Shown here: in pieces, positions 1 through 64,000 of the stretch
Layout: every line of letters begins with the position of its first letter
Position numbering within the stretch: the first letter of the stretch is position 1
Assembly (NCBI GenBank): GCA_977862235.1
Contig: OZ374557.1
Span: 2,418,001 to 2,482,000 of the forward strand
DNA length: 64,000 nucleotides
Direction: 5' to 3'
Source of the DNA: Dudresnaya verticillata
Lineage: Eukaryota
Notes under the pieces: model-generated
Told to the model about the DNA's origin: nothing
Databases searched by the model: none
Seen by the model: the letters and a program-made list of their open reading frames with translations, nothing else
Translations under genes and position numbers: made by a program

Positions 1-952
1 TTGACGCAAAGCAGTGCGACGTTCTCTTGTGCGAGGCATTTTGTACCACGATAGCAGTAAGGGCCTCGTCTCGCTGGGATCAGTGCCGTCAATAGCGCTT
101 TTGAGTACGCGTCGCACGATCGTGAGAAAAGAAAGGGTGGGGGGTCAAAAGCGGCCTTTGGTGGCGGTCAGCGCAGTGCGGTGGAACAAGAATATCGGGA
201 AGAGAACGCAGTGGGCGCCGGAGTGGTGTCACGTGCTGAAACCTCGCCAGATAACCTCCTATGCTGTTCTGTGTGCATATGCGAAACGGAATCACCAGTG
301 AGTGAGCAACGGTCTACCTATCGTTAGGCATCTGACCCACTCAAAGGAGGCGTTTCTTCGTCCCCTAATTACAATATTGTCTGGTCCCCCGGAATGCTTT
401 CGGAACATGTGTGGGCTGCAGGCAGTCGGTCACCGATTTATGGCAAGTATTCTGCTCGTGATGTGGAATCAGAACGACTGGTGATATTATGCGCTGTCCA
501 TGTGCACCGTGCACGGTTCACCACGATTCGGACCTTGTACTAGTATTACCGGTGTATTTTAATACATAGCTATAGCGAAAGCATCATCTGAGTGCCGGGT
601 TCCATACCCTTGAATTGGAATCACAGCGATGAGTGACTCGGGATCCCTGCACCACCCGCACTTCCGGGTGGGAGTCTCAGAATCGGCAGCGAATGGGAGA
701 GCTCTATTATTGTCCAACAATACCCTGGGGCACCTGAGTTCTGACTTGTAGACCAGGAGACCTCGAGCGCTTGCATCACTCACGTTCACTGCTGTGCTAC
801 ACAATACATAACGAGAATGCTGCACATAACAGGCTCGAAGTCTTCACATCGCGAGCAAAGCTGACTGCGTGATCTGGGGGTGCATTTGGGACTCCTCTAC
901 TACAGCTTGCCTAACGTTTATTACAAGCGCGGGACTAGAGGCTGTTTCTGTT

Positions 953-3499
953 TCATTTCTGTGCTGCTGTATTCATATTCGCCAGTTCCGTGTCCCCTGC
1001 GCTAGGTGCATCCACCATCGCGTCCATGCGAATGATCTTAGAAGCCACCCTGCGCCTAGCCGCATCTTCCTCCTCTGGGACCGCCCCAGCGAACTGCCGC
1101 TTGTCCTCGGGTCGCACCGGGAACGGCCAGAATACGGGCGTGTATGTCATCCCGTGATTTCTTACGCACCATGCCCGCATTGCAAGCATGTAGCTCGCCT
1201 TGCGGTGATATGCAAAACCGGCCGTCTCACCTGTCCATGGCCGCTGTTCCACTGCGTTGGGTTCGATAATCATCTCTCCGTGTGGAGTCAGCACCACCTT
1301 CTTCCCGACATGAGTGTACCCCACGTTTGGTAAATTGGCAACCATGTCTGGATCCACAACTATGCGCCAGTGCAGAGGCACCACTTCTTTGTACACTCCT
1401 GCAAAGTCGTGATTCCCGACTCGAGGTGATCCAGACGTGGACACGAAAATTTCACGTCGGCTCACATCCAACTTCACCCATAGATCCAGGCTGCAGATTG
1501 TTCCGAGTGCACCTCCTAGACTGTATCCGGTCAAGAATATAGGTCTTTACCTTCTTGCTCTTAATTGCCGCACCACTTCCATCACTTCATCTGCAACACT
1601 CTTATAGGCAATCGCAAATCGCTTGTGAATCTTACCGTGTAGATATCTTCTGCCGAATAATCGCTTCAATCGAGTCGTCTCATCTTCACCATAGACACTT
1701 GACTTCACCACGTTACGAATATATTCATGGCTCATCCGTAATGATGTATTCGAGTTTCGCATTGAAGTTGTTCCCTTTAACGTCTCAATGACCCTGTCAC
1801 TGCAATCAACAACACGTGCTTGAGTATCTGTTGCCTCGCTTCTCACAGCAGCAACGATCTCATATTCAAATGGCAACGGGTTTTCTCTAGGAATGAAGCC
1901 GTCAAACTTTGCAGTCCCATAATAATAGACATACCCATGCAAAGTTGAACATAATGACGTTCGTCTGCATCGTAAAGCAGTTTGCTTTCAGCTCAAGACT
2001 GTCCTTCGACTCTCTCTTTCTGTACGTAATCGGTTCAACGATTTGTTGTTCCAATTCGTCATCATTGTCAACAACAGAGCGGGGGGTTTCTTCATCATTG
2101 GCCCATGTGACGTCTTTTTCAGGCAACGGGTACTTGAGGCCGTTCATCGAAGCTTGCTGACTCGATGATGAGTCTGAAATGCTGAATGACCATCGAGACC
2201 CAGATTCGCCCAGTTCTACGCTTCTGAAAAAACGCTTTCACACCCCCGGTACAATTATGGGGCAGATTAACATAAGTAGTCACAATGACATAACCCAGCA
2301 CCAAAAGCCCCGGGCTGTGCGTATAAATCCATGTCACATCTGCCCTCGCCATGTTGAAGCCAATAACCAGAAGAATGATACTTTCACCTTTCGGTCTGCT
2401 GAACAGCAGACGAGTGTTCAGACCAATAAACAAAGGGTAGAAAACAAATTTGGTATACAAGAAAAACCTGAATCCAACCCGTTTGCACCGATGCTTCATG
2501 TATGGTGCCTTCTCCAACACATTGGTTGTCTTCCATGCCTCATACCCAATAATTGCGATGAACAGCAATTCAATGACTGAAAACGGGATACAGAGGAGGA
2601 GCTCTACCTTCAAATGGCTCCACACGTGATACGCGCTGAAGTAGAACGAGAAAGCAGCAGCTGAGAGCATAGACACTTCAGACAGGGTCATGTCCAACAC
2701 GTACACAATCACAAACTTGGAGACAACGTACGGGATAAGCACGAGCAACTTTGGGATATAGAAGCCCCAGCCCAATCTCTTAGTGGCCTCCAGAATGCGG
2801 TAAGAGTGCAGGCTTGCCCAAAGGTAGAAGGAAGAGAATCCCGCAAAGGCCACATCACGCAACACATCACTGGCCACATCCCAATTGTTATACCAATCCG
2901 GGAAGGTACTGTAATTCAATGTCCTTTCGCCACCATTTGTTTCTATGAAACGGTTGATGGCATGAAGAGGGTTGAAGTAGAGTAATGCCATAACATCGAG
3001 GAAGAAGACCCAAACCTGCTCATGCGTGATATTTCTGCGCCCTTGTCTCAACAACCGTATTACATAGAGGATAGTGAGCGTTAAGAAGAACATACCCGTG
3101 AGCAATGTCATTCCTTGAGAGAAATGTTGATACCTCGCAGAGGGCAGGGCGAAAGATATGTTCAAACTGTACGCATAGAAAAACTTGCCCGGGGGAACGG
3201 TGGTCGTTCCGGAACTCCTTCACCGCCACCACCTTCACCAATGATTGCCTAACGCAGAATGTTGAATCTGCCGTGGCAAACAGCGACTCCCCAGGTGAAA
3301 CCAAGGCCCTTGGAGACGCGTTCATCGTCGCAACGGGTCTGGCGGTTGATTCCGACGGCCTAGGGTCGCTTGAAGGCTGTATGCAGGAGCTTCTGCTCTG
3401 GGTCAAGAAGGAGTGCTCTATGGACAATGATCTTGTGGACAAGATTTGCAAACGGCTCTGCTCAGGCGTCTCCAGCGGTAATTTCAGACTGCGTTGCAT
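953..3499 (-). pseudogene. Multi-TM (TMEM181/Wntless-like) domain fused to C-terminal class-3 lipase; frameshifted
   Basis: ORF pieces 3020-3499, 2119-3165, 1902-2147, 1547-1942, 953-1534 in shifting frames. Lipase motifs TGYSLGGALG (GxSxG), GSPRVGN, DMVANLP, YTHVG, GKIHKRFAIAY; upstream hydrophobic helices with EQVW..LLYFNP and FYIPKLL. Confidence 0.8.
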
Positions 3500-3601
3500 G
3501 GCTTTGATTTACAACAGAGTTACTCTGTCAACGAAGAGCACGTGCAAAAGCGGTGCTCGCTCCTTGGAGCTACAATTTCCTTGGCGGTCAGTGTTGGGCT
3601 A

Positions 3602-4381
3602 ATGCCGAAGACTGTCGACACCATTCTGCCGAAAATCGATACTTTCTCACGCCAGTTGCAGGTTGGTGTCCCAGAGAAGCGCAAATATGTATCGGGTGTG
3701 ATATGAGGCTCTCAAGTTGGCAGACATGGCTAAGGACGCATTTTCTTTCAACATTAAGCAGCTTGGTTTGTATTGCAGTGATACGGATGAAGATTATCGG
3801 CCCGTTGAAGATGCTGATGTAGATGTAATTGTCCAGGCTGTTCTACTCCCGAAGTTGTATCGATTTGACACCTTGCTTGAACTAGATTCAGTTAAGCGAT
3901 TCGGAGCGCAGGACGGCGACCAAAACTATTGTTCGAGCTCATTATCATCTTTGTCCGCGACGATCTTGCTGTTTTCACGGAGTTCAGAAGCAGGAATGAT
4001 GCTCTTCTTGCAAAGTACGAGATTGACGTGGTGATTGCGGAAAACAAGATGAGCCTGCTCACATTTGCTTCACTTGGAATAGACTGTCAGGATCTCGCAT
4101 ACAGTATGACTGCGACTGCTCTGCAAATTTCCGAGGGCGAGGTCGAGGATTGGGTTACCTGTGCGATCAGCTCAGGTCTGGAGGATGCGATGATTAAGCA
4201 GCTGAATTCGTCGGTCGCGATTTATCGATCAACGCAGCGTATGTTTACGCGAGAAGAGTGGCAGCCGCTGCCTGAGCGCATCAACATTTGGAAGACTAAT
4301 ATCGGAGATCTACTTGCACAGCTGAGGAACACCCGACCAGCATCCACTATAGCGGGTTTTGGCAGGAACAAAGGGTTGTAA
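3602..4381 (+). pseudogene. EIF3M: Eukaryotic initiation factor 3 subunit M (PCI domain), 5'-truncated and frameshifted
   Basis: YRFDTLLELDSVK, ENKMSLLTFASL, ALQISEGEVEDWVTCAISSGL and RSTQRMFTREEW..RINIWKTNI match the eIF3m C-terminal half; split across ORFs 3717-4034 and 3929-4381. Confidence 0.75.
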
Positions 4382-4487
4382 ATTCGGTAGTTGATGTGCC
4401 GGCAAGACGTTCTGAGCATATGTGCACCACCTCATTTATTGTTCTAGCGGCTGCGATTACGCTGCATTGACCGCGAGAAGTTTGCTA

Positions 4488-5344
4488 TTATGAGTAGTGC
4501 TTACCGCATGTTCCCATGCGATGTACAGCTCTTGAAGCTTGCAAGGTATCGAGTGCATTTATACCCTCCTTCAGCATCTTGTCCCACCAAGACCAGGTCA
4601 AACCCTCAACAATGTGGTAGAACCAAGGCGTAAGACGAAGAGTCGAGGAGATCTGCGCCTCCTTGAAAAGCCCCTTCAATTCTTCTCGAGTAACATAGCG
4701 TACTGCTCGTACGTCGTTTGGTTCAGGAGCAATATCGCTATAGCGCTACGTCCTTCACGCCCATGAACACGTAATAAATCTCATGCTCACCCCACACCCC
4801 TCCGTCATTTTCACTACGGTAATGAATGCGAGTCATGTATTGCAGGTCGTCCATACCGACCTCTCCCCCTTTGTCACCGAGCTAGCTCATGAGACAGCTT
4901 GCGAATGGCAACACGCATGACCCCTCCAAGCGCATCTCCACTGTCCTGCCGACCAAGCTCAGCAGGCGTGTGGAGCGGATGAGCGCATACGGTTTTCGTC
5001 CAGAACGACAGGAAGGTGATTTTCTTCGCTGCACGTTATTGGAGAAGCATGCGCCCCTTGGTATCGAACAAAATCACCGAGAAAGCACGATGCAGCGGCA
5101 GGTTTTTTGAAACCATGGTGTGTGTGCACCTGCAGATGGGACTCCTTCTTCGACATGCTACCAACAACTCTGTCCTGTAGATCAGTGAGGACGACCACCT
5201 CTGACATTAGCCGAACTTGCTCTGGGTCCGACCCTGTCAACGCGTGCACAAACCCCGTCGTGCTTCCTGCAAATCGTCGGCTTGTTCAGGAAGGATTCAG
5301 TTGATGATTGAAGTGGTTACAGCGATCGCTCGAAGCAGCGTCAT
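4488..5344 (-). pseudogene. IDI1: Type-1 isopentenyl-diphosphate delta-isomerase (Nudix), disrupted
   Basis: EQVRLMSEVVVLTDLQDRVVGSMSKKESHL, then after a frameshift LHRAFSVILFDTKGRMLLQ*RAAKKITF..W..TVCAHPL (in-frame TAA at 5036-5038), C-terminal LTPWF. Confidence 0.88.
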
Positions 5345-6494
5345 GCGAGAGTCATGTGTCGCCTATTACTGCTGCATTGGCGAAGCTAACGCGCGAACGA
5401 GTGGATGTCGACCTCAGTCAATGTGCGAGGCTGTCTTGTAGGACTTGCAGTCCTGAATTAGGTGGTTACTGTTTCTTTGACGTGCACTACATCAACTACA
5501 TCAGCCCTGCAGGTAATTGCGTAACTTCATAACACAAAACCTGAGAGTTACATCTCTATCGAGATCATTTTCAGGGCCGCTACCAACATGGAGTGACATG
5601 CGTCTGAACAAAAGGAAGCTGACCGAGGCCGGGGGTCGGCGATACACAGCCAGAATGCTACCGACCGACCCAGCCCCGCTGGTGCTGGTTGAAGAGGTCC
5701 GTGCCCTGTGCGCTGAGGTGCACGAGGCTCGCGCGCTGGCTGCGGAGGAGCTGGACACAACTGTCTGGCTCCGGGTCCAGATGATGGGGTGGGCTCAAAA
5801 CATGATTGAGAGGGCTGGCCTGGTTGGAGAGGGGGTGATGCGAGGGGCTGTAGCGGTGATGGCTCTTTTAGGGTGGGAAGTGCCGGAGGAGTGGACGGTG
5901 GAGGACCCTGGTTCAGATGTGTAAGTAGCAAGAACAGTAAAGGGGTTAGTTGATAATCGGGATCCACGGTGTACACGAGGGTGGGCAACCGCGACAATAG
6001 ATTTTGCCCAAGGAGTTGTGCGTCGCGGGGCGGGGCGGGGGGGCGGGTGACGAGGCAGTCTGTATGCGGTCGCGTGCGGATTCGTGCACAGACGCGCACA
6101 GCACAGTGCACCCGTTGCACCAGAAAGCCGAAAACTGGTGACGGGTAGTCTGCAGGCGGCGCCGAGCACGCGCGGGGCGGGCCAGATGGGCGATGTGGCG
6201 CGCATGCAGCGCGCGCGGCGAGGGGCATGCTGCGGGCCGGCAATTTCTAATTTGGCCCAGTGCGGACCGCGGAGTGGGCCGCCCGGGCCAAATCGACGCA
6301 AGGACATTGAAATTCAGAATACCTGGAAATATTTTGGGTAAATTCACGCAAACCGCCATAATGTTCGAAGGAATGGTCCGTTAGCCAATCGGATTTGACC
6401 ATCGTACTCACGGGACGCTCCCCTTTCTAACGCTACCAGAAAATAGCTATTCGACTCCAGTCTGTTTCGAAAGTCGTATTCTGAAATCGCTCAA

Positions 6495-9400
6495 ATGCGT
6501 GTTATGGGTGGGTTATGCTTTTTAGAAAATCATCCTAAGCCGGCTTTTAACCACCTTACGTTAATGGCTAACGGTATTATGGATGTTGTACCTCACAAAC
6601 CGTTTCGGATCTGGGTCTCTAATTTTTCTAACAAGCCGGTACGATTGCCCCAATCTACCTTCGTGGGCCTCGCTACTGCTGACCCTTCTGCCATTTTTAC
6701 CGTTCACGGTATACCTCTATTTAAGGAGGGGAGGAAATATTCAATCATTTAATTCAAACCTTACCTTGGAAAAGGCCAGCAGCATATCCCCGCACGACAA
6801 TGAAGTAAGCAAACCCTTAACGGAAACTACAAATACTACCGACTGGACGGATCAAGTCCAGATCGTTACAGAAGAAGCATCGCTCTATAAACGGATTTTA
6901 ACCCTACTCGAGGAATACAAGTCGATGTGGAGTGGCGATCTTGGCAACATTAAAACTTCCAAGCACCGCATCGAGTTAACTCCCGGAGCTAAGCCAGTAT
7001 ACCAAAGCCCCATACCGTGCCATACATAAGCGACGAGATCTCGAAAAGACAGAGATTGAATGCATGCTTTCTGCTAAGGCAAGTGAGCCAGCCTCATCGG
7101 AGTGGGTCAGTCCCGTGGTTTTCGTTCCAAAAAAGGACGGCACCATGCGGTTCTGAGTTGACTATAGAAGGCTCAATTCCGTAACAGTTAGGGCCTCATA
7201 CCCCTTGCCCAGGATGGATGAATGCATAGATTCCCTAGGGGAAGCTACTGTATTTACCACTCTGGATTGCAATAGCGGATATTCGCAAGTCGATATTCCG
7301 GAAGAGGAAAGGGACAAAACTACCTTCACTAGCCATTTTGGCTTATACCGTTTTCGGAGAATGCCATTCGGATTGAAGAATGCACCGGCAACCTTCCAAC
7401 GGGCAGTGGATATAATCCTTTCTACGCTTAAATAGCAATTTGCCCTCGTCCACTTAGACTATGTAATCTTATACTCAAAAACCGTTACGAAACATTTCCA
7501 CCACCTGAAGTATTTCCTTACGCTTTGACGATAGGTAAGATGGGGCAACTTTGAAGTTGTCAAAGTGTGACTTCTTCAACGCGTCTGTACAATACCCGGG
7601 GCATGTTATCCGTCCCGGAAAATTAGAAGTGAATAATCGGAATATCCAATCCGTTAAGGTTGCGAAGCCGCCGACTAACCAAATGGAATTACGATCCGTC
7701 TCGGGAATGTGAAACGTGTATCGTCGCTTTGTACCCAACTTCGCTCGGATTCCAGCGCCGCTGAATAAGAAAACCGGCAAGAACTCACTCTTTGAGGTCG
7801 GTATATTATCCGAGACGGAATACGAAGCCTTCGAGGAACTTAAGAGATGCCTCATCTCTCCACCTATATTGGATCTACCCCGTCACCGATATAAATATAC
7901 GTTGGACACTGACGCATGTGACCATCAAGTCGGCTGTGTCCTTTTCCAGGAACAACCGAATGGCGATCACCTCCCTATTGGATACTGGAGCCGGCGCCTT
8001 GCCGGTGCGGAGAAAAATTATGCTACAACCGAAAAGGAATGCTTAGCCGTGGTCTAGAGCATGTTAACACTCCGACCATACCATTACGGTGAAAAGTTTA
8101 TTCTCCGAACGGATCACGATGCCGTGCGATGGATCCTTAACCTCGCGGACTCATCTGGCCGCCTGGCCAGGTGGAGGCACCGCCTATCGGAATTTGAATG
8201 GGATGTGCAATACCGTCCAGGGATTAAACATCAACTCGCCGATGGGATGTCGCGACTCCGAACGGATGGCAGTGACGATAGACCTTTGGATGAAGAGATA
8301 TCTTGCTTTGTCGCCGAAAATACCGCCGACGAATTATATGAGCATGGAGTTTATTTAACAGATTGGGCCACATCACAAGAAACCGCTACGGTAAATGACG
8401 TAGTATGCGCCGTGGAGCCCGCTTGTGGAAGTGCATCCGCCTCCCCTGACAAGCCCGACACAATACCGTCACGGTTTACTGTAATCCAAGAATCCGACGT
8501 TAAGGATGAGACAATAACCAGGGAGGATTTCCTCGAAGCGCAAGCCCGCGACTCTTTCTGTCGTCTCTAGGCCGATACGTTAGGCTCCCCTGGATCACAA
8601 TTTGACTATGACCGTAACGGATTCTTGGTACCCAAGTCCCAATTGGATGGTGCTCTGCAGAAGGTGCTGCCAAGCGAACTCCGTGGACGGGTATTGTATT
8701 TATCCCACTACACCCTGACATCGGGTCACCCAGGCGGAATTAAGATGTATTGTACACTCCGACAGGATTATTACTGGCCTCATATGGCCAACGATGTATT
8801 TGAATCCGTTCGGACATGTCGCTCCTGCGCCAAGACGAAGGGAAGCCGCTTTCGGAATCAAAGGTTTATGCAACTTTCACCGCTAGCGGACCTTTGGAGT
8901 TTGCCGCTATCGACATCCTCGGGCCACTTCAGAAGACAAAACGGGGTTATGTATACGTTTTGGTAATAACCGATCGGTTTTCTAAGCTGACGCGCGGTAT
9001 TCCGTTACGGACAACAACAGCCGTTGTGGTGGCTAACGCCTTTCTGGATTTTTGGGTGTATGCGTATGGCGCACCCCAATTTGTCCTAACCGATAACGGA
9101 CCGCAGAGTTCTTTGATGCGGTTTGTTCCTTACTCGGAGTCAGGCACCTACTCACCGCTGCCTACCATCCGCAGACGAATGGGCAAGCTGAGCGATTTAA
9201 TAAGACAATCGCCCAACGTTTGCGCCATTACGTTGAGGATCATCACTCCAATTGGGATTTGTACCTGCAACCGTTGACGTATGCGTACAATATGCAGGTA
9301 CACCGTATCAAGGAAATAACATCATTTCATTTGGTGCTGACACGCCACCCATCGGACATTGTTGTACCGGGGGCTCCTGTCGAGCATCAAGAAACCGTTA

Positions 9401-10161
9401 CGGAAGGGCATATGACCCCGGTGCTACAGAAGCGAGGCACCATGCGCCGTTTACGGTATGCGCTCCAGACAGCACGCACGAAGGAGACAGTGGCTCAGCA
9501 AAAGGCCAAGGCACTGTTTGACCGTAAGGTGCGCTTTAGGCCCCCAATCCGTAGTGTAGATCAAGTATATGTCGACCGGCCGCCTCATAACTTGCGGCCT
9601 GCAAAACGCCGTGAACGGAACCGATTGGAAGGCAAACCGGATGACGTGGGTGAGGTGGCTCAGGAAATGAAGGAACTCCTTCCGAGGGCCACGGGGCCTT
9701 AGGAAGTGGAATCCGCAACGGAACATGTGGTTAAAATCCGCAAGGAAGGGGTATTAATCGCCGTCAGTATCGATCGTATTACGAAAGTTCCGATCGGAGT
9801 CGCTGTTCAACCGACACCTGTAGCGGTTCCGCCTGTCACACCCTCAACCGTCGATGGAGAAGTATGACCACCTCCAGGAGGTACTACTGCATTACCTCCT
9901 TCAGAAGGTATTACGCCCTCCGCGACGGAACCATTGCAAGCCGATACGGAATATGTGATCGAAAAGACTGTCGGTCACCGCGACGAACCCACTGGGATGA
10001 CATATAAAGTCCGCTGGTATGGTTACCCTCCGGATCAGGACACTTTTGAGCCCGCTGAGGAATTGCCGCAAAATTTCATCTACCGGTATTGGAAACACAA
10101 AAAGACCTCCGTTAAAGGTAAACTACGGCGACGTGCCAATCCAACACGTCGCTCACCGTAA
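6495..10161 (+). pseudogene. pol: E1 pol: RT, RNase H, integrase, chromodomain
   Basis: RT LPRMDECIDSLG/TLDCNSGY/RMPFGLKNAPATFQ; RNase H LDTDACD/NYATTEKECLAVV/TDH; integrase HPGG..CRSC, IDILGPL, TDNGPQ; chromodomain YVIEKTVGH..YKVRWYGY..DTFEP. Many stops and frameshifts. Confidence 0.93.
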
Positions 10162-10236
10162 CGGACAGCTGGAGTGCTAGTGGATGGGTACGCACAATGT
10201 TTATCACAAGGTAAGGTCGGTGTATAATTGAAACCG

Positions 10237-13015
10237 TTAAGGAGATCGTCGAACTGCAACTTTAAGAGTCACGGAGACACCGCTTCGGAGCGGGGACAAC
10301 TCTATCTTCCTCGTTGCCCCCTGCCCAGTTCGTAAGTCGGGTTCTCCAGCCGGATCCGATTGGAATGTACGCTGCGTATTGTCGCCCAAGGTGCGCATCG
10401 CATTATCCATACGCCGACGCTGACGACGGACCACTGCGCGGAGATGAATCACCTTCTCCATCAGTCCCTCTGCTAAAGTTGACCCCTCCTGAACGGATCC
10501 TGGCAATGGGAAGCGCTGTGTACGAGAACGGCAAATACCCCGTAGCACCTGTAACCCGCTTTCCATAGCGGCTAAGTGACCCGGAACCGTGACGGCCGGA
10601 TCCTCATTTTCTTGAAGCTATAACTTCGAGGATATCGACGGCTTATCCCTAAGCCCTGCTTCGATTGAATGCTCCGTTGAGGAAACCACCATTGCGGATG
10701 GTCCCGACTTGGATGAAGGTATTTCCTTCCGCGGCGGTGGATTCGTATCATTTTCTGGAGAGGCGATATCGCTTTTCCGTAACGGTTCCTGACTCAACAA
10801 GGGAGCCAAAGGCTTGTCGCCAATTTCTTCGGCACTTGGGCGTTTTGGAGCCCCTTCCGGTACGGTGCCCGGTTCCTCACTCACCACTGGTGTCGGAGTG
10901 AGTGCCGGCAGCGGAGCACTTGTCGGGAACGGTTCGGCGGCTGCAGGTATTCGCTTCGCCGGAGACAATGCCGCTGTTACAGTACCTGGCGCTGCTTCCG
11001 ACACGTTCTTCTCCTTCCAAACCCCCTTGTTGGATGGCACCGCGGGCTTGGGCACCGCCACAGCAGGCGCAACCACGTCTATGGGCGTCGGGGCCTTATC
11101 CGATACGGGGTAGTAGTCTCAAAACCCATATCGCCCGACGTGGGTGTAGCGAACACTGGAAGGACTGGGGCGGCTACTTTCTCAATATCCACTGCCACAG
11201 GTGCGACGGGCCTGACTTCCTCCCGCTACTCCAAGAAGGGCCCAGCTTCGTGCTGCCTCACCGTGACGGAATCGCGCCGGTCGATTGCACGCGAACGTCC
11301 CTCTGTCTCCTGACAACTCCCCTAATCTTCGGCCCCTTCCAAACCGTCACGGTACGCCTCCGTTGATGCTTGGCGAGGCGCATAACCCGGATGGGCTTGC
11401 ACCTCTAAGGCCAACCATTCCGGACGAGGATCTTCCCGATGAAGGAAATATGGCTCGCCCACTCCGGGCCTATACGGGGGCACCAATAAGACACGGTCCT
11501 CATCCCAATTATACCCCAAGAAGCCCGGAGTGCGTTGCCAATCCCGCTCTCCGTATACGGATAAAAGACGCTCAACCCGATGGAGGGGATACACCGACCC
11601 GTCACCAAATAGGCTACGCCAACTGGGCGAATTAGGGCGATTAACGTCACGGGTAGTAGATACATACGGCTACAGTCTCCTCCGGGTAGGTCATCTTCGT
11701 CACGCGGGAAGCTCCGCCAGTCGGATAACTTGGTATTGTACCGAACGCCGTAGTAGGCAACCTGGAGCCACGAAAATAGCACCAGCATTGCCCGCTCCGA
11801 TCGGAAGATGTGCCAAAGTACTTCGAGCTTATCTTGGTTCAGGGGACGCTCTCCGTTCGGATGTTCGTGATTCGACTCCCGCTCAGTGAGCAGGTCCGCG
11901 GAGAAGTACGCCACCACAGAAGGCATGGACACGGATAGCCAACGGGTTACCTCATAGCTCTCCCACCACGACGGAGCTGTGAGGTAGAGCTCACGTGGCA
12001 TCCGATACGGAAGGTGGAAGAACTGCTTGGTATTCCACGTGTGCAATATGGATGCGCCCACATGCATTCCGTCTCGGTAGCGCGTCCGAAATCGGTGTTC
12101 CGTTGCCGCCTCGTCTTTCCACCCGTCGGCATAGTAGAACGAACACACCATTTGGTCATACGATGGGTCGAAGCAGATGAACTGCACCCCGATCGGCGCA
12201 CCCCGGAGACGGAACGCCTTGGTCAACAAGCGGCTCACCTTCGCGGTATACCCAACTTCTCCGTGGCAACGGTACCAAAACGAATCCGAAACAATAGTGG
12301 TGCGCTCTTGGCAGTAGCTATGGACCCATAGGCGTTGCCACACAAACGCCCGCCGGTTGGGAACGAAACCAATTCGCTGGTTTGCCTTGAATGGCTGCTC
12401 CGAAACGGCTTGGTATCGTCGCGCTTCCAAAACGGATGGATAACCCTCGATGAAGTACAACACTGTCATCGGCGGTGTCACCTTCCCCCGTTCCGCATCG
12501 GATCTCGCCGGGCGCCCAGAACGGTGATAGAAATGGTGGCCTGGCCAGTATCCACTTGGGGCAGGGCCCTCACCGCTACAGGCACGCCCTATCGACATCC
12601 AAGGGCTTGCGGCCGGCATAGTGCTTCGCGCTGGCACACGCGTCCGTCTCGGAGTGTTGACAGCAGGATGCGGGCTCGCCCTCATACTCCGCACCGGCGT
12701 TGATATCGGTGTCGAAGGCGATCTTAACGGAATTGATGGAGGGTCCGCCAATTTGAGCGCCTCACCACCACGTCGGACCTCCTGATCATCATGCTTGGTC
12801 GACGTTTCTTCGTCATGGCGGGTCACTGCATTCCCTGCCCGTGCGGTCGCTGTGGCTGTGTGAGCAGCAAACCGATTCGGATTGTAGACGGACCAGCCGC
12901 GGCCCGCTGATGGTACCTGCACGGCTTCCGATGCGGTGACGTCCGCACGACCACGCGTCGTGGGTCGTGCCGCAGCCGCCGAGGAAGAGGCATGTGCTTG
13001 CATAGAAGCATCCAT
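10237..13015 (-). pseudogene. E1 antisense accessory ORF (type A), frameshifted
   Basis: Likely ATG 13015 (MDASMQ); conserved domain in ORF 11405-13381 continues in 11322-11594, 10618-11076 and 10237-10566; collinear homology to 20920-23609. Confidence 0.75.
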
Positions 13016-13248
13016 GAAGGTAGGCGCGCCCGGCGCTCTCGTCGCCGTGCTCGCACGGGTACGACATGTTAGTTGAAAGGGGAGGGGGAGCGCTTGCTTT
13101 TCTCCCCTGTAATATTGGAAGAAGGCGCACGCAGGAGAAGGGAAAGTTGAGAGCGTTAGCCGTATCGGTTGAATGTGTGGGTGCGGAAGCGATGGCAATC
13201 CGTGACGGTGGGCGCCGGAGGACGTGGCGCCGTTTAAGGAGGGGGGTC

Positions 13249-14740
13249 TGTGGTGAAGTGAGCCGTAGCGCTCATGCGGCGCACCGACGGCGGGCCAACC
13301 GTAATGGATGATGTGGCAATACGCCACGATGATAATCTGGCAACTTGCAACCGTGTCAGTTTTGTGCGCATTAATGTGCACTAGTATGCATCGCTGTACT
13401 GTAGGTGGAGCGCACCAACCGTAGCGGAGTATTTGTGTATTTATTATTTATTTTTAGTGAGTATCTGTACAGTTTGTAGAGTAGTGCGCCAGCCAATGAG
13501 AATGCTGCGCATGTCCGTTCCAGAGATTGGACCAGCAGGGCCGATTTCACCATAGAACCGAACCACTTGGGTCTGGCCCCCACGGACCGGACCGCTCGGT
13601 GCCACCCTGACTTGTATACCAGGGCGGCACCGCAGCGGATCCTAGGTGTGGCATAGACGTCAGGTCGCACTGACGTCTAGCTGCGCTAGTCGATCAGTCG
13701 CACCCAGACCCGTTGAAGGGTGGTAGCGGTGGTGGTAGAGCGGCGGTGTCGGCCGCGCGCGCCGTCGACGGTCGCGGATCAACGGCGTCGAAGCCTGAGT
13801 GCGCACAGGTCGTACCGTACGCGGGCGGCAGCGGCCGGATCCCTGCTTCCCCGTCGTGGGGCGGTACGAAGCCGACGGTAGGGAAAGAAAAAGGAAAGCC
13901 TAGGCGGCTAGGGAAAGAGGGAAGCCGTAGGGCGAAGGACTGGAAAAGAACCCCAAAGCAGAAAGGGCAAGCCTGGCGTAGGCTGGCTTGCCTGGTTTAC
14001 TGAAGCCCAGAGGGGCGACTACTAGATATACTACAGGGCCTGCGGCGGCACCAACCCGGGAGGTGCGCCGGCGCGCCCCAACGCGCGTCGATGCGTACGG
14101 GTAACGGTAACCCGGGGGCGCGCGTGGGCGAAACGGTCCACACGTACTCAACTGCTCGACGCTGGAGTGCGTGCGCGCAGAGCGCAGGACAGCAGGGCGT
14201 TCGACCGCCGCTTACACTAGACGGTGCTGTACACTACAAAATAATAAACGTATAATTTATATGGGAGTTTCAGTTTCACACGCGTACGCGTGCACACGCG
14301 GGCGCCACAGCGCACTTCCTTACAGTTCAGCGGGGCTTCGGCGCCACCGGCTGACAGCGTGCGCACAGCAGTGCACACGTGGCGCAGCTGGTCTTACAGC
14401 TGCGCGTGCGTGGCACAGCTGGTCTTACAGCTATGCCACACTAGGGTAAATGGGCAAGCAACCCTTGAACCCCAATCCCACTGTAGCTCTTTCCTTTACG
14501 GTTTTCCCAGCGCCGAGCCCGTTGCGGTCTACCACCACCACCGTTAGGGAGTCCGTCCGGGCACTTGTACCACCCCCTTGTCTGTTGCTTCCCAATATCC
14601 GTTTCGGTTAGCCACTCGCTGTTCTCCCGTCTCGGTGTGAACTGCTCTACCACCCCGTGGAGGTAGTGTCGCTCTCGTCCCGTGTAGGAAAGTCAGGCCA
14701 GCTTTCTGTTACGGAGTTCGTGGGTTTTCACTACACCACA
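13249..14740 (+). repeat. E1 3' LTR (family A, about 693 bp without the insert)
   Basis: Starts TGTGGTG right after the PPT and ends CACCACA; reverse-complement copies at 41088-41450 (uninterrupted across the insert site) and 53783-54126. Confidence 0.9.
13647..14440 (-). mobile_element. Solo LTR (family D) inserted in the E1 LTR
   Basis: Inverted termini TGTGGCATAG...CTATGCCACA; TSD CTAGG at 13642-13646 and 14441-14445; related to 55263-56036. Confidence 0.92.
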
Positions 14741-14963
14741 ACCACAGGGCGGACTGTAATCGACCCGGGGTAAATCGGGTGAAGGAAAAGATAAAGGAAG
14801 AAACAGGCCCAACAGCCAAAGGAAACACGTTATGGAGACGGTAGGAAACGTGGAAGCACAAAGGCACTGACGCATAAGCCTTAGACTGCGGTAGGTGGTA
14901 CGCGCAAGCGGAGATGGGCATTCAAGTCCCGATCGGGCCTAGCCGAGTTTACTGTGCCGTCTC
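14741..14963 (-). repeat. Fragment of an older family-C-like LTR
   Basis: GGGCGGACTGTA motif, purine tract and GTTTACTGTG as in 57824-58739; flanked by E1 and E3 termini. Confidence 0.65.
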
Positions 14964-16785
14964 GGTCGTGCAAATCGTCGGTTGACGTAGACACATCCGA
15001 GTAGTTGCGCTCCGCGGGTAGCGCGTCGGGGACGGATAGTGGTAGAGCAATGATACACCAGGGGCGGACTGTAGACGCCCAAAAGGCAAGTAGAAAAGGG
15101 AAGAAACCCCAAACCGAAACACGTCCAGAACGGTAGCGGACGCGGAAGCGCGGGTAGACGGACACTTAGGCCTTCGGGTAGGGGTTGCGTGCGCGCGACG
15201 CGAAAGGGGAAGTCCAGATCCAAACTGGCTTGCCGGAAGCTTACTGCTACGTCCTAGACGAAGTATCTAAGTAATGCTATGGGGCCGCGGTGCGGTGGCT
15301 GCATGACGTAGTGCGCGGGAACCCGGGAGGCGTGTCTTGTAGAGATGCGTCTTGTGGTGCAAACCGTCTAGCGACGAGTAGCACCTCCGAGTAGTTCGGA
15401 CCCGGGAGTAGCGCGCTAGTAGCGAGAATGTGGAAGAGCGTAGGTAACACGACGAGGGCGGACTGTAAACGCCCTGGGCGGTAGAAGTGGAACAAAGTCA
15501 AAGAAAGGAGAGAGGGGGAGAGGGAGAAATGAGATAGAACGAGGGAGGCGCGTCGAGGACGTAGACGGACGCGGAAGTGCGGGCGGAGCTGCGCAGTTTC
15601 CTTCGTTGTTAACGGGAAGTACACACTAGCGAAGGGGCTTCAGGTCCGAGGCCGGCTTGTCGGGATTTACTCAACGTCTCAGACGGGTTACGTAATATAC
15701 TATCGCTACGACGCGGGCTGCGGCGGCGCGGCGTGGCGCGCGGGAACTCGGGACGCGCGTCGCGCCCCGGTGCGTCTGACAAGTCGTCGTCGCCATGCAG
15801 CCGCGCACCGGCGGGTAAGGAATAGCTTACAGGCGTGCGCGCCCGTTGGTAGAGGTGATCCGGATTCGGATCCCGAGCCCTCCCAGCATTCCTGGCGCGC
15901 GGGTATGCCTTACCGGCGCACGCCTTACATTGTAGCGGATCCCGATCTGATCCCGATGCCCGATCCAGATCCCATCCGGATATGGGCCATCATTACAAGT
16001 ACACTCCTTACACCTCCCGGATCCCGATGGGCGATCCGGATGCGTGCCGCGCGGGCGTACAGTGCGTGAGCCGCCATACCCGGCGGCGGTTGCGTCCGTG
16101 CGCCTTTGAGCCGACCGTCCGTGACGTGTTCGCGTGCGCCAGTTGCGGTTACGATTGCCCGTCGGTAGACGTCTAATGGCACGCTCCGAGCGGAAAAAGG
16201 GGCTCACCCCCCTTGCACCACACGACCCCCTCCAAAATGCGAACCCTTCCGACCCTCAATCTGCGGCCGTGCGCACTCCCGCTTCGTCCTTGCCTGCTGT
16301 TGCACCTTTGCATCTTGTATTGGTGCGCCCGCGTGTGCGTTGCGACCTCGGCTGTGCCGTAAGAACTCCGCGCTTGTTGCGCGCGTTGCCCGTGCTATTG
16401 CACCTGCGCTGCCCCGACATCATCGCCTGTGACGCATTACGATCCACGTCGTTAACGCCGTTCAGACTCCCTCGCCTGCTGGCGTTGCGAACCAATCGTC
16501 AGCGACGTTGCCCTCTTTGTGTATCGCCTGTGGCGTGGCTACTGAACGTCGTTGACGCGGATTTCTTTTCCTCGCCTGGGGCATTTCAACCGAACGTCAT
16601 TGACATACGTTTTGTCAGACTTTCGCCAGTGGCGCAGGGTTGTTTGTATCGCCTGTGGCCTTGAACAGTAATCGTCTTCGACGCGCGCGTCGTGAAGCTT
16701 TCGCCGGTTGGCGCAGGAAATTAGTCGTCTTTGACGTTTGTGTACTCATCTCCAGCGGCGTAAACATATTTTCGTCGTCGACGTT

Positions 16786-18352
16786 ATGCCGACATTCAAT
16801 GGCATGCGGGTGGCGGCGCCCTCGGCCGCGCCGGTTTACGCGTCACCTGTCGACTTTGTCGGGAAGAATCCTCGCGATCACGCGCATTTCTTCGCGCGGG
16901 CCCCGTGGTTCGACTGGAGGCTTTGCGCGAAGAAGCATTGGTCGCTCATTACGCTACTAGCGGATGTTTGCCAGGGGCCTTCCCCTTGGCGTCTTCTGGA
17001 CGCTAGAGTGGAAATTACGCTGTGGCGTTCCTCCGAAATGGCTTTGGGTGCGAGCGGAACGATCAAGTGCGGATGTCCACGCTCCGTTCGTCTCATACTT
17101 CTATCGGCGCTTCACGGGTTAACCCGGGTCGACATTAACGCCGACCATCTTCAACTTTGACGAGAGGCAATACCGGACAATCGGCGAGGCCGAATACCGT
17201 GCTCGTCTTGGGAGGTTATCGCTGAAGCAGGTGAGGCTGTCAATCGAGCCTCGCGTTTCGGAAGAGGCTTACCTCTTAGGTGTACGCTTAAAAGCGGATT
17301 TTCGTTATCTGCATCGGACAGGTACGTTCTTTTGGGAGCGTTGTATCCGTTGGGAGTGCAAAACGCGTCGCCGAAAGGGCGTATTCGTACCTTACTAGGA
17401 CACGCAGGTTGACCGCATTGCGCGTAGTAAGTTACCTCACTGTTTTGTGAAGATGCCGCCTATATGGCGTGAAGTCGATATATGCGAAGGTTTCGCAGCA
17501 GCGCTCCCCCGTGTGTCACGTATCTTGGTTCCGAGCTGATGACCGACACGTATTCTAGATATTGGATCGTGTTCTAAACCAAGTGGGTCGCCAACGTGGC
17601 GGATGCTTGGGAGGTGTATGACATCTTCCGTATGTATCATCTACCACTGCGTGTGGTCGCCCATCTTGGTGACCTCGACTTAGTCGAAATTTTTGGTGGT
17701 TCCAGGAACTCCGAGGAGTTCTGGGATCTTCGCGCTGTTGCGGATGAGATCGATTGGAACACCCCGGTTGCCGTGCCGTTAGCAAACATCCGCCGTAAGG
17801 CGAATCGTCCGCGTTACGCGATGAGTCGTACTAATTCCGCCTGTGGCGATTGGATTTGGTATAAACCTTGGACAAAGCGTCGTACGACGAAGAACATTGC
17901 GGAACGCCATTGCAAGACCGATCGCTTCACGCCGGGTAATCACCCGCACGGTTTGCGTAGGACCTGCGACTTTGTCGGTGCCTTTCCTCCTCACTTGAGC
18001 GCCTTAATGGCCGCGTAGGATGCTCTTCACGCCAACGGCGGACCGGGGAACTCGTCTGGGACGATTATCGCTACGCCTATGGCGGCTGGGTCTGCTGCCG
18101 AAGCTGATGTTCCGTCCACGAAGTTGTCCACGGGGCCTCATGCGGCGGGTGCTATGCCAACCGGGGTAACCGCTGTTGCGCCCTTGGACCTTGCGGCGCC
18201 CGTTGCGGACGACGAGGGTGACATCATAATGGCTATGACAGTGTCAGAGCCACTCCGCCCGCGATTACAGAAGGCGGAGCACCGAGAGTCGTAGATGGTT
18301 CAGGGAAGGCTCCCGGTGTGCCGGTCTGGACCGAAGAGCAGCGGCGTACAGC
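16786..18352 (+). pseudogene. E2 antisense accessory ORF (type B), disrupted and truncated
   Basis: MPTFNGMRVAAPSAAPVYASPVDFVG ... RRKANRPRYAMSRTNSACGDWIWYKPWTKR ... VPVWTEEQRRT, homologous to 59165-61471; stops and frameshifts. Confidence 0.85.
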
Positions 18353-19356
18353 TTGCGGCGGCGTCTCTTCCAATCCTTGCATCTGTGACGGTCTTCGCAC
18401 GGGCTCTCGTCACCCGACGGTGGACTGTTGCGCCATTTGGCGGTTTCAAGACGCTCTACGCGGGTCACCAGTCGCTGAAAGCGTTCGCGTGAGCTACGTT
18501 CGGAGTGCGAATGGACCGATACTGCCGGCAGTGGCTGGGTACCTATACCCTGGGCTGCGTTTTGGCTCGTCAATAGACGGTCGAGATCGGAGCGAAGCCC
18601 TTGTAGGGCACCGTCCCGATCTTCTTTCAACGTCTATAGACGACTTGCTATTCCTCCGACACTGTCGTCCAGCAGACCGGCGAACCTAGTAAGCAAAGCA
18701 TCGTCTTCCAAGACGCATCCCTCTCGGATCTGTTCGCGTGGTATCGTTACGTTACTCACGCGGACGGCCGAGGGTGATGCCGTTGGCGTTTGGCTTTCGG
18801 GGATTGGCCGGTTGGGCGTTCTTCCAGCTCTTTGGCTTGGCGACTTCGGCTTAGACGGTGAACAACCGGCACTGCCGTGGGGGGTGGGGCAGCATGCCCC
18901 AGGTGTCAATGGGCCGTCATCGATGTTGCGCTCCGCGGAGTGCTCCTGATCGTCTTTGATGGGGATGGATGGTTGGTCCGGACGTTCTGGTTGTTCCGCG
19001 ACGATGTCGGCTTGTCTTTCGTCTACGACGCTCTCTTGCTCGGCTTGTACTGTATCAGCCGAGTTAACGTGGGAGCTGTAGGTGTGGAGGGCCGATACCC
19101 TTGGGACTGAGGTGCGGAAGAAAACAGGGATGCGCATCGGCGGGGGAGGTAACTCCCCTCCGTTGTGTGACGCGTGGGAGCCTGCGTGGCCGTGGGCTGG
19201 GGGTGTAGTCGGGAAGGCCGACGCGATCTCCGGGTTCACGAGGCCCCGATCGTGTTGTAATCGGTGGGTGCGACAGCTACGATGCGGGAATGCTTCCAGG
19301 CGTCGATGACGGTCCTCTTGAGCTTGGGCCTCGGACTGTTGGTGGTCTAGAGGCCA
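18351..19356 (-). pseudogene. gag: E2 gag N-terminal remnant
   Basis: ORFs 18634-19239 and 18265-18630 homologous to E4 gag start (EDRDGALQGLRSDLDRL, SSRERFQRL..RLETAKW). Confidence 0.75.
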
Positions 19357-19464
19357 TTATACAATCATAGATCTGCTGAAACGTAGCGGACGATTAGCGG
19401 CAACGTCAGACGACGGGTTGTCGGACGTCACGCGACGGTACAACTCGTTGTAGCGTAGAGCCAT

Positions 19465-19481
19465 TCTAGGTCGGGAGACCA
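19465..19481 (-). promoter_or_regulatory. Primer binding site TGGTCTCCCGACCTAGA (likely tRNA-Tyr)
   Basis: 2 nt inside the 5' LTR, begins TGG; identical 17-mer at 39025-39041 and 53075-53091. Confidence 0.85.
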
Positions 19482-20919
19482 GATGTGGTGCAAACCGTCT
19501 AGCGACGAGTAGCACCTCCGAGTAGTTCGGACCCGGGGGTAGCACGCTAGTAACGAGGGTGTGGTAGAGCGAAGATAACACGCCGAGGGCGGAGTTTAAA
19601 CGCCCTGGGCGGTAGAAGTGGAACAAAGTCACAGAAAGGAGAGAGGGAGAGAGGGAGAAAGGAGAGAGGGAGAAAGGAGAGAGAAAGAGAGAGAGACGCG
19701 TCAAGGACGTAGCCGGACGCGGAAGCCTGGGCGGATCTGCGCAGTTGCCTTCGTAGGTAACGGGAAGTACTAGCGAAGGGCCTTCAGGTCCGAGGCTGGC
19801 TTGCCGGGATTTACTCAACGTTCCAGACGGGTTACGTAATATACTATCGCTACGACGTCGGCTGCGGCGGCGCGGCGTGGCGAGCGGGAACTCGGGACGC
19901 GTGTCGCGCCCCGGTGCGTCTGACAAGTCGCCGTCGCCATGCAGCCGCGCACCGGCGGGTAAGGAATAGCTTACAGGCGTGCGCGCGCGTAGGTAGAGGT
20001 GATCCGGATTCGGATCCCGATCCCTGCCAGTATTCCTGGCGCGCGGGTATGCCTTACCGGCGCACGACTTACATTGTAGCGCATCCCGATCTGATCCCGA
20101 TGCCCGATCTAGATCCCATCCGGATATGTGGCATCATTACAAGTACACTCCTTACACCTCCCGGATCCCGATGGGCGATCCGGATGCGTGCCGCGCGGGC
20201 GTACAGTGCGTGAGCCGCCATGCCCGGCGGCGGTTGTGGCGTCCGTGCGCTCTTGAGCCGACCGTCCGTGACGTGTTCGCGCGCGCCAGCTGCGGTTACG
20301 ATTGCCCGTCGGTAGACGTCTAATAGTACGCTCCGAGGGGAAAAAGGGGCCTTCTACCACACGTCTGACACATCCTGGGGCGGTGCAGCCGCTGTACGCC
20401 GCCACAAGTGCGCGTCTTACAGAAACGCGCTTGCGCGGCGCTGTAGGCGATCCGGATTCCGATCCCAATTGGCGGCAATATTACAGGCGCGCCTTCATTA
20501 CAGCGGATCCCGATGTCCGATCCGGATGTCGGATCCGGTTTCAATCGGGATTCGGGCCAGACTGACAGTCGAGCACCTTACACCGGGTTGATCCCGATGC
20601 GTCATCCAGACCCGCTCCACAGCGTTGTGCCTTACAGCGAGTCGGGCGCGCGTGGTGCGGGTTATGGCGGTCACGCGTCGGTAGGCCAATCGTCGATGAC
20701 GTGTTCGCGCCAACGGCGAATGAGCCGTTCCAGGCGACCGTCCGTCGGTCGACTCGGTCTTGATACATTCATGGCGAGGAAATAAAAGCGCTGACTCCGT
20801 GCTACACACGACCCCCTGCATAGTTTCAGGTGTATCCAACAGCGGATCTCACACCAACAGTTCGCTCCACCTCTGGCAAATCCACCAACGTTAAAGTTCA
20901 ACCCGGTGAGCCGCTAGCG

Positions 20920-23609
20920 ATGACGGGCGGTAACACTGACCGCGCACGGGGCCCCTTCCAGCCGACACGGCGTACACCTTCGGTGGGAGCGGCTCCAGCG
21001 CCGGAGGCAGAAGAGAGAGAGAACGACGGGCCCGCGGACACCATACCGCAGTTTGTGGCGGCAACGAGCACCACACTAGAGCTACCGACACGTGTGGTAA
21101 GCCCGCGGGTACCGCGACAGCGTGATGGTGGCGAGGCTCCGCTGAAGCCATCTCCGATTCCGGATCGGCAGATGGGGCCGGAGGCACAACGGCCTGGCCC
21201 CTCGAAAGGCAACAACGTGATGGAGTCTCTGGGCTATCACCGGGAAACTCCGCATCGGCGATACGAGGAGTACGCGCCAGGTCCTCAGTATGGGCCAGTT
21301 GGAGGTGAAATAACCTCACCCCCACTCCGCATGAGTGCAGACGGCTTACTGTTGGGTTCGCTACCATACGCGCCGGGGATGCCAGGGAGTTACCATGGGC
21401 ACGCGGACTCGATGGGTTGCACCGATGAGGGAACATGGCCGGGTCGGGAATATGATCACCGCACCGGCCGGTGGCAGCGTACCGAAGAGGAGCGCGATAT
21501 AGTCCGTCTCCCCATGCCCGTATCGGTGTTCGTGGCGAACTATGGACACATCCTTGAGGAGCGTCGCTATAGCGCCGTCACAGAATCCAGTGCGTTAATC
21601 AACAACAAGTGGTACCCGAATCGGCGTGAGGAGATGTGGAGAGCCAGGTGGATTCACTCGTTTGTAGAGTGCGGACTCCAACCGGTTCCGACATCGTGTG
21701 GTTGAGGTGTCAGGAAGAGGAACGTTATCCCGATAAGGTGTGTCGACAGTTGGCAATGGCCCATCGACTACAAGACCATCCGGTGGGTGTCGACGTTCTG
21801 TGCTACGAAAAGCCGTACGACCAAGGCGTCCACTGGTTTGGGAACCCGCAACGGTGCGCGGACGACACAGCAAAAGAAAACGGACTCCGGTTGCGGGGGA
21901 GAGATGTATGCCGCCTTGGCAGGGCGATACTCCATACCTGGGACACAAACGAGTTTTTTCAGGTGCCGCCGGGTGCGCATCATCGACTGTACTGCACCGC
22001 TCCGGATTGGTGCGCGGAGTACGAAGTCACCCGTTGGATGGCAGTACCAACTCCGACGGTGGTGGTGTATTTCTCCAACCGGTTCATCCAGCACCGTGAC
22101 TGGCAAGCTGCACACCCAGGTGGAGAGAAGTCGATCGATCATCCACTGATGACCGTGTTGGGCGGATACTCCGAGCGGAATGGGCAATGTTCGTCCTATT
22201 CTCGTGGTTACAGGTCACCTACCGGGGCATGAGAGCCAATACAAAAATGACCGACTGGAGGGCTGACCCGCGGAACAGAAAGGACCCGGAGGGTGGCGAG
22301 TGCCGGCACATCTTCAAAACACCCGGCACGGTGGTTGCACTCATACACCAAGTTGGAGTAGCCAGGCTGGTCGAGGGGACCGAATACCCCTTGGCGCGTG
22401 TTGAGCGTCTCTCCACGGTCCACGCAAGCACCAACTGGGAGAGAACCCCAGGGTTCATGGGCTACCATTGGGATGAAGACCGGGTGCTGTCTGTGCCACC
22501 GCTCAACGCATGATGTGGAATGGCCTATTTCATTTCAAACGAAGACCCCGAGCCGGTGTGGTTGATCGACGAGCAAATATCGAGCTGGCATGCGATGCGC
22601 TCTCGCTCGAGGTTCTACCCCATGACGGAGGGGCCATAAAAGGTTCCGCCATCACGCGCGTGAGGCACTCCATCCGGTGTGCATCCGCGACCGGGGCGAC
22701 TGGATAGTCCGTCCCTTGACGATATTACACCATCAGGAGTTAAAGAAATCGAGAGGGGCGCGAGGACCCTAGGGTCCTCGTGCCAGAGAGTCTCCGGGTG
22801 TCGAAGCCGGAAAAGCGTGGGGCGACCGCACGACCTCGTCTCCCAAGAATACCGTAACGGAGTCTCCTCCTGAAGGAGCCGAGGCGGAGACCTAGCGGGA
22901 TACGTCAGCAGTGGCCGTAATGACCACTCCGATCGGGCCCCTGAAGCCTGTGGTGGCGCCAGAGATCCGCAAGAACACCAGTATGGAGAAGGCAACGCCT
23001 GCTGTGGCGGTAGCTACGACGGCTCCGGCTGCAGCAGTCGCTAAGTTAGGTCCTATTGGGGCGTTTGAAGACTCCGAAGTGGAAGAGGACACTGTTCCGA
23101 TGGTGACCGACCAAGTGGGGTCCGTGGCGACCACTCGGCCTGGGCTTGCCGTGGAAGCTGCTGTACCGAAGCGGAGTGAGGCTGCAAAACTGTTGTCGCC
23201 CGCGTCGAGTGACTCCATGATGTTCGTATCCGCTGTTGGTCCGGATTGGTGACCACCATGTCGTGTGGACCCCATGATGTTGAAGCAAGAGAAGGACACC
23301 CAACCGGAGTTGCGTGTCGATGGGGCTGCACTGCAGCGACTCCGCGAAGGGTTTAAGGATGCAGTTCTGCCACTACCAACGTCGGCGACCGAAGCCATCA
23401 ACGCCGCAGTAGTGTGGGTAGGGCGTCTTCTGCGCTTGCGACGGACAATTCGCGCCTTGCATCGTCGCATGACAGACACCGGTAGGAGGCTAACGATGAT
23501 CACCGCAAGAGTATATGGTGAGGATATTCCCGAGGATGGCGCGGCAAAAGAGGAGGATACGGAGGCTGAATTGGCGCCACCGGCGAAGAGCCCGCGGCAT
23601 GCAACGTAA
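20920..23609 (+). pseudogene. E3 antisense accessory ORF (type A), frameshifted
   Basis: ORFs 20830-21705, 21636-22232, 22187-22513, 22911-23252, 23265-23609; shares ILHTW.T..FF, AP.W...YEVTRW, VLFSWLQV.Y and W.RTPGF.GY.WDEDRVL.VPP with the E1 copy. Confidence 0.8.
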
Positions 23610-24147
23610 TTTCACAGTCGTGCCACTTGCCGATAAAATCTCTTGATTTGTTTAAATCCCTTTCCACTGGCGGAGGGAACGTGGAAGAACACCACTGTGG
23701 GGTGAGCCCCGGAGAGGCAGGGATATTACCCCACCATACAAGGCTTTACACCGAGTGGTCATTATCTGATACCAGAGGTGGTTGCACACTTGTCAACGAC
23801 TCACCAATATGGCGTAGAGCCCCCTGGGGAAGAGCTATGTGACCGTGAGTCCAGGGGTCATGCCGAATTTTGCGGCATGCAATACCATCGAGGCGGACAT
23901 GGCGGGCAAAGCGCGCGGTGATATGCCGGTGTCGCGTAGCAGTTGTCCCGATACGCGTCCCACTGCAATACCGGTGTTTGGGACACGATAGTACCCCACA
24001 TTACCGAAACGGTGCATACGACCTTGGCGCCCCGCTGGAAATGGTCTCCAGGGCCATTCCACTGGGGACACCACTCAGGGCACGTTCCGTACGCCGTATT
24101 AGGGACATACAACACCGTGAAGGAGCGGACCTCTATCCCAATTCCAG

Positions 24148-25800
24148 TTAGGTGTGTGTGACTCGCGTCAGTTTCCGCCGAAGCCGCGCAGATGCTGCGG
24201 CATGGCATTTGCGCCTCCAATAGCGGTGAATATAATTCTGTGGCAACTCCTCGGCGGGTTCATACGTATCCTGGTCTGGTGGGTAACCGTACCAATGCAC
24301 CTTGTAGGTCATGCCCGTGGGTTCTTCGCGGTGTCCCACGATCTGCTCGATAACATACTCCGTGTCGGCGTCAATTGTCTCCGAAACGGGGGCAGGAATA
24401 CCGCCTGGCATTTGGGGCGTTACAGTAATACCACCTGGTGTTTGGGGTACTAATGTGGTGTCTCCCGCCTGCTGTGGTACTGTACCGTCCACGTCGGTGT
24501 GTGGCGTAACCGGCAGAGCCAATAGCGGCGCCGGTTGCACTGGACCGCTAGTTGGTACCTTGGTGATGCGATCGATTCTGATGGGAATCCAGACGCCGTC
24601 CTTCTTGAAAGTGACTACAGTGTCCGTTGCGGTGTGAACCTCGTAGGGGCCCGTCGATCTTGGGAGGAGCTTCTTCATTTGCTGCGCAAATTCACCGACG
24701 TGGTCAGGGCCTTGACCAAATCGGTCGCGTTCCTTCCCTTCGGTGGGTCGTATATTACGCGGCGGGCGATCTACGTAGACTTGATCGCAACCGCGAACCA
24801 CCGGTCGGAAACGCACGTTACGGTCGAAGAAGGCCTTAGACTTCAACTGGGCTGTAGTCTGCTTGGTCTGCGCCTTCTGTAGGGCATAGCACAAATGCCG
24901 CATGGTTCCCCGCTTTTGGAGCACAGGCGTCATACGCCCCTCCGTAACGGTTTCTTCGAAGTCCACAGGGGTGCCACGAACAATAACATCCGATGGGTGT
25001 CGAGTTGGCACCAAGTCAAAGTCTCGAGGCATCCGGTTGCTGGGATTGTTTGCAATTGGTTAGTTGCACACCATGTTGCACTACACCATTAGGAGTCGAT
25101 TCCATAACGAAGCAAGGCACTTCCTCATGCAACTCAGCTTTGTCAGCACCACCTGTTCGGAGTCTTGACTTACCGTCTGCGAGTTAGTGCTTGATACCAG
25201 GGCGATATTGTACTTCGAACACAAATTCCGATAGGCGTAGGCGCCATCTCGCTAAGCGTCCAGACGTATCGACTAAACTCAATATCCAGCGTAATGCGTC
25301 GTGATCCGTACGGAGTATAAACGTTTCACCGAAAAGGTAAGGACGTAGCGTTAGCATACTCCAAACGACAGCAAGGCACTCCTTTTCAGTGGTTGTATAA
25401 TTCTTCTCCGCATCGGTTAGACTTCGGCTCCAGTAACCCACTGGTAGATTATCTCCAATAGGTTGCTCCTGGAGAAGGACACACCCAACTTGGTAATCAC
25501 AAGCGTCGGTATCCAACGTATAATTGAAACCATGACGGGGTTAAGCTAATATTGGAGGGGAGATAGGTGTCTCTTTAACTCCTCAAAGGCGTTAAACTAC
25601 GTTTCGGTGAGAGTTACAAACTCGAATACCAGACCCTTGCCGGTTTTCGTATTGAGTGGCGAGGCAATACGTTCAAAATTGGGAACGAAGCGTCGATAGA
25701 CGTTACATGATCCTAGGAAAGAGCGTAACTCCGTTTGGTTTGTAGGTGGGTTAGCTTCCTTGACGGCAAGAATATTCTTTCGCTCCACTTCCAGTTGGCC
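24148..25800 (-). pseudogene. pol: E3 pol remnant: RNase H, integrase C-terminus and chromodomain (integrase core deleted)
   Basis: DTDACDYQVG..NYTTTEKECLAVVW; YVIEQIVGHRE..YKVHWYGYPPDQDTYEP; close to E1 pol. Confidence 0.9.
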
Positions 25801-25805
25801 CGGGC

Positions 25806-27489
25806 TATAAACACGTCCTCCTTGACTTGTTGGGTGCTGTCTTGTTTGTGCTCAATGCGAAGACCTCTGCCCTTTTCTTCCTAGAGAGAGAAAAGGGCGG
25901 AGCTTTTATATTCTATTACGGAGCCACTTGCTCCAAAGCTCCGAGCCTACTATATGCGTTTGATCAAGAACAGCACTACTGCTGATTCTAAACGGTATGG
26001 ATAAAGTAGCTGTTCTATTCGTAAACGGTATCTTCTACAGTAGCCCAAACCGCCATGCCCTCAGAACAACTACCCCCGGGGACATGGTAGTTCAAAACAT
26101 CTATCTCCGGGGACGGGCTTGAAGATGTCACGTCTTCAACGGAAGAAGTTGTTCCTGCAACGGAACATCTTCTTGGATTAGAGTAGAGCTGACAATTCTA
26201 AATTACATAACAAAAGCTTCAAGCTAGTAAGCCTGTAGTGCCACTTGGCAACGGTTCAAGCCTGTAGTGCCACTTGGCAACGGTTTTCTACATGGCCCCA
26301 TACTTGCTAGGGCGGAGTCCTAGTGAGTATTACTTCTCGTCAATGCCAAGTGCTTTGAGTGCCTTTTTTCAAGACGCCTCTTACGTGTTGTTCGTAGGAA
26401 GCTTTCTACGCGTTGCGGAATGTCTTGATACATTTGCTGCAGCGACTGCCACGTCCAGTCAGTAGCATCAGGCTGCCCTAACCACTGCACGTGAAAGAAA
26501 ATTCCGTCGGACGCCTCGCCGATATCCAGCATTTCTCGACCATCTCAAACTTAGTCTCGATATGTTCGGCTTGCTTCATCAGGTTTTTAGAAACAGGAGC
26601 GCCATCCAAGCTGGCCTTGTAGAGTAGTAGCCTAGCGGCATGGACAATTTCAGTCTTGTAATCCATGAGCCCGGTTACTTCATAAACCATGTCACCAATA
26701 TTCCTTGAAATACGGCGACCCACCCATCGAAACATCATTTTGGGTCCCTTATTCTGCGCTCTGCGCACAGAACAAAATCGCCAATTGTGAAGCCAGGCGT
26801 AACCAGGTTTGTCTTCTGGTTGTGATACGCTATCTGCTTCTGCCTATGATTGGAGACATTATTGGCCACGTCGCGGTGCATGTCTTCTAAAACATTCTGC
26901 ACCTTATTGATATTAGTGAGTTGATGCACGCGGACTTGACTTATGGGGACTGGTTCTGTCTCTTCTTGGTGTCGCACCACAAAGTTGATGCGATTGGGTA
27001 GTATTCCGGTCATGACTTCGAGGGGTGTTCTGTACGTCCCATCGATGCGCTTACCTAGGCGCCGGTGCGAAGCCTCATTTAGCGCCGTCATGACGGTATC
27101 AATAACCAGTGGCCAATCTTGTGGCCCAAGCTTGAGTTCTGAGAGTAACGCCGAGCAAGCGGCCTTAATATGTCGCATACAACTTCAATCGTACCATTAA
27201 CCCAAGGAGAATACGCAACTGTGAACCGGTGCTCAACTGTGTAGATCTTAGCTAAAGTTTTCATAACTTGATTTTTAAAATGCGACCCCTGGTCCGATAT
27301 CCAGTATTTCATTGCCGTAAATACTCGTATCTATCTTGAAAGCTCTTTCGACACTGTTTCTGCATCCGCGGCCATACTTGGACATATCCATAAGTAAGAC
27401 GAAAGGTCGTCTCGGATGATGAGGCAGTATTTCAAACCATCTGTGCCAATCCCCATAAATATGAAATCGACGCCGTCGACGATATGAAA
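25806..27489 (-). mobile_element. E5: 3' fragment of a different Gypsy lineage (integrase-chromodomain plus probable LTR 25806-26292)
   Basis: WISDQGSHFKN, HRFTVAYSPWVNGTIE, VQWLG..DWTWQSLQQMYQDIP; LTR limits tentative. Confidence 0.75.
26229..26285. repeat. 29-bp-period tandem duplication
   Basis: AAGCCTGTAGTGCCACTTGGCAACGGTT twice, separated by C. Confidence 0.95.
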
Positions 27490-28132
27490 GGCGCCGTACA
27501 GTGTTCCGGGTTCGGGCGTGCGGTCTGCATGCCAAACGGGCCGTTCTGCCCCGGGCAACCATAAGCATGCGTCGGTGACGTGTTTGCGCCGTTGGCTGGT
27601 TGTGCGCGCCGTTGGCGGTCGCCCGTCGGTAGGCGCGGAATATCAACCCGCTTGCAAGCGAAAAAGGGGACCCCCTGGCACTACACTACCCCCTCCAAAA
27701 ACGCTAACACGTCAACTTGCTTCAACCTGCCTAGCGTCCTGCATCCGCGCCGGTCATCTGCGTTATCCGCGCCTTCGCGTGTTGCACTGGCCCGCCCTTG
27801 GCGCTGTTTGAGCCCCGTCGAAGACGCACGTTCAGCTTCCCCCGCCTTTGGCGCAGGAACGTTCCCCGTCGAAGACGTACGTTTGACTAACTGCGCCAGT
27901 GGCGTGTGTGAAACCCAGTCTGTGACGTCGTATCCGTGCACGCGCTCGTGCACCTATCGCCGAGGGCGTGTCTTCGAGTTCCACCTTCGGCGTTATTTGG
28001 TCCAACGTCGTTGGCTTGTGTTTCTCGGTATCCACCTTTTGGCGTAGTTGACTTGACTAAGAGTCAAGACCGTCATTGACGTATCGTGCGAACTCCTCCA
28101 GCGGCGTGTGATTGTATAGCCTCTCAGACGTG

Positions 28133-30422
28133 ATGGCACAGTTCAATGGACTGCAAATGGCTGCGCCTTCGGCGGCGTCGGTGTATCCGTCACCATTCGA
28201 CTTTGTCGGGAGCACTCCCCGCAACGATGCGCTATTATTCTCGCGCCCCCCCTGGTTCTACCAGAAGGCCCTGCGGCACGAGGACCTCATCACCCATTAC
28301 GCTGTGAGCGGATTTTTGCCAGGGGAGTTACCCCTGGCCGTCGTGTGGACGAACGAGTGGCGCCATCGGTGCGCCATTCCGAGAGGCTGGCTACGTATTG
28401 CAGCCGGGCAGACGCGTGCAGATGCGCATGCGCGTTTCGTCGTCGACGTATATCGGCGGTCTACCCGTTATCCGGGGTCGGTATTGACGCCCACCGTCTT
28501 TGAATGTGACGCAGGGCAGTACCGCACCAATGGTGAGGTTGGGTATGGGGACCGTCTTGGAAAGTTATCACTAAGCCATGCGGCTGTTTCGGCTGAGCCG
28601 CGGGTGCTTCAGGAGGCTAACCGCCTTGGCGTACGCTTGAAAGCGGATTTCCGATACCTCCATAGGACGGGCACCTTCTTTTGGGAGCGCTGCGTCCGTT
28701 GGGAGTGCGAAACGCGCCGCCGCAAAGGCGCTTTCGTGCCGTACCAAGATACGCAAGTTGATCGCATTGAGCGGGAAAGCTGTCGCATTGCTTCATCCGT
28801 GTCCCGCCGTTGTGGCGGGACTTCGAAGTCTGCGAGGGTTTTGCGGCTGAATTGTCTCCTTGCGTCACGTATATTGGTTCCGAGTTGCGGACGGATCCGT
28901 ACTCCCGATGTTGGATCGTATTCTTCACCGAGTGGGTTGTGAACGTCACTTACGCATGGATGTAGGGTAGGTGTATGACACCCTCCGTCTCTATTACGTG
29001 CCACCACACGTGATCAGCCTCCTTGGCGGGCTGGACCTGGCCGAAGCGCTGGGTGGTGCCAAGAATTGCCAGGAGTTGTGGGATTTACGCCATGGGGCGG
29101 ATAACGTCAACTGGGACGATCAGACTGCTATGCCGCCGAAAAACAGACGCCGTAAGGCAAACTGTCCGCGTTACGCGATGAGTAGAAACCATTCCGCCGG
29201 TGGCGATTGGGTGTGGTACAACCCATGGACCAAACGTCTTACGACGGAGAACATCGCTGAGAGTCATTGTCGTACGAAGCGCTTCACGCCAGCGAACAAC
29301 CCACGCGGGTTGCGCAAGAATTGCGACTTCGCGGGTGATTTCCCGCCGCACTTGAGCGCCTTGATGGCGGAGGAGGATGCGTTCCACGCTAACAGCGGAC
29401 CGATTAACCCGTCTGAGACGGACGTCATTACGCCTATGGCGGTTGGGACTACTGCGGGGCAATAGCCCCTACGACGACTTTAGTCGTAGGACCGGCGCTT
29501 GTTGTGATTGTTGGCTTGCCGTCGGTTGCGCCGTTGGATCCCTCGGCGCCCGTCAATGACGGTGATGGTGATGCCATCATGGCTGCGCCAGTGGCGAACT
29601 CTGCGTCTGCAGTTACGCCTCAAGGCGGCATTTCTAACGTCGCTGACGGTGCGTATAGCCCTCCTGCAGTGCCCGAATGGACTGGGGAGCAGCGCCGCAC
29701 GGTGCTCGCATTCCTGCGAGCAACCGGTTTCGTCACTGACGGGGTGGGCGGGACATCGACGACGCCCCTTGGGCACTCGCTCCTGGCTGCTTTGCAGCCC
29801 GGCGTGGCCGTAGTGCCAGCGTCGACCGTCGTTGCGACCGTGCCGTCTAATGACGAAGTTGCGGCGACTAATGACGAAGTGGCGAAAGAGCCGGTGTCGC
29901 CTAAGGCGGGGTGTGCGGGTTCGTCCGCCATTGCGTCTGCTGACGGTATTAACAAAGACGAGTACGATGACAGTGCCTACGGCGGCTCCGCAGGCTACAG
30001 TAGCCTCTTCGTCCGTGACGGATATTGATCGTTCAACGCCTTTGGCGGTTAATGGGGTCCCGTCACCGGAGGTGCCGGGGCCGTCGACTTCGCCCAAGGC
30101 GGTTGAGGATGCTCCGCCTCGAAAGGCAACGGAGCTTCCTTGTGTAGCGCCTACGGTGGATAATGATTCTAACTCTGCGGCTGTGGAGGTTGACAAAGAT
30201 TCGTCGCCTAAGGCGGGGAGTGAGCCAAGCTCCTCACCAGCGGCGGATGTCGCGGCTTCGACAGCGGTGGTTGTGGCGGGCCCCTTGCGGTCTGTCCCTG
30301 CACCCACTGCGAGCGCATCGTTGGTGACGGAAGACAATCTATACGAAGAGGCGTTAAGAGAATCCGCCAATGGCGTCGGGGATGATGCCCCATCTGAGCC
30401 GTCTGCGACGAAAAAGCCGTAG
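28133..30422 (+). pseudogene. E4 antisense accessory ORF (type B), frameshifted
   Basis: MAQFNGLQMAAPSAAS...SEPSATKKP*, collinear with the intact 59165-61471 copy; split over four ORFs. Confidence 0.9.
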
Positions 30423-31613
30423 CGTTGTCGGATCGTTAAGAACGGTTGACAAACCCGAGAGCGCGTGTGATGTCGCTTTGCCTGCCCCGAAGCGGGTTGA
30501 TGAGCGAGGGATTCATACGTCTCGCGACGTAGGTCGTAGTGAGAAGTTATACGGGCACGGGGGTTACCCCCGCTTGTGAAGCCCTAATAAACTTGACCGT
30601 TGTTAAACGTAATTACTTATAGTCCCACTTGGTGTAGAGCGCTGCGATAGCGAGAAGTGTGTAGCCGACGGGTTGCGTTTGTGGCATCGTTGTTGTTTCG
30701 GTTCGCTGTAGTAGCGCTTGCATAACTGCTTGGGGTGGTTTTGCCTTGGCGGCGCCCTCCTTCTTGTTGCCGCTACAGTAGCGTAGGCCCTTTTTGGGGG
30801 AGCCCATGTTCTTCAGTTGACTTAGTCGTTTGTTCACATCGTGATTCCGCTTGTTAAGCGAGTATGTCGTTAGGAATCCGTTTCTCGGTTGGCTTTTCGT
30901 CTTTGACGTAGGAATTGTTGGGTTGGAGTCGGGGGCGCTTGGGTTTGCGTTGCCCCGCGTGCTGGGCGCGTCTCCTGCGACTCCTGGGCGCGGTTGCCAC
31001 GCCCAGCGGCGGAATCATTTTTGCGACTAGCGCGTCGTGCACGAAACGTAGCCTAACTCCGTCTTAGACGACTGGTTCTTCTCTCGTGTTTGCGGGCGAC
31101 CCCTTTTCAGAGTTGAAACACGTCGTTGACGTCCACGGGCGTTGGCCTTGGAGCGCTTGCGAGTGCCGACCGTAAGGGTGGTGAGTTTCGGACTTGGACG
31201 TGGGTGTGGGAGACGGTCTGTTGCGTCCGGGCTTGCGTTTTCCTCGTGGGCGCTCGTAGTGCCGGGGCACACAAACTTGTCGGATCTTCTTTTGTTGGGC
31301 ACCGCCTGGCTGGCGGCGCCTTCGCGTTATTATTTTCACATTAAAATTTTCCATTTCGTTTGTTACCCGATTTCGTGTGGTGCGTGCGCCCTCCACGGCT
31401 TCTGACTACTGTCAGCCGTCCTGTACTTACGGACCCCCTCCGAAGAGGGTTGCCTATTCGCGTGTCGCCAACCCAACCGTCCCTGACGCGGTAGATTACA
31501 GCATCCTTCGTCCGTAACAAGTGCACGTCCGCGTCAACATGGATGGGGGTGTGGCGTGTACTGTCGCCGAATTAGACTGCCCCGTTCGCTTCCAGCGTTC
31601 ACCCTGACTAGGG

Positions 31614-34600
31614 TTACCCGCGCTGCGCGTCGTCGATGTTTGGCGGCAGGCGCGTGTGCTTCTGATGATGATATCGCCCGACGTATGATCGCGGTAGACT
31701 GGAGATTGGCTCCCAGGTATTCGATGAGGCGGGGTATCCAAACCACTTGACGCAGTAGAGGATCTCCCCGTCTTCTGCGTGTGCGTGCGACTCAACCCGT
31801 TCGATGACGTACTCCTTCGCGCTTGCAGCAGTCGACGGGGACTCCTGCCGTTCTAGCGCCTCTGGCGGTTCATTTCGTTGCGTGATGGGCGTCTGCACCG
31901 GTTCTGCAAACCGTACTCGACGAGTCGATCGTCTAAGGCGCTGGGTCGGTGCCCCGAGCGCTTCCGTAGCGGATTGTGGTTCGTCGCTTTTGCGTCCTGG
32001 TTCCACGCTTGCAGCGGTGTCCTTCGCGTTAGCACGGCCTTCCTCATCGTCAGTCGATGTGCTCGAAGCGGGACCTACATTGGTAGCAGGCGAAGCCGAG
32101 GTTGCGTGTCCCATTCGCGTACGGATGCCCGGACCCTCCTCCTCGTCGGAGACAGATTGCGAGGCCCCGTCGTCGGGGTTGGGGGCGAAGGGCGAGCGCT
32201 CTGCCAACCCGCGACTTCGCGGAGTTGCATTCATTTGCTCCTGCGAGTCTTCCGCGCTTCGCGATGTCCCTGTGCCTCCTGCCGGGTCCGTCTGTGGCGT
32301 GTCTGGGGTTCCTGCTCCTTCGTCGGTTGGCCTGGGGGCAGTTTGCCCCTGGACGTCAGGTGGTCCCAGTGGTTGCACGGTTGCGGGGGCGGCGTGCCCT
32401 GGTGGGGTTGGCGCCCATACCACGCGGTCCCGGGATAAACGCTCGCGTTCTACGCGTCCCTTGTCGACGGTGACTGTATCGTCGTTGGCTTGAGCGACTC
32501 GATACGGTCCATCCGCCACAGGCGCGAGCTTGTGCTTGCGTTCTGCTCGATCGGTGCTCCCGCCGCGGGCGAATTATTCCTTCCGCACGAATGCGAAGTC
32601 ACCCACAGCGATTTTCTCCTTCGATTTCCTCAGGCGAGTATCTAAGTTCCGTTTGTAACGCGCCTGCGCTTTCTAGAGCGACGCTTTAGCGGTTCACATC
32701 AATGTTGTAAGCCAAGTGCGCCACTTGGTGTAGCACTGGCCGGCGGTGGGCACGCTTTCAAGCGACGGCTCCGCTTCCAGCGACAATGGCCGCGGGGGCT
32801 TGGATAGTACCAGTTCGAACGGAGCGAGGTGTGCAGACGAATGAAGTTGCGTATTGTTCGCGAACGTCAAAGCGTCGGTGAACAAATCCCGGTCCCTTGG
32901 GTGGGCTGCTACGTATTGACGCAGTGAGGCGAGGATGGTTCGATTGAATCGTTCCACCTGGCCGTTACACTGCGGATGATACGTAGTGGTGAAGAGATTC
33001 TCCACCCTAGGATGCGGCAGACGTCCTGGAACAACTTTGATACAAATTGGGCCCATTGTCGGACAGCAACTTCTTGGGTGGGCCATACACAAACACCCAG
33101 TGTCTAAGAAACGCCTTAGCGATTTCCAATGCCATAATATTACGTAAGGGAACCGTCCGGAACAGCTTCGAGGAGCGGTCCACAATGACGAGTAGGAACT
33201 TATTCCCCCGCTTAGTACTTATGGGCTCCTCGAGTATATCGATGGACACAAACTGGAGGGCTCGGTTGCTGGGAGCAGTTTCATCTCCTTCACGTTCTTT
33301 CGCCTCAGTACCCGGTTCTTCGCGCAAGTAACGCAATTGAGGACGGTCACGTAACAATCCACCAACATAGACGGCCAATAATATTCGCGTCGAAGCGTAT
33401 GGTACAGCTTCCGCCCCCCGGGATGTACTGCTAATTTAGCGTGATGCCGGAGGTGGGGCAGTCGAACGCGTAACGCGGATGGTGCAACGACTTGAGGTCG
33501 GGCCTCGACGGTCCGAACCAATAATCCCTGTTCATCCGTTGCAAACCGTAGGGCGTCTCCGTCGTCTAGACGTTTCCGGATCTCAGAACAGTACTAGTCA
33601 TTGCCCTGGGCATGCACCAACTCTTCATGCATCAATTGACGGAGGAGTACTTCATTCGCCAGTGGCGCGTTGGTAACCAACATCTAGTCAAACTCCTCGA
33701 ACTCTCGTTCAGAGAGATCGACCTCGCCCTTGGCGTTTTGACATATCCCTTTCTGCGTGAGCGTAGCCGCCCTCTGGCGAGTGATCCTCGTCCTTGACGC
33801 AACTTCCGTGGTAACACGGGATATCATCGTCAATTGGTTCGACGGTTTCGCCGTTCGTCTGTAGACGTGAGAGGGCATCTGCCTGAGTATTCAGGTATCC
33901 CTTTTTATACTTCACGACGAAGTCGAATTCAGAGAGACGAAGGCGCCATCTCATTAACCGTCCCGAAGGGTCGCTGATTTCCATCAGCCACCTCAGCGCC
34001 GAATGGTCCGTATGGACTACGAAGGACTCCATCTGAAGGTACGGTCTCAACGTTGTGATCGACCAAACTTTTGCGAGGCATTCCTTTTCGGATACCGAAT
34101 AGTTGCGCTCCGGAGCGGTTAACGAGCCTGACCAGAATCCAAGCGGCTCCCGTTCACCGTCAGACTGCGTTTGGAAGAGTGCGCAGCCGACTTGGTATTC
34201 ACTTGCGTCACAATCGACGGAGTACGGTAGTCCCTGCTGTGGAAACGACAGGATTGGCGGGTGAGTAACCGCTTCGACAAACGTGCTAAATGCCTGGGCT
34301 TGCCCCTCGGTGAACGGTTGTAACCGGAAGTCTTGCTCTTTCCTCAAATTTTGGTGAGGGGAGCGGCGACATGCGCGTATCGCGATACAAACCGTCTCTA
34401 GACGTTGCACAATCCGAGAAAGCTCCATAATTCCTTCTGGTCCCACGGATGCTTGGCTTCGAGTAACGCGGAGGTGACCATGCGGTCTACTTCCAATCGT
34501 CCCAGACGTATCACATGGCCTAGATAGTTGACGGTCGGGGTGAAGAAGTCGCACTTGGTTACCTTCAGTGTCACTCCGGCCCGATACAAGGTCGAAAGGA

Positions 34601-36349
34601 TCTCGTCCACGTGACGGAAGTGACTGTCGATATCGTTAGAGAAAATTATCACATCGTCAAGGTAGACGAGGCATGAGCGCCACTTGTAACCAGCAAGCAA
34701 GATATCGAGGGTGCGTTGGAACGTGGCCGGTGCGTTAGTAAGCCCGAAGTGCATACGCTTATAGCGGAACAACCCGGCATGGCACGCGAACGCAGTCTTT
34801 TCGCGATCCCGCGGGTTGATGGGCACCTGCTAGTAACCACTATTGCAGTCTAGGGTAGTGGAGACGTTAGCTTCCCCTAGACTGTCAATACATTCGTCGA
34901 TTCGCGGGAGGGGGTACCTATCTCGTACCGTCACAGCGTTCAAGCGACGGTAGTCAACGCAGAAGCGGAGCGTACCGTCCTTCTTGGGAGTAAAGACGAC
35001 CGGTGACACCCATGGCGATTGTGCTGGTTAGATAACCCCGTTACGCAACATGCGATAAACCTCCACTTGAGCGAGTTGCCTTTGCTTTGGGCCAGCGCGG
35101 TAGGGCGGGGATGAAATCGGCCTGGACCCGGGGAGCAAGTCAATATAGTGCTCCGTGGTTGCGATTTCTCCTAATGAACCGTCCCAAATTGACGCGTACC
35201 TGCGCAGCATCTCCTTCATCCGTTCTTGCCGTTCGGCTGAGAGATGAATCAGGTCCAACTCGTCCACTGACGGGGGTTTAGCTACAGTTGCTTCGATCGA
35301 CTTAGCCATTGTATCCGGCTTTGCCGTTACTCCATCATTCGTTTGAAAACGGAAATCTTGATTCGACTCTTCCTCCGCTGCTTGCTCCTGGGTGATACCT
35401 AGGACATCGGCTAGACTTATGTGACTGGGGAACACTGCTGTGGGATGTGGAAACGCAGTAGCGACAACTTGTCCTTTGACGAGCGCTTGCGGACGCGGAG
35501 AAACGTTTGCGACGAGAATCCGGAACGCTCTCAGCGGCTCTACTTGAGCGACCCCGTTAGTAACGGCCAAAGCTTGCTGATCATATAACGTTCCAAACGG
35601 CTGGATGGTAATGACATCTGCTCGCTCGGTCGTTACCGAGATCCACTTTTGCGCCTGTGGCGGGATGATTGTTCGTTCCGCAACGCGTATCTTGGGCGAC
35701 ATTCGCCCTCCGGCCGTGCCGTACTTTTGTTCCGTTGGCAACGGGGGTACGACGGGTGCCGGCGCGGCGGGTGGCGCGTTATAGGGACGCGGGTCCCGTC
35801 GTCCAACTCAATCTCGCGACTTCGCGGATAAATCGCTTCGACAAAGCGGTCGCAAAAGTCGCAACCGAGTATAACCGGCGCAGCGAGCCGTTCACAGACG
35901 ATCAACTCTAACTTGACAACCCTCCGTCCGAGACGTACGACTAAGTCGATAGTGCCCCGGGTTTGAATCGCCTTGTTGTTAACGTCTGGTATGACGGGAA
36001 GACTCTTGGATACGATCCGTGGTCGAGAATCTAGCGGAATGTCGTCAATGCGAATGAAATTCGGACCAGCCCCCGTGCCGAGGACAGTACGTTTCCGTCC
36101 CAAGGTACCTAAAGTTACGCCCAGGTCGGCTTATACCTTGTAGTTCCTTTTGGCCATTACCAACAACTGTCCCCGGGCCTGTGGGGGCTGGTACCTACGC
36201 CACGGGCGCTGCAAGGACGTCTGTGACGAGTCTACCCGCCTATGGGCGTGTTTGTTAGCTACGTTCGGGCCCTCCTTCCGTGTCAGCACCCGAGGCGGAA
36301 GCCTCTCTGCGTGGTGCGACAACCCAGTGTCAGGAGTTGGTACCCTCAA
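31614..36349 (-). pseudogene. pol: E4 pol: protease, RT, RNase H, integrase, chromodomain
   Basis: VLGTGAGPNFI (DTG mutated), LVYLDDVIIFS, VDCDASEYQVG, HPGG..CVTC, LLSDNGP, YHPQCNGQVERFN, YVIERVESH..YCVKWFGY..NTWEP. Confidence 0.93.
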
Positions 36350-38916
36350 TGGTTTTTCTCCTGCGGCGGTTGTAGCGGCGCTGTATAGCTATTGATCACC
36401 GTCGGATGACGTCCTGCTGCATGCAGCATAGGCCCGCCCCGTGGCGATGGTGGACGCGCCGAACGATGTGATGCTTCGCGCAAGGCGTGTTCCGTGTACC
36501 GAGTGTACGCATCAGCGGGGACACCCGCCTTCTCAGCGTCTGTTAAGCCTTCGTAGTTGGCGATTGCTTTCATATACTCGCTCATGCGGAGGAAGCAGTC
36601 CGGTGCGATGTGCCCACGGGCATAACACTGGTGACAGATCAACTGTCTGCGAGCGTCTAGACGGAACGGACCCCTGTCTTCCCAATCTGGCCTTGCCCGA
36701 TGGACATTGTGGGCATACGCCGAGTACGGAACGCGTGGCGCGGGCACAACGGAACGCCCAAAGGCGAGTGTAGGGTCCATTGCCCCGGTGTCCTCGTCTT
36801 CGACGTAGCTGTCCGTTGGTAACGCTGATGTTGGCACTGAAGCTTGTTCGTAGGCCAAGTAGAGATGTCCATCTGCGTGTGTTTCCATATCGTCCGCATG
36901 ACGGGTGACATCACGGAACTCAACGGAAGACTCCGCTATCATAGCGCGTGCGGCAGGCTTCGCGCCCCTTGTCTGTTGACGTAGAACCGTTCGTTTGTCG
37001 CCAATGTCGGGGCGCAATACGCGAGCGGCTTGGGCCGGGGCCATTATATCCCGTCGTACTGGCGTCGAACCGGCCCTGCCGTGTCTTGCGCGTTGCGCGT
37101 CGCCTTCATCTTGTGCGAAGTGGACTAAACGTTCAAGAGATAACTCCGCCCTCGGCGCTTCTTCGCGGAAGCGGGCCACTAAAGACCTGATCGTCGGGTC
37201 TAACCCATCGATGTACAGTGTCATCTTTCCCATTCGGGATAAACGTTACCGCAACTAGTACATGCGCCGGCGAGTTTCATGCCGTAAGTCGTTTCGTCTT
37301 GGCCCTGATTCTGACTAGTCGACCGCAGGGCGAGGACAGCGTCTAAAATCGCCGAAGGCGTGGCGTACGTGCGGAGAAGGTAGTGTACCGCCTCCGGGTA
37401 CGACGATACGCCCCCGCGGTGCCGTGAGGACGTCGATTTGACGGAGCGGAATTGCGTGGCTGCCGTACCTCGTAAGAAGTACGGCAGTGCGACGAACGCT
37501 TGTGCTTCGCTCATCTCTAGCATGTCCGCTTCATCCGCGAACCGCGTTAAAAATTCGAGAACCATGACGGGGTCGCTGCCGTTGAAGGCGGCGTCCTTCA
37601 TTGTTAACTCGAGTCGCTTGATATGGTCTTTGACCTTCCCGGTTTCGCGTCCAGATCGTTTCTGTCCCACGTCTTGAAGACGGTAGGTTCGATACGATAG
37701 TAACTGATCGAAGAGGGGGTGGGAGGGGCTCAGCTCCTTCAACCTCTTTTAACGCTTTCCGCGGGGCCACATGGCACTGCGGTGAGCGATGCGGTCATCG
37801 TCATCGGACGACGCGTCGGTCGACCCATCGTCACTAGACGTATCCGAGGAGGATGAGGAGGAGTCCCCTCGTCTGTGACGGTTCTTCTTCCGTCCATGAC
37901 GTGGCTTGCGGCGATTCTTGTTTCGCCTTTTCCGCTCCTTGCGTCGGTGACGATCTTCTGCGGAACTATCGTCGTCAGACTGCGGCCCTTGTCGCCATTT
38001 GGCGGTTTCCAGTCGCTCCAAGCGGGTTGCTAATCGCTGAAAGCGTTCACGTGAACTCAGTTCTGACTGAGAGCGGACCATCAAAGTGGACCGTCAATGC
38101 CGCTGGCTGCGGGGCATTTACTCCGTGGTTTGGGTTCGTCATCAGACGGTCGAGGTCGGAACGGAGTCCTTGAAGGGCACCGTCCCGATCTTCTTCCAAC
38201 GTCTGCAGACCTCGGAAGATACCTCCGAAATTGTCGTCTAACATCTCCGCGAATCGAGCGAGTAAGTTACCGTCTTCAGCGACGCATACTTCCCAAATCC
38301 GCTCCCAAGGTATTGTGAGATTACCAACACGGGCGGATGCTGGGGATGCCACTGGCGGTGTGCGCGCGGGGGTCGGCGCATGAGGCGGACCCCCCGTGCT
38401 GCGCTGTTGCGCTAACGGCCTGGCCGGTGAACATCCGACACTGCCGTGGGGTGAGGGGCAGCAGCCCCTCGGGATTTGTGTTTCGTCTACGACGTTGCGC
38501 CCCGCAGGGCGTTCTTGGTCGTCGTCGACGGGTAAGGTTGGTTGGTGGACCGGAACTTCCGGTTATTCCTCGACGATGTCGGCTTGGGCTCCGTCCTCGA
38601 CGGGCCGCTGTTCGGCTCGGACCATGTCAGCGGAATCCACGTGCGAGTGATAGGTTTGGAGGGCCGATTCGTTGGGAACGGTGGTACGGATGACGACGGG
38701 TATCGGCGGGGGAGGTACTTCTACCCTGTTGAGCGATACATGGGAGTGATTGTGGCCAGGACCGGTCGGAAAGGCCGATTCGATCTCAGAGCTCACGAGG
38801 CGCCCAGACCTCGTTGTCATCCGCTGTAGCGAGCGTTCCGACGCGGGGACACTCCCCGGCGTCGATGACGGTCTTCTTGAACTTGGGCCTCGCGACGGCG
38901 GCGGTCGTGAGGCCAT
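36346..38916 (-). pseudogene. gag: E4 gag with CCHC zinc knuckle
   Basis: Starts about 110 nt after the PBS; basic and Ser-rich tract; FNGSDPVMVLEFL..YLLRTYAT; CHQCYARGHIAPDC; several frameshifts. Confidence 0.85.
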
Positions 38917-39958
38917 AATGCAGTCGTAGAGTTGCTTGAACGTCGTGGACGATTAGCGACGGATGTCTGAAGACGGAAAGTCGGACGTCGCACGACGGAG
39001 TAACTCGTTGAAACTCAGCACACCTCTAGGTCGGGAGACCAGTTGCGGTGCAAACGTCCTAGACGGAACGCTGCCGAGCAGTTCGGGGCTCGGTGGGTAG
39101 CGACGCCTTTGGCGGTGAGTAGCCTCGCCTTGGGCGGCTTGTGGTAGAGCAGTTCACACGCCTTGGGCGGACTGTAAACGCCCGAGGCGGAAAGGAAGAA
39201 CAAAGGAGAACAAAAAGGAAACACGTCAAGGACGGTGATGGACGTGGAAGCACGGGAGGTAGACGCTTAGGCCGTAGGCAGCGGTAGGGTACGCGCGTGT
39301 GGAATGGGGAAGTCTGGACCAAGCCCGGCTTACCGGGAGTTTACCTCAACGTCTGGGACGGATCAACTAAGTATAGAACTACCTAGTGGCGGCGACGCGT
39401 GCATACGCGCCGCGAGGGAACTCGGGACGCGTGTTGTCCCGAGCTGCGTCTGACATATCCGTCCGTCATGCAGCCACGCTCCTGACAGATCATGCGTAGC
39501 TGCCCTGCTCGAGTCCTTACGCATACACGTGGATGTACTTCCTTGCAGCCGCGCGCGCCTCATGATGCGTGCGATCTCGATCCGCACTAATCCCGATCCG
39601 ATCCGGATTCGGGCCAGCCATGCGGATGCGCCAGGCTTATAGGCGCGTGCCTTACACCTCTTAATCCGCATGTCTGATCTTGATGTGGGACCTCGATTGG
39701 ATCCGGATCCGGGCCACGCTTACAGCGGACGTTCCCGCCACTGCGCCATGCGCGCACGCGTGGCGCCGTACAGTGTTCCGGGTTCGGGCGTGCGGTCCGC
39801 ACGCCAAACGGGCCGTTCTGCCCTGGGCGGCCAGGGGCATGCGTCGGTGACGTGTTTGCGCCGTTGGCGGGTTGTACGCGCCGTTGGCGGTCGCCCGTCG
39901 GTAGACGCGGAATATCAACTCGCTTGCAAGCGGAAAAGAGGACCCCCCTGGCACTACA

Positions 39959-40356
39959 TTGCGTACCCATTTACTGTAGGACTCGCGGTGGCCACCCATT
40001 AATATACTGGGAGATACACCCCGCGGCCCGGTCCGTGTGGGGCAGACCCCAATGGGTCTGGTCCACCAGGTTGGTCCGGACCTACTGGTTCCGGTCACCG
40101 TTGTGGACATGCTCGGCATTCTAATTGGCCGGCTGACTCTACGTACTGTACAGTATCATTACAATTACCTAATTACATTTAATCAACTACTTTGCTCCTA
40201 TTGGTGGTGCGCGCAGACTTAAGTAGGGCATACAGTGCTACTGTGTCGATGCACTCCCGCTTTGGCTTTTGGCGCGCACTTAGCAGAGTGCCGGTTGTCG
40301 ACGGTCGCGCGTCGGCTCGCCCTTCGTCCGAACTCCGAAACGGCCACTTCAACACA
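39959..40356 (-). repeat. Family-B LTR fragment (target of E4)
   Basis: Collinear with 53384-53782. Confidence 0.88.
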
Positions 40357-41087
40357 CGCTGCAGGGGGAACGCTCGCGTCGAAACGTCGGCCCCCACCCC
40401 GCTACGCGTCGATGCGTTCTGCGGGGTAACTTGCCTTGGCGCCTCCCGTCATGCGCTCGTCGATAAGTTGCTGCAAGTTGTTTTGCGCGTCGGGGTGCGT
40501 CTCCAGTCTATGGTTGCAGTTCGCATACGCGCAGTAAAACTGCTGCTTCTTAGTCAGGAACGGGCACGAGTACATTATGTGCCCGAGTTCTCGGTAGAAC
40601 CAGCAGATGTACCACCCCTGTCGATCAGGGGTGACAGCGCGGGCCGTTGCCTCTTGCACCGGTGTGAGCGGAGGGATCCTCCTCGGCACCACTACGTCGA
40701 TGCGTCCCGATATGTCCACGGTCTCCTGGGCTTGCGCCGCCCCGGCTGTCGACAACGCGGGTATGACCATGATTGGTTCGAAACCATCTTCATCGGGCGC
40801 CACCAACATCGTGCCTTCGAAGGCCGCTTCCCTATCGGGGGTGTGTGGCCCCTCGAGAAGCAGCGTGCGGCCGCTTGCCGAACTGCTCCCCTACCGCGCC
40901 CCAATGCGATAGCCGGCGTCGACATCTGGGCCACGCAGGCGCGGTAGGCTGTGACCTCACTGTGAGCGATCCGACGAACGGTATTGAAGTTGGTCTGCTC
41001 GACCATCGGCATCTGCCTTACCTTCTCCGCCACTGCAGGTCGGGTGGTCGGAAGCAGACCACACAATAAATGGTGCGTCAGATTCTT
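40357..41087 (-). pseudogene. gag: gag fragment with degenerate zinc knuckle
   Basis: ICWFYRELGHIMYSCP; GLLPTTRPAV resembles gag GLDPTIRSLV. Confidence 0.6.
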
Positions 41088-41450
41088 TGTGGTGTAGTGA
41101 AAACCCACGAACTCCGAGACGGACAGCTGGCCTGACTTTCCTTAACGGACGAGAGCAACACTACCTCCACGGGGTGGTAGAGCAGTTCGCACCGAGACGG
41201 GAGAACAGCGAGCGGCTAACCGAGACGGATATTGGGAAGCAACAGACAAGGGGGTGGTACAAGTGCCGGGACGGACTCCGTAACGGTGGTGGTGGTAGAC
41301 CGCAACGGGCTCGGCGCGGGGAAAACCGTAAAGGATTGGGCTAAGGTTGCTTACCCGTTTACCTTAGGAGCCGCTGCGGTGCCGCCCTGATATACAAGTC
41401 AGGGTGGCACCGAGCGGTCTGGTCCGTGGTGGCCAGACCCTAGTGGTCTG
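41088..41450 (-). repeat. Family-A LTR fragment
   Basis: Reverse complement of 13559-13646 + 14446-14740. Confidence 0.9.
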
Positions 41451-42224
41451 TGTAGTATCTCTAAACGCACCACCGAATGCGACGCCAGGATGAGACCCCA
41501 AAGGACCAGGAAGATCGGTCGGATTTCGTAGCAAACGGCCGAACGTAGAACGGACCTGCGCGCCGGTAGCAAGCGTGGTAGAGCGGGAGCGCACAGACGA
41601 AGTCGCGGCCAAGATCCTGGATGAGCAGTGGAAAATGGCCGAGTTGGGGAAAAGGTTGCAAAACTTTACTTCCAACCTCTGGCGGGACGACTTCGTACCT
41701 ATTCTGGCCGAGTCGTGGTTTGTGGCTGTCTAAGTAGGCCCAAAATCGGCCACTAGAGCTAATCTAGAGCTATTCTACAGTTAGTGGCCGAGGTTACTCC
41801 CCGTCGGCCATAATATCTACTTGTGTTCCGGCGTCGGGCCAATGTTGTACCCTTACCAGACTAAACCAAGTACTTGTTCGTTAGTGGTTGGCCAAATGAG
41901 TTAGATTTTCCCTTAATTTTTCCGCTGTCTTCTGCTTGATTCACCTGCGGCCAAATCCAATTTCCTTTCCGCACTTGCTTCCAGATCCGATCACACCGAT
42001 CATACGTGTACAGCGAGCCACGTGATGCGCTTGGGTGTCGTAGGTGGCCACGTGTGACACACGTGTACACTTGTTGGACACGTGTGCCTCTTGCGCATGT
42101 TCACCGGCGTCCGCTCGGCCGCACTGTCGTCGGTTGGCCAAACGTATCTTTCTGATTGGGCTGCCTGTCCCACTTGGCCCGGCCGGTTGCACCCGTTTTG
42201 GAGGCCCCTTGGCGTTGCAACACA
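41451..42224 (-). repeat. Probable 3' LTR of another element (family F)
   Basis: Begins TGTAGTA exactly where LTR-A homology stops; carries TGGTAGAGCG; ends ...GCAACACA followed by PPT-complement aagcccccttc. Confidence 0.6.
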
Positions 42225-42435
42225 AAGCCCCCTTCGCAAGCGCGGACCCCCGGCCGCGAGGTCGGATCACGGCTATATCAAGACGGGAGCCGCGTCGTCT
42301 GGCACCCTCATCTCCGGCCATCACCCTCAGCACGCGCACCTTAACTGCGCACGCTTGCACCCTACGGCCGACTGCGCTCCTTACTCTTAACCTCCCCCAC
42401 CTTCTCCGACGCCACGCCTTGGCCATCGCGTAGCG

Positions 42436-44319
42436 ATGACTACCGGTCCGGCCAAACAGCGCGCGCGTCGCGCTCCCTCTACTCGCCGTGCGAAGAAGAC
42501 TCCGCCCCCACGAGTTATCTCTTCGGACTCTTCAAGCGGGGATGACACGGCCGACCAAATGAAGAAGGCTCCGCCATCAATGGCTGACTTGCGGAAGGCT
42601 GTTGCATCGTCGTCCAAGAGTGCGCCGGCCAAGGTTACAGTGCCGTCATCATCCAAGAATTCGGCCGCGACTCAAGTAAAGAAGGTAGTGGCTGAATCAA
42701 GTAAGGAGCCGGCCGACACTGAAGAGTTGCAGAAGGTTCTGGCCAACTACCGCGAGCGTCGGGCGGCCGAAGACAAGGAAATCTTGGAACTACAGAGTCG
42801 TTCGGCCGTGTTGGAAGAAGCGAAGAAGACCAATGAGAAGACGTCGGCCGATGCAGTGTTACTTTCGTCATCATCTCCGACACCCCCTCCCGTTTCCAAG
42901 TCGAGGCCGATGAAGTTGGCCATATCTGCTCTTCCACCGTCACCGAAGGTGGCGGCGGCGTCTTCTTCGGCCGGCATCAAAAGTCTCCCACTTGCGCCGT
43001 CACTGTCTTCGCCCTCGATGCGCACAGCCGCGGCCGACACTGTAGCAGGAGTGTCATCCGCTCCTATAGTCTTGGCCGCCAACAAGCAGGCCAGTAAGAC
43101 GGCAGTTCGCCCTTCAACCGTTACCGCTATTGCGCCGCCGGCCCCGCTTTCAACTTCGGCCAAACAATCTACCCCGTGTGCCAGTGTTGGAACTGATGGC
43201 AACGCTAAAACGGCTGAGACGGCTCTCGATAAGTCGGCCGATGGGAAGAAGGCGGATCGTGCTGAGACGGCCAACCCAGAAGACTTGGCCGTATTGCGTG
43301 AAGCCATGGATGTAGTGGCCGAGAGAGAGAAGGCGCGTGCTTTAGCAGGCGTTGCTGTTCCACGACGGCCGACTGCTGAGAAGGCCACCGATAATCCCAC
43401 GGCACATCGTTTGGCGCCTCGCTTGCGGTCATCTCCCTCGCCCTTCATGCCTACTCGTCAATCCGGCCCAGGCTTAAAGCCCTCTTCGTCACGTAGCCCA
43501 CCATCGAAGAAGCTGCGAGTGGCCGAAGAAGAGAAGACAGCGGCCGTTAAGAAGGTACCTCCTCCTTCAAGGAGCGAAGTGATCGACGTTGATACGGACA
43601 CTCCTGTGCCACCGGCCAGGTTGATGAGTGATGGCGACCAGCGGCGCTTCGTTAGTCAGCTACCTGACTTAGAAGATCTCCCTCGGCTGAAGGATGAAGG
43701 GGAAGTTGCTCCAGCTCCCGCTCCGGCTCCTCAAACATCTTCGCCGGCCGTTCCAGCTCCCACGCCAGACCCCAGAGAGTCTGCACTTATTCCGCGTGAG
43801 GACGTAGTGGACGCCACGGCCGCTAGTCGGGAAGTTCGTCGGCCGTCCGCATCATCTGCTCGTCGAACTCGTGGCCATTCCGTTCCGATTTCTACACCGG
43901 CCAATTATTCTCCCCTGCCGCAGGATTTCGACCCTACTAGACACACTCAGACGGCGTCACATCGGCCGGCTCACATCCCACCGGGGACTGAAGATCGCGA
44001 TGGCCCAGAGGTGCGACTGGACGCGAGTTTGCCCGATATGTCCATATGGCCCAAGTTTCCGAGAGTTGACATCAACTACACGGAGCTGGTGGCTACTTCG
44101 CCGAAACTGGATATGGTTCGTCTTCGTGAGAGTCCCGATAACTTGGCCGACAATTGGCGCCAGTTCCGTTCTTCGCGCGCTGGCGGCCACTTATATTGGG
44201 TGCCATGGGAGATTGGATACAACCGCGCCTTCCTACTTAACATAGGCGACGTCTTGTTGGTCCATCAAGCTTGCCCTAGGAGAATCATACCGGGAATTAC
44301 ACGGGTAATTAGCGGGTAA
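42436..44319 (+). CDS. Probable antisense accessory ORF (type C); long Pro/Ala/Ser/Lys region, domain cut at about 44273
   Basis: 627-aa open frame about 210 bp from the LTR/PPT, same placement as the other accessory ORFs; ends with HLYWVPWEIGY. Confidence 0.6.
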   Translation: MTTGPAKQRARRAPSTRRAKKTPPPRVISSDSSSGDDTADQMKKAPPSMADLRKAVASSSKSAPAKVTVPSSSKNSAATQVKKVVAESSKEPADTEELQKVLANYRERRAAEDKEILELQSRSAVLEEAKKTNEKTSADAVLLSSSSPTPPPVSKSRPMKLAISALPPSPKVAAASSSAGIKSLPLAPSLSSPSMRTAAADTVAGVSSAPIVLAANKQASKTAVRPSTVTAIAPPAPLSTSAKQSTPCASVGTDGNAKTAETALDKSADGKKADRAETANPEDLAVLREAMDVVAEREKARALAGVAVPRRPTAEKATDNPTAHRLAPRLRSSPSPFMPTRQSGPGLKPSSSRSPPSKKLRVAEEEKTAAVKKVPPPSRSEVIDVDTDTPVPPARLMSDGDQRRFVSQLPDLEDLPRLKDEGEVAPAPAPAPQTSSPAVPAPTPDPRESALIPREDVVDATAASREVRRPSASSARRTRGHSVPISTPANYSPLPQDFDPTRHTQTASHRPAHIPPGTEDRDGPEVRLDASLPDMSIWPKFPRVDINYTELVATSPKLDMVRLRESPDNLADNWRQFRSSRAGGHLYWVPWEIGYNRAFLLNIGDVLLVHQACPRRIIPGITRVISG

Positions 44320-45700
44320 TCGGACACCTACCGGCTACCCGTTGAACACCCGCCATTTGCCGCCAAATTTGACACCGCTTAGCGCGCCGCATTGCCGCAT
44401 TAGAGAATGTTTCAAACCCCGGTTTATATTTGAGACAGCGGGAATTCGAAATTGGGCGACACATCATTGCATCTTGTTCGCACACTTGGATACTCCGGAT
44501 ACGCTGATCTTCAAGTTTATGACAAATATTTCTCGATGACCCTGCCGCGCGTGACACTTCATCCACGTCGGCGCCGTGACGCAGAAGGGTCACAACGCAG
44601 TCTTGCGATGAGACCGACAGCACCCCTCCCGCTCACCGCCGCCCGTTCACCGTCCACCCGCTCATCACCCCCACACTCACCGCCCCCACGCTCACCGCGC
44701 CCCGCTCACCGTCCCCGATTCCAAGACGCCCAACTCTTCTAGCGATCCGAACTCCAGCTCGGCTAGCAGCCCGAACGCCCTCGCCTCCGCAAGTCCAAGC
44801 ACGCATGCGTCGCGCGCTCTTCCCTCTCTATCAGCTCCGCTAGCTCCAATACGTATATCAGAGCCTGCTCCTCCAGTTACAGCTGCACAATCTTCAGCGG
44901 CACCAGCTCCGCTAGCCGCAGTTCCATCCCCTCCGACCGCGCTGAAAGTTCTACCCGCTCTTCCATTCCCAGGTCGACCAGTGCCAGCTCGTCTTGCACC
45001 AAACCTGCGTGTTCAACCTGCGTCCGCGACACCTGCGCCAGCTTCGCCTCTAGCCGCAGTAGTCTCGTCCACTTCTGCAACATCGATACTGAACCAGAAG
45101 GCCATACCACGATGCCGTCGGCCACCAAACGTGCCAATCATGAATCCGAAGATCATGGGGGTAGTACCGGCGTGCCATGAGGGACAGCCGCAGCGCAGGT
45201 CACGGCCGTGAGGATGAGTTCCGCACTGTGCCTGGGGCGAGTTCTAAACCCTGGAGCGGAACCACAGGGGCTGAAGGGGTGACACATAATGTAGACTCGG
45301 AAGACACAGTAGGTATGTGAACCGTCGAGTCACGAGTAGTGGCGCCATGATCGATGAATCTGGTGAGGGTGCCAACAGATACTTCACGGCAAGCTTGTTC
45401 GGGACTAGACTCAGCATCTTCTTCCGTTTCATGGTCTTCAAGTCCGTCCCTACTAGAGAAGTGGAAAATTGTCGCTCGTGGGTCAGTAAATCGAGGACCC
45501 CATCTAAAAGAGCCCCTTCCCATTTCTTGTCGTCTTTGATTAGCGCGGCGTCGATGGTTCAGCATCGTCGAGCGAGATACCGGTTTCCCACCGCATACGC
45601 ATTCGAACCATGGCGGACATGCGTATCGAGGCGGTGGCATTCCGTTCCAGTTTTGGATCGTCAAAATGACCACGCGGTACTCGAGGGCGTCTCGATGCAA
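44274..45700. mobile_element. Possible DNA transposon end (CACTA/EnSpm-like)
   Basis: CCCTAGG start, subterminal CGGG(T/A)A(A)TT repeats, CCGCTCACCG array, ORF with CPPWFECVC..VSRSTMLNH; no second TIR found. Confidence 0.3.
44628..44716. repeat. Degenerate minisatellite of about 15 bp (CCGCTCACCG core, about 6 copies)
   Basis: Direct reading of the sequence. Confidence 0.8.
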
Positions 45701-45921
45701 AGCTGGGGGTGCACAACGTCGTCCCTGAGGGGGTGGCTCAACTTTGCATTTCCACGCTATGCGCAGGGATAGGTAGCTCTTGATTTCGCAATCCGACCGA
45801 AGCGAAATTCCTTTCGGTTGATGTCTTTCCTTTCCACATTTAGTAGTCGTCCAATTCCCCGGATGGGCCGCAGTCCAGAAGCACGCTTTTCTTCAAAGAA
45901 GACCCGAAGTCTTCCGTTACG

Positions 45922-47220
45922 ATGGCTATGTCTCGCGACGTATTGCAAGCTCTGAACCGTCGCTTTGATTCTCTGGAAAGATGTATGCTATCTGTAAAGA
46001 AAGACACAGAGAGTTTGGGTGTTTTCATTCGCGGGCAGAACCCTTCATCATTCATATACCGTATTCCAAAACCAACTCAGAAAGACATCGGACGTTGTCG
46101 TGACACTGCGAAACTCCTTCGCCAGCAAATTGACGTTGAAAACAAGGCCATACCGCATGGCTTGAAGAAGCATGTTCCTTTTCCAGAGCATCTTTCGAAT
46201 GAAAGGATAAACAAGGATGCTGTCCGCATTCTTGAACCTATCCTGCACCGGCACATGTCAGAGCTCGTCGGAAATGTCACTTTCGAGGGCGTACGTGATC
46301 GGCATCGCTCACATTTCGACAAGGTTATGAGTGAGGCTGGTGTGCATCCTCAGTTGCGTCATTTCCACCAGTCAGCCGGGAACTGGGCGCTGGAAATGAT
46401 CATCTCAGAGCGCATGAAGACAATTATGAAAAAGCGAAGGAAGGAAAGAGCTGAGCAGAAGGTCGTCGACGCTGAGGTAGACAATGAGCAGGCGTTTGAG
46501 GGGTCTCGTGGAGTGGATGGTAACTCACATGCAGAACAGGTCGCCAGACATGCCGAAGACGACGAGGACGACTGCGAACTGCGTGACGAATGCAGGATAT
46601 CCCCGGAGTTCTCTGTACGTACCGCGCCATTCAGCGAAATACAATGCAGCTCCGTAAGAAATGTTCCCTACTCTTCTGTGAATGACTTTCATACACACCA
46701 GGAAAGAAACGACAATGACATACATAAGTCAGTGGACCCGAGAGGAGACGCTGCTGGAAATGAACTCACATTGCCGGTTGGAACCGTTCCTTCTCGTGCG
46801 TGGAACGCGCCAAACAATTCAGTTATTACCGGGCCTTCTGCTGCGAGTCGGGTACCGGACCTCCCTGAGCAGCACCAGTATGCAGCGCGTCATTTTCCTG
46901 CAACATTTGCAGCTGTACCCCGAAACGGAAGCACAACGATGGAAGTGCGGGCTGCATATGACGGTTCAGCCGGTATATGGAACAGTCAAGGAAACAGAAC
47001 AACATGCGGTGCAGCACTGCGTACAGTTTCGGAAGGTACTGCGGTCCCCACGAGACGGGAAGCACCGACGCGAAGGCCGGCCGTACCAGCAAGTGGCCTT
47101 CATGCTGGACCACGTGGCACACGCATAGATGGTGTCACAAAGCGGGGAAGAAGGCACCTACCTGCTGGCAGAGGAAGAGGGCGTGTGGGAACAGTCGCGA
47201 GGGCAGTTAAGAATTCATGA
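45922..47220 (+). CDS. Hypothetical protein (432 aa), possibly TE-encoded
   Basis: Uninterrupted ATG-started ORF; helical N-terminal half, acidic patch, RG-rich tail. Confidence 0.55.
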   Translation: MAMSRDVLQALNRRFDSLERCMLSVKKDTESLGVFIRGQNPSSFIYRIPKPTQKDIGRCRDTAKLLRQQIDVENKAIPHGLKKHVPFPEHLSNERINKDAVRILEPILHRHMSELVGNVTFEGVRDRHRSHFDKVMSEAGVHPQLRHFHQSAGNWALEMIISERMKTIMKKRRKERAEQKVVDAEVDNEQAFEGSRGVDGNSHAEQVARHAEDDEDDCELRDECRISPEFSVRTAPFSEIQCSSVRNVPYSSVNDFHTHQERNDNDIHKSVDPRGDAAGNELTLPVGTVPSRAWNAPNNSVITGPSAASRVPDLPEQHQYAARHFPATFAAVPRNGSTTMEVRAAYDGSAGIWNSQGNRTTCGAALRTVSEGTAVPTRREAPTRRPAVPASGLHAGPRGTRIDGVTKRGRRHLPAGRGRGRVGTVARAVKNS

Positions 47221-49064
47221 GATATCACGGAGACATTGGATGACATATGCTTGCGGTAACGTACCATTCAACTCAATCCCGACAGTTGTGCTCAAGTAGA
47301 CTTGGCATCTGACAGAGCATGTCGCAGAGAAACAAGGAAGAAATTAAAAGGATAAAGAAAAAGATAAGCGAGGCTTTGCAGATTGTAGAAAGGGTTCGTC
47401 CTTACATTTGTAGGGAACATTGACAACAATATCCTGTACTGTACCTTGGCAGCTTCCAGTCTGTTCCAGGCACTTTTAGCTGTAACATTGCATTCACAGG
47501 GAATGCTTGCATTGCTAGCAGCGGCACAGGTGCAGTTTGCAATGGGACAGACTCTGTCCTGGTTAATCCTCAACAGATCAACCTTTCTGGAATAGTGGAA
47601 AGTGCCTCGTTTCATTATCCCGCACTGCGCAGCCGGTCTCCTGACTCTCTTTGGCAAGCAGCGCTTGTGTTACGAATCGCACGCCAAGGTACAAATGCAT
47701 AGCAAATGTCAGCAGAATTCCAATATCTTGCGGAGAACTAGATACCTGCGGAGTCGAGAGAGGGAATCGCTGCAGGAGAGTGATCGCAGTGCATGCGGTG
47801 CAGGTTGGGGCATCGCAGCCCCTAGCGCGACGGAGCCGCCCGGACACCACAGCGACTGCCGGTTGCAGGACCTTCTACGGGTGTTATGATGCTGTTGCGG
47901 TTAGTGCTAGCACTACCTGTGTCCTCCCCACGGGCTGGGTTTGGACTTGGTGGCGTCGATGAACTGGGACGAGGACGGTCGCGCTGCCGCGATGGAGCGG
48001 AGGGGAGATGGAGAGCAAACAGGGCAGCCTGTTTGGCCCTTTTGGAGATCGCGAGCACGCTGATCGCGATTTCACGCAACCCAGATCCAGATCCTCTTGC
48101 CAATTACTCTGCGTTTCATTTGTGACGGCGGTCTGCTTTCCCCATTTCGGCCCGGGCCTCTCCATCCCGGCCACCCGGCCCTGACTGTATCCATAAAAGC
48201 AGTCGTTCAAGGTGCGGGGTTTCCAGCAGCAGTAGGGCGAGCAGGGTGAGCAGAGCCGCGAGCCCGGCGACCGGAGCGCGCTGCATCGGCACACCTTTTT
48301 CCCGCGTGAGGGCGCACGAGGGACGAGGGGATTCACTACAACGGTAATTCCTTGTCCCACTGGTACTAGTACAGTAGGAGTCCTGGGAAGGCACGGATTG
48401 CGAAATATTCTAAGTCTAAGAAGCCGCAAATCTCGTGATTTTGGCCTCGCGACAGCACTCAAAAGCAGGTTCCCTTCGCAAATAAAACAGTGTCTACTGG
48501 ATCGCGAGATATTGGCAACGGGCCAGGCAAGCCTGGTATGGTCTCCCCGCAGATCATCTGGGGAGATGATCTCCCGAGGAAACAAAATCTGGCCGATTCG
48601 AAAGCCTTTTACCGCCCCGTAATGCTAATGCAAGACTCGCACCGCAAAAACGCCTGACGATGCATTCATTCACCATCACTGACTTTGCTGACTTCCTCGG
48701 CGCCTTTCTCACCGTCTACAACGGGCACGGTGACTAGTGTCCCACGCTGCGGGACAGTTCGAGGCCATGCTCCACCGCTACTATCTCGACGACTCCTCCA
48801 ACGAGTCGAAGGCAAGCAGCTTGCTGTTCGCCCGTGGGGTGGCTTCGGCTGAACACCACCTGGAAAAGGAAGACATCGAGAGTGTTTGCTCTAAACCGGG
48901 TTTTAAGTGGTGGTATGAAGGTGTTTAAGAGACGGGAACAACCCCTGTAAACTCTGCTACGTTTCCGGTCAAGGAGACTTTTGGGCGACCTTATCACAGC
49001 ATGGTGCCATTGTGAGTGTCCATCACTGTTGTTTAATGGGTACCACGGCAACTGCTTGCTTTGT

Positions 49065-49636
49065 ATGGGATTTCCCCGGCATCACTTCCTCCCGGCCTGC
49101 GCCATTGTGCTCGTCTGCTACCTCGCCATCACCGCCGACCAGCTGCGCGTGCGCGTCTCGTGCGTGCTGTCCGCGTCTGCGCCCGCCACGCGCGCGCATT
49201 CGCATGCCAACCGCACGCCGCGAAGGGGCAGCGTGTCGGCGCGCCACGTGCGCGCTGCCATCCTGCGCAGCCGCGCCCGCGGGCGTCGCGCCGCAGCACG
49301 CCCGCTCGTACCTCATGGTCTTCATGGGCCACAGCGGGTCCACGGCGCTGCTGACCGAGCTGCACCAGCACCCGGCCATGCTGTCCGACTACGCGGAGCC
49401 GGTGAATCACGCCGCCGCGGACAATAGCTCGGCCGCGCTAGCCATGACGCGCCGAATTTTCGACCAGGGCCTGCACGAGGGCAAGGTCCCGGGCTTCAAG
49501 ATCCGCCCGCGCCACATTCTGGACGCGCCGGACGAGTGGCGCGCCCTGGTGGTCGAGTACCGCACGCGCATCATCTGGCAGTACCGCAAGAACATCTTCA
49601 AGGCCGCCGTGGGCGAGTACTCGCACCGCTCACGTA
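49065..49636 (+). pseudogene. Type-II membrane sulfotransferase-like gene, frameshifted and 3'-truncated
   Basis: N-terminal TM ACAIVLVCYLAITA; 5'-PSB-like MGHSGSTALLTELHQHP; GFK; IIWQYRKNIFKAAV (3'-PB-like); high GC3. Confidence 0.7.
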
Positions 49637-49731
49637 GGTGCCGCTCGGCCGGCAGCTGTACCCGGCTTGCTCGCCCAGGAACTGCGTGTTCGTGTCGAGG
49701 TCCTTCTCTCGCTGCGGCCACTGGTACTCTA

Positions 49732-50815
49732 CTAGCAGCTCCGTGCCGGAGAGTGAAGTGCGGGTCGTGGAGAAGCTGAAGCGTGCCTGTTGCGACCGCA
49801 CAAAGTCCACGATCTCCTTGCGCACGACGATTGTGCGCTTGCCGTTGGAGTCTGTCTTGAGAATGCTGCGCAGTTCGGTGTTGAGCTTGTCGTCCTGGTC
49901 GTCGCCAAAGCCCTTTGCTTTCTTTTCTGCAATTCGGTTGACGCCTTTGAGCAGCTGCTTGTTGATTACGTCGCGGACAACGCCTGGAAAGAGATGCTAT
50001 TTGACGGCGACGATGTTTCCGATGCGGAACACAACACGCCTCAGAATGCCGTTGAATATCGATTTGATACTGTCACCCTTGAAACTCTGCGACACCACGG
50101 TCAGGATGCCAGACAGTTTGGACTTGACGAAGGAATAGATGCGCTTGAGCCACGACATGCCATGGATTCGGAAGCTCAAATTGTGGCTCTCCAGGTCGAA
50201 CAGCAAGGCTACTTCCGGCTGGATGCAAAGTTCGTAGTCTCCATCTGAGCGAGCGCGGAAAGAAGGCTTTAAGGAAAGGCCCACGGTGATGTCCGCCAAT
50301 GTGGACAGGGCGCCGGCGGCGTAGAAACTGTCCCTTGCGTAGCGTCGACGCTTTCCGAAAAAGCGAATTCCAAACTCCTTTCTCATGTCGACGCGAGCGT
50401 TGGAGTTTACCGGGAGTTTGAGGGCCACAACGACCGGCTCATACAGCATGTTGCCCTTGCGTTGGATGGAAGCTGCGCTGGTGATCAGACATTGGTAGTA
50501 GACATTGAGTAGTAGGACTCTCACGGAGCAGCTGTTGCCGGTGTCAAGCCAGCGATCGGTCGGATCGGTATACCTGAACAAGACTCCGTTGTTGGAGATG
50601 GAGATTTGGCGGGATTGCAATTCTTCATTTACTGTCTTGAGCACGATGGAGCAAACGGCTTGAACAATTTGGTTGGAATTCTTGCAGGTGAATAGGCCTG
50701 GTGATATTTGGCGGACGACGGAAGTGTTGAGCGACCTTGGTGGGCTTGCAAACACTTGCAGCGAAAGGAAGCAGACAAGCACAAAGCCAGCGCTGCAATG
50801 CAGAAGACTCAGCAT
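49732..50815 (-). pseudogene. Secreted protein of unknown function, frameshift near 49997
   Basis: Signal peptide MLSLLHCSAGFVLVCFLSLQVFA; beta-rich body; reading continues in another frame (…KLNTELRSILK…VRKEIVDFV). Confidence 0.55.
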
Positions 50816-50842
50816 GTTGTTGTTGTTGTTGTTGTTGTTGTT
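50816..50842. repeat. (GTT)9 microsatellite
   Basis: Direct reading; immediately upstream of the ATG at 50815. Confidence 0.95.
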
Positions 50843-51399
50843 GTGGAATAGAATGGTTTGTGACAAGGGTGACTGGGTATCTAACCTGAAAGGGTAGCAC
50901 CGTTCCTAGAGATGGGATGGGGATTGCAAGCACAAGTATGGCCGTCTGTGTGTGCGATGTGAATGCATGTGAGCAATCTCAGTATATATAGCGTGAGCGT
51001 GCAACAGGTGGTAGTGTGCATGCAAAGCATGGATATGAGATATTATAGAAAAGTGTTTGCTACATTACTATTGTTAATAGCGTAGCACGGGCGCGGGTCT
51101 CTCAAGTTGAAGGAAACATGATGTTCAAGGTGAAGAAGATGACAGTGCATGTGGCTCCTTCCTCGCAATCAGGGTTTTTTCACTTGCTTTGTTGTGATAA
51201 GATCAGTCAACCCCGCCCTGACCAGCCCATTCTCGCACGCCCTGCTCGCCGCCTTCCGCACCGGCTTTTCCACCCTCCCGTCGCCATTGCAGAATTCTGT
51301 TGGACACGCCGGCCCGCCTTCACGCCCGCTGAAGCAGCCGCGCGATTCACAGTTGTCGTCTTTACTGCAGACCGGCGACTCGCTCGTCGTACCGATGCA

Positions 51400-53782
51400 T
51401 CGGTAGCATACGTCCGTAGCAAAACGTTTACTACTTCGGTATAGGTGCGAAGCATCTCTGCTTGCTCCTCATCGACCGCCATGGTGCCACCAGCGAGACG
51501 GACTTGAAGCAAAGCTTCAGCCTGTCCACTTAAGAAAAACTGAAAACGCCACAGTGCGGTCCCTTCCAAAATGGAGTTAATGTCACACGCATCCTTGAAC
51601 TTCGCGAGAAATCCAAGCACGGTGATGGGTCCGTACCGTTAAAGGAGTGGGACTTCATTTGTACCTCCAGCTTTTTGCGGATGCGTCCCATATTCTGGGA
51701 CAAGCTAGAGCTGTAGTATGAACTCTTTTTCTCCAGTCGGTATGTTCGGAAATCCAGCGCCTTCATGAACCTGTCGTTCAGGGGCCGGATTACCTTTGGG
51801 AGTGGCCTGTCGACCTCTCGGTGTTTGGCGTCGCGTTTTCTGGCCCGACACCGCTCGTCCCTATCCGTATCGGAGTAGCTCGTATCAGAGCCGGATGAAT
51901 GGGAGGATTCATGACCTCTTCTGCGCCTATGGCGCGACTTGCACTCGTTCTTCTTCCTATTGCGGTGCCGGCTATCATCAGATTTCGTACCGGAGTGTTC
52001 TTTGTCCCGTCGCGAAGCGCGTTTGCTCCGTTGCGAACCGTCACGTTCCTTATCGGAGTGCGAGTCCTTGGCCTTTCTGTCAGCACTGTCTCTACCACTC
52101 CAGTCTTGGCTTTTTTCTTGGAGTCACTATCGGAGTGCTCACTGCCTCTACGCGAAGCCACCAGCACGGTGATACGTTCCCCCACAGGCACTTCTGCGGG
52201 TCCAGGGACTGTAATCCGATTCAGATGGGGTTGGTGTGTTGGATCCAGTTAGGTTATTGAGTTTGGCTAGGTAACCCAGGGGCTGCCGCTGTCCTTACCG
52301 GATCGGGCGAAAACACCTGAGTGGGGATTTCTGGCATATACGTCGTTTCTCCCTTGACCGGGAAGCTATTCCGTATCGGTGTAGGTCCAGAAAAGGGCTG
52401 CTCTTTGGGTCCAGGTAGGGGTTGCCCAGGGGTGAGCATCTGCTCGATCTCCGACGCTTGACGCTCCTGACGGATGAGCGTCTGCACCAACTCTGGAAGG
52501 TGTTTCTCCTGGTAGGAGCTAACAATAACCGGAACGGTGTCGGCGAGCGTGGTCTCAACCTCCTTGACCATGTTGGGTTGCACCTCTATACGGAGATGCT
52601 CCAAAACCCGTGGGATGACTTCCCAAAGTATCCAATGGACACGATGGAGTCACCTGGCTTGGAGAAACCTATGCGGGAAGTATCTGAACCAGGTCGGGAC
52701 CTAGAGAGCTTACTGGCTACACCTTTAAGGCGTTCTTCGGGGTTCTCCATACCGGGTTTCAGGTCGGCAGCATCACCACGGCGTGTTTTCGTGGCTGAGG
52801 CTACCTCCGGTTCGGTGGGCGCACTGTGGCGTGTTCTCTAAGTACAGGGCACCTACGGGATGGTGTTATCGTCACCGCGACGTGATCGCGCGGTTGACGG
52901 CACCTCACCTTGATCCGATACGGAAGGGTCCATATGTTCTTCTATTCTTAGGATACCAAAACGGTCTCAACGAGTGTTTTGTCTTGTCTTGCCTTTACAC
53001 CAATACGGAGTTGTCACAAAGCTGATCTTCTAACGATGTGGAGTCCAACGGAGATTCTTCTACCTTGACGGTTTTCTAGGTCGGGAGACCAAAAGATGTG
53101 GTCTAGTGAAAGGCACACCTGTAAGGAGAGCTGATCAGGCAATTCCAATAAGGAGTGATCTCACACGGCACGGGGGTGGTAGAGCTTAGTTCGTAGACCG
53201 AAGGGAGTACCTCGAGCGGCAACACCTGTAAGGAGTAAAGGGACGCAACAGGCAAGGGGGACGGTACAGTTCCAGGATAGCTACACCGGGATGGAGGTAA
53301 GATGAATCCGTGCACGGGACTGGCGAGGGGAAACCATGAAGGAGGATGAGGGTAAGGCTTAGGGTAAGTCACTTTTCCCAGGATTGCGTACCCGTTTGCT
53401 GCAGGACTCGCGGTGGCCACCCATTAATATACTGGGAGATACGACCCACGGTCTGGTCCGTGTGGGCCAGACCCCAATGGGTCTGGTCCACCAGGTGGGC
53501 CCGGCCCTACTGGTCGCGGTCGCCGTTGCGGACATGCTCGCCATTCTCATTGGCCGGCTGACACTACGTACTGTACAGCATTATTACAATTACCTAGTTA
53601 CAAATAAATCAACTACTTGGCTCCTATTGGTGGTGCGCGCAGACTCCAGCAGGGCATACAGTGCTACAGTATCGCTGCACTCCCGCCTCGACTTTTGGCG
53701 CGCGCTTAGCAGAAAGCGGGTTATCGACGCTCGCGCGTCGGATCGCCCGCCGTCCGCGCTCCGAAACGGCGACTTCACCACA
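51400..53782 (-). mobile_element. E7: 5' part of a Gypsy element (family-B LTR 53097-53782, PBS 53075-53091, gag remnant)
   Basis: TGTGGT...CACCACA; same PBS; gag ALDFRTYRL, SFNGTDP, FLAKFKDACD, LLRTYATD. Confidence 0.85.
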
Positions 53783-54126
53783 CCGGTCCGTGGGGGCCAG
53801 ACCCTAGTGGTCTGGTCCTATGGTGGAATCGGCCCTGCTGGTCCCAATCTCCGACACGGACATGCGTAGTATTTTCATTGGCTGGCGCACTACTCTATAC
53901 ACTGTACAGATACTCACTAAAAATAAAGAATAGATACCATAAATACTCCGCTACGGTTGGTGCGCTCCACATACAGTACAGCGATGGGTACTAGTGCATA
54001 TTAATGCGCACGAAACCGATACGGTTACAAGTTGTCAGATCATCAGCGTGGCGTATTGCCACGTCATCCGTTACGGTTGGCTCGCCGTCGATGCGCCGCA
54101 TGCGTCCCACGACTCACTTCACCACA
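53783..54126 (-). repeat. Family-A LTR fragment (target of E7)
   Basis: Reverse complement of 13249-13590. Confidence 0.9.
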
Positions 54127-55262
54127 GTGGTGTTGCCTACCGCTCTACCACTACCGTTGTAGGACGATACTACCCTCCAGGCCCCGAACACCAGGATGTG
54201 CTATCCGTCAAGAGACGGTTTGGACAACAGTGAGCACCTTCTGGCCGCCAACTACGTCTCCAAGCAATCGGCACCGCCGCACACCCATTACTAGTGCCCG
54301 GATATCCGCCCACGCAGTGAATTATGTTCAGTATCGTGCTTCCGTTTGGGTGATGTGCCTTCTTCTACCTACCCTCTGTATTCCTCCCGCGCTACCACCG
54401 CTATCAAGTACCCGCTCTGTGGCTATCTCATGGAGTGCACTCCTTGCGTTCACAAGAAACCTAAAAGGCACTTCCTTAGAAAAGTCTAGAATTGTATCGC
54501 AAATCACGTATACTGCGGCTGTTACTGTTTTTCAGCCACGCGGAGAAGGAGATCTCTGATTTGGCCCAGACCAAATGTAGTTTGTGTCGGTTCCAGCAGG
54601 CGTACTTATCCAAGACGCCGACGCAGCCCCCCAGGGGTGCGAGGCACCGTTCTTTCCCGCCAACCCCACTCGCGCCTGTCCCACAGGCCTGTCTTCCGCT
54701 GACACACCACTTCACCATCTTCTTTCTTGCAGCTCCGAGTACCAAAAATCACATACATTTATTTAAGTTAGATCTTATAGCACAACAACGACGCGCTCAG
54801 TACACTTTGTTGAGCTCTTCGAACTGGATACATGGCTGGTAGCAAAACGCTTCCCATCCAAAGTCCACAACATCTATTATTGCAATAAAGGGGGGTCGGG
54901 TAATTCTGGAACAAATGGCAATTATGGAACGCTGAATTTGAGGCAGTAAGCCCAGACTGGCTTCACCTTCCGACCACCACTCTCACTTGGACGACGCCTA
55001 CTGGCGAACAATATGGACGGTTTAAAAATAAATCTACCCAATGGACGCGCGAAGCTGAGTTTGTATAATGGCGCGCATTTCGTAATCAGCGCGCGAGCGG
55101 CCATGCAAAGCGATGCAAAAGCCATCTGCTGCCCCCTCACAGTTCCCTCCCTCGTCGACCTTGCTCACCGGCTGCTGGAAAGTTTCGCGCACAAACGCTA
55201 CCGCAATTGCCATGTCTCCGGGACAAAACAATGAAATCAACCGCAGGCTCGTCGCTGCCGCT

Positions 55263-56036
55263 TGTAGTATAGCTGTCAGCACCCTACCAGCAGCGGCTGT
55301 AAGGTATGCTGGCAGCCCTGCGCTGTAATGGTGCACACGATGACGCCCGCTGGTGAGTCGTGGTTGGGCAGCGTGCCCTTTGTTTTTCGTTGAATTAGTA
55401 GCGGTCGACCGCATTGCTGCCGGCAGCGGCCGCGCGCCGTGCCGCACACGGCGCGCCCCTGTGACGCTCTCCGGCACCGATCCGTTGAGAGGACCGCTGC
55501 CCGTTACGCCCCGCGCGCGCCCACGGGTAACCGTTACCCGGACGTGTCGACACGTGTATGGGCGCGCGCTCGCACACCTCCCGCGTTGGTGTTGTGGGGC
55601 GCACCTACTGTAGAAGTAGTCGTAGTGCACATAGTGGAGGGTATTTAAGACCGTCGGCCATCGACGGCTCAGTAAAGCGGGCAAGCAACAGCTCGCGCTG
55701 AAGCTTGCCCCCAGCCTTTTCGGGTTCGATCCCTTTGTCTTACGCCAGTGGGCGGTTTCCCCTTTTTCCCCTTGCCTCGCTAGGCTTTCCTCTTTCCTTT
55801 TCCTTTCCGTCGGCTTCGTGCCGCCCTTCCACAGGGACGCTGGGATCCGGCCGCTGCCTACCCGCGTACGGTACGCCCCGTGCGCGCTCCGGAATCGACG
55901 CCGTCGATCCGCACCTGCGGGGCGCACGCGGCCGACACCGCTCTACCAACCCCAACAGCTACCCATCGACGGGTCTGTGTGGCGGCTTCGGACCAGCAAG
56001 TATCAGACGTCGGATCGACCCGACGTCTATACTACA
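55263..56036 (+). mobile_element. Solo LTR (family D)
   Basis: TGTAGTATAG...CTATACTACA; TSD CCGCT at 55258-55262 and 56037-56041. Confidence 0.93.
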
Positions 56037-56964
56037 CCGCTCGCGCTGTGAACGAAGGACAAACTTTTCGAGCAGCGGCAGCTGCTTTCCGCGTCAGTGT
56101 CGGTACCCTACATCGCCGTGTGAAGCAGACGATCGACAAGCCTTCAGCGAGGCCCGGCAGGAAAATTGCCCTTCAAGCCAAGGAAGAGCAAGTCCTCGTG
56201 GAGTTCCTGCTTCGCTTTGCTCACCGAGGCATTCGGTTGACACAAGAACACCTCCGGCAGGCTGTTCAAATAGTTGTCAACGGTATGTCTCCAGGAAGGC
56301 GTTTGCTACTGCCCTTCAAGAACGGCTCACCGGGCATTTCTTTCCTACGGAACTTCAGGAAGCGCCACCAAAAGCGACTTGCATTCTGCAAACCGTTGCG
56401 TCAAGAGGCCAAACGTTTTGCAGCCGTAAACTGCGAGGTTTTAACAACACATTTTGCTACTTTGGAGAAATTGCTCACGCAACACGCACTGGACGCAAAC
56501 CGGATATTCAACCTCGACGAGAGCGGAGCTACGCCCGAGAGGGATATCACAGTGGCATGTTCTCGCCGTCTCATGCCACGAAACGGATCCCGAGACATGC
56601 GCTTGGCAAACTTTAAGAAGATGGATCGTATCACAATGATGCCTGTCATCTGTGCTAATGGAGATACCGCTCCGCCTCTTTTCGTTTTCCAGGGAAGGAA
56701 GGTTCCGTTTCGCACCGTACTTAGGAACGGTTTGGTATTTTCCGAAGCTCCCATATGCAACCTACCCGCACATTCCACATGTGCATACCGTGAGGAGAAT
56801 GGAAGTGTTGATACGGTCAACTTTCGAAAGTGGGTATACAAATTCGTCCACCACGTCCAACATCTAACCGCAACCGGTAAAGTACTTCTGATCTACGATG
56901 GTTATCGCGCACATCTTTCGTTGGAGGTTCTTGAAATACTGGGGCAGCACAATGTGGTAGTGTA

Positions 56965-57799
56965 TGTGGTATAGACGCCATCCGGGAAAAGACTCCGTGG
57001 CCTACGTGAAAATAATCGAGAAATACGAATTTCGAAATGACTCCGTGAATGCGCACGCCACGATGGCAAACGTATTACAGTGCGCATACTGTGCGCGCGC
57101 CACGATGGCATTCGCATTACAGCACGCACGTGATACGAAATCGCTGACACCTCCGGACGAATCCCGAGCCGACTTCGTGATCGCGCGCGCCACGATGGCA
57201 TTCGCATTACAGTGCGCACCCGATACGAAATCGCTGACACCTTCGTGACTTTCCCGTTGTTTCCCGCGCGTAACGGCACCGGGGCCCGCGAGACACACGC
57301 ACCTCCGTATGCATCGCTGGCGCACTTCGCAACCGCCACCATACGTGAGGCGACCGTTCGCTGGCACCGAGGCCGTTACGAATCATTCGAGTACGAATCG
57401 TCTCCCGAGTTGACACGCATTCGTGCTCACGTAGTAGTACTTAGCCAGTCGTCTGGCACAACCTCCGAAGGTTTTCGGTAAGCGACTAGCGCCCGGACCT
57501 CGGAGTCTTCGGTAAACGCCTGTTTCTTCGAGTTCGGTGTCTTCGTATTCGTGACCGCGGATACGGTCGAGCCTCTCTTTCGATACCCCCGCGCACCTAG
57601 AGTCATCTCCGGTGATCGAGGTCTCCCTTCCGCACACGAATACGTTGACACCGTGGTCCTTCGTGTTGGTCGCTCCGCTCTACCACGCTACCACCCCTTT
57701 TCGTTTCTCCGTTACGCTACGAGGCCATTCGCTAGGCTCCGAGGCCATTCCTTACAGTTCGAGACTTCCCCCCGTCACCGTGGACTTCGTTATACCACA
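56965..57799 (+). mobile_element. Solo LTR (family E)
   Basis: TGTGGTATA...TATACCACA; TSD GTGTA at 56960-56964 and 57800-57804; internal repeats GCCACGATGGCA..TTACAG x3. Confidence 0.93.
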
Positions 57800-59164
57800 G
57801 TGTACGCATTGCCAGCCCATACGTGTAGTGCAAACGTCTGTGACGGAACACCGCCGAGCAGTTCGGGGCTCGGTGGGTAGCGACGCCCGTGGCGATGAGT
57901 AACCTCGCCTTGGGCGACTGCTGGTAGAGCGGTTGACTCACCTTGGGCGGACTGTAAACGCCCGAGGCGGAAAGGAAGAACAAAAGAGAACAGAAAGGGA
58001 ACACGTCAAGGACGGGTAGAGACGTGGAAGCACGGGAGGTAGACGCTTAGCCGTAGGCAGCGGTAGGGTACGCGCGTACTGAACGGGGAAGTCTGGACCA
58101 AGGCCGGCTTGCCGGGGTTTACTGTGACGTCTGAGACGGATCAACTAAGTATAGAATTACCTAGCGCGGCGACGCGTGCGTAGGCACCGCGCGGGGACTC
58201 GGGACACGTGTTGTCCCGAGGCGCGTCTGACAGATCCGCCCGTCATGCAGCCACGCTCCCGATAGATCGCGCGTAGCTCCCCGGTCGAGTCCTTACACCT
58301 GCACGTGGATTACTTCCTTACAGCCGCATGCGCCTCATGGCGCGTGCGATCTCGATTCGCGCCAATCCCGATCCAGTCCGGATTCGGGCCAGCCATGCGA
58401 TGCGGGTGCGCCAAGCTTACAGGCGCGGGCCTTACACTTCCTAATCCCGATGTCGGATCCCGATGTGGGATCCCGCTTGGATCCGGATTCGGGCCACGCT
58501 TACAGCGAACGTTCCTGCCACTGCGCCACGCGCGTACGCGTGGCGCCGTACAGTGCCCCGGGTTCAGGCGTGCGGTCTGCACGCCAAACGAGCCGTTCTG
58601 GCCCGAGTGGCCAGCGGTATGCGTCGGTGACGTGTTTGCGCCGCGGGCGGGTTGAGCGCGCCGTTGGCGGTCGTCCGTCGGTAGACGCTACATATCAACT
58701 CGCTTGAAAGCGAAAATGGGGGACCCCCCTGGCACTACACGACCCCCTCCGAAAACGCGAACACGTCCATTTGCTTCAGCCTGCCCGCCCACCTGCGTCC
58801 GCGTCGTCTTCCAGTGCCGATCGTGTTGGTCGCCCGCATTTGCCCGCCCTTGGCGTTGGTTGAGCCCCGTCAAAGACGCACGTGCAGTTTCCCCCGCCCT
58901 TGGCGTAGGAACAATTCCCGTCGAAGACATGTCGTTGACCAACTTCGCCAGTGGCGTGCGTGAAACCCCGTCGTTGACGTCGTATCTGTGCACGCGTGTG
59001 TACGCTTATCGCCTAGGGCGTTGTTTAGTCCAGCGTCGTTGACGTGTGTTTTTGTGTGCTTCCGCCCTTGGCGTAGTTGACGCGACTTCGGAGTCCCAGA
59101 ACCGTCGTTGACGTATCATGCGAACTCCGCCAGTGGCGTGTGATTACTCAACGTCGCAGACGTA

Positions 59165-61471
59165 ATGGCACAGTTCAATGGCCTACGAGTGGCTGCGCCT
59201 TCGGCGGCGCCAATGTATCCGTCACCATTCGACTTTGTCGGGAGGACTCCTCGCAACAATGCGCGCTTATTCTCGCGAGCCCCCTGGTTCGACCAGGAGG
59301 CTCTGCGACACGAGGAACTCATCACCCATTACGCTGTGAGAGGATTGTTGCCAGGGGAGTTGCCCCTGGCCGTCGTGTGGACGAACGAGTGGCGCCATCG
59401 GTGCGCCATTCCGAGAGGTTGGCTGCGTATTGCCGCCGGTCAGACGCGTGCAGATGCGCATGCGCGTTTCGTCGTTGACGTGTATCGGCGGTTTACCCGT
59501 TATCCCGGGTCGGTATTGACGCCCACCGTCTTTGAATTTGACGCAGGGCAGTACCGCACAAATGGCGAGGTTGGGTATGGGGACCGTCTTGGGACGTTGT
59601 CATTAAGCTATGTGGCTGTTTCGGCTGAACCGCGGGTGCTTCAGGAGGCTAACCTCCTTGGTGTACGCTTGAAAGCGGATTTCCGATACTTACATAGGAC
59701 GGGCACCTTCTATTGGGAGCGCTGCGTCCGTTGGGAGTGCGAAATGCGCCGCCGCAAAGGCGTTTTTGTGCCGTATCAAGATACGCAAGTCGATCGCATT
59801 GAGCGGGAAAAGTTGCCGCATTGCTTCATTCGTGTCCCGCCGTTGTGGCGGGACTTTGAGGTCTGCGAGGGCTTTGCGGCTGAATTGCCTCCGTGTGTCA
59901 CGTATATTGGCTCCGAGTTGCGGACGGATCCGTACTCCCGATGTTGGATCGTGTTTTTCACCGAGTGGGTCGTCAACGTAACTTACGCATGGATGTGGGA
60001 GGTGTATGACACCTTCCGGCTCTATTATGTGCCGCCACGCGTAGTCAGTCTCCATGGCGGGCTTGACTTGACTGAAGTGCTGGGCGGTGCCAGGAACTGC
60101 CAAGAGTTCTGGGATCTACGCCATGTGGCGGATAACGTCAACTGGGACGACCCGGCTGCTGTGCCGTCGGGAAACAGGCGCCGTAAGGCAAACCGTCCGC
60201 GTTACGCGATGAGTAGAAATCATTCCGCCTGTGGCGATTGGGTGTGGTACAACCCGTGGACCAAACGTCTTACGACGGAGAACATCGCTGAGAGTCATCG
60301 TCGTACGGACCGCTTCACGCCAGCGAATCACCCACGTGGGTTGCGCAAGAATTGCGACTTTGCGGGGGATTTCCCACCCCACTTAAGCGCCTTGATGGCG
60401 GAGGAGGATGCGTTTCACGCTAACAGCGGACCGGTTAACCCGTCTGGGACGGACGTCGTTACGCCTATGGCGGTTGAGCTTACTGCAGGGGCGTCAGCTC
60501 CCGCGACGATTTCGCCAGCGGCGGTAGGACCGTCGGCTGTGGTGCCTGTTGGCTTGCCGTCGGTTGCGCCGTTGGACCTCTCGGCGCCCGTCGAGGACGG
60601 TGATGGTGATGCCATTATGGCTGCGCCCGTGGCGAGTTCTGCGTCTGCAATTACGCCTCAAGGCGGCTTATCTAACGTCGTTGACGGTGCGAATCGCCCT
60701 CCTGCAGTGCCAGAATGGACTGAGGAGCAGCGCCGCACGGTGCTCGCGTTCTTGCGAGCCACCGGTGTCGTCACTGACGGGTCGGGTGGGTCATCCACGA
60801 CGCCCCTTGGGCACTCGCTGCTGGCTGCTCTGCAGCCCAGCGTTGCTGCGGTTCCGGTGTCGAGCGTCGTTGTGACTGTGCCGTCTAACGACGAAGGTGC
60901 GGCGTCTAATGACGGAGTGGCGAAAAAGCCTTTGTCGCCTAAGGCGGGTTGTGCGGGTTCGTCCGCCATTGCGTCCTCTGACGTTGTTGACAAAAGTCCG
61001 CCAAAGGCGAGTGCGGTGGCAGCACCTACGGCGGCTCCGCAGGCTCCAGTGGTCTCTTCGTCGGTGACGGATGTTGATCGTTCAACGCCTTTGGCGGTTA
61101 ATGCGGTCCCGTCACCGGAGGTACCGGGGCCGTCGACTTCGCCCAAGGCGTTTGAGGATGCTCCGCCGCCAAAGGCGAGTGAGCTTCCTGGTGTAGCACC
61201 TGAGGCAGATAATGATTCTAACGTTGCGCCTATGGCGGTTGACGAACAGTCGTCGCCTAAGGCGGATTGTGAGCCAGATGCGGCGCCAGCGGCGGATGTC
61301 GCGACTTCGACAGCAGTGGTTGTGGCGGGTCCCTTGCGATCCGTCCCTGCCCCTGCTGCGAGCGCACCGTCGGTGACGGAAGACGACCTCTACGAAGAGG
61401 CGTTAAGAGAATCCGCTAATGGCGTCGGGGATGATGCCCCATCTGGGCCGTCTGCGACGGAAAAGCCGTAG
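59165..61471 (+). CDS. Intact 768-aa antisense accessory protein of E6 (unknown N-terminal domain + Pro/Ala/Ser-rich tail)
   Basis: Longest open frame in the window, ATG to TAG; homologous copies in E2 and E4. Confidence 0.88.
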   Translation: MAQFNGLRVAAPSAAPMYPSPFDFVGRTPRNNARLFSRAPWFDQEALRHEELITHYAVRGLLPGELPLAVVWTNEWRHRCAIPRGWLRIAAGQTRADAHARFVVDVYRRFTRYPGSVLTPTVFEFDAGQYRTNGEVGYGDRLGTLSLSYVAVSAEPRVLQEANLLGVRLKADFRYLHRTGTFYWERCVRWECEMRRRKGVFVPYQDTQVDRIEREKLPHCFIRVPPLWRDFEVCEGFAAELPPCVTYIGSELRTDPYSRCWIVFFTEWVVNVTYAWMWEVYDTFRLYYVPPRVVSLHGGLDLTEVLGGARNCQEFWDLRHVADNVNWDDPAAVPSGNRRRKANRPRYAMSRNHSACGDWVWYNPWTKRLTTENIAESHRRTDRFTPANHPRGLRKNCDFAGDFPPHLSALMAEEDAFHANSGPVNPSGTDVVTPMAVELTAGASAPATISPAAVGPSAVVPVGLPSVAPLDLSAPVEDGDGDAIMAAPVASSASAITPQGGLSNVVDGANRPPAVPEWTEEQRRTVLAFLRATGVVTDGSGGSSTTPLGHSLLAALQPSVAAVPVSSVVVTVPSNDEGAASNDGVAKKPLSPKAGCAGSSAIASSDVVDKSPPKASAVAAPTAAPQAPVVSSSVTDVDRSTPLAVNAVPSPEVPGPSTSPKAFEDAPPPKASELPGVAPEADNDSNVAPMAVDEQSSPKADCEPDAAPAADVATSTAVVVAGPLRSVPAPAASAPSVTEDDLYEEALRESANGVGDDAPSGPSATEKP

Positions 61472-62680
61472 CGTTATTGGATCGTTAAGAACGGTTCGTG
61501 GACGCGAGAGTGCGTATGGTGTCGCTCCGCTTGTCCCGCAGCGGGGCAGCGAGCGAGGGATTGGTACGTCATAGACGGTTAGTGCCGCGTCTCGTGACGT
61601 AGGTTGTAGTGGAAGGTCATACGGGCACGGGGGTTACCCTTGCTTGTGAAGCCCGAATAAACTTGACCGTTGTCGAACGTAGTTGTTTTTGTCTCCACTT
61701 GATGTAGAGCGCTGCGATAGCGAATAGTAGGTAGCCGACGGGTCCCGTTCGTATAGACGTTGTTGTTGTCTGTCCGCTGTAGTAGCGGTTGCGTAAAAGC
61801 TTGGGGCGGTGCCGCCTTGCTGGCGTTTTTCTTCTTTCTTGCTGCCGCTACAGTAGCGTAAGCCTTTTTTGGAGGGCCCATGTTCTTATGCCGACTTAGT
61901 CGTTTTGTTCAAATCATGATTCCGCTTGTTGAGCGAATATGTAGTTGGGGAGCCGTTTGTCGGTAGGCTTTTCGTCCTCGACGTAGGGCATGTTGGGTTA
62001 GCGTCGGGGACGACTAGCTTGGCGATGCGCCGCGCGTTGGACGCGTTTCTTGAGACTCCTGGGTGTGGCTACTGCGCCCAGCGGCGGATCATTTTTGCGA
62101 TTAGCGCGTCGTGCACGAAACGTAGCCCAACTCCGTCTTCGACGACTGTTTATTCTCTCGTGTTTGCGGGCGACCCCTTTTTCGACTTGAGACACGTCGT
62201 TGACGTTCGCGAGCGTCACCCTCGAGGCGGTTGCGTGCGCCGCCCGTAAGGGTGACGAGTTTCAGACTTGGCCGTGGGTGGCGCGCCTGGCCGAGGACGT
62301 TGGAGACGGTTTGTCGTGTCCATGCTTGGTTGCCTCCTCGTGGGCGCTCGTAGTGCTGGGGTACACACTTGTCAGGTTCCCGTTTGTTGGGCGCCGCCGC
62401 CTCGCTGGTGCCCGCGTTATTATTTTCACATTAAAATTTTCCATTTCGTTCGTTGCCCGATTTCGTGTGGTGCGTGCGCCCTCCACGCATTCTGACTACT
62501 GTCAGCCGTTCTGTCCTTACGGACCCCCTCCGAAGAGGGTTGCCTATTCTCGTGTCGCCAACCCAATCGTCCTTGATCCGGTTGATTACAGCCCCAGTCG
62601 TCCGTAACGAGTGCACGTCCGCGTCAATCCGTATGAGGATGTGGTGTGTGTTTCGCTTCCAGCCCCCACCCTGGCTAGGG

Positions 62681-64000
62681 TTATCCGCGTTGCGCGTCGT
62701 CGATGTTTGGCGGCAGACGCGTGTGCTTCTGACGGTGATACCGCACGACGTGCGATCGCGGTAGACTGGAAACAGGTTCCCAGGTATTCGCTGACGCGGG
62801 GTATCCAAACCACTTGACGCGGTAGAGGATCTCGCCGTCTTCCGCGTGTGCGGGCGACTCAACCCGTTCGATAATGTACTCCTTCTCGCTTGCAGCGGTT
62901 GGCGTGGGCTCCTGCCGTTCTAACGCCTTGGGCGGCTCACTTCGTTGCGTGATGGGCGTCTGCACCGGTTCGGCAAATCGTACTCGACGAGTCGATCGCC
63001 TGAGGCGCTGGGTCGGTGCCCCGAGCGCCTGCGTAGCGGTTTGTGGTTCGTCGCTTTTGCGTACTGGTTACTTGCTTCTAGCGGCGTCTTTCGCGTTAGC
63101 GAGGTCTTCCTCATCGTCAGTCGATGCGCTCGAAGCGGGACCTACCTTGGTAGCCGGCGAAGCCGAGGTTGCGTGTCCCATTCGCGTACGGATGCCGGGA
63201 CCCTCCTCCTCGTCGGAGACGGATTGCGATACACCGTCGTCGGGGTTAGCGGCAAAGGGCGAGAGCTCTGCTAACCCGCGACTTCGCGGCGTTGCATTCA
63301 TTTGCTCCTGCGAGTCTTCCGTGCTTCGCGGTGTCCCTGTGCCTCCTGCCGGGTCCGCCCGTGGCGTTTCTGGGGTTCCTGCTCCTTCGTCGGTTGACGT
63401 GGGGGCCGCGGGCCCCGGTACGTGAGGTGGTCCCGGCGGTTGCACGGTTGCGGGGGTGGTGTGCCCTGGTGGGGTTGGCGCCCATACCACGCGGTCCCTG
63501 GATACACGTTCGCGTTCTCCACGTCCCTTGTCGATGGTGACTGTCCCGTCTTCGACGTGAGTTACTCGATACGGTCCATCCGCCACCGGTGCGAGCTTGT
63601 GCTTGCGCTCTGAGCGATCGGTGCTCCCGCCGCGGGCGAAGTATTCCTTCCGCACGAATGCGAAGTCGCCCACAGCGATGTTCTCCTTCGATTTCCTCAG
63701 ACGAGTATCGAAGTTCCGTTTGTAACGCGCCTGCGTTTTCGCGAGCGACGCGTTAGCGGTCCCCATCAATGCGGACAGCCAGGATCGCCATTTGGTGTAG
63801 TACTGTCCGGCAGTGGGCACGCTTTCAAGCGACGGCTCCGCTTCCAGCGACAACGGCCGCGGGGGCTTAGATAACACCAGTTCGAATGGAGCGAGGTGGG
63901 TAGACGAGTGCAGTTGCGTATTGTACGCGAACGTCAAGGCATCGGTGAACAGATTCCAGTCCCTGGGGTGTTCTGCTACGTAGTGACGCAGGGAGGCGAG
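62681..64000 (-). pseudogene. pol: E6 pol C-terminus: integrase + chromodomain, frameshift near 63070
   Basis: TFAYNTQLHSSTHLAPFEL, KLAPVADGPY, YIIERVES..YRVKWFGY..NTWEP. Confidence 0.9.

Follow-up and report, generated by a model that had tools for sequence, protein, structure and literature searches.

Chromoviruses of a probable red alga carry a tRNA-Tyr primer binding site and conserved LTR-end words that may pair with the 5' half of this tRNA

Results

A nest of LTR elements

The window, by which we mean the whole 64,000-nt stretch of DNA that was analysed, is a nest of chromoviruses (Ty3/gypsy) in what appears to be the genome of a florideophyte red alga. Self-comparison showed that nested LTR elements and solo LTRs fill it from about 7 kb to its end. 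In broken frames of the window, Pfam searches recognised RT, RNase H and integrase domains as well as chromodomains, and the LTR features of chromoviruses (TG...CA ends, a primer binding site or PBS, and a target duplication) are present. In element C2 the Pfam matches to RT, RNase H and integrase follow one another at 34829-34401, 34635-33712 and 33593-33010 on the minus strand; chromodomain matches (PF00385) lie after integrase at 31617-32573, 24151-25059 and 62684-63067.

The RT-RNase H frame of C2 has named close homologues from Chondrus crispus and Agarophyton chilense. A tree of the RNase H region (48 rows, with no named chromovirus reference clades among them) grouped C2 with Chondrus and Agarophyton proteins in a clade of 14 rows (support 95/99). 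A 25-row clade adds two further pol remnants of the window together with nine contigs of metagenome-assembled genomes (MAGs), with support of 93/100, below the star level; contigs L009 and L012 share 44-45% identity with C2 in this region. A host class 3 lipase gene lies at 956-1987 on the minus strand, where a stop interrupts the frame near 1547-1549; its relatives are 850-1300 aa long. The 956-1546 portion shares 73% identity with a Chondrus protein, 68% with one of Agarophyton and 66% with one of Gracilariopsis. Because the relatives of both the lipase and pol are red-algal, we infer that the host is a florideophyte red alga.

Parts of the elements C1 and C2 lie as follows:

31617-34829, minus strand: broken pol of C2 with RT, RNase H, integrase and chromodomain (Pfam)
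16212-19463, minus strand: internal region of C1, about 3.3 kb, in which no pol domain was found
19484-20358, minus strand: 5' LTR of C1, U5 end at 19484, with a TATA-like word about 360 nt from the U5 end

The LTRs of C1 are 90.8% identical and flanked by the target duplication CGTCT. Since its interior of about 3.3 kb lacks a detectable pol domain, C1 is likely to be a deleted, non-autonomous copy.

Several other features were observed in the nest. Long open reading frames lie 3' of pol in antisense orientation at 59144-61471 (plus strand), 28112-28942 (plus) and 11405-13447 (minus), with 775 and 680 codons, and had no match in Pfam or NCBIfam. Weak homology (E 1e-5) links the family C version to that of family B, and the frame is a putative extra gene common to these chromoviruses. 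Two further long frames, at 42391-44319 and 45847-47220 (both plus), had no Pfam match; they lie in the 11 kb to the left of the PBS of the family B element B3, a stretch in which no pol domain was found. A remnant of a Tc5/pogo-like DDE transposase at 55784-56974 (plus), recognised by weak Pfam matches, overlaps the LTR end A2.

The primer binding site and its probable tRNA

The original prediction described an identical PBS complement in three elements from two LTR families. This was confirmed: TCTAGGTCGGGAGACCA has three exact matches in the window (19465, 39025 and 53075; chance 0.01), each 2-5 nt from an LTR terminus, in two family C elements and one family B element. Here and below, all motifs are in tRNA sense on the strand opposite the element RNA; on the RNA they are complements.

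19464-19481, minus strand: PBS of C1, complementary to tRNA-Tyr positions 59-76 (19 nt with 19463)
39025-39041, minus strand: PBS of C2, 17 nt, with a mismatch to the tRNA at position 59
53074-53091, minus strand: PBS of B3, an 18-nt match

No tRNA gene was found within the 64,000-nt window, and no PBS-matching tRNA gene in five MAGs. The T arm of the primer was predicted from the PBS, and metagenome contigs were scanned with the resulting pattern, position 59 being left open. The scan returned one match, a complete tRNA-Tyr(GTA) gene on contig L003 (Rfam 53.7 bits) with a 24-nt intron after position 37; once spliced, the tRNA is 76 nt long. The PBSs match its 3' end, including CCA, over 17-19 nt, a match that follows from the construction of the scan pattern. 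Other features were not set by the pattern, namely the Tyr anticodon, the pairing 5' strand CTCCCGG, T59 and the D and anticodon arms; T59 agrees with seven of eight PBSs. The L003 tRNA also has C1-G72 plus A73, the set by which tRNA-Tyr is recognised in eukaryotes. In its variable loop, its T arm and at positions 26-28 the L003 tRNA is similar to a C. merolae gene in the supplement passages of PMC3728597 that, judged from its GTA anticodon, is a tRNA-Tyr gene; as given there that gene has T20, but another acceptor stem. A Maf gene beside the L003 tRNA has relatives in mixed eukaryotic clusters. The L003 tRNA is therefore treated as a proxy for the host primer, eukaryotic and plausibly red-algal.

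Judged against this proxy, it is very probable that tRNA-Tyr primes these elements, as originally proposed, because a real tRNA-Tyr(GTA) gene has the PBS-matching 3' end. All eight PBSs seen in the clade are of one type. Self-priming of the Tf1 or Tcn1 type was rejected on the grounds that the PBS matches a tRNA including CCA, and the tRNA-Tyr of contig L116 was ruled out as primer by its different acceptor stem. The yeast and plant tRNA-Tyr sequences that had served as references were unsuitable for a red-algal host. When the proxy was compared with the predicted motifs, the 3' end was found and the predicted 20-mer was not.

The PBS had a single match among viral contigs, in a phage-like contig, which was judged to be chance; a pol scan of the same class of contigs found one distant element, and a scan with the tRNA 5' end returned tRNA-Arg. 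Some of the contigs used here come from G001, a bacterial species-representative MAG with many eukaryotic contigs (L004-L014, L097-L100 and L116), which carry red-algal-clade chromoviruses, AT-rich organelle-like tRNA clusters and an animal-type tRNA cluster.

A word complementary to the D arm

The word TGGTAGAGC, which is GCUCUACCA on the element RNA, has 12 exact matches in the window (chance 0.31), a number reached in none of 100 shuffles. It is called the D block below, since GCUCUACCA is complementary to tRNA positions 17-25, in the D loop and D stem; the match to the L003 tRNA, which has C20, is 8/9. The ten positions first listed for it were correct, and two reverse copies, at 14644 and 54142, had been overlooked.

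We gathered 17 LTR ends, 13 from the window and four from contigs of G001. The ends A1, A2, C4, D1, D2 and L094 were found through the motif itself, so that the fair count is that of the PBS-anchored set. In this set the D block is present in 3/3 ends of the window and in all three of the G001 ends that are long enough (L012 with 8/9 positions). The other two PBS-bearing G001 contigs are L014, which spans 56 nt, and L007, which spans 101 nt with no D block; 11 of 16 D blocks fall inside 101 nt, and L007 is possibly a true miss. The LTR ends and their blocks are as follows, the 6-11 block and the hairpin being taken up below:

19538-19543, minus strand: 6-11 block GCUACC in the C1 5' LTR, complementary to tRNA 6-11
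19562-19570, minus strand: D block GCUCUACCA in the C1 5' LTR, complementary to tRNA 17-25
19587-19605, minus strand: GGGCG/CGCCC hairpin in the C1 5' LTR; loop 19592-19600, with two substitutions relative to the other family C copies
15353-16211, minus strand: 3' LTR of C1; D block 15431-15439 with one substitution (it reads TGGAAGAGC), anticodon loop 15461-15469
39044-39958, minus strand: 5' LTR of C2; 6-11 block 39096-39101, D block 39142-39150, anticodon loop 39170-39178
14964-15352, minus strand: family C LTR end C0; 6-11 block 15017-15022, D block 15040-15048, loop 15067-15075 (minus) matching tRNA 30-38 with no wobble pair
57824-58739, minus strand: 3' LTR of C3; 6-11 block 57876-57881, D block 57922-57930, anticodon loop 57950-57958
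54142-54229, plus strand: C4, an LTR end of family C that an LTR insertion truncates ahead of the anticodon hairpin; D block 54142-54150
14747-14765, minus strand: family C anticodon hairpin fragment beside the B1 LTR end; loop 14752-14760
14644-14746, plus strand: LTR end B1; D block 14644-14652
41088-41183, minus strand: LTR end B2; D block 41175-41183
53177-53185, minus strand: D block in LTR B3, with neither a 6-11 block nor an anticodon block
13647-14439, minus strand: solo LTR A1 with a 10-nt terminal inverted repeat and target duplication CTAGG; 6-11 and D blocks 13722-13727 and 13733-13741
55940-56036, plus strand: LTR end A2; D block 55940-55948, 6-11 block 55958-55963
41451-41584, minus strand: probable LTR end D1, whose other LTR end was not found; CCGGTAGC, matching tRNA 4-11, ends at 41570, D block 41576-41584
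56968-57799, plus strand: solo LTR D2 with target duplication TACAC; D block 57677-57685, 6-11 block 57687-57692

Several lines of evidence indicate that the D block is conserved beyond its surroundings, as the original prediction had asked of it. TGGTAGAGC is the top word common to LTR ends that otherwise do not align, being present in 6/6 informative PBS-anchored ends, and TGGTAGAG is among the two top shared 8-mers (6/6 groups, 16/17 ends). The D block lies 74-125 nt from the LTR end across groups, and the flanks do not align between groups (77 pairs, mean z 0.05, one pair above 3). None of 18 LTR pairs of other lineages (16 loci, several of them near copies) has it, even when one mismatch is allowed, and those lineages lack this type of PBS as well. 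Because no element of the clade with another PBS was found, motif and primer are inseparable from shared ancestry. A search of 14 further MAG contigs gave no new LTR end with both blocks.

For the counts that follow, the near-identical copies B2, C1b and C3 were dropped, leaving 14 ends. The position opposite tRNA 20 is T in 13 of these, whereas the L003 tRNA has C20. The two positions after the D block are G in 8/14 and 9/14 ends, letters that would suit a host tRNA-Tyr with G26-G27. TGGTAGAGC is a generic D-arm word, found in 10 of the 29 tRNA genes compared, a set biased by retrieval. The D block was predicted to be more open than its surroundings in 14/16 ends (0.62 vs 0.44, with base composition uncontrolled). 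In 6/7 LTRs there is a TATA-like word at a distance of 330-384 nt from the LTR end, and the blocks are therefore likely to be transcribed into the leader RNA. TGTAA(G) words are repeated upstream of the TATA-like box, for example at 14320-14430, 19971 and 58318-58500. A bacterial promoter scan, a method unsuited to this DNA, found nothing.

A second block matching tRNA 6-11

The original list of three paired regions was incomplete, as it overlooked a block that matches tRNA 6-11. Before any matching tRNA was known, GGTAGC had been noted as a candidate match to 6-11, and it equals positions 6-11 of the L003 tRNA, which has G6-G7; G7 is not dictated by the PBS. GGTAGC lies within 51 nt of the D block on its LTR-end side in 10/14 ends (0.31 expected), on the other side in 1/14 and on the opposite strand in 0/14. 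On the RNA, GCUACC thus follows GCUCUACCA in the order needed to pair with tRNA 6-11. The spacer between the two blocks varies from 1 to about 40 nt. In D1 and L094 the match extends to tRNA 4-11, and none of the three family B ends has the block.

A hairpin in family C with a possible anticodon contact

The motif GGCGGACTGTA has five exact matches in the window (14748, 15063, 15457, 39166 and 57946) and sits inside a GGGCG/CGCCC hairpin. The claim that it follows the D motif in family C held where both are present, at a distance of 14-17 nt; the copy at 14748 has no D motif in front because a family B LTR ends right there. Family B LTR ends at 54127 and 14747 abut family C LTRs at a nearly identical place and in the same relative orientation, both junctions falling between the D block and the anticodon hairpin. 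They may be either an insertion hot spot or a single old event that was later rearranged.

The 9-nt hairpin loop is complementary to tRNA 30-38. The match is exact in C0, and C1a, C2 and C3 each need one G-U pair. Loop matches of 9-10 nt occur in 4/6 family C ends and are reached by 0-1 of 40 shuffles. The computed energies are -9.6 to -12.2 kcal/mol, and the loop was predicted to be unpaired with a probability of 0.67-0.99. The C1b loop has two substitutions, in agreement with the mutation originally noted in the LTR at 19484, and C4 is truncated ahead of the hairpin. Within family C the stem shows conservation with no compensatory change, and the anticodon block was found in no family other than C. 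The proposed anticodon contact is thereby narrowed to the 9-nt loop and to family C; the contiguous TGGTAGAGCGGCGGACTGTA is absent from L003. GGCG, once considered as an extension of the tRNA pairing, reads better as hairpin stem, and positions 26-29 of the L003 tRNA are ATTT, not GGCG.

Two other matches are recorded here. Another family C hairpin (19518-19536 and 39074-39093) has a loop, AGTTCG, complementary to the tRNA T loop, which recurs in C1, C2 and C3. As a T-arm block it was not above chance (in the best case 6/40 shuffles were as good), and a T-arm contact is unlikely. In L094 a 9-nt match to tRNA 35-43 (0/40 shuffles) occurs in no other end and was left uncounted.

Discussion

A model for extended primer contacts

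From the observed complementarity and conservation we infer pairing and function. In the proposed mechanism, tRNA-Tyr would anneal by 18 nt to the PBS, which would free tRNA positions 1-7 and 49-53. GCUACC and GCUCUACCA, lying in predicted open loops, would then pair with tRNA 6-11 and 17-25 and open the D arm, and these upstream words would hold the primer in the initiation complex of reverse transcription. Family C might add a loop-loop contact with the anticodon.

We give a probability of roughly 0.6 to the main reading, that in red-algal chromoviruses the PBS matches the tRNA-Tyr 3' end and words at the LTR end pair with its 5' half. An extended primer contact is likely to be a property of the whole clade. 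Pairing with the D arm, the contact originally suggested, is moderately probable: the word is conserved across unalignable families, and its match to the L003 tRNA, with C20, stops at 8/9. The anticodon contact in family C is a more tentative proposal, at somewhat less than even odds. More speculative again is a fuller version, in which the LTR end would be a scaffold that refolds tRNA-Tyr by reading its 5' half from 6-11 on to 17-25; in family C the series would continue with a 9-bp anticodon kiss. As many as 42 of 76 tRNA bases would then be paired, in a switch for primer selection and activation that has outlasted all other LTR similarity across the clade.

Co-folding of each end with tRNA 1-58 mostly paired tRNA 3-12 and 14-27. 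When LTR ends were folded with the tRNA, as had been suggested, predicted binding with the L003 tRNA beat at least 24 of 25 shuffles in 3/15 ends; with U20 assumed, a partly circular choice, this rose to 10/15. Predicted binding of L009, L086 and C4 was at or below chance. The PBS helix cannot be represented alongside these pairings in the co-fold models, because the joint topology would be crossed, as we judge it to be for the upstream contacts of HIV-1. Modifications of the D loop may weaken the pairing; in the passages of PMC13191261 on M-MuLV, extra contacts vanished with the modified native tRNA.

Alternative explanations

The main rival, which remains, is that the 9-nt word is recognised by protein, as a signal on RNA or DNA (for packaging, Gag or nucleocapsid binding, 3'-end processing, or as a downstream promoter element), its likeness to a tRNA being a coincidence or the relic of a captured tRNA piece. 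The word is short and generic among tRNAs, it is near-invariant even where the PBS-matching L003 tRNA differs, predicted binding to the proxy is weak, and it ends in CA, a usual cleavage dinucleotide. A protein signal would hardly, however, account for a second block whose order and side are those required by tRNA 6-11, or for G7 in that block, which is absent from the animal-type tRNA-Tyr of L116 and from the C. merolae gene as far as the PMC3728597 supplement passages give it; a captured piece sits poorly with two blocks that persist though their spacer varies from 1 to about 40 nt. We consider this rival unlikely, though not negligible. It is far less probable that the LTR contains an antisense RNA polymerase III promoter with TGGTAGAGCGG as its A box. 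The A-box pattern is TRGYNNARYGG, of 11 nt, and 8/17 ends fit it, but the final GG is absent in 9/17, the two free positions of the pattern are invariant in 14/14, and a B box was absent from the region 15-110 nt downstream in all 17, one mismatch being allowed. The blocks might also be a site where 5' tRNA fragments, not the intact primer, regulate the element RNA, since they cover tRNA 6-25, the span of common 5' fragments. Against this, the blocks of every group keep a constant position shortly before the PBS, and a split pairing with a variable spacer would be a poor small-RNA target; we think this explanation very improbable as well.

For the family C hairpin alone, the loop could pair not with the anticodon but with a TGTAA-containing repeat of U3 at the 3' end of the RNA, bridging its 5' and 3' ends. 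TTACAG is enriched (43 vs 17.9 expected), the U3 of 6/7 LTRs holds 2-5 TGTAA words, and the best partners reach -9.7 (C3), -7.7 (C2) and -6.1 (C1a) kcal/mol, against -9.6 for tRNA 30-38, so that by these models the U3 repeats would rival the tRNA in strength in C3 and C2. These scores are nonetheless the best of many windows and carry no control, the C0 loop letter suits tRNA G37 and not TGTAA, and TGTAA upstream of TATA is a promoter-side element in some LTR clades in the passages of PMC3601003. Bridging is improbable in our estimation. Pairing of the LTR-end words with tRNA-Tyr is the reading that we prefer.

Relation to known systems

The principle of extra contacts between primer and template is known from Ty1, Ty3 and HIV-1. 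In Ty1, a copia-type element with a short PBS for tRNAi-Met, extra boxes downstream of the PBS pair with the T and D arms; the red-algal blocks are upstream and include tRNA 6-11. Ty1 likewise has a PBS in segments near the 5' end, as the PMC5371799 passages describe it. Ty3 of S. cerevisiae, from the chromovirus clade, is similar in combining a PBS with a second site that takes the D arm, and different in using tRNAi-Met and in having that second part about 4800 nt away in U3 (passages of PMC5371799). The red-algal elements instead have an 18-nt PBS for tRNA-Tyr and blocks 74-125 nt upstream at the LTR end. In HIV-1 an A-rich loop or a primer activation signal upstream of an 18-nt PBS pairs with the anticodon loop or T arm (passages of PMC13191261), and the counterpart of the A-rich loop would be the family C loop. 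HIV-1 is, however, a retrovirus that uses tRNA-Lys3 with a 4-nt loop contact; the red-algal loop match is 9 nt, and the D arm is the main conserved contact.

Green-plant and fungal chromoviruses share with these elements a Ty3/gypsy pol with a C-terminal chromodomain, TG...CA ends and 5-nt target duplications. Tcn1 and Tf1/Sushi differ in being self-priming; tRNA PBSs occur in other plant clades, and the frequent primer types over all elements are Met, Arg, Lys, Asp and Asn (passages of PMC6317226). That green-plant survey, which did not sample red algae, names no Tyr primer in those passages, and "Tyr" is absent from five of its supplement texts (17,418 characters; its large tables are probably not among them). 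Text passages of PMC8282616, which includes two red algae, make no mention of PBS or tRNA, and those of PMC3601003 cover LTR motifs, not red algae. Within the full-text literature, Repbase reports and subscription journals lying outside the search, we found no report of the PBS, of algal tRNA-Tyr priming or of the blocks. The primer, the upstream position, the contact with tRNA 6-11 and the clade-wide conservation appear to be new.

Conclusions

Extra contacts between primer and template have been described in a small number of laboratory models, and even for HIV-1 and M-MuLV they are a matter of debate. Deep conservation would indicate such contacts directly, here in a lineage whose priming we did not find described. 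If the reading from sequence is correct, these elements would offer a compact system in which to ask whether contacts with the D arm and anticodon select or activate the primer, and a short diagnostic word for locating LTR ends in red-algal genomes. tRNA-Tyr would very probably join the primers used by chromoviruses.

What the first reader, a model, noticed from the sequence alone, without database searches (positions are those of the whole stretch)
59165..61471. Conserved antisense accessory gene carried by multiple Gypsy lineages: candidate undescribed protein family
Seen: six elements have a large ORF starting about 0.1-0.6 kb inside the 3' LTR and running opposite to the element (E1 10237-13015, E2 16786-18352, E3 20920-23609, E4 28133-30422, F 42436-44319, E6 59165-61471). 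Types A and B show no obvious DNA similarity but align by eye in order: YRCHGEVGY/YRTNGEVGY; APSWWESYEV/VPPLWRDFEV; MPSVVAYFSADL/LPPCVTYIGSEL; WHIFRSE..VLFSW/WIVFFTE..VTYAW; MYLLPVTLIAL/LYYVPPRVVSL. No env-like TM segment or enzyme motif recognised. Known: some plant Gypsy elements (Grande, RIRE2, Retand) carry antisense ORFs, and VANDAL DNA transposons encode VANC anti-silencing proteins. Inference: an old, selected TE accessory factor (anti-silencing, chromatin or nucleic-acid binding) driven from an antisense promoter in the 3' LTR.
Basis: partly seen in the sequence, partly recalled or inferred. Interest (0 to 1): 0.88.

Follow-up and report, generated by a model that had tools for sequence, protein, structure and literature searches.

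The report
Retrotransposon accessory gene with family-specific palindromes
Several jumping elements in what is likely a red seaweed carry, backwards behind their main genes, a conserved extra gene of a protein family with no match in the libraries searched, and each element lineage is studded with its own short palindromic DNA word, which this protein likely binds and so would keep its own family switched on.

Summary
The gene is real. E6 (59165-61471) is an intact 768-aa ORF, antisense, between a Gypsy chromodomain and the 3' LTR; its first 420 codons are under purifying selection like integrase (dN/dS 0.18-0.21). A profile search gave 155 relatives; the only taxon shown is the red alga Gracilariopsis chorda (1 of 20 clusters looked up). 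Types A and B are one family (hhalign 99.75%, E 2e-27, outside sequences only), with no Pfam or PDB match. F is not a detectable member. The ATGs lie outside the LTR; only E6 is unbroken. New: each lineage is studded with its own CpG palindrome. Type B has CGCC-N3-GGCG and CGTC-N3-GACG (70 and 72 sites against 3 and 2 by chance), type A has CCG-N3-CGG, F has CGGCCG. Type-B arms are conserved and enriched even in coding DNA. This resembles VANDAL/VANC. Best reading (0.42): the protein binds its family's palindrome and counters silencing. Binding, expression and fold are untested, and relatives' genomic context is unseen. This scan noted antisense genes in this slot in fungal Gypsy elements before (a different protein).

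The parts
59165..61471 (+). E6 antisense accessory ORF, 768 aa, the only unbroken copy (type B)
   Evidence: opposite to chromodomain/integrase
59165..60424 (+). Conserved W/Y/R-rich domain (aa 1-420). Residues kept in both clades: D126, R131, E135, Y138, E191, R195, R197, P225, W228, E232, P242, Y247, E267
   Evidence: dN/dS 0.21 and 0.18; 155 relatives; conservation
60425..61471 (+). A/P/S-rich acidic tail; weakly constrained as protein, densely loaded with palindromes as DNA (18 sites); holds half of a short helical element seen in many B-like relatives (about aa 521-535)
   Evidence: dN/dS 0.62; 18 sites against 3.75 in synonymous shuffles
58740..59164 (+). Purine tract (minus strand, 58740-58750) and spacer between LTR and ATG, with 11 mostly alternating CGCC- and CGTC-type sites (25.9 per kb); candidate antisense promoter (inferred)
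57824..58739 (-). E6 3' LTR, 916 nt, TGTAGTG...CACTACA, 9 palindrome sites, all 9 shared with the E4 5' LTR
62684..64000 (-). E6 integrase C-terminus and chromodomain (element runs off the window)
27490..39958 (-). E4, type-B element: 5' LTR, gag, broken pol with chromodomain, broken antisense gene 28133-30422 (+), truncated 3' LTR; 61 perfect sites
15353..20361 (-). E2, type-B element with both LTRs (91% alike), TSD CGTCT, no pol, broken antisense gene from 16786 (+); 21 perfect sites
10237..13015 (-). E1 antisense gene, type A (open for 536 codons, frame break near aa 477); pol on + at about 6500-10158; LTR starts 13249; element rich in CCG-N3-CGG (34 against 5.3)
20920..23609 (+). E3 antisense gene, type A, several breaks; chromodomain/RNase H on minus at 24151-25800; CCG-N3-CGG 21 against 3.6
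41451..45210 (+). F: LTR-like stretch 41451-42224, purine tract, ORF 42436-44319; not a detectable family member, but studded with its own palindrome CGGCCG (21 of the window's 40)

Best explanation
These chromodomain-bearing Gypsy elements carry a conserved antisense gene and are studded with a lineage-specific CpG palindrome; the protein likely binds that palindrome in double-stranded DNA, probably as a dimer, and would thereby shield or switch on only its own family, as VANC does for VANDAL transposons. Shown: the gene, its selection, the A/B homology, the 155 relatives, and the enrichment, lineage specificity and (type B) conservation of the palindromes. Inferred: transcription from the motif-rich spacer or 3' LTR; DNA binding by the 420-aa domain; co-evolution of domain and motif (B: CGCC/CGTC-N3; A: CCG-N3-CGG); an anti-silencing or activating effect; the tail serving partly as a stretch of DNA sites that is translated as a linker.
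For: Selection at integrase level: dN/dS 0.21 and 0.18 against 0.24 for integrase; E1/E3 dN 0.52, dS 2.05. An unbiased gapped-palindrome scan of 13 regions put the same motifs on top in all 3 B elements (p 1e-7 to 3e-31) and a different one on top in both A elements (p 9e-17, 4e-10), with nothing comparable in host DNA. Window counts 70 and 72 against 3.0 and 2.2; 134 of these 142 lie in E2, E4 and E6. Arms are conserved while the 3-nt spacer is not: LTR arms 0/72 changed, spacer 8/27, other 102/811; whole stretch 24/355 or 5/252 against 13%. Sites exceed synonymous shuffles in coding DNA (E6 tail 18 vs 3.75, domain 3 vs 0.15, integrase part 4 vs 0.30), and are densest in spacer, tail and LTR. 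They are dispersed, not one recent tandem array. For DNA rather than hairpin reading: stems are not extended (fifth position paired 1 of 65 against 16.6 expected, 11 of 69 against 18.2; copies not independent), A sites mix unequal half-sites such as CCGT-N-TCGG, and CGGCCG has no loop. The domain is 10-12% Arg, with Arg, Glu and aromatic residues kept across clades. Precedent: VANC21 and VANC6 each bind two related short motifs piled up in their own family (PMC5735166, passages).
Against: No binding, expression or fold is shown: both AlphaFold models failed on shallow alignments (pLDDT 29 and 35), and no DNA-binding domain was recognised. The motif-protein link rests on two lineages in one window, and gag and pol differ between those lineages too. 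F has its own motif without a detectable family member. Mixed CGCC/GACG sites are at chance level (5 against 5.2) and five other self-complementary variants are raised (10-20 each), which a simple dimer with independent half-sites does not explain. Motif-rich stretches fold as RNA better than shuffles (z -2.9 and -3.1). Type-A arms are not measurably conserved between E1 and E3 (p 0.05-1.0; 0 shared sites in the gene core, 4 of 4 in the integrase tail). VANC targets are non-palindromic, non-coding and tandem. How the host silences elements is unknown here; CpG is not depleted (o/e 0.9-1.5).
Confidence: 0.42

Rival explanations
1. The palindromes are read by something else (a host transcription or chromatin factor, or Gag or integrase), and the antisense gene has a separate job; both merely follow the lineage.
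For: Only two homologous lineages are compared; F and pol-less LTR/gag relics (39960-41450, 51201-53100) carry motifs with no family gene seen beside them. CCG-N-CGG and CGG-N-CCG layouts recall fungal zinc-cluster sites (recalled, not tested).
Against: Host DNA in the window lacks the motifs (0 type-B sites in 1-5500); three different words in one nucleus, spread through coding DNA, suit an element-encoded, diverging reader better; the relics are truncated, so a missing gene says little.
Confidence: 0.25
2. The motifs act as small RNA or single-stranded DNA hairpins (4-bp stem, 3-nt loop) and the protein is an RNA-binding helper for export, packaging or reverse transcription, in the manner of Rev or Rex.
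For: Self-complementarity is required in type B (209 of 475 CG-NN-N3-NN-CG words are perfect palindromes; mixed sites at chance); some sites form hairpins in predicted folds, z about -3; spacer bases are strand-biased.
Against: Stem extension is avoided and wobble variants are not raised; type-A sites tolerate unequal halves; CGGCCG cannot form a hairpin; palindrome-rich sequence folds well by construction; sites also lie throughout the LTR.
Confidence: 0.17
3. The domain is an enzyme (invariant Asp, Glu and Arg as an active site) acting on DNA, chromatin or host defence, and the motifs are its substrate or its footprint.
For: D126, R131, E135, E191, R195, E232 and E267 are kept at about 20% identity between clades; all motifs contain CpG.
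Against: No enzyme profile or PDB hit; no conserved Cys or His; conserved arms point to selection on sites rather than to a mutational by-product.
Confidence: 0.13
4. The ORF is a captured host gene or a chance antisense frame with no role for the element.
For: 4 of 5 family copies are broken; the genomic context of the outside relatives is unseen.
Against: dN/dS about 0.2 between element copies, lowest in the ORF frame of six; same slot and orientation in two lineages whose RNase H is only 44-53% identical; 4 near-identical members in G. chorda.
Confidence: 0.03

Closest known systems
Antisense additional ORFs between pol and 3' LTR (aORF-3R) of plant Gypsy elements: maize Grande gene23, rice RIRE2, Retand TRP28/PF04195 (PMC7264820, PMC11963269; passages read)
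   Same: Same slot and orientation, conserved across copies, unknown function, DNA binding proposed; Grande gene23 is transcribed from a promoter upstream of the gene.
   Different: No Pfam match here, so no TRP28 or Smc domain; Retand is a non-chromovirus lineage of flowering plants, while these elements have a chromodomain and likely an algal host; the passages read mention no lineage-specific target motifs.
VANDAL/VANC sequence-specific anti-silencing (PMC5735166; passages read)
   Same: Element-encoded accessory protein with conserved and variable parts; each family loaded with its own short motif; two related motif types per family.
   Different: VANC is in Mutator-like DNA transposons and has DUF1985/DUF287, not found here; its motifs are non-palindromic, non-coding and in tandem repeats; binding and loss of methylation are shown for VANC and untested here.
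brtn of Botrytis Boty and antisense zinc-cluster genes of fungal chromoviruses
   Same: Antisense gene between chromodomain and 3' LTR, proposed to be a DNA-binding regulator.
   Different: Small cysteine-rich proteins; this family has a domain of about 400 aa with no conserved cysteine.
Retroviral antisense and regulatory proteins (HTLV antisense genes, Tat, Rev; as cited in PMC11963269)
   Same: Accessory regulators, some encoded antisense from the 3' end.
   Different: No sequence likeness found; retroviruses have env, and no env-like gene was seen here.

Membership tests
Ty3/Gypsy LTR retrotransposon with chromodomain | RT-RNase H-integrase order, chromodomain after integrase, LTRs with TG...CA, purine tract, primer site | tested here: met
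   (full order in E4; RNase H to chromodomain in E1; chromodomain and 3' LTR in E6)
Named chromovirus clade | Placement on an RT tree with reference elements | not tested
   no reference set on hand
aORF-3R class | ORF antisense between pol and 3' LTR | tested here: met
   E1, E3, E4, E6
aORF-3R class | Conserved under selection across copies | tested here: met
aORF-3R class | Antisense transcript | not testable with these tools
   no sequencing run was listed, which is no evidence either way
Retand TRP28 proteins | PF04195 domain | tested here: not met
   no Pfam family on E6 or E1 domains at E up to 10 or on the cores of 67 relatives
VANC | DUF1985/DUF287 domains in a Mutator-like element | tested here: not met
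   the host element is a Gypsy retrotransposon
VANC (works-like) | Family-specific short motif piled up in the cognate element | tested here: met
VANC (works-like) | Motifs in tandem repeats in non-coding DNA | tested here: inconclusive
   densest in spacer and LTR with roughly 25-nt alternation, but also in coding DNA, and no tandem arrays found apart from one 22-nt pair
VANC (works-like) | Protein binds the motif and removes silencing marks in trans | not testable with these tools
   needs binding assays and methylomes
env-like ORF | Sense orientation, transmembrane segment | tested here: not met
   antisense; best 19-aa hydropathy 1.8 in E6 lies in the low-complexity tail and 2.0 in E1 in a helix shared by the family; no dedicated membrane predictor was run
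Fungal antisense zinc-cluster genes | Six-cysteine cluster | tested here: not met
   no conserved Cys column
HeH/LEM/SAP fold (tail element) | Pfam score above cut-off | tested here: inconclusive
   2 of 9 pieces hit HeH or Ish1 at E 0.15, far below cut-off; the E6 piece did not

The most novel reading that the evidence does not exclude
Red-algal Gypsy retrotransposons have invented, independently of plant VANDALs, a self-recognition system: a new family of sequence-specific DNA-binding proteins, each paired with a CpG palindrome that its lineage writes all over its own genome, even into coding DNA, so that each family lifts silencing from itself alone. The 155 relatives would be a natural library of protein-motif pairs, and F a second, unrelated invention of the same trick.
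Probability: 0.3. Interest if true: 0.93.

Novelty: new variant of a known kind. Interest (0 to 1): 0.8.

Why it matters
What antisense extra genes of LTR retrotransposons do is an open question (PMC7264820, PMC11963269). Here a candidate target sequence can be read off each element, so one binding assay with A and B proteins and swapped motifs can settle it. If true, VANC-style family-specific anti-silencing extends to retrotransposons and to another kingdom, with a protein domain that matches nothing in Pfam or the PDB.

Tried and rejected
No genome was held, so all DNA statistics come from one window. Word-index protein searches found nothing; only the full HMMER scan did. DNA of relatives was not found: viral contigs, metagenome contigs, prokaryote genomes. 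The two loci are chance hits at the end of a prokaryotic RNase HII-like gene with no retroelement nearby (the gene label is my recognition, not a tool's). Sequencing runs: none was listed, no RNA holder listed. The Atlas gave no usable hit for the G. chorda relative, whose model has pLDDT 0.31. The two-copy complex job gave no verdict and did not use the alignment. PDB, PHROGs and Rfam gave nothing meaningful. F as a distant member: EIGY, HTW and GGHLYWVPW look-alikes seen by eye did not score (z 1.4 or less; E 0.13); rejected. A cytosine-methyltransferase reading of 'PPC' was rejected because the Cys is not conserved. The bacterial promoter scan is not informative for a eukaryote. Three planned checks were never run: overlap of minor with major palindromes, hairpin probabilities per site, and peptide traces of motifs in relatives' tails. 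Literature: 10 searches listed no paper on this family or on motif-studded red-algal retrotransposons; the G. chorda genome paper and the 2022 VANC paper were not held, and no supplements were read, so a description there or in repeat databases cannot be excluded.

Full report
Setting. No genome is held for this window, so DNA evidence comes from these 64 kb. Pfam scans of all 255 stop-to-stop frames of 95 aa or more show a nest of decayed Gypsy elements whose integrase ends in a chromodomain: E1 on plus (RNase H 7713 to chromodomain 10158), E3, E4 and E6 on minus. The host is not given. It is likely a red alga, inferred only from the one named cluster of relatives (below).

The gene. E6 is an open 768-aa ORF. 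Its 3' LTR is 57824-58739 with a purine tract at its inner edge, and the ATG lies 425 nt further in, so outside the LTR. E4 (85% DNA identity) and E2 (71%) carry broken copies; E1 and E3 carry type A. Codons 1-420 give dN/dS 0.21 (0.14-0.31) for E6/E4 and 0.18 (0.13-0.23) for E6/E2, the lowest of six frames, against 0.24 for integrase; the tail gives 0.62. E1/E3 are 46% identical over 392 codons with dN 0.52 and near-saturated dS 2.05.

One family. Within the window A against B is modest and rests mostly on E1, though each type's profile ranks the other type as its best non-self hit in a frameshift-aware scan (52 against a null top of 37; 76.5 against 51). A profile of nine pieces against 1.84 billion representatives gave 155 hits at E up to 0.001, 26 at 1e-10. 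Of the 150 listed, 33 are A-like, 54 B-like and 63 were left unassigned. Profiles from these outside sequences alone align at 99.75%, E 2e-27, over 228 columns; the A profile finds 51 of 54 B proteins and the B profile 22 of 33 A proteins (similar). The hits were gathered with a mixed profile, which may favour bridging sequences. Of 20 clusters looked up, one shows a taxon: four hypothetical proteins of Gracilariopsis chorda; the rest are unnamed or 'hypothetical' records, two short fragments labelled ubiquitin hydrolase. Of 67 relatives scanned, 2 have weak coiled-coil hits in the tail and none has a family on the core; the PDB gives only low-complexity noise. Whether the relatives sit in retroelements was not seen. 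F is hit by none of the profiles.

The palindromes. Reading the E6 spacer showed two repeated words. CGCC-N3-GGCG occurs 70 times and CGTC-N3-GACG 72 times against 3.0 and 2.2 in shuffles, while mixed sites number 5 against 5.2. 134 of the 142 lie in E2, E4 and E6, 37% of the window. Density is 14-26 per kb in the spacers, 13-17 in the ORF tail, 5-11 in LTRs, 2-5 in the domain, gag and pol, and 0 in the first 5.5 kb of host DNA. An unbiased scan over 13 regions recovered these as the top 4-bp-arm palindromes in E4 and E6 and among the top four in E2, and gave CCG-N3-CGG as top 3-bp-arm palindrome in both A elements (34 against 5.3; 21 against 3.6) and CGGCCG in F (21 against 3.0); the best host-region word was GTGCAC, 10 against 2.2. 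CGGCCG is at chance for the window as a whole (40 against 37), so it is concentrated in F and scarce elsewhere. Between E6 and E4 the arms change less than other DNA and the spacers do not, though the effect is not significant in the domain, UTR or integrase part taken alone, nor between E1 and E3. In coding DNA the sites exceed protein-preserving shuffles in 9 of 9 frames tested, with 0 of 500 shuffles reaching the count in 5 of them. Tandem Repeats Finder shows no arrays of them beyond one 22-nt pair.

How it likely works. A selected accessory protein that diverges between lineages, and a selected DNA word that differs between the same lineages, is the pattern of VANDAL/VANC, where each protein binds motifs piled up in its own family and lifts methylation (PMC5735166, passages). 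I therefore favour a sequence-specific DNA-binding protein, probably dimeric given the symmetry, that protects or activates its family, including its own promoter. Gene, selection, homology and motif pattern are shown; expression, binding, dimer and effect are inferred. The strict self-complementarity of type-B sites and good RNA folding keep a hairpin reading alive, but avoided stem extension, unequal halves in A sites and the loopless F word argue against it. Reports of methylation changes in Gracilaria and Gracilariopsis exist (review PMC9861306, passages), but nothing here shows how this host silences elements.

Against what is known. The layout is that of plant aORF-3R genes, function unknown (PMC7264820 and PMC11963269, passages), and of fungal cases noted earlier in this scan (unchecked notes, different proteins). 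It is not TRP28, VANC, env or a zinc cluster by the tests listed. Passages of PMC13547354 and PMC6338049 showed nothing on this family. Ten full-text searches (listings only, apart from the papers named) and scan look-ups by sequence, words and place listed neither the family nor motif-studded red-algal retrotransposons; subscription papers, supplements and repeat databases were not seen.

Verdict. Observation partly confirmed (5 of 6 copies; start outside the LTR). A real, apparently unnamed protein family in a known slot, with a new and testable feature. New variant of a known kind; interest 0.80; best mechanism 0.42.

Noticed in passing
window 41451-45210: F has the same layout (LTR-like end, purine tract, ORF 211 nt inside) and its own palindrome CGGCCG (15 in the ORF against 2.4 in synonymous shuffles), none between 43969 and 45202; its protein is not detectably related. 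Possibly a second accessory family.
   Followed up: partly
window 15353-20361: E2 has both LTRs, primer site, purine tract and a 5-nt target duplication, has lost pol and most of gag, but keeps the accessory domain: a non-autonomous element or a deletion after insertion.
   Followed up: partly
window 14235-15344, 39960-41450, 51201-54130: Nested LTR and gag relics enriched in CCG-N3-CGG, so likely of the type-A group; the gag relic's primer site TGGTCTCCCGACCTAGA is the same as in E2 and E4.
   Followed up: partly
window 20362-20808: The E3 (type A) LTR remnant resembles type-B LTR sequence (77% over 100 nt) and holds 2 type-B sites; LTRs share GATCCGGAT-like and CCTTACA words across lineages.
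   Followed up: no
type-B elements: The base pair just outside CGCC-N3-GGCG is almost never complementary (1 of 65); one side is often C, never both. Minor palindromes CGCT, CGCG, CGAC, CGGC, CGTT-N3 are also raised. Unexplained.
   Followed up: partly
window 55784-56974: Tc5/pogo-like transposase remnant (HTH_Tnp_Tc5 and DDE_1, below cut-off), overlapping a stretch 70% alike to the E1 LTR region.
   Followed up: no
window 956-1546, 3896-4378, 2119-3111, 45922-47220, 50000-50905: Host-like genes: lipase class 3, an eIF3m/PCI piece, and three ORFs with no Pfam match.
   Followed up: no
tails of B-like relatives (P0004, P0030, P0046 and others): A short two-helix element 'LRxFLRxAGV...LxxLR' recurs after the linker; faint HeH/Ish1 hits only.
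   Followed up: partly
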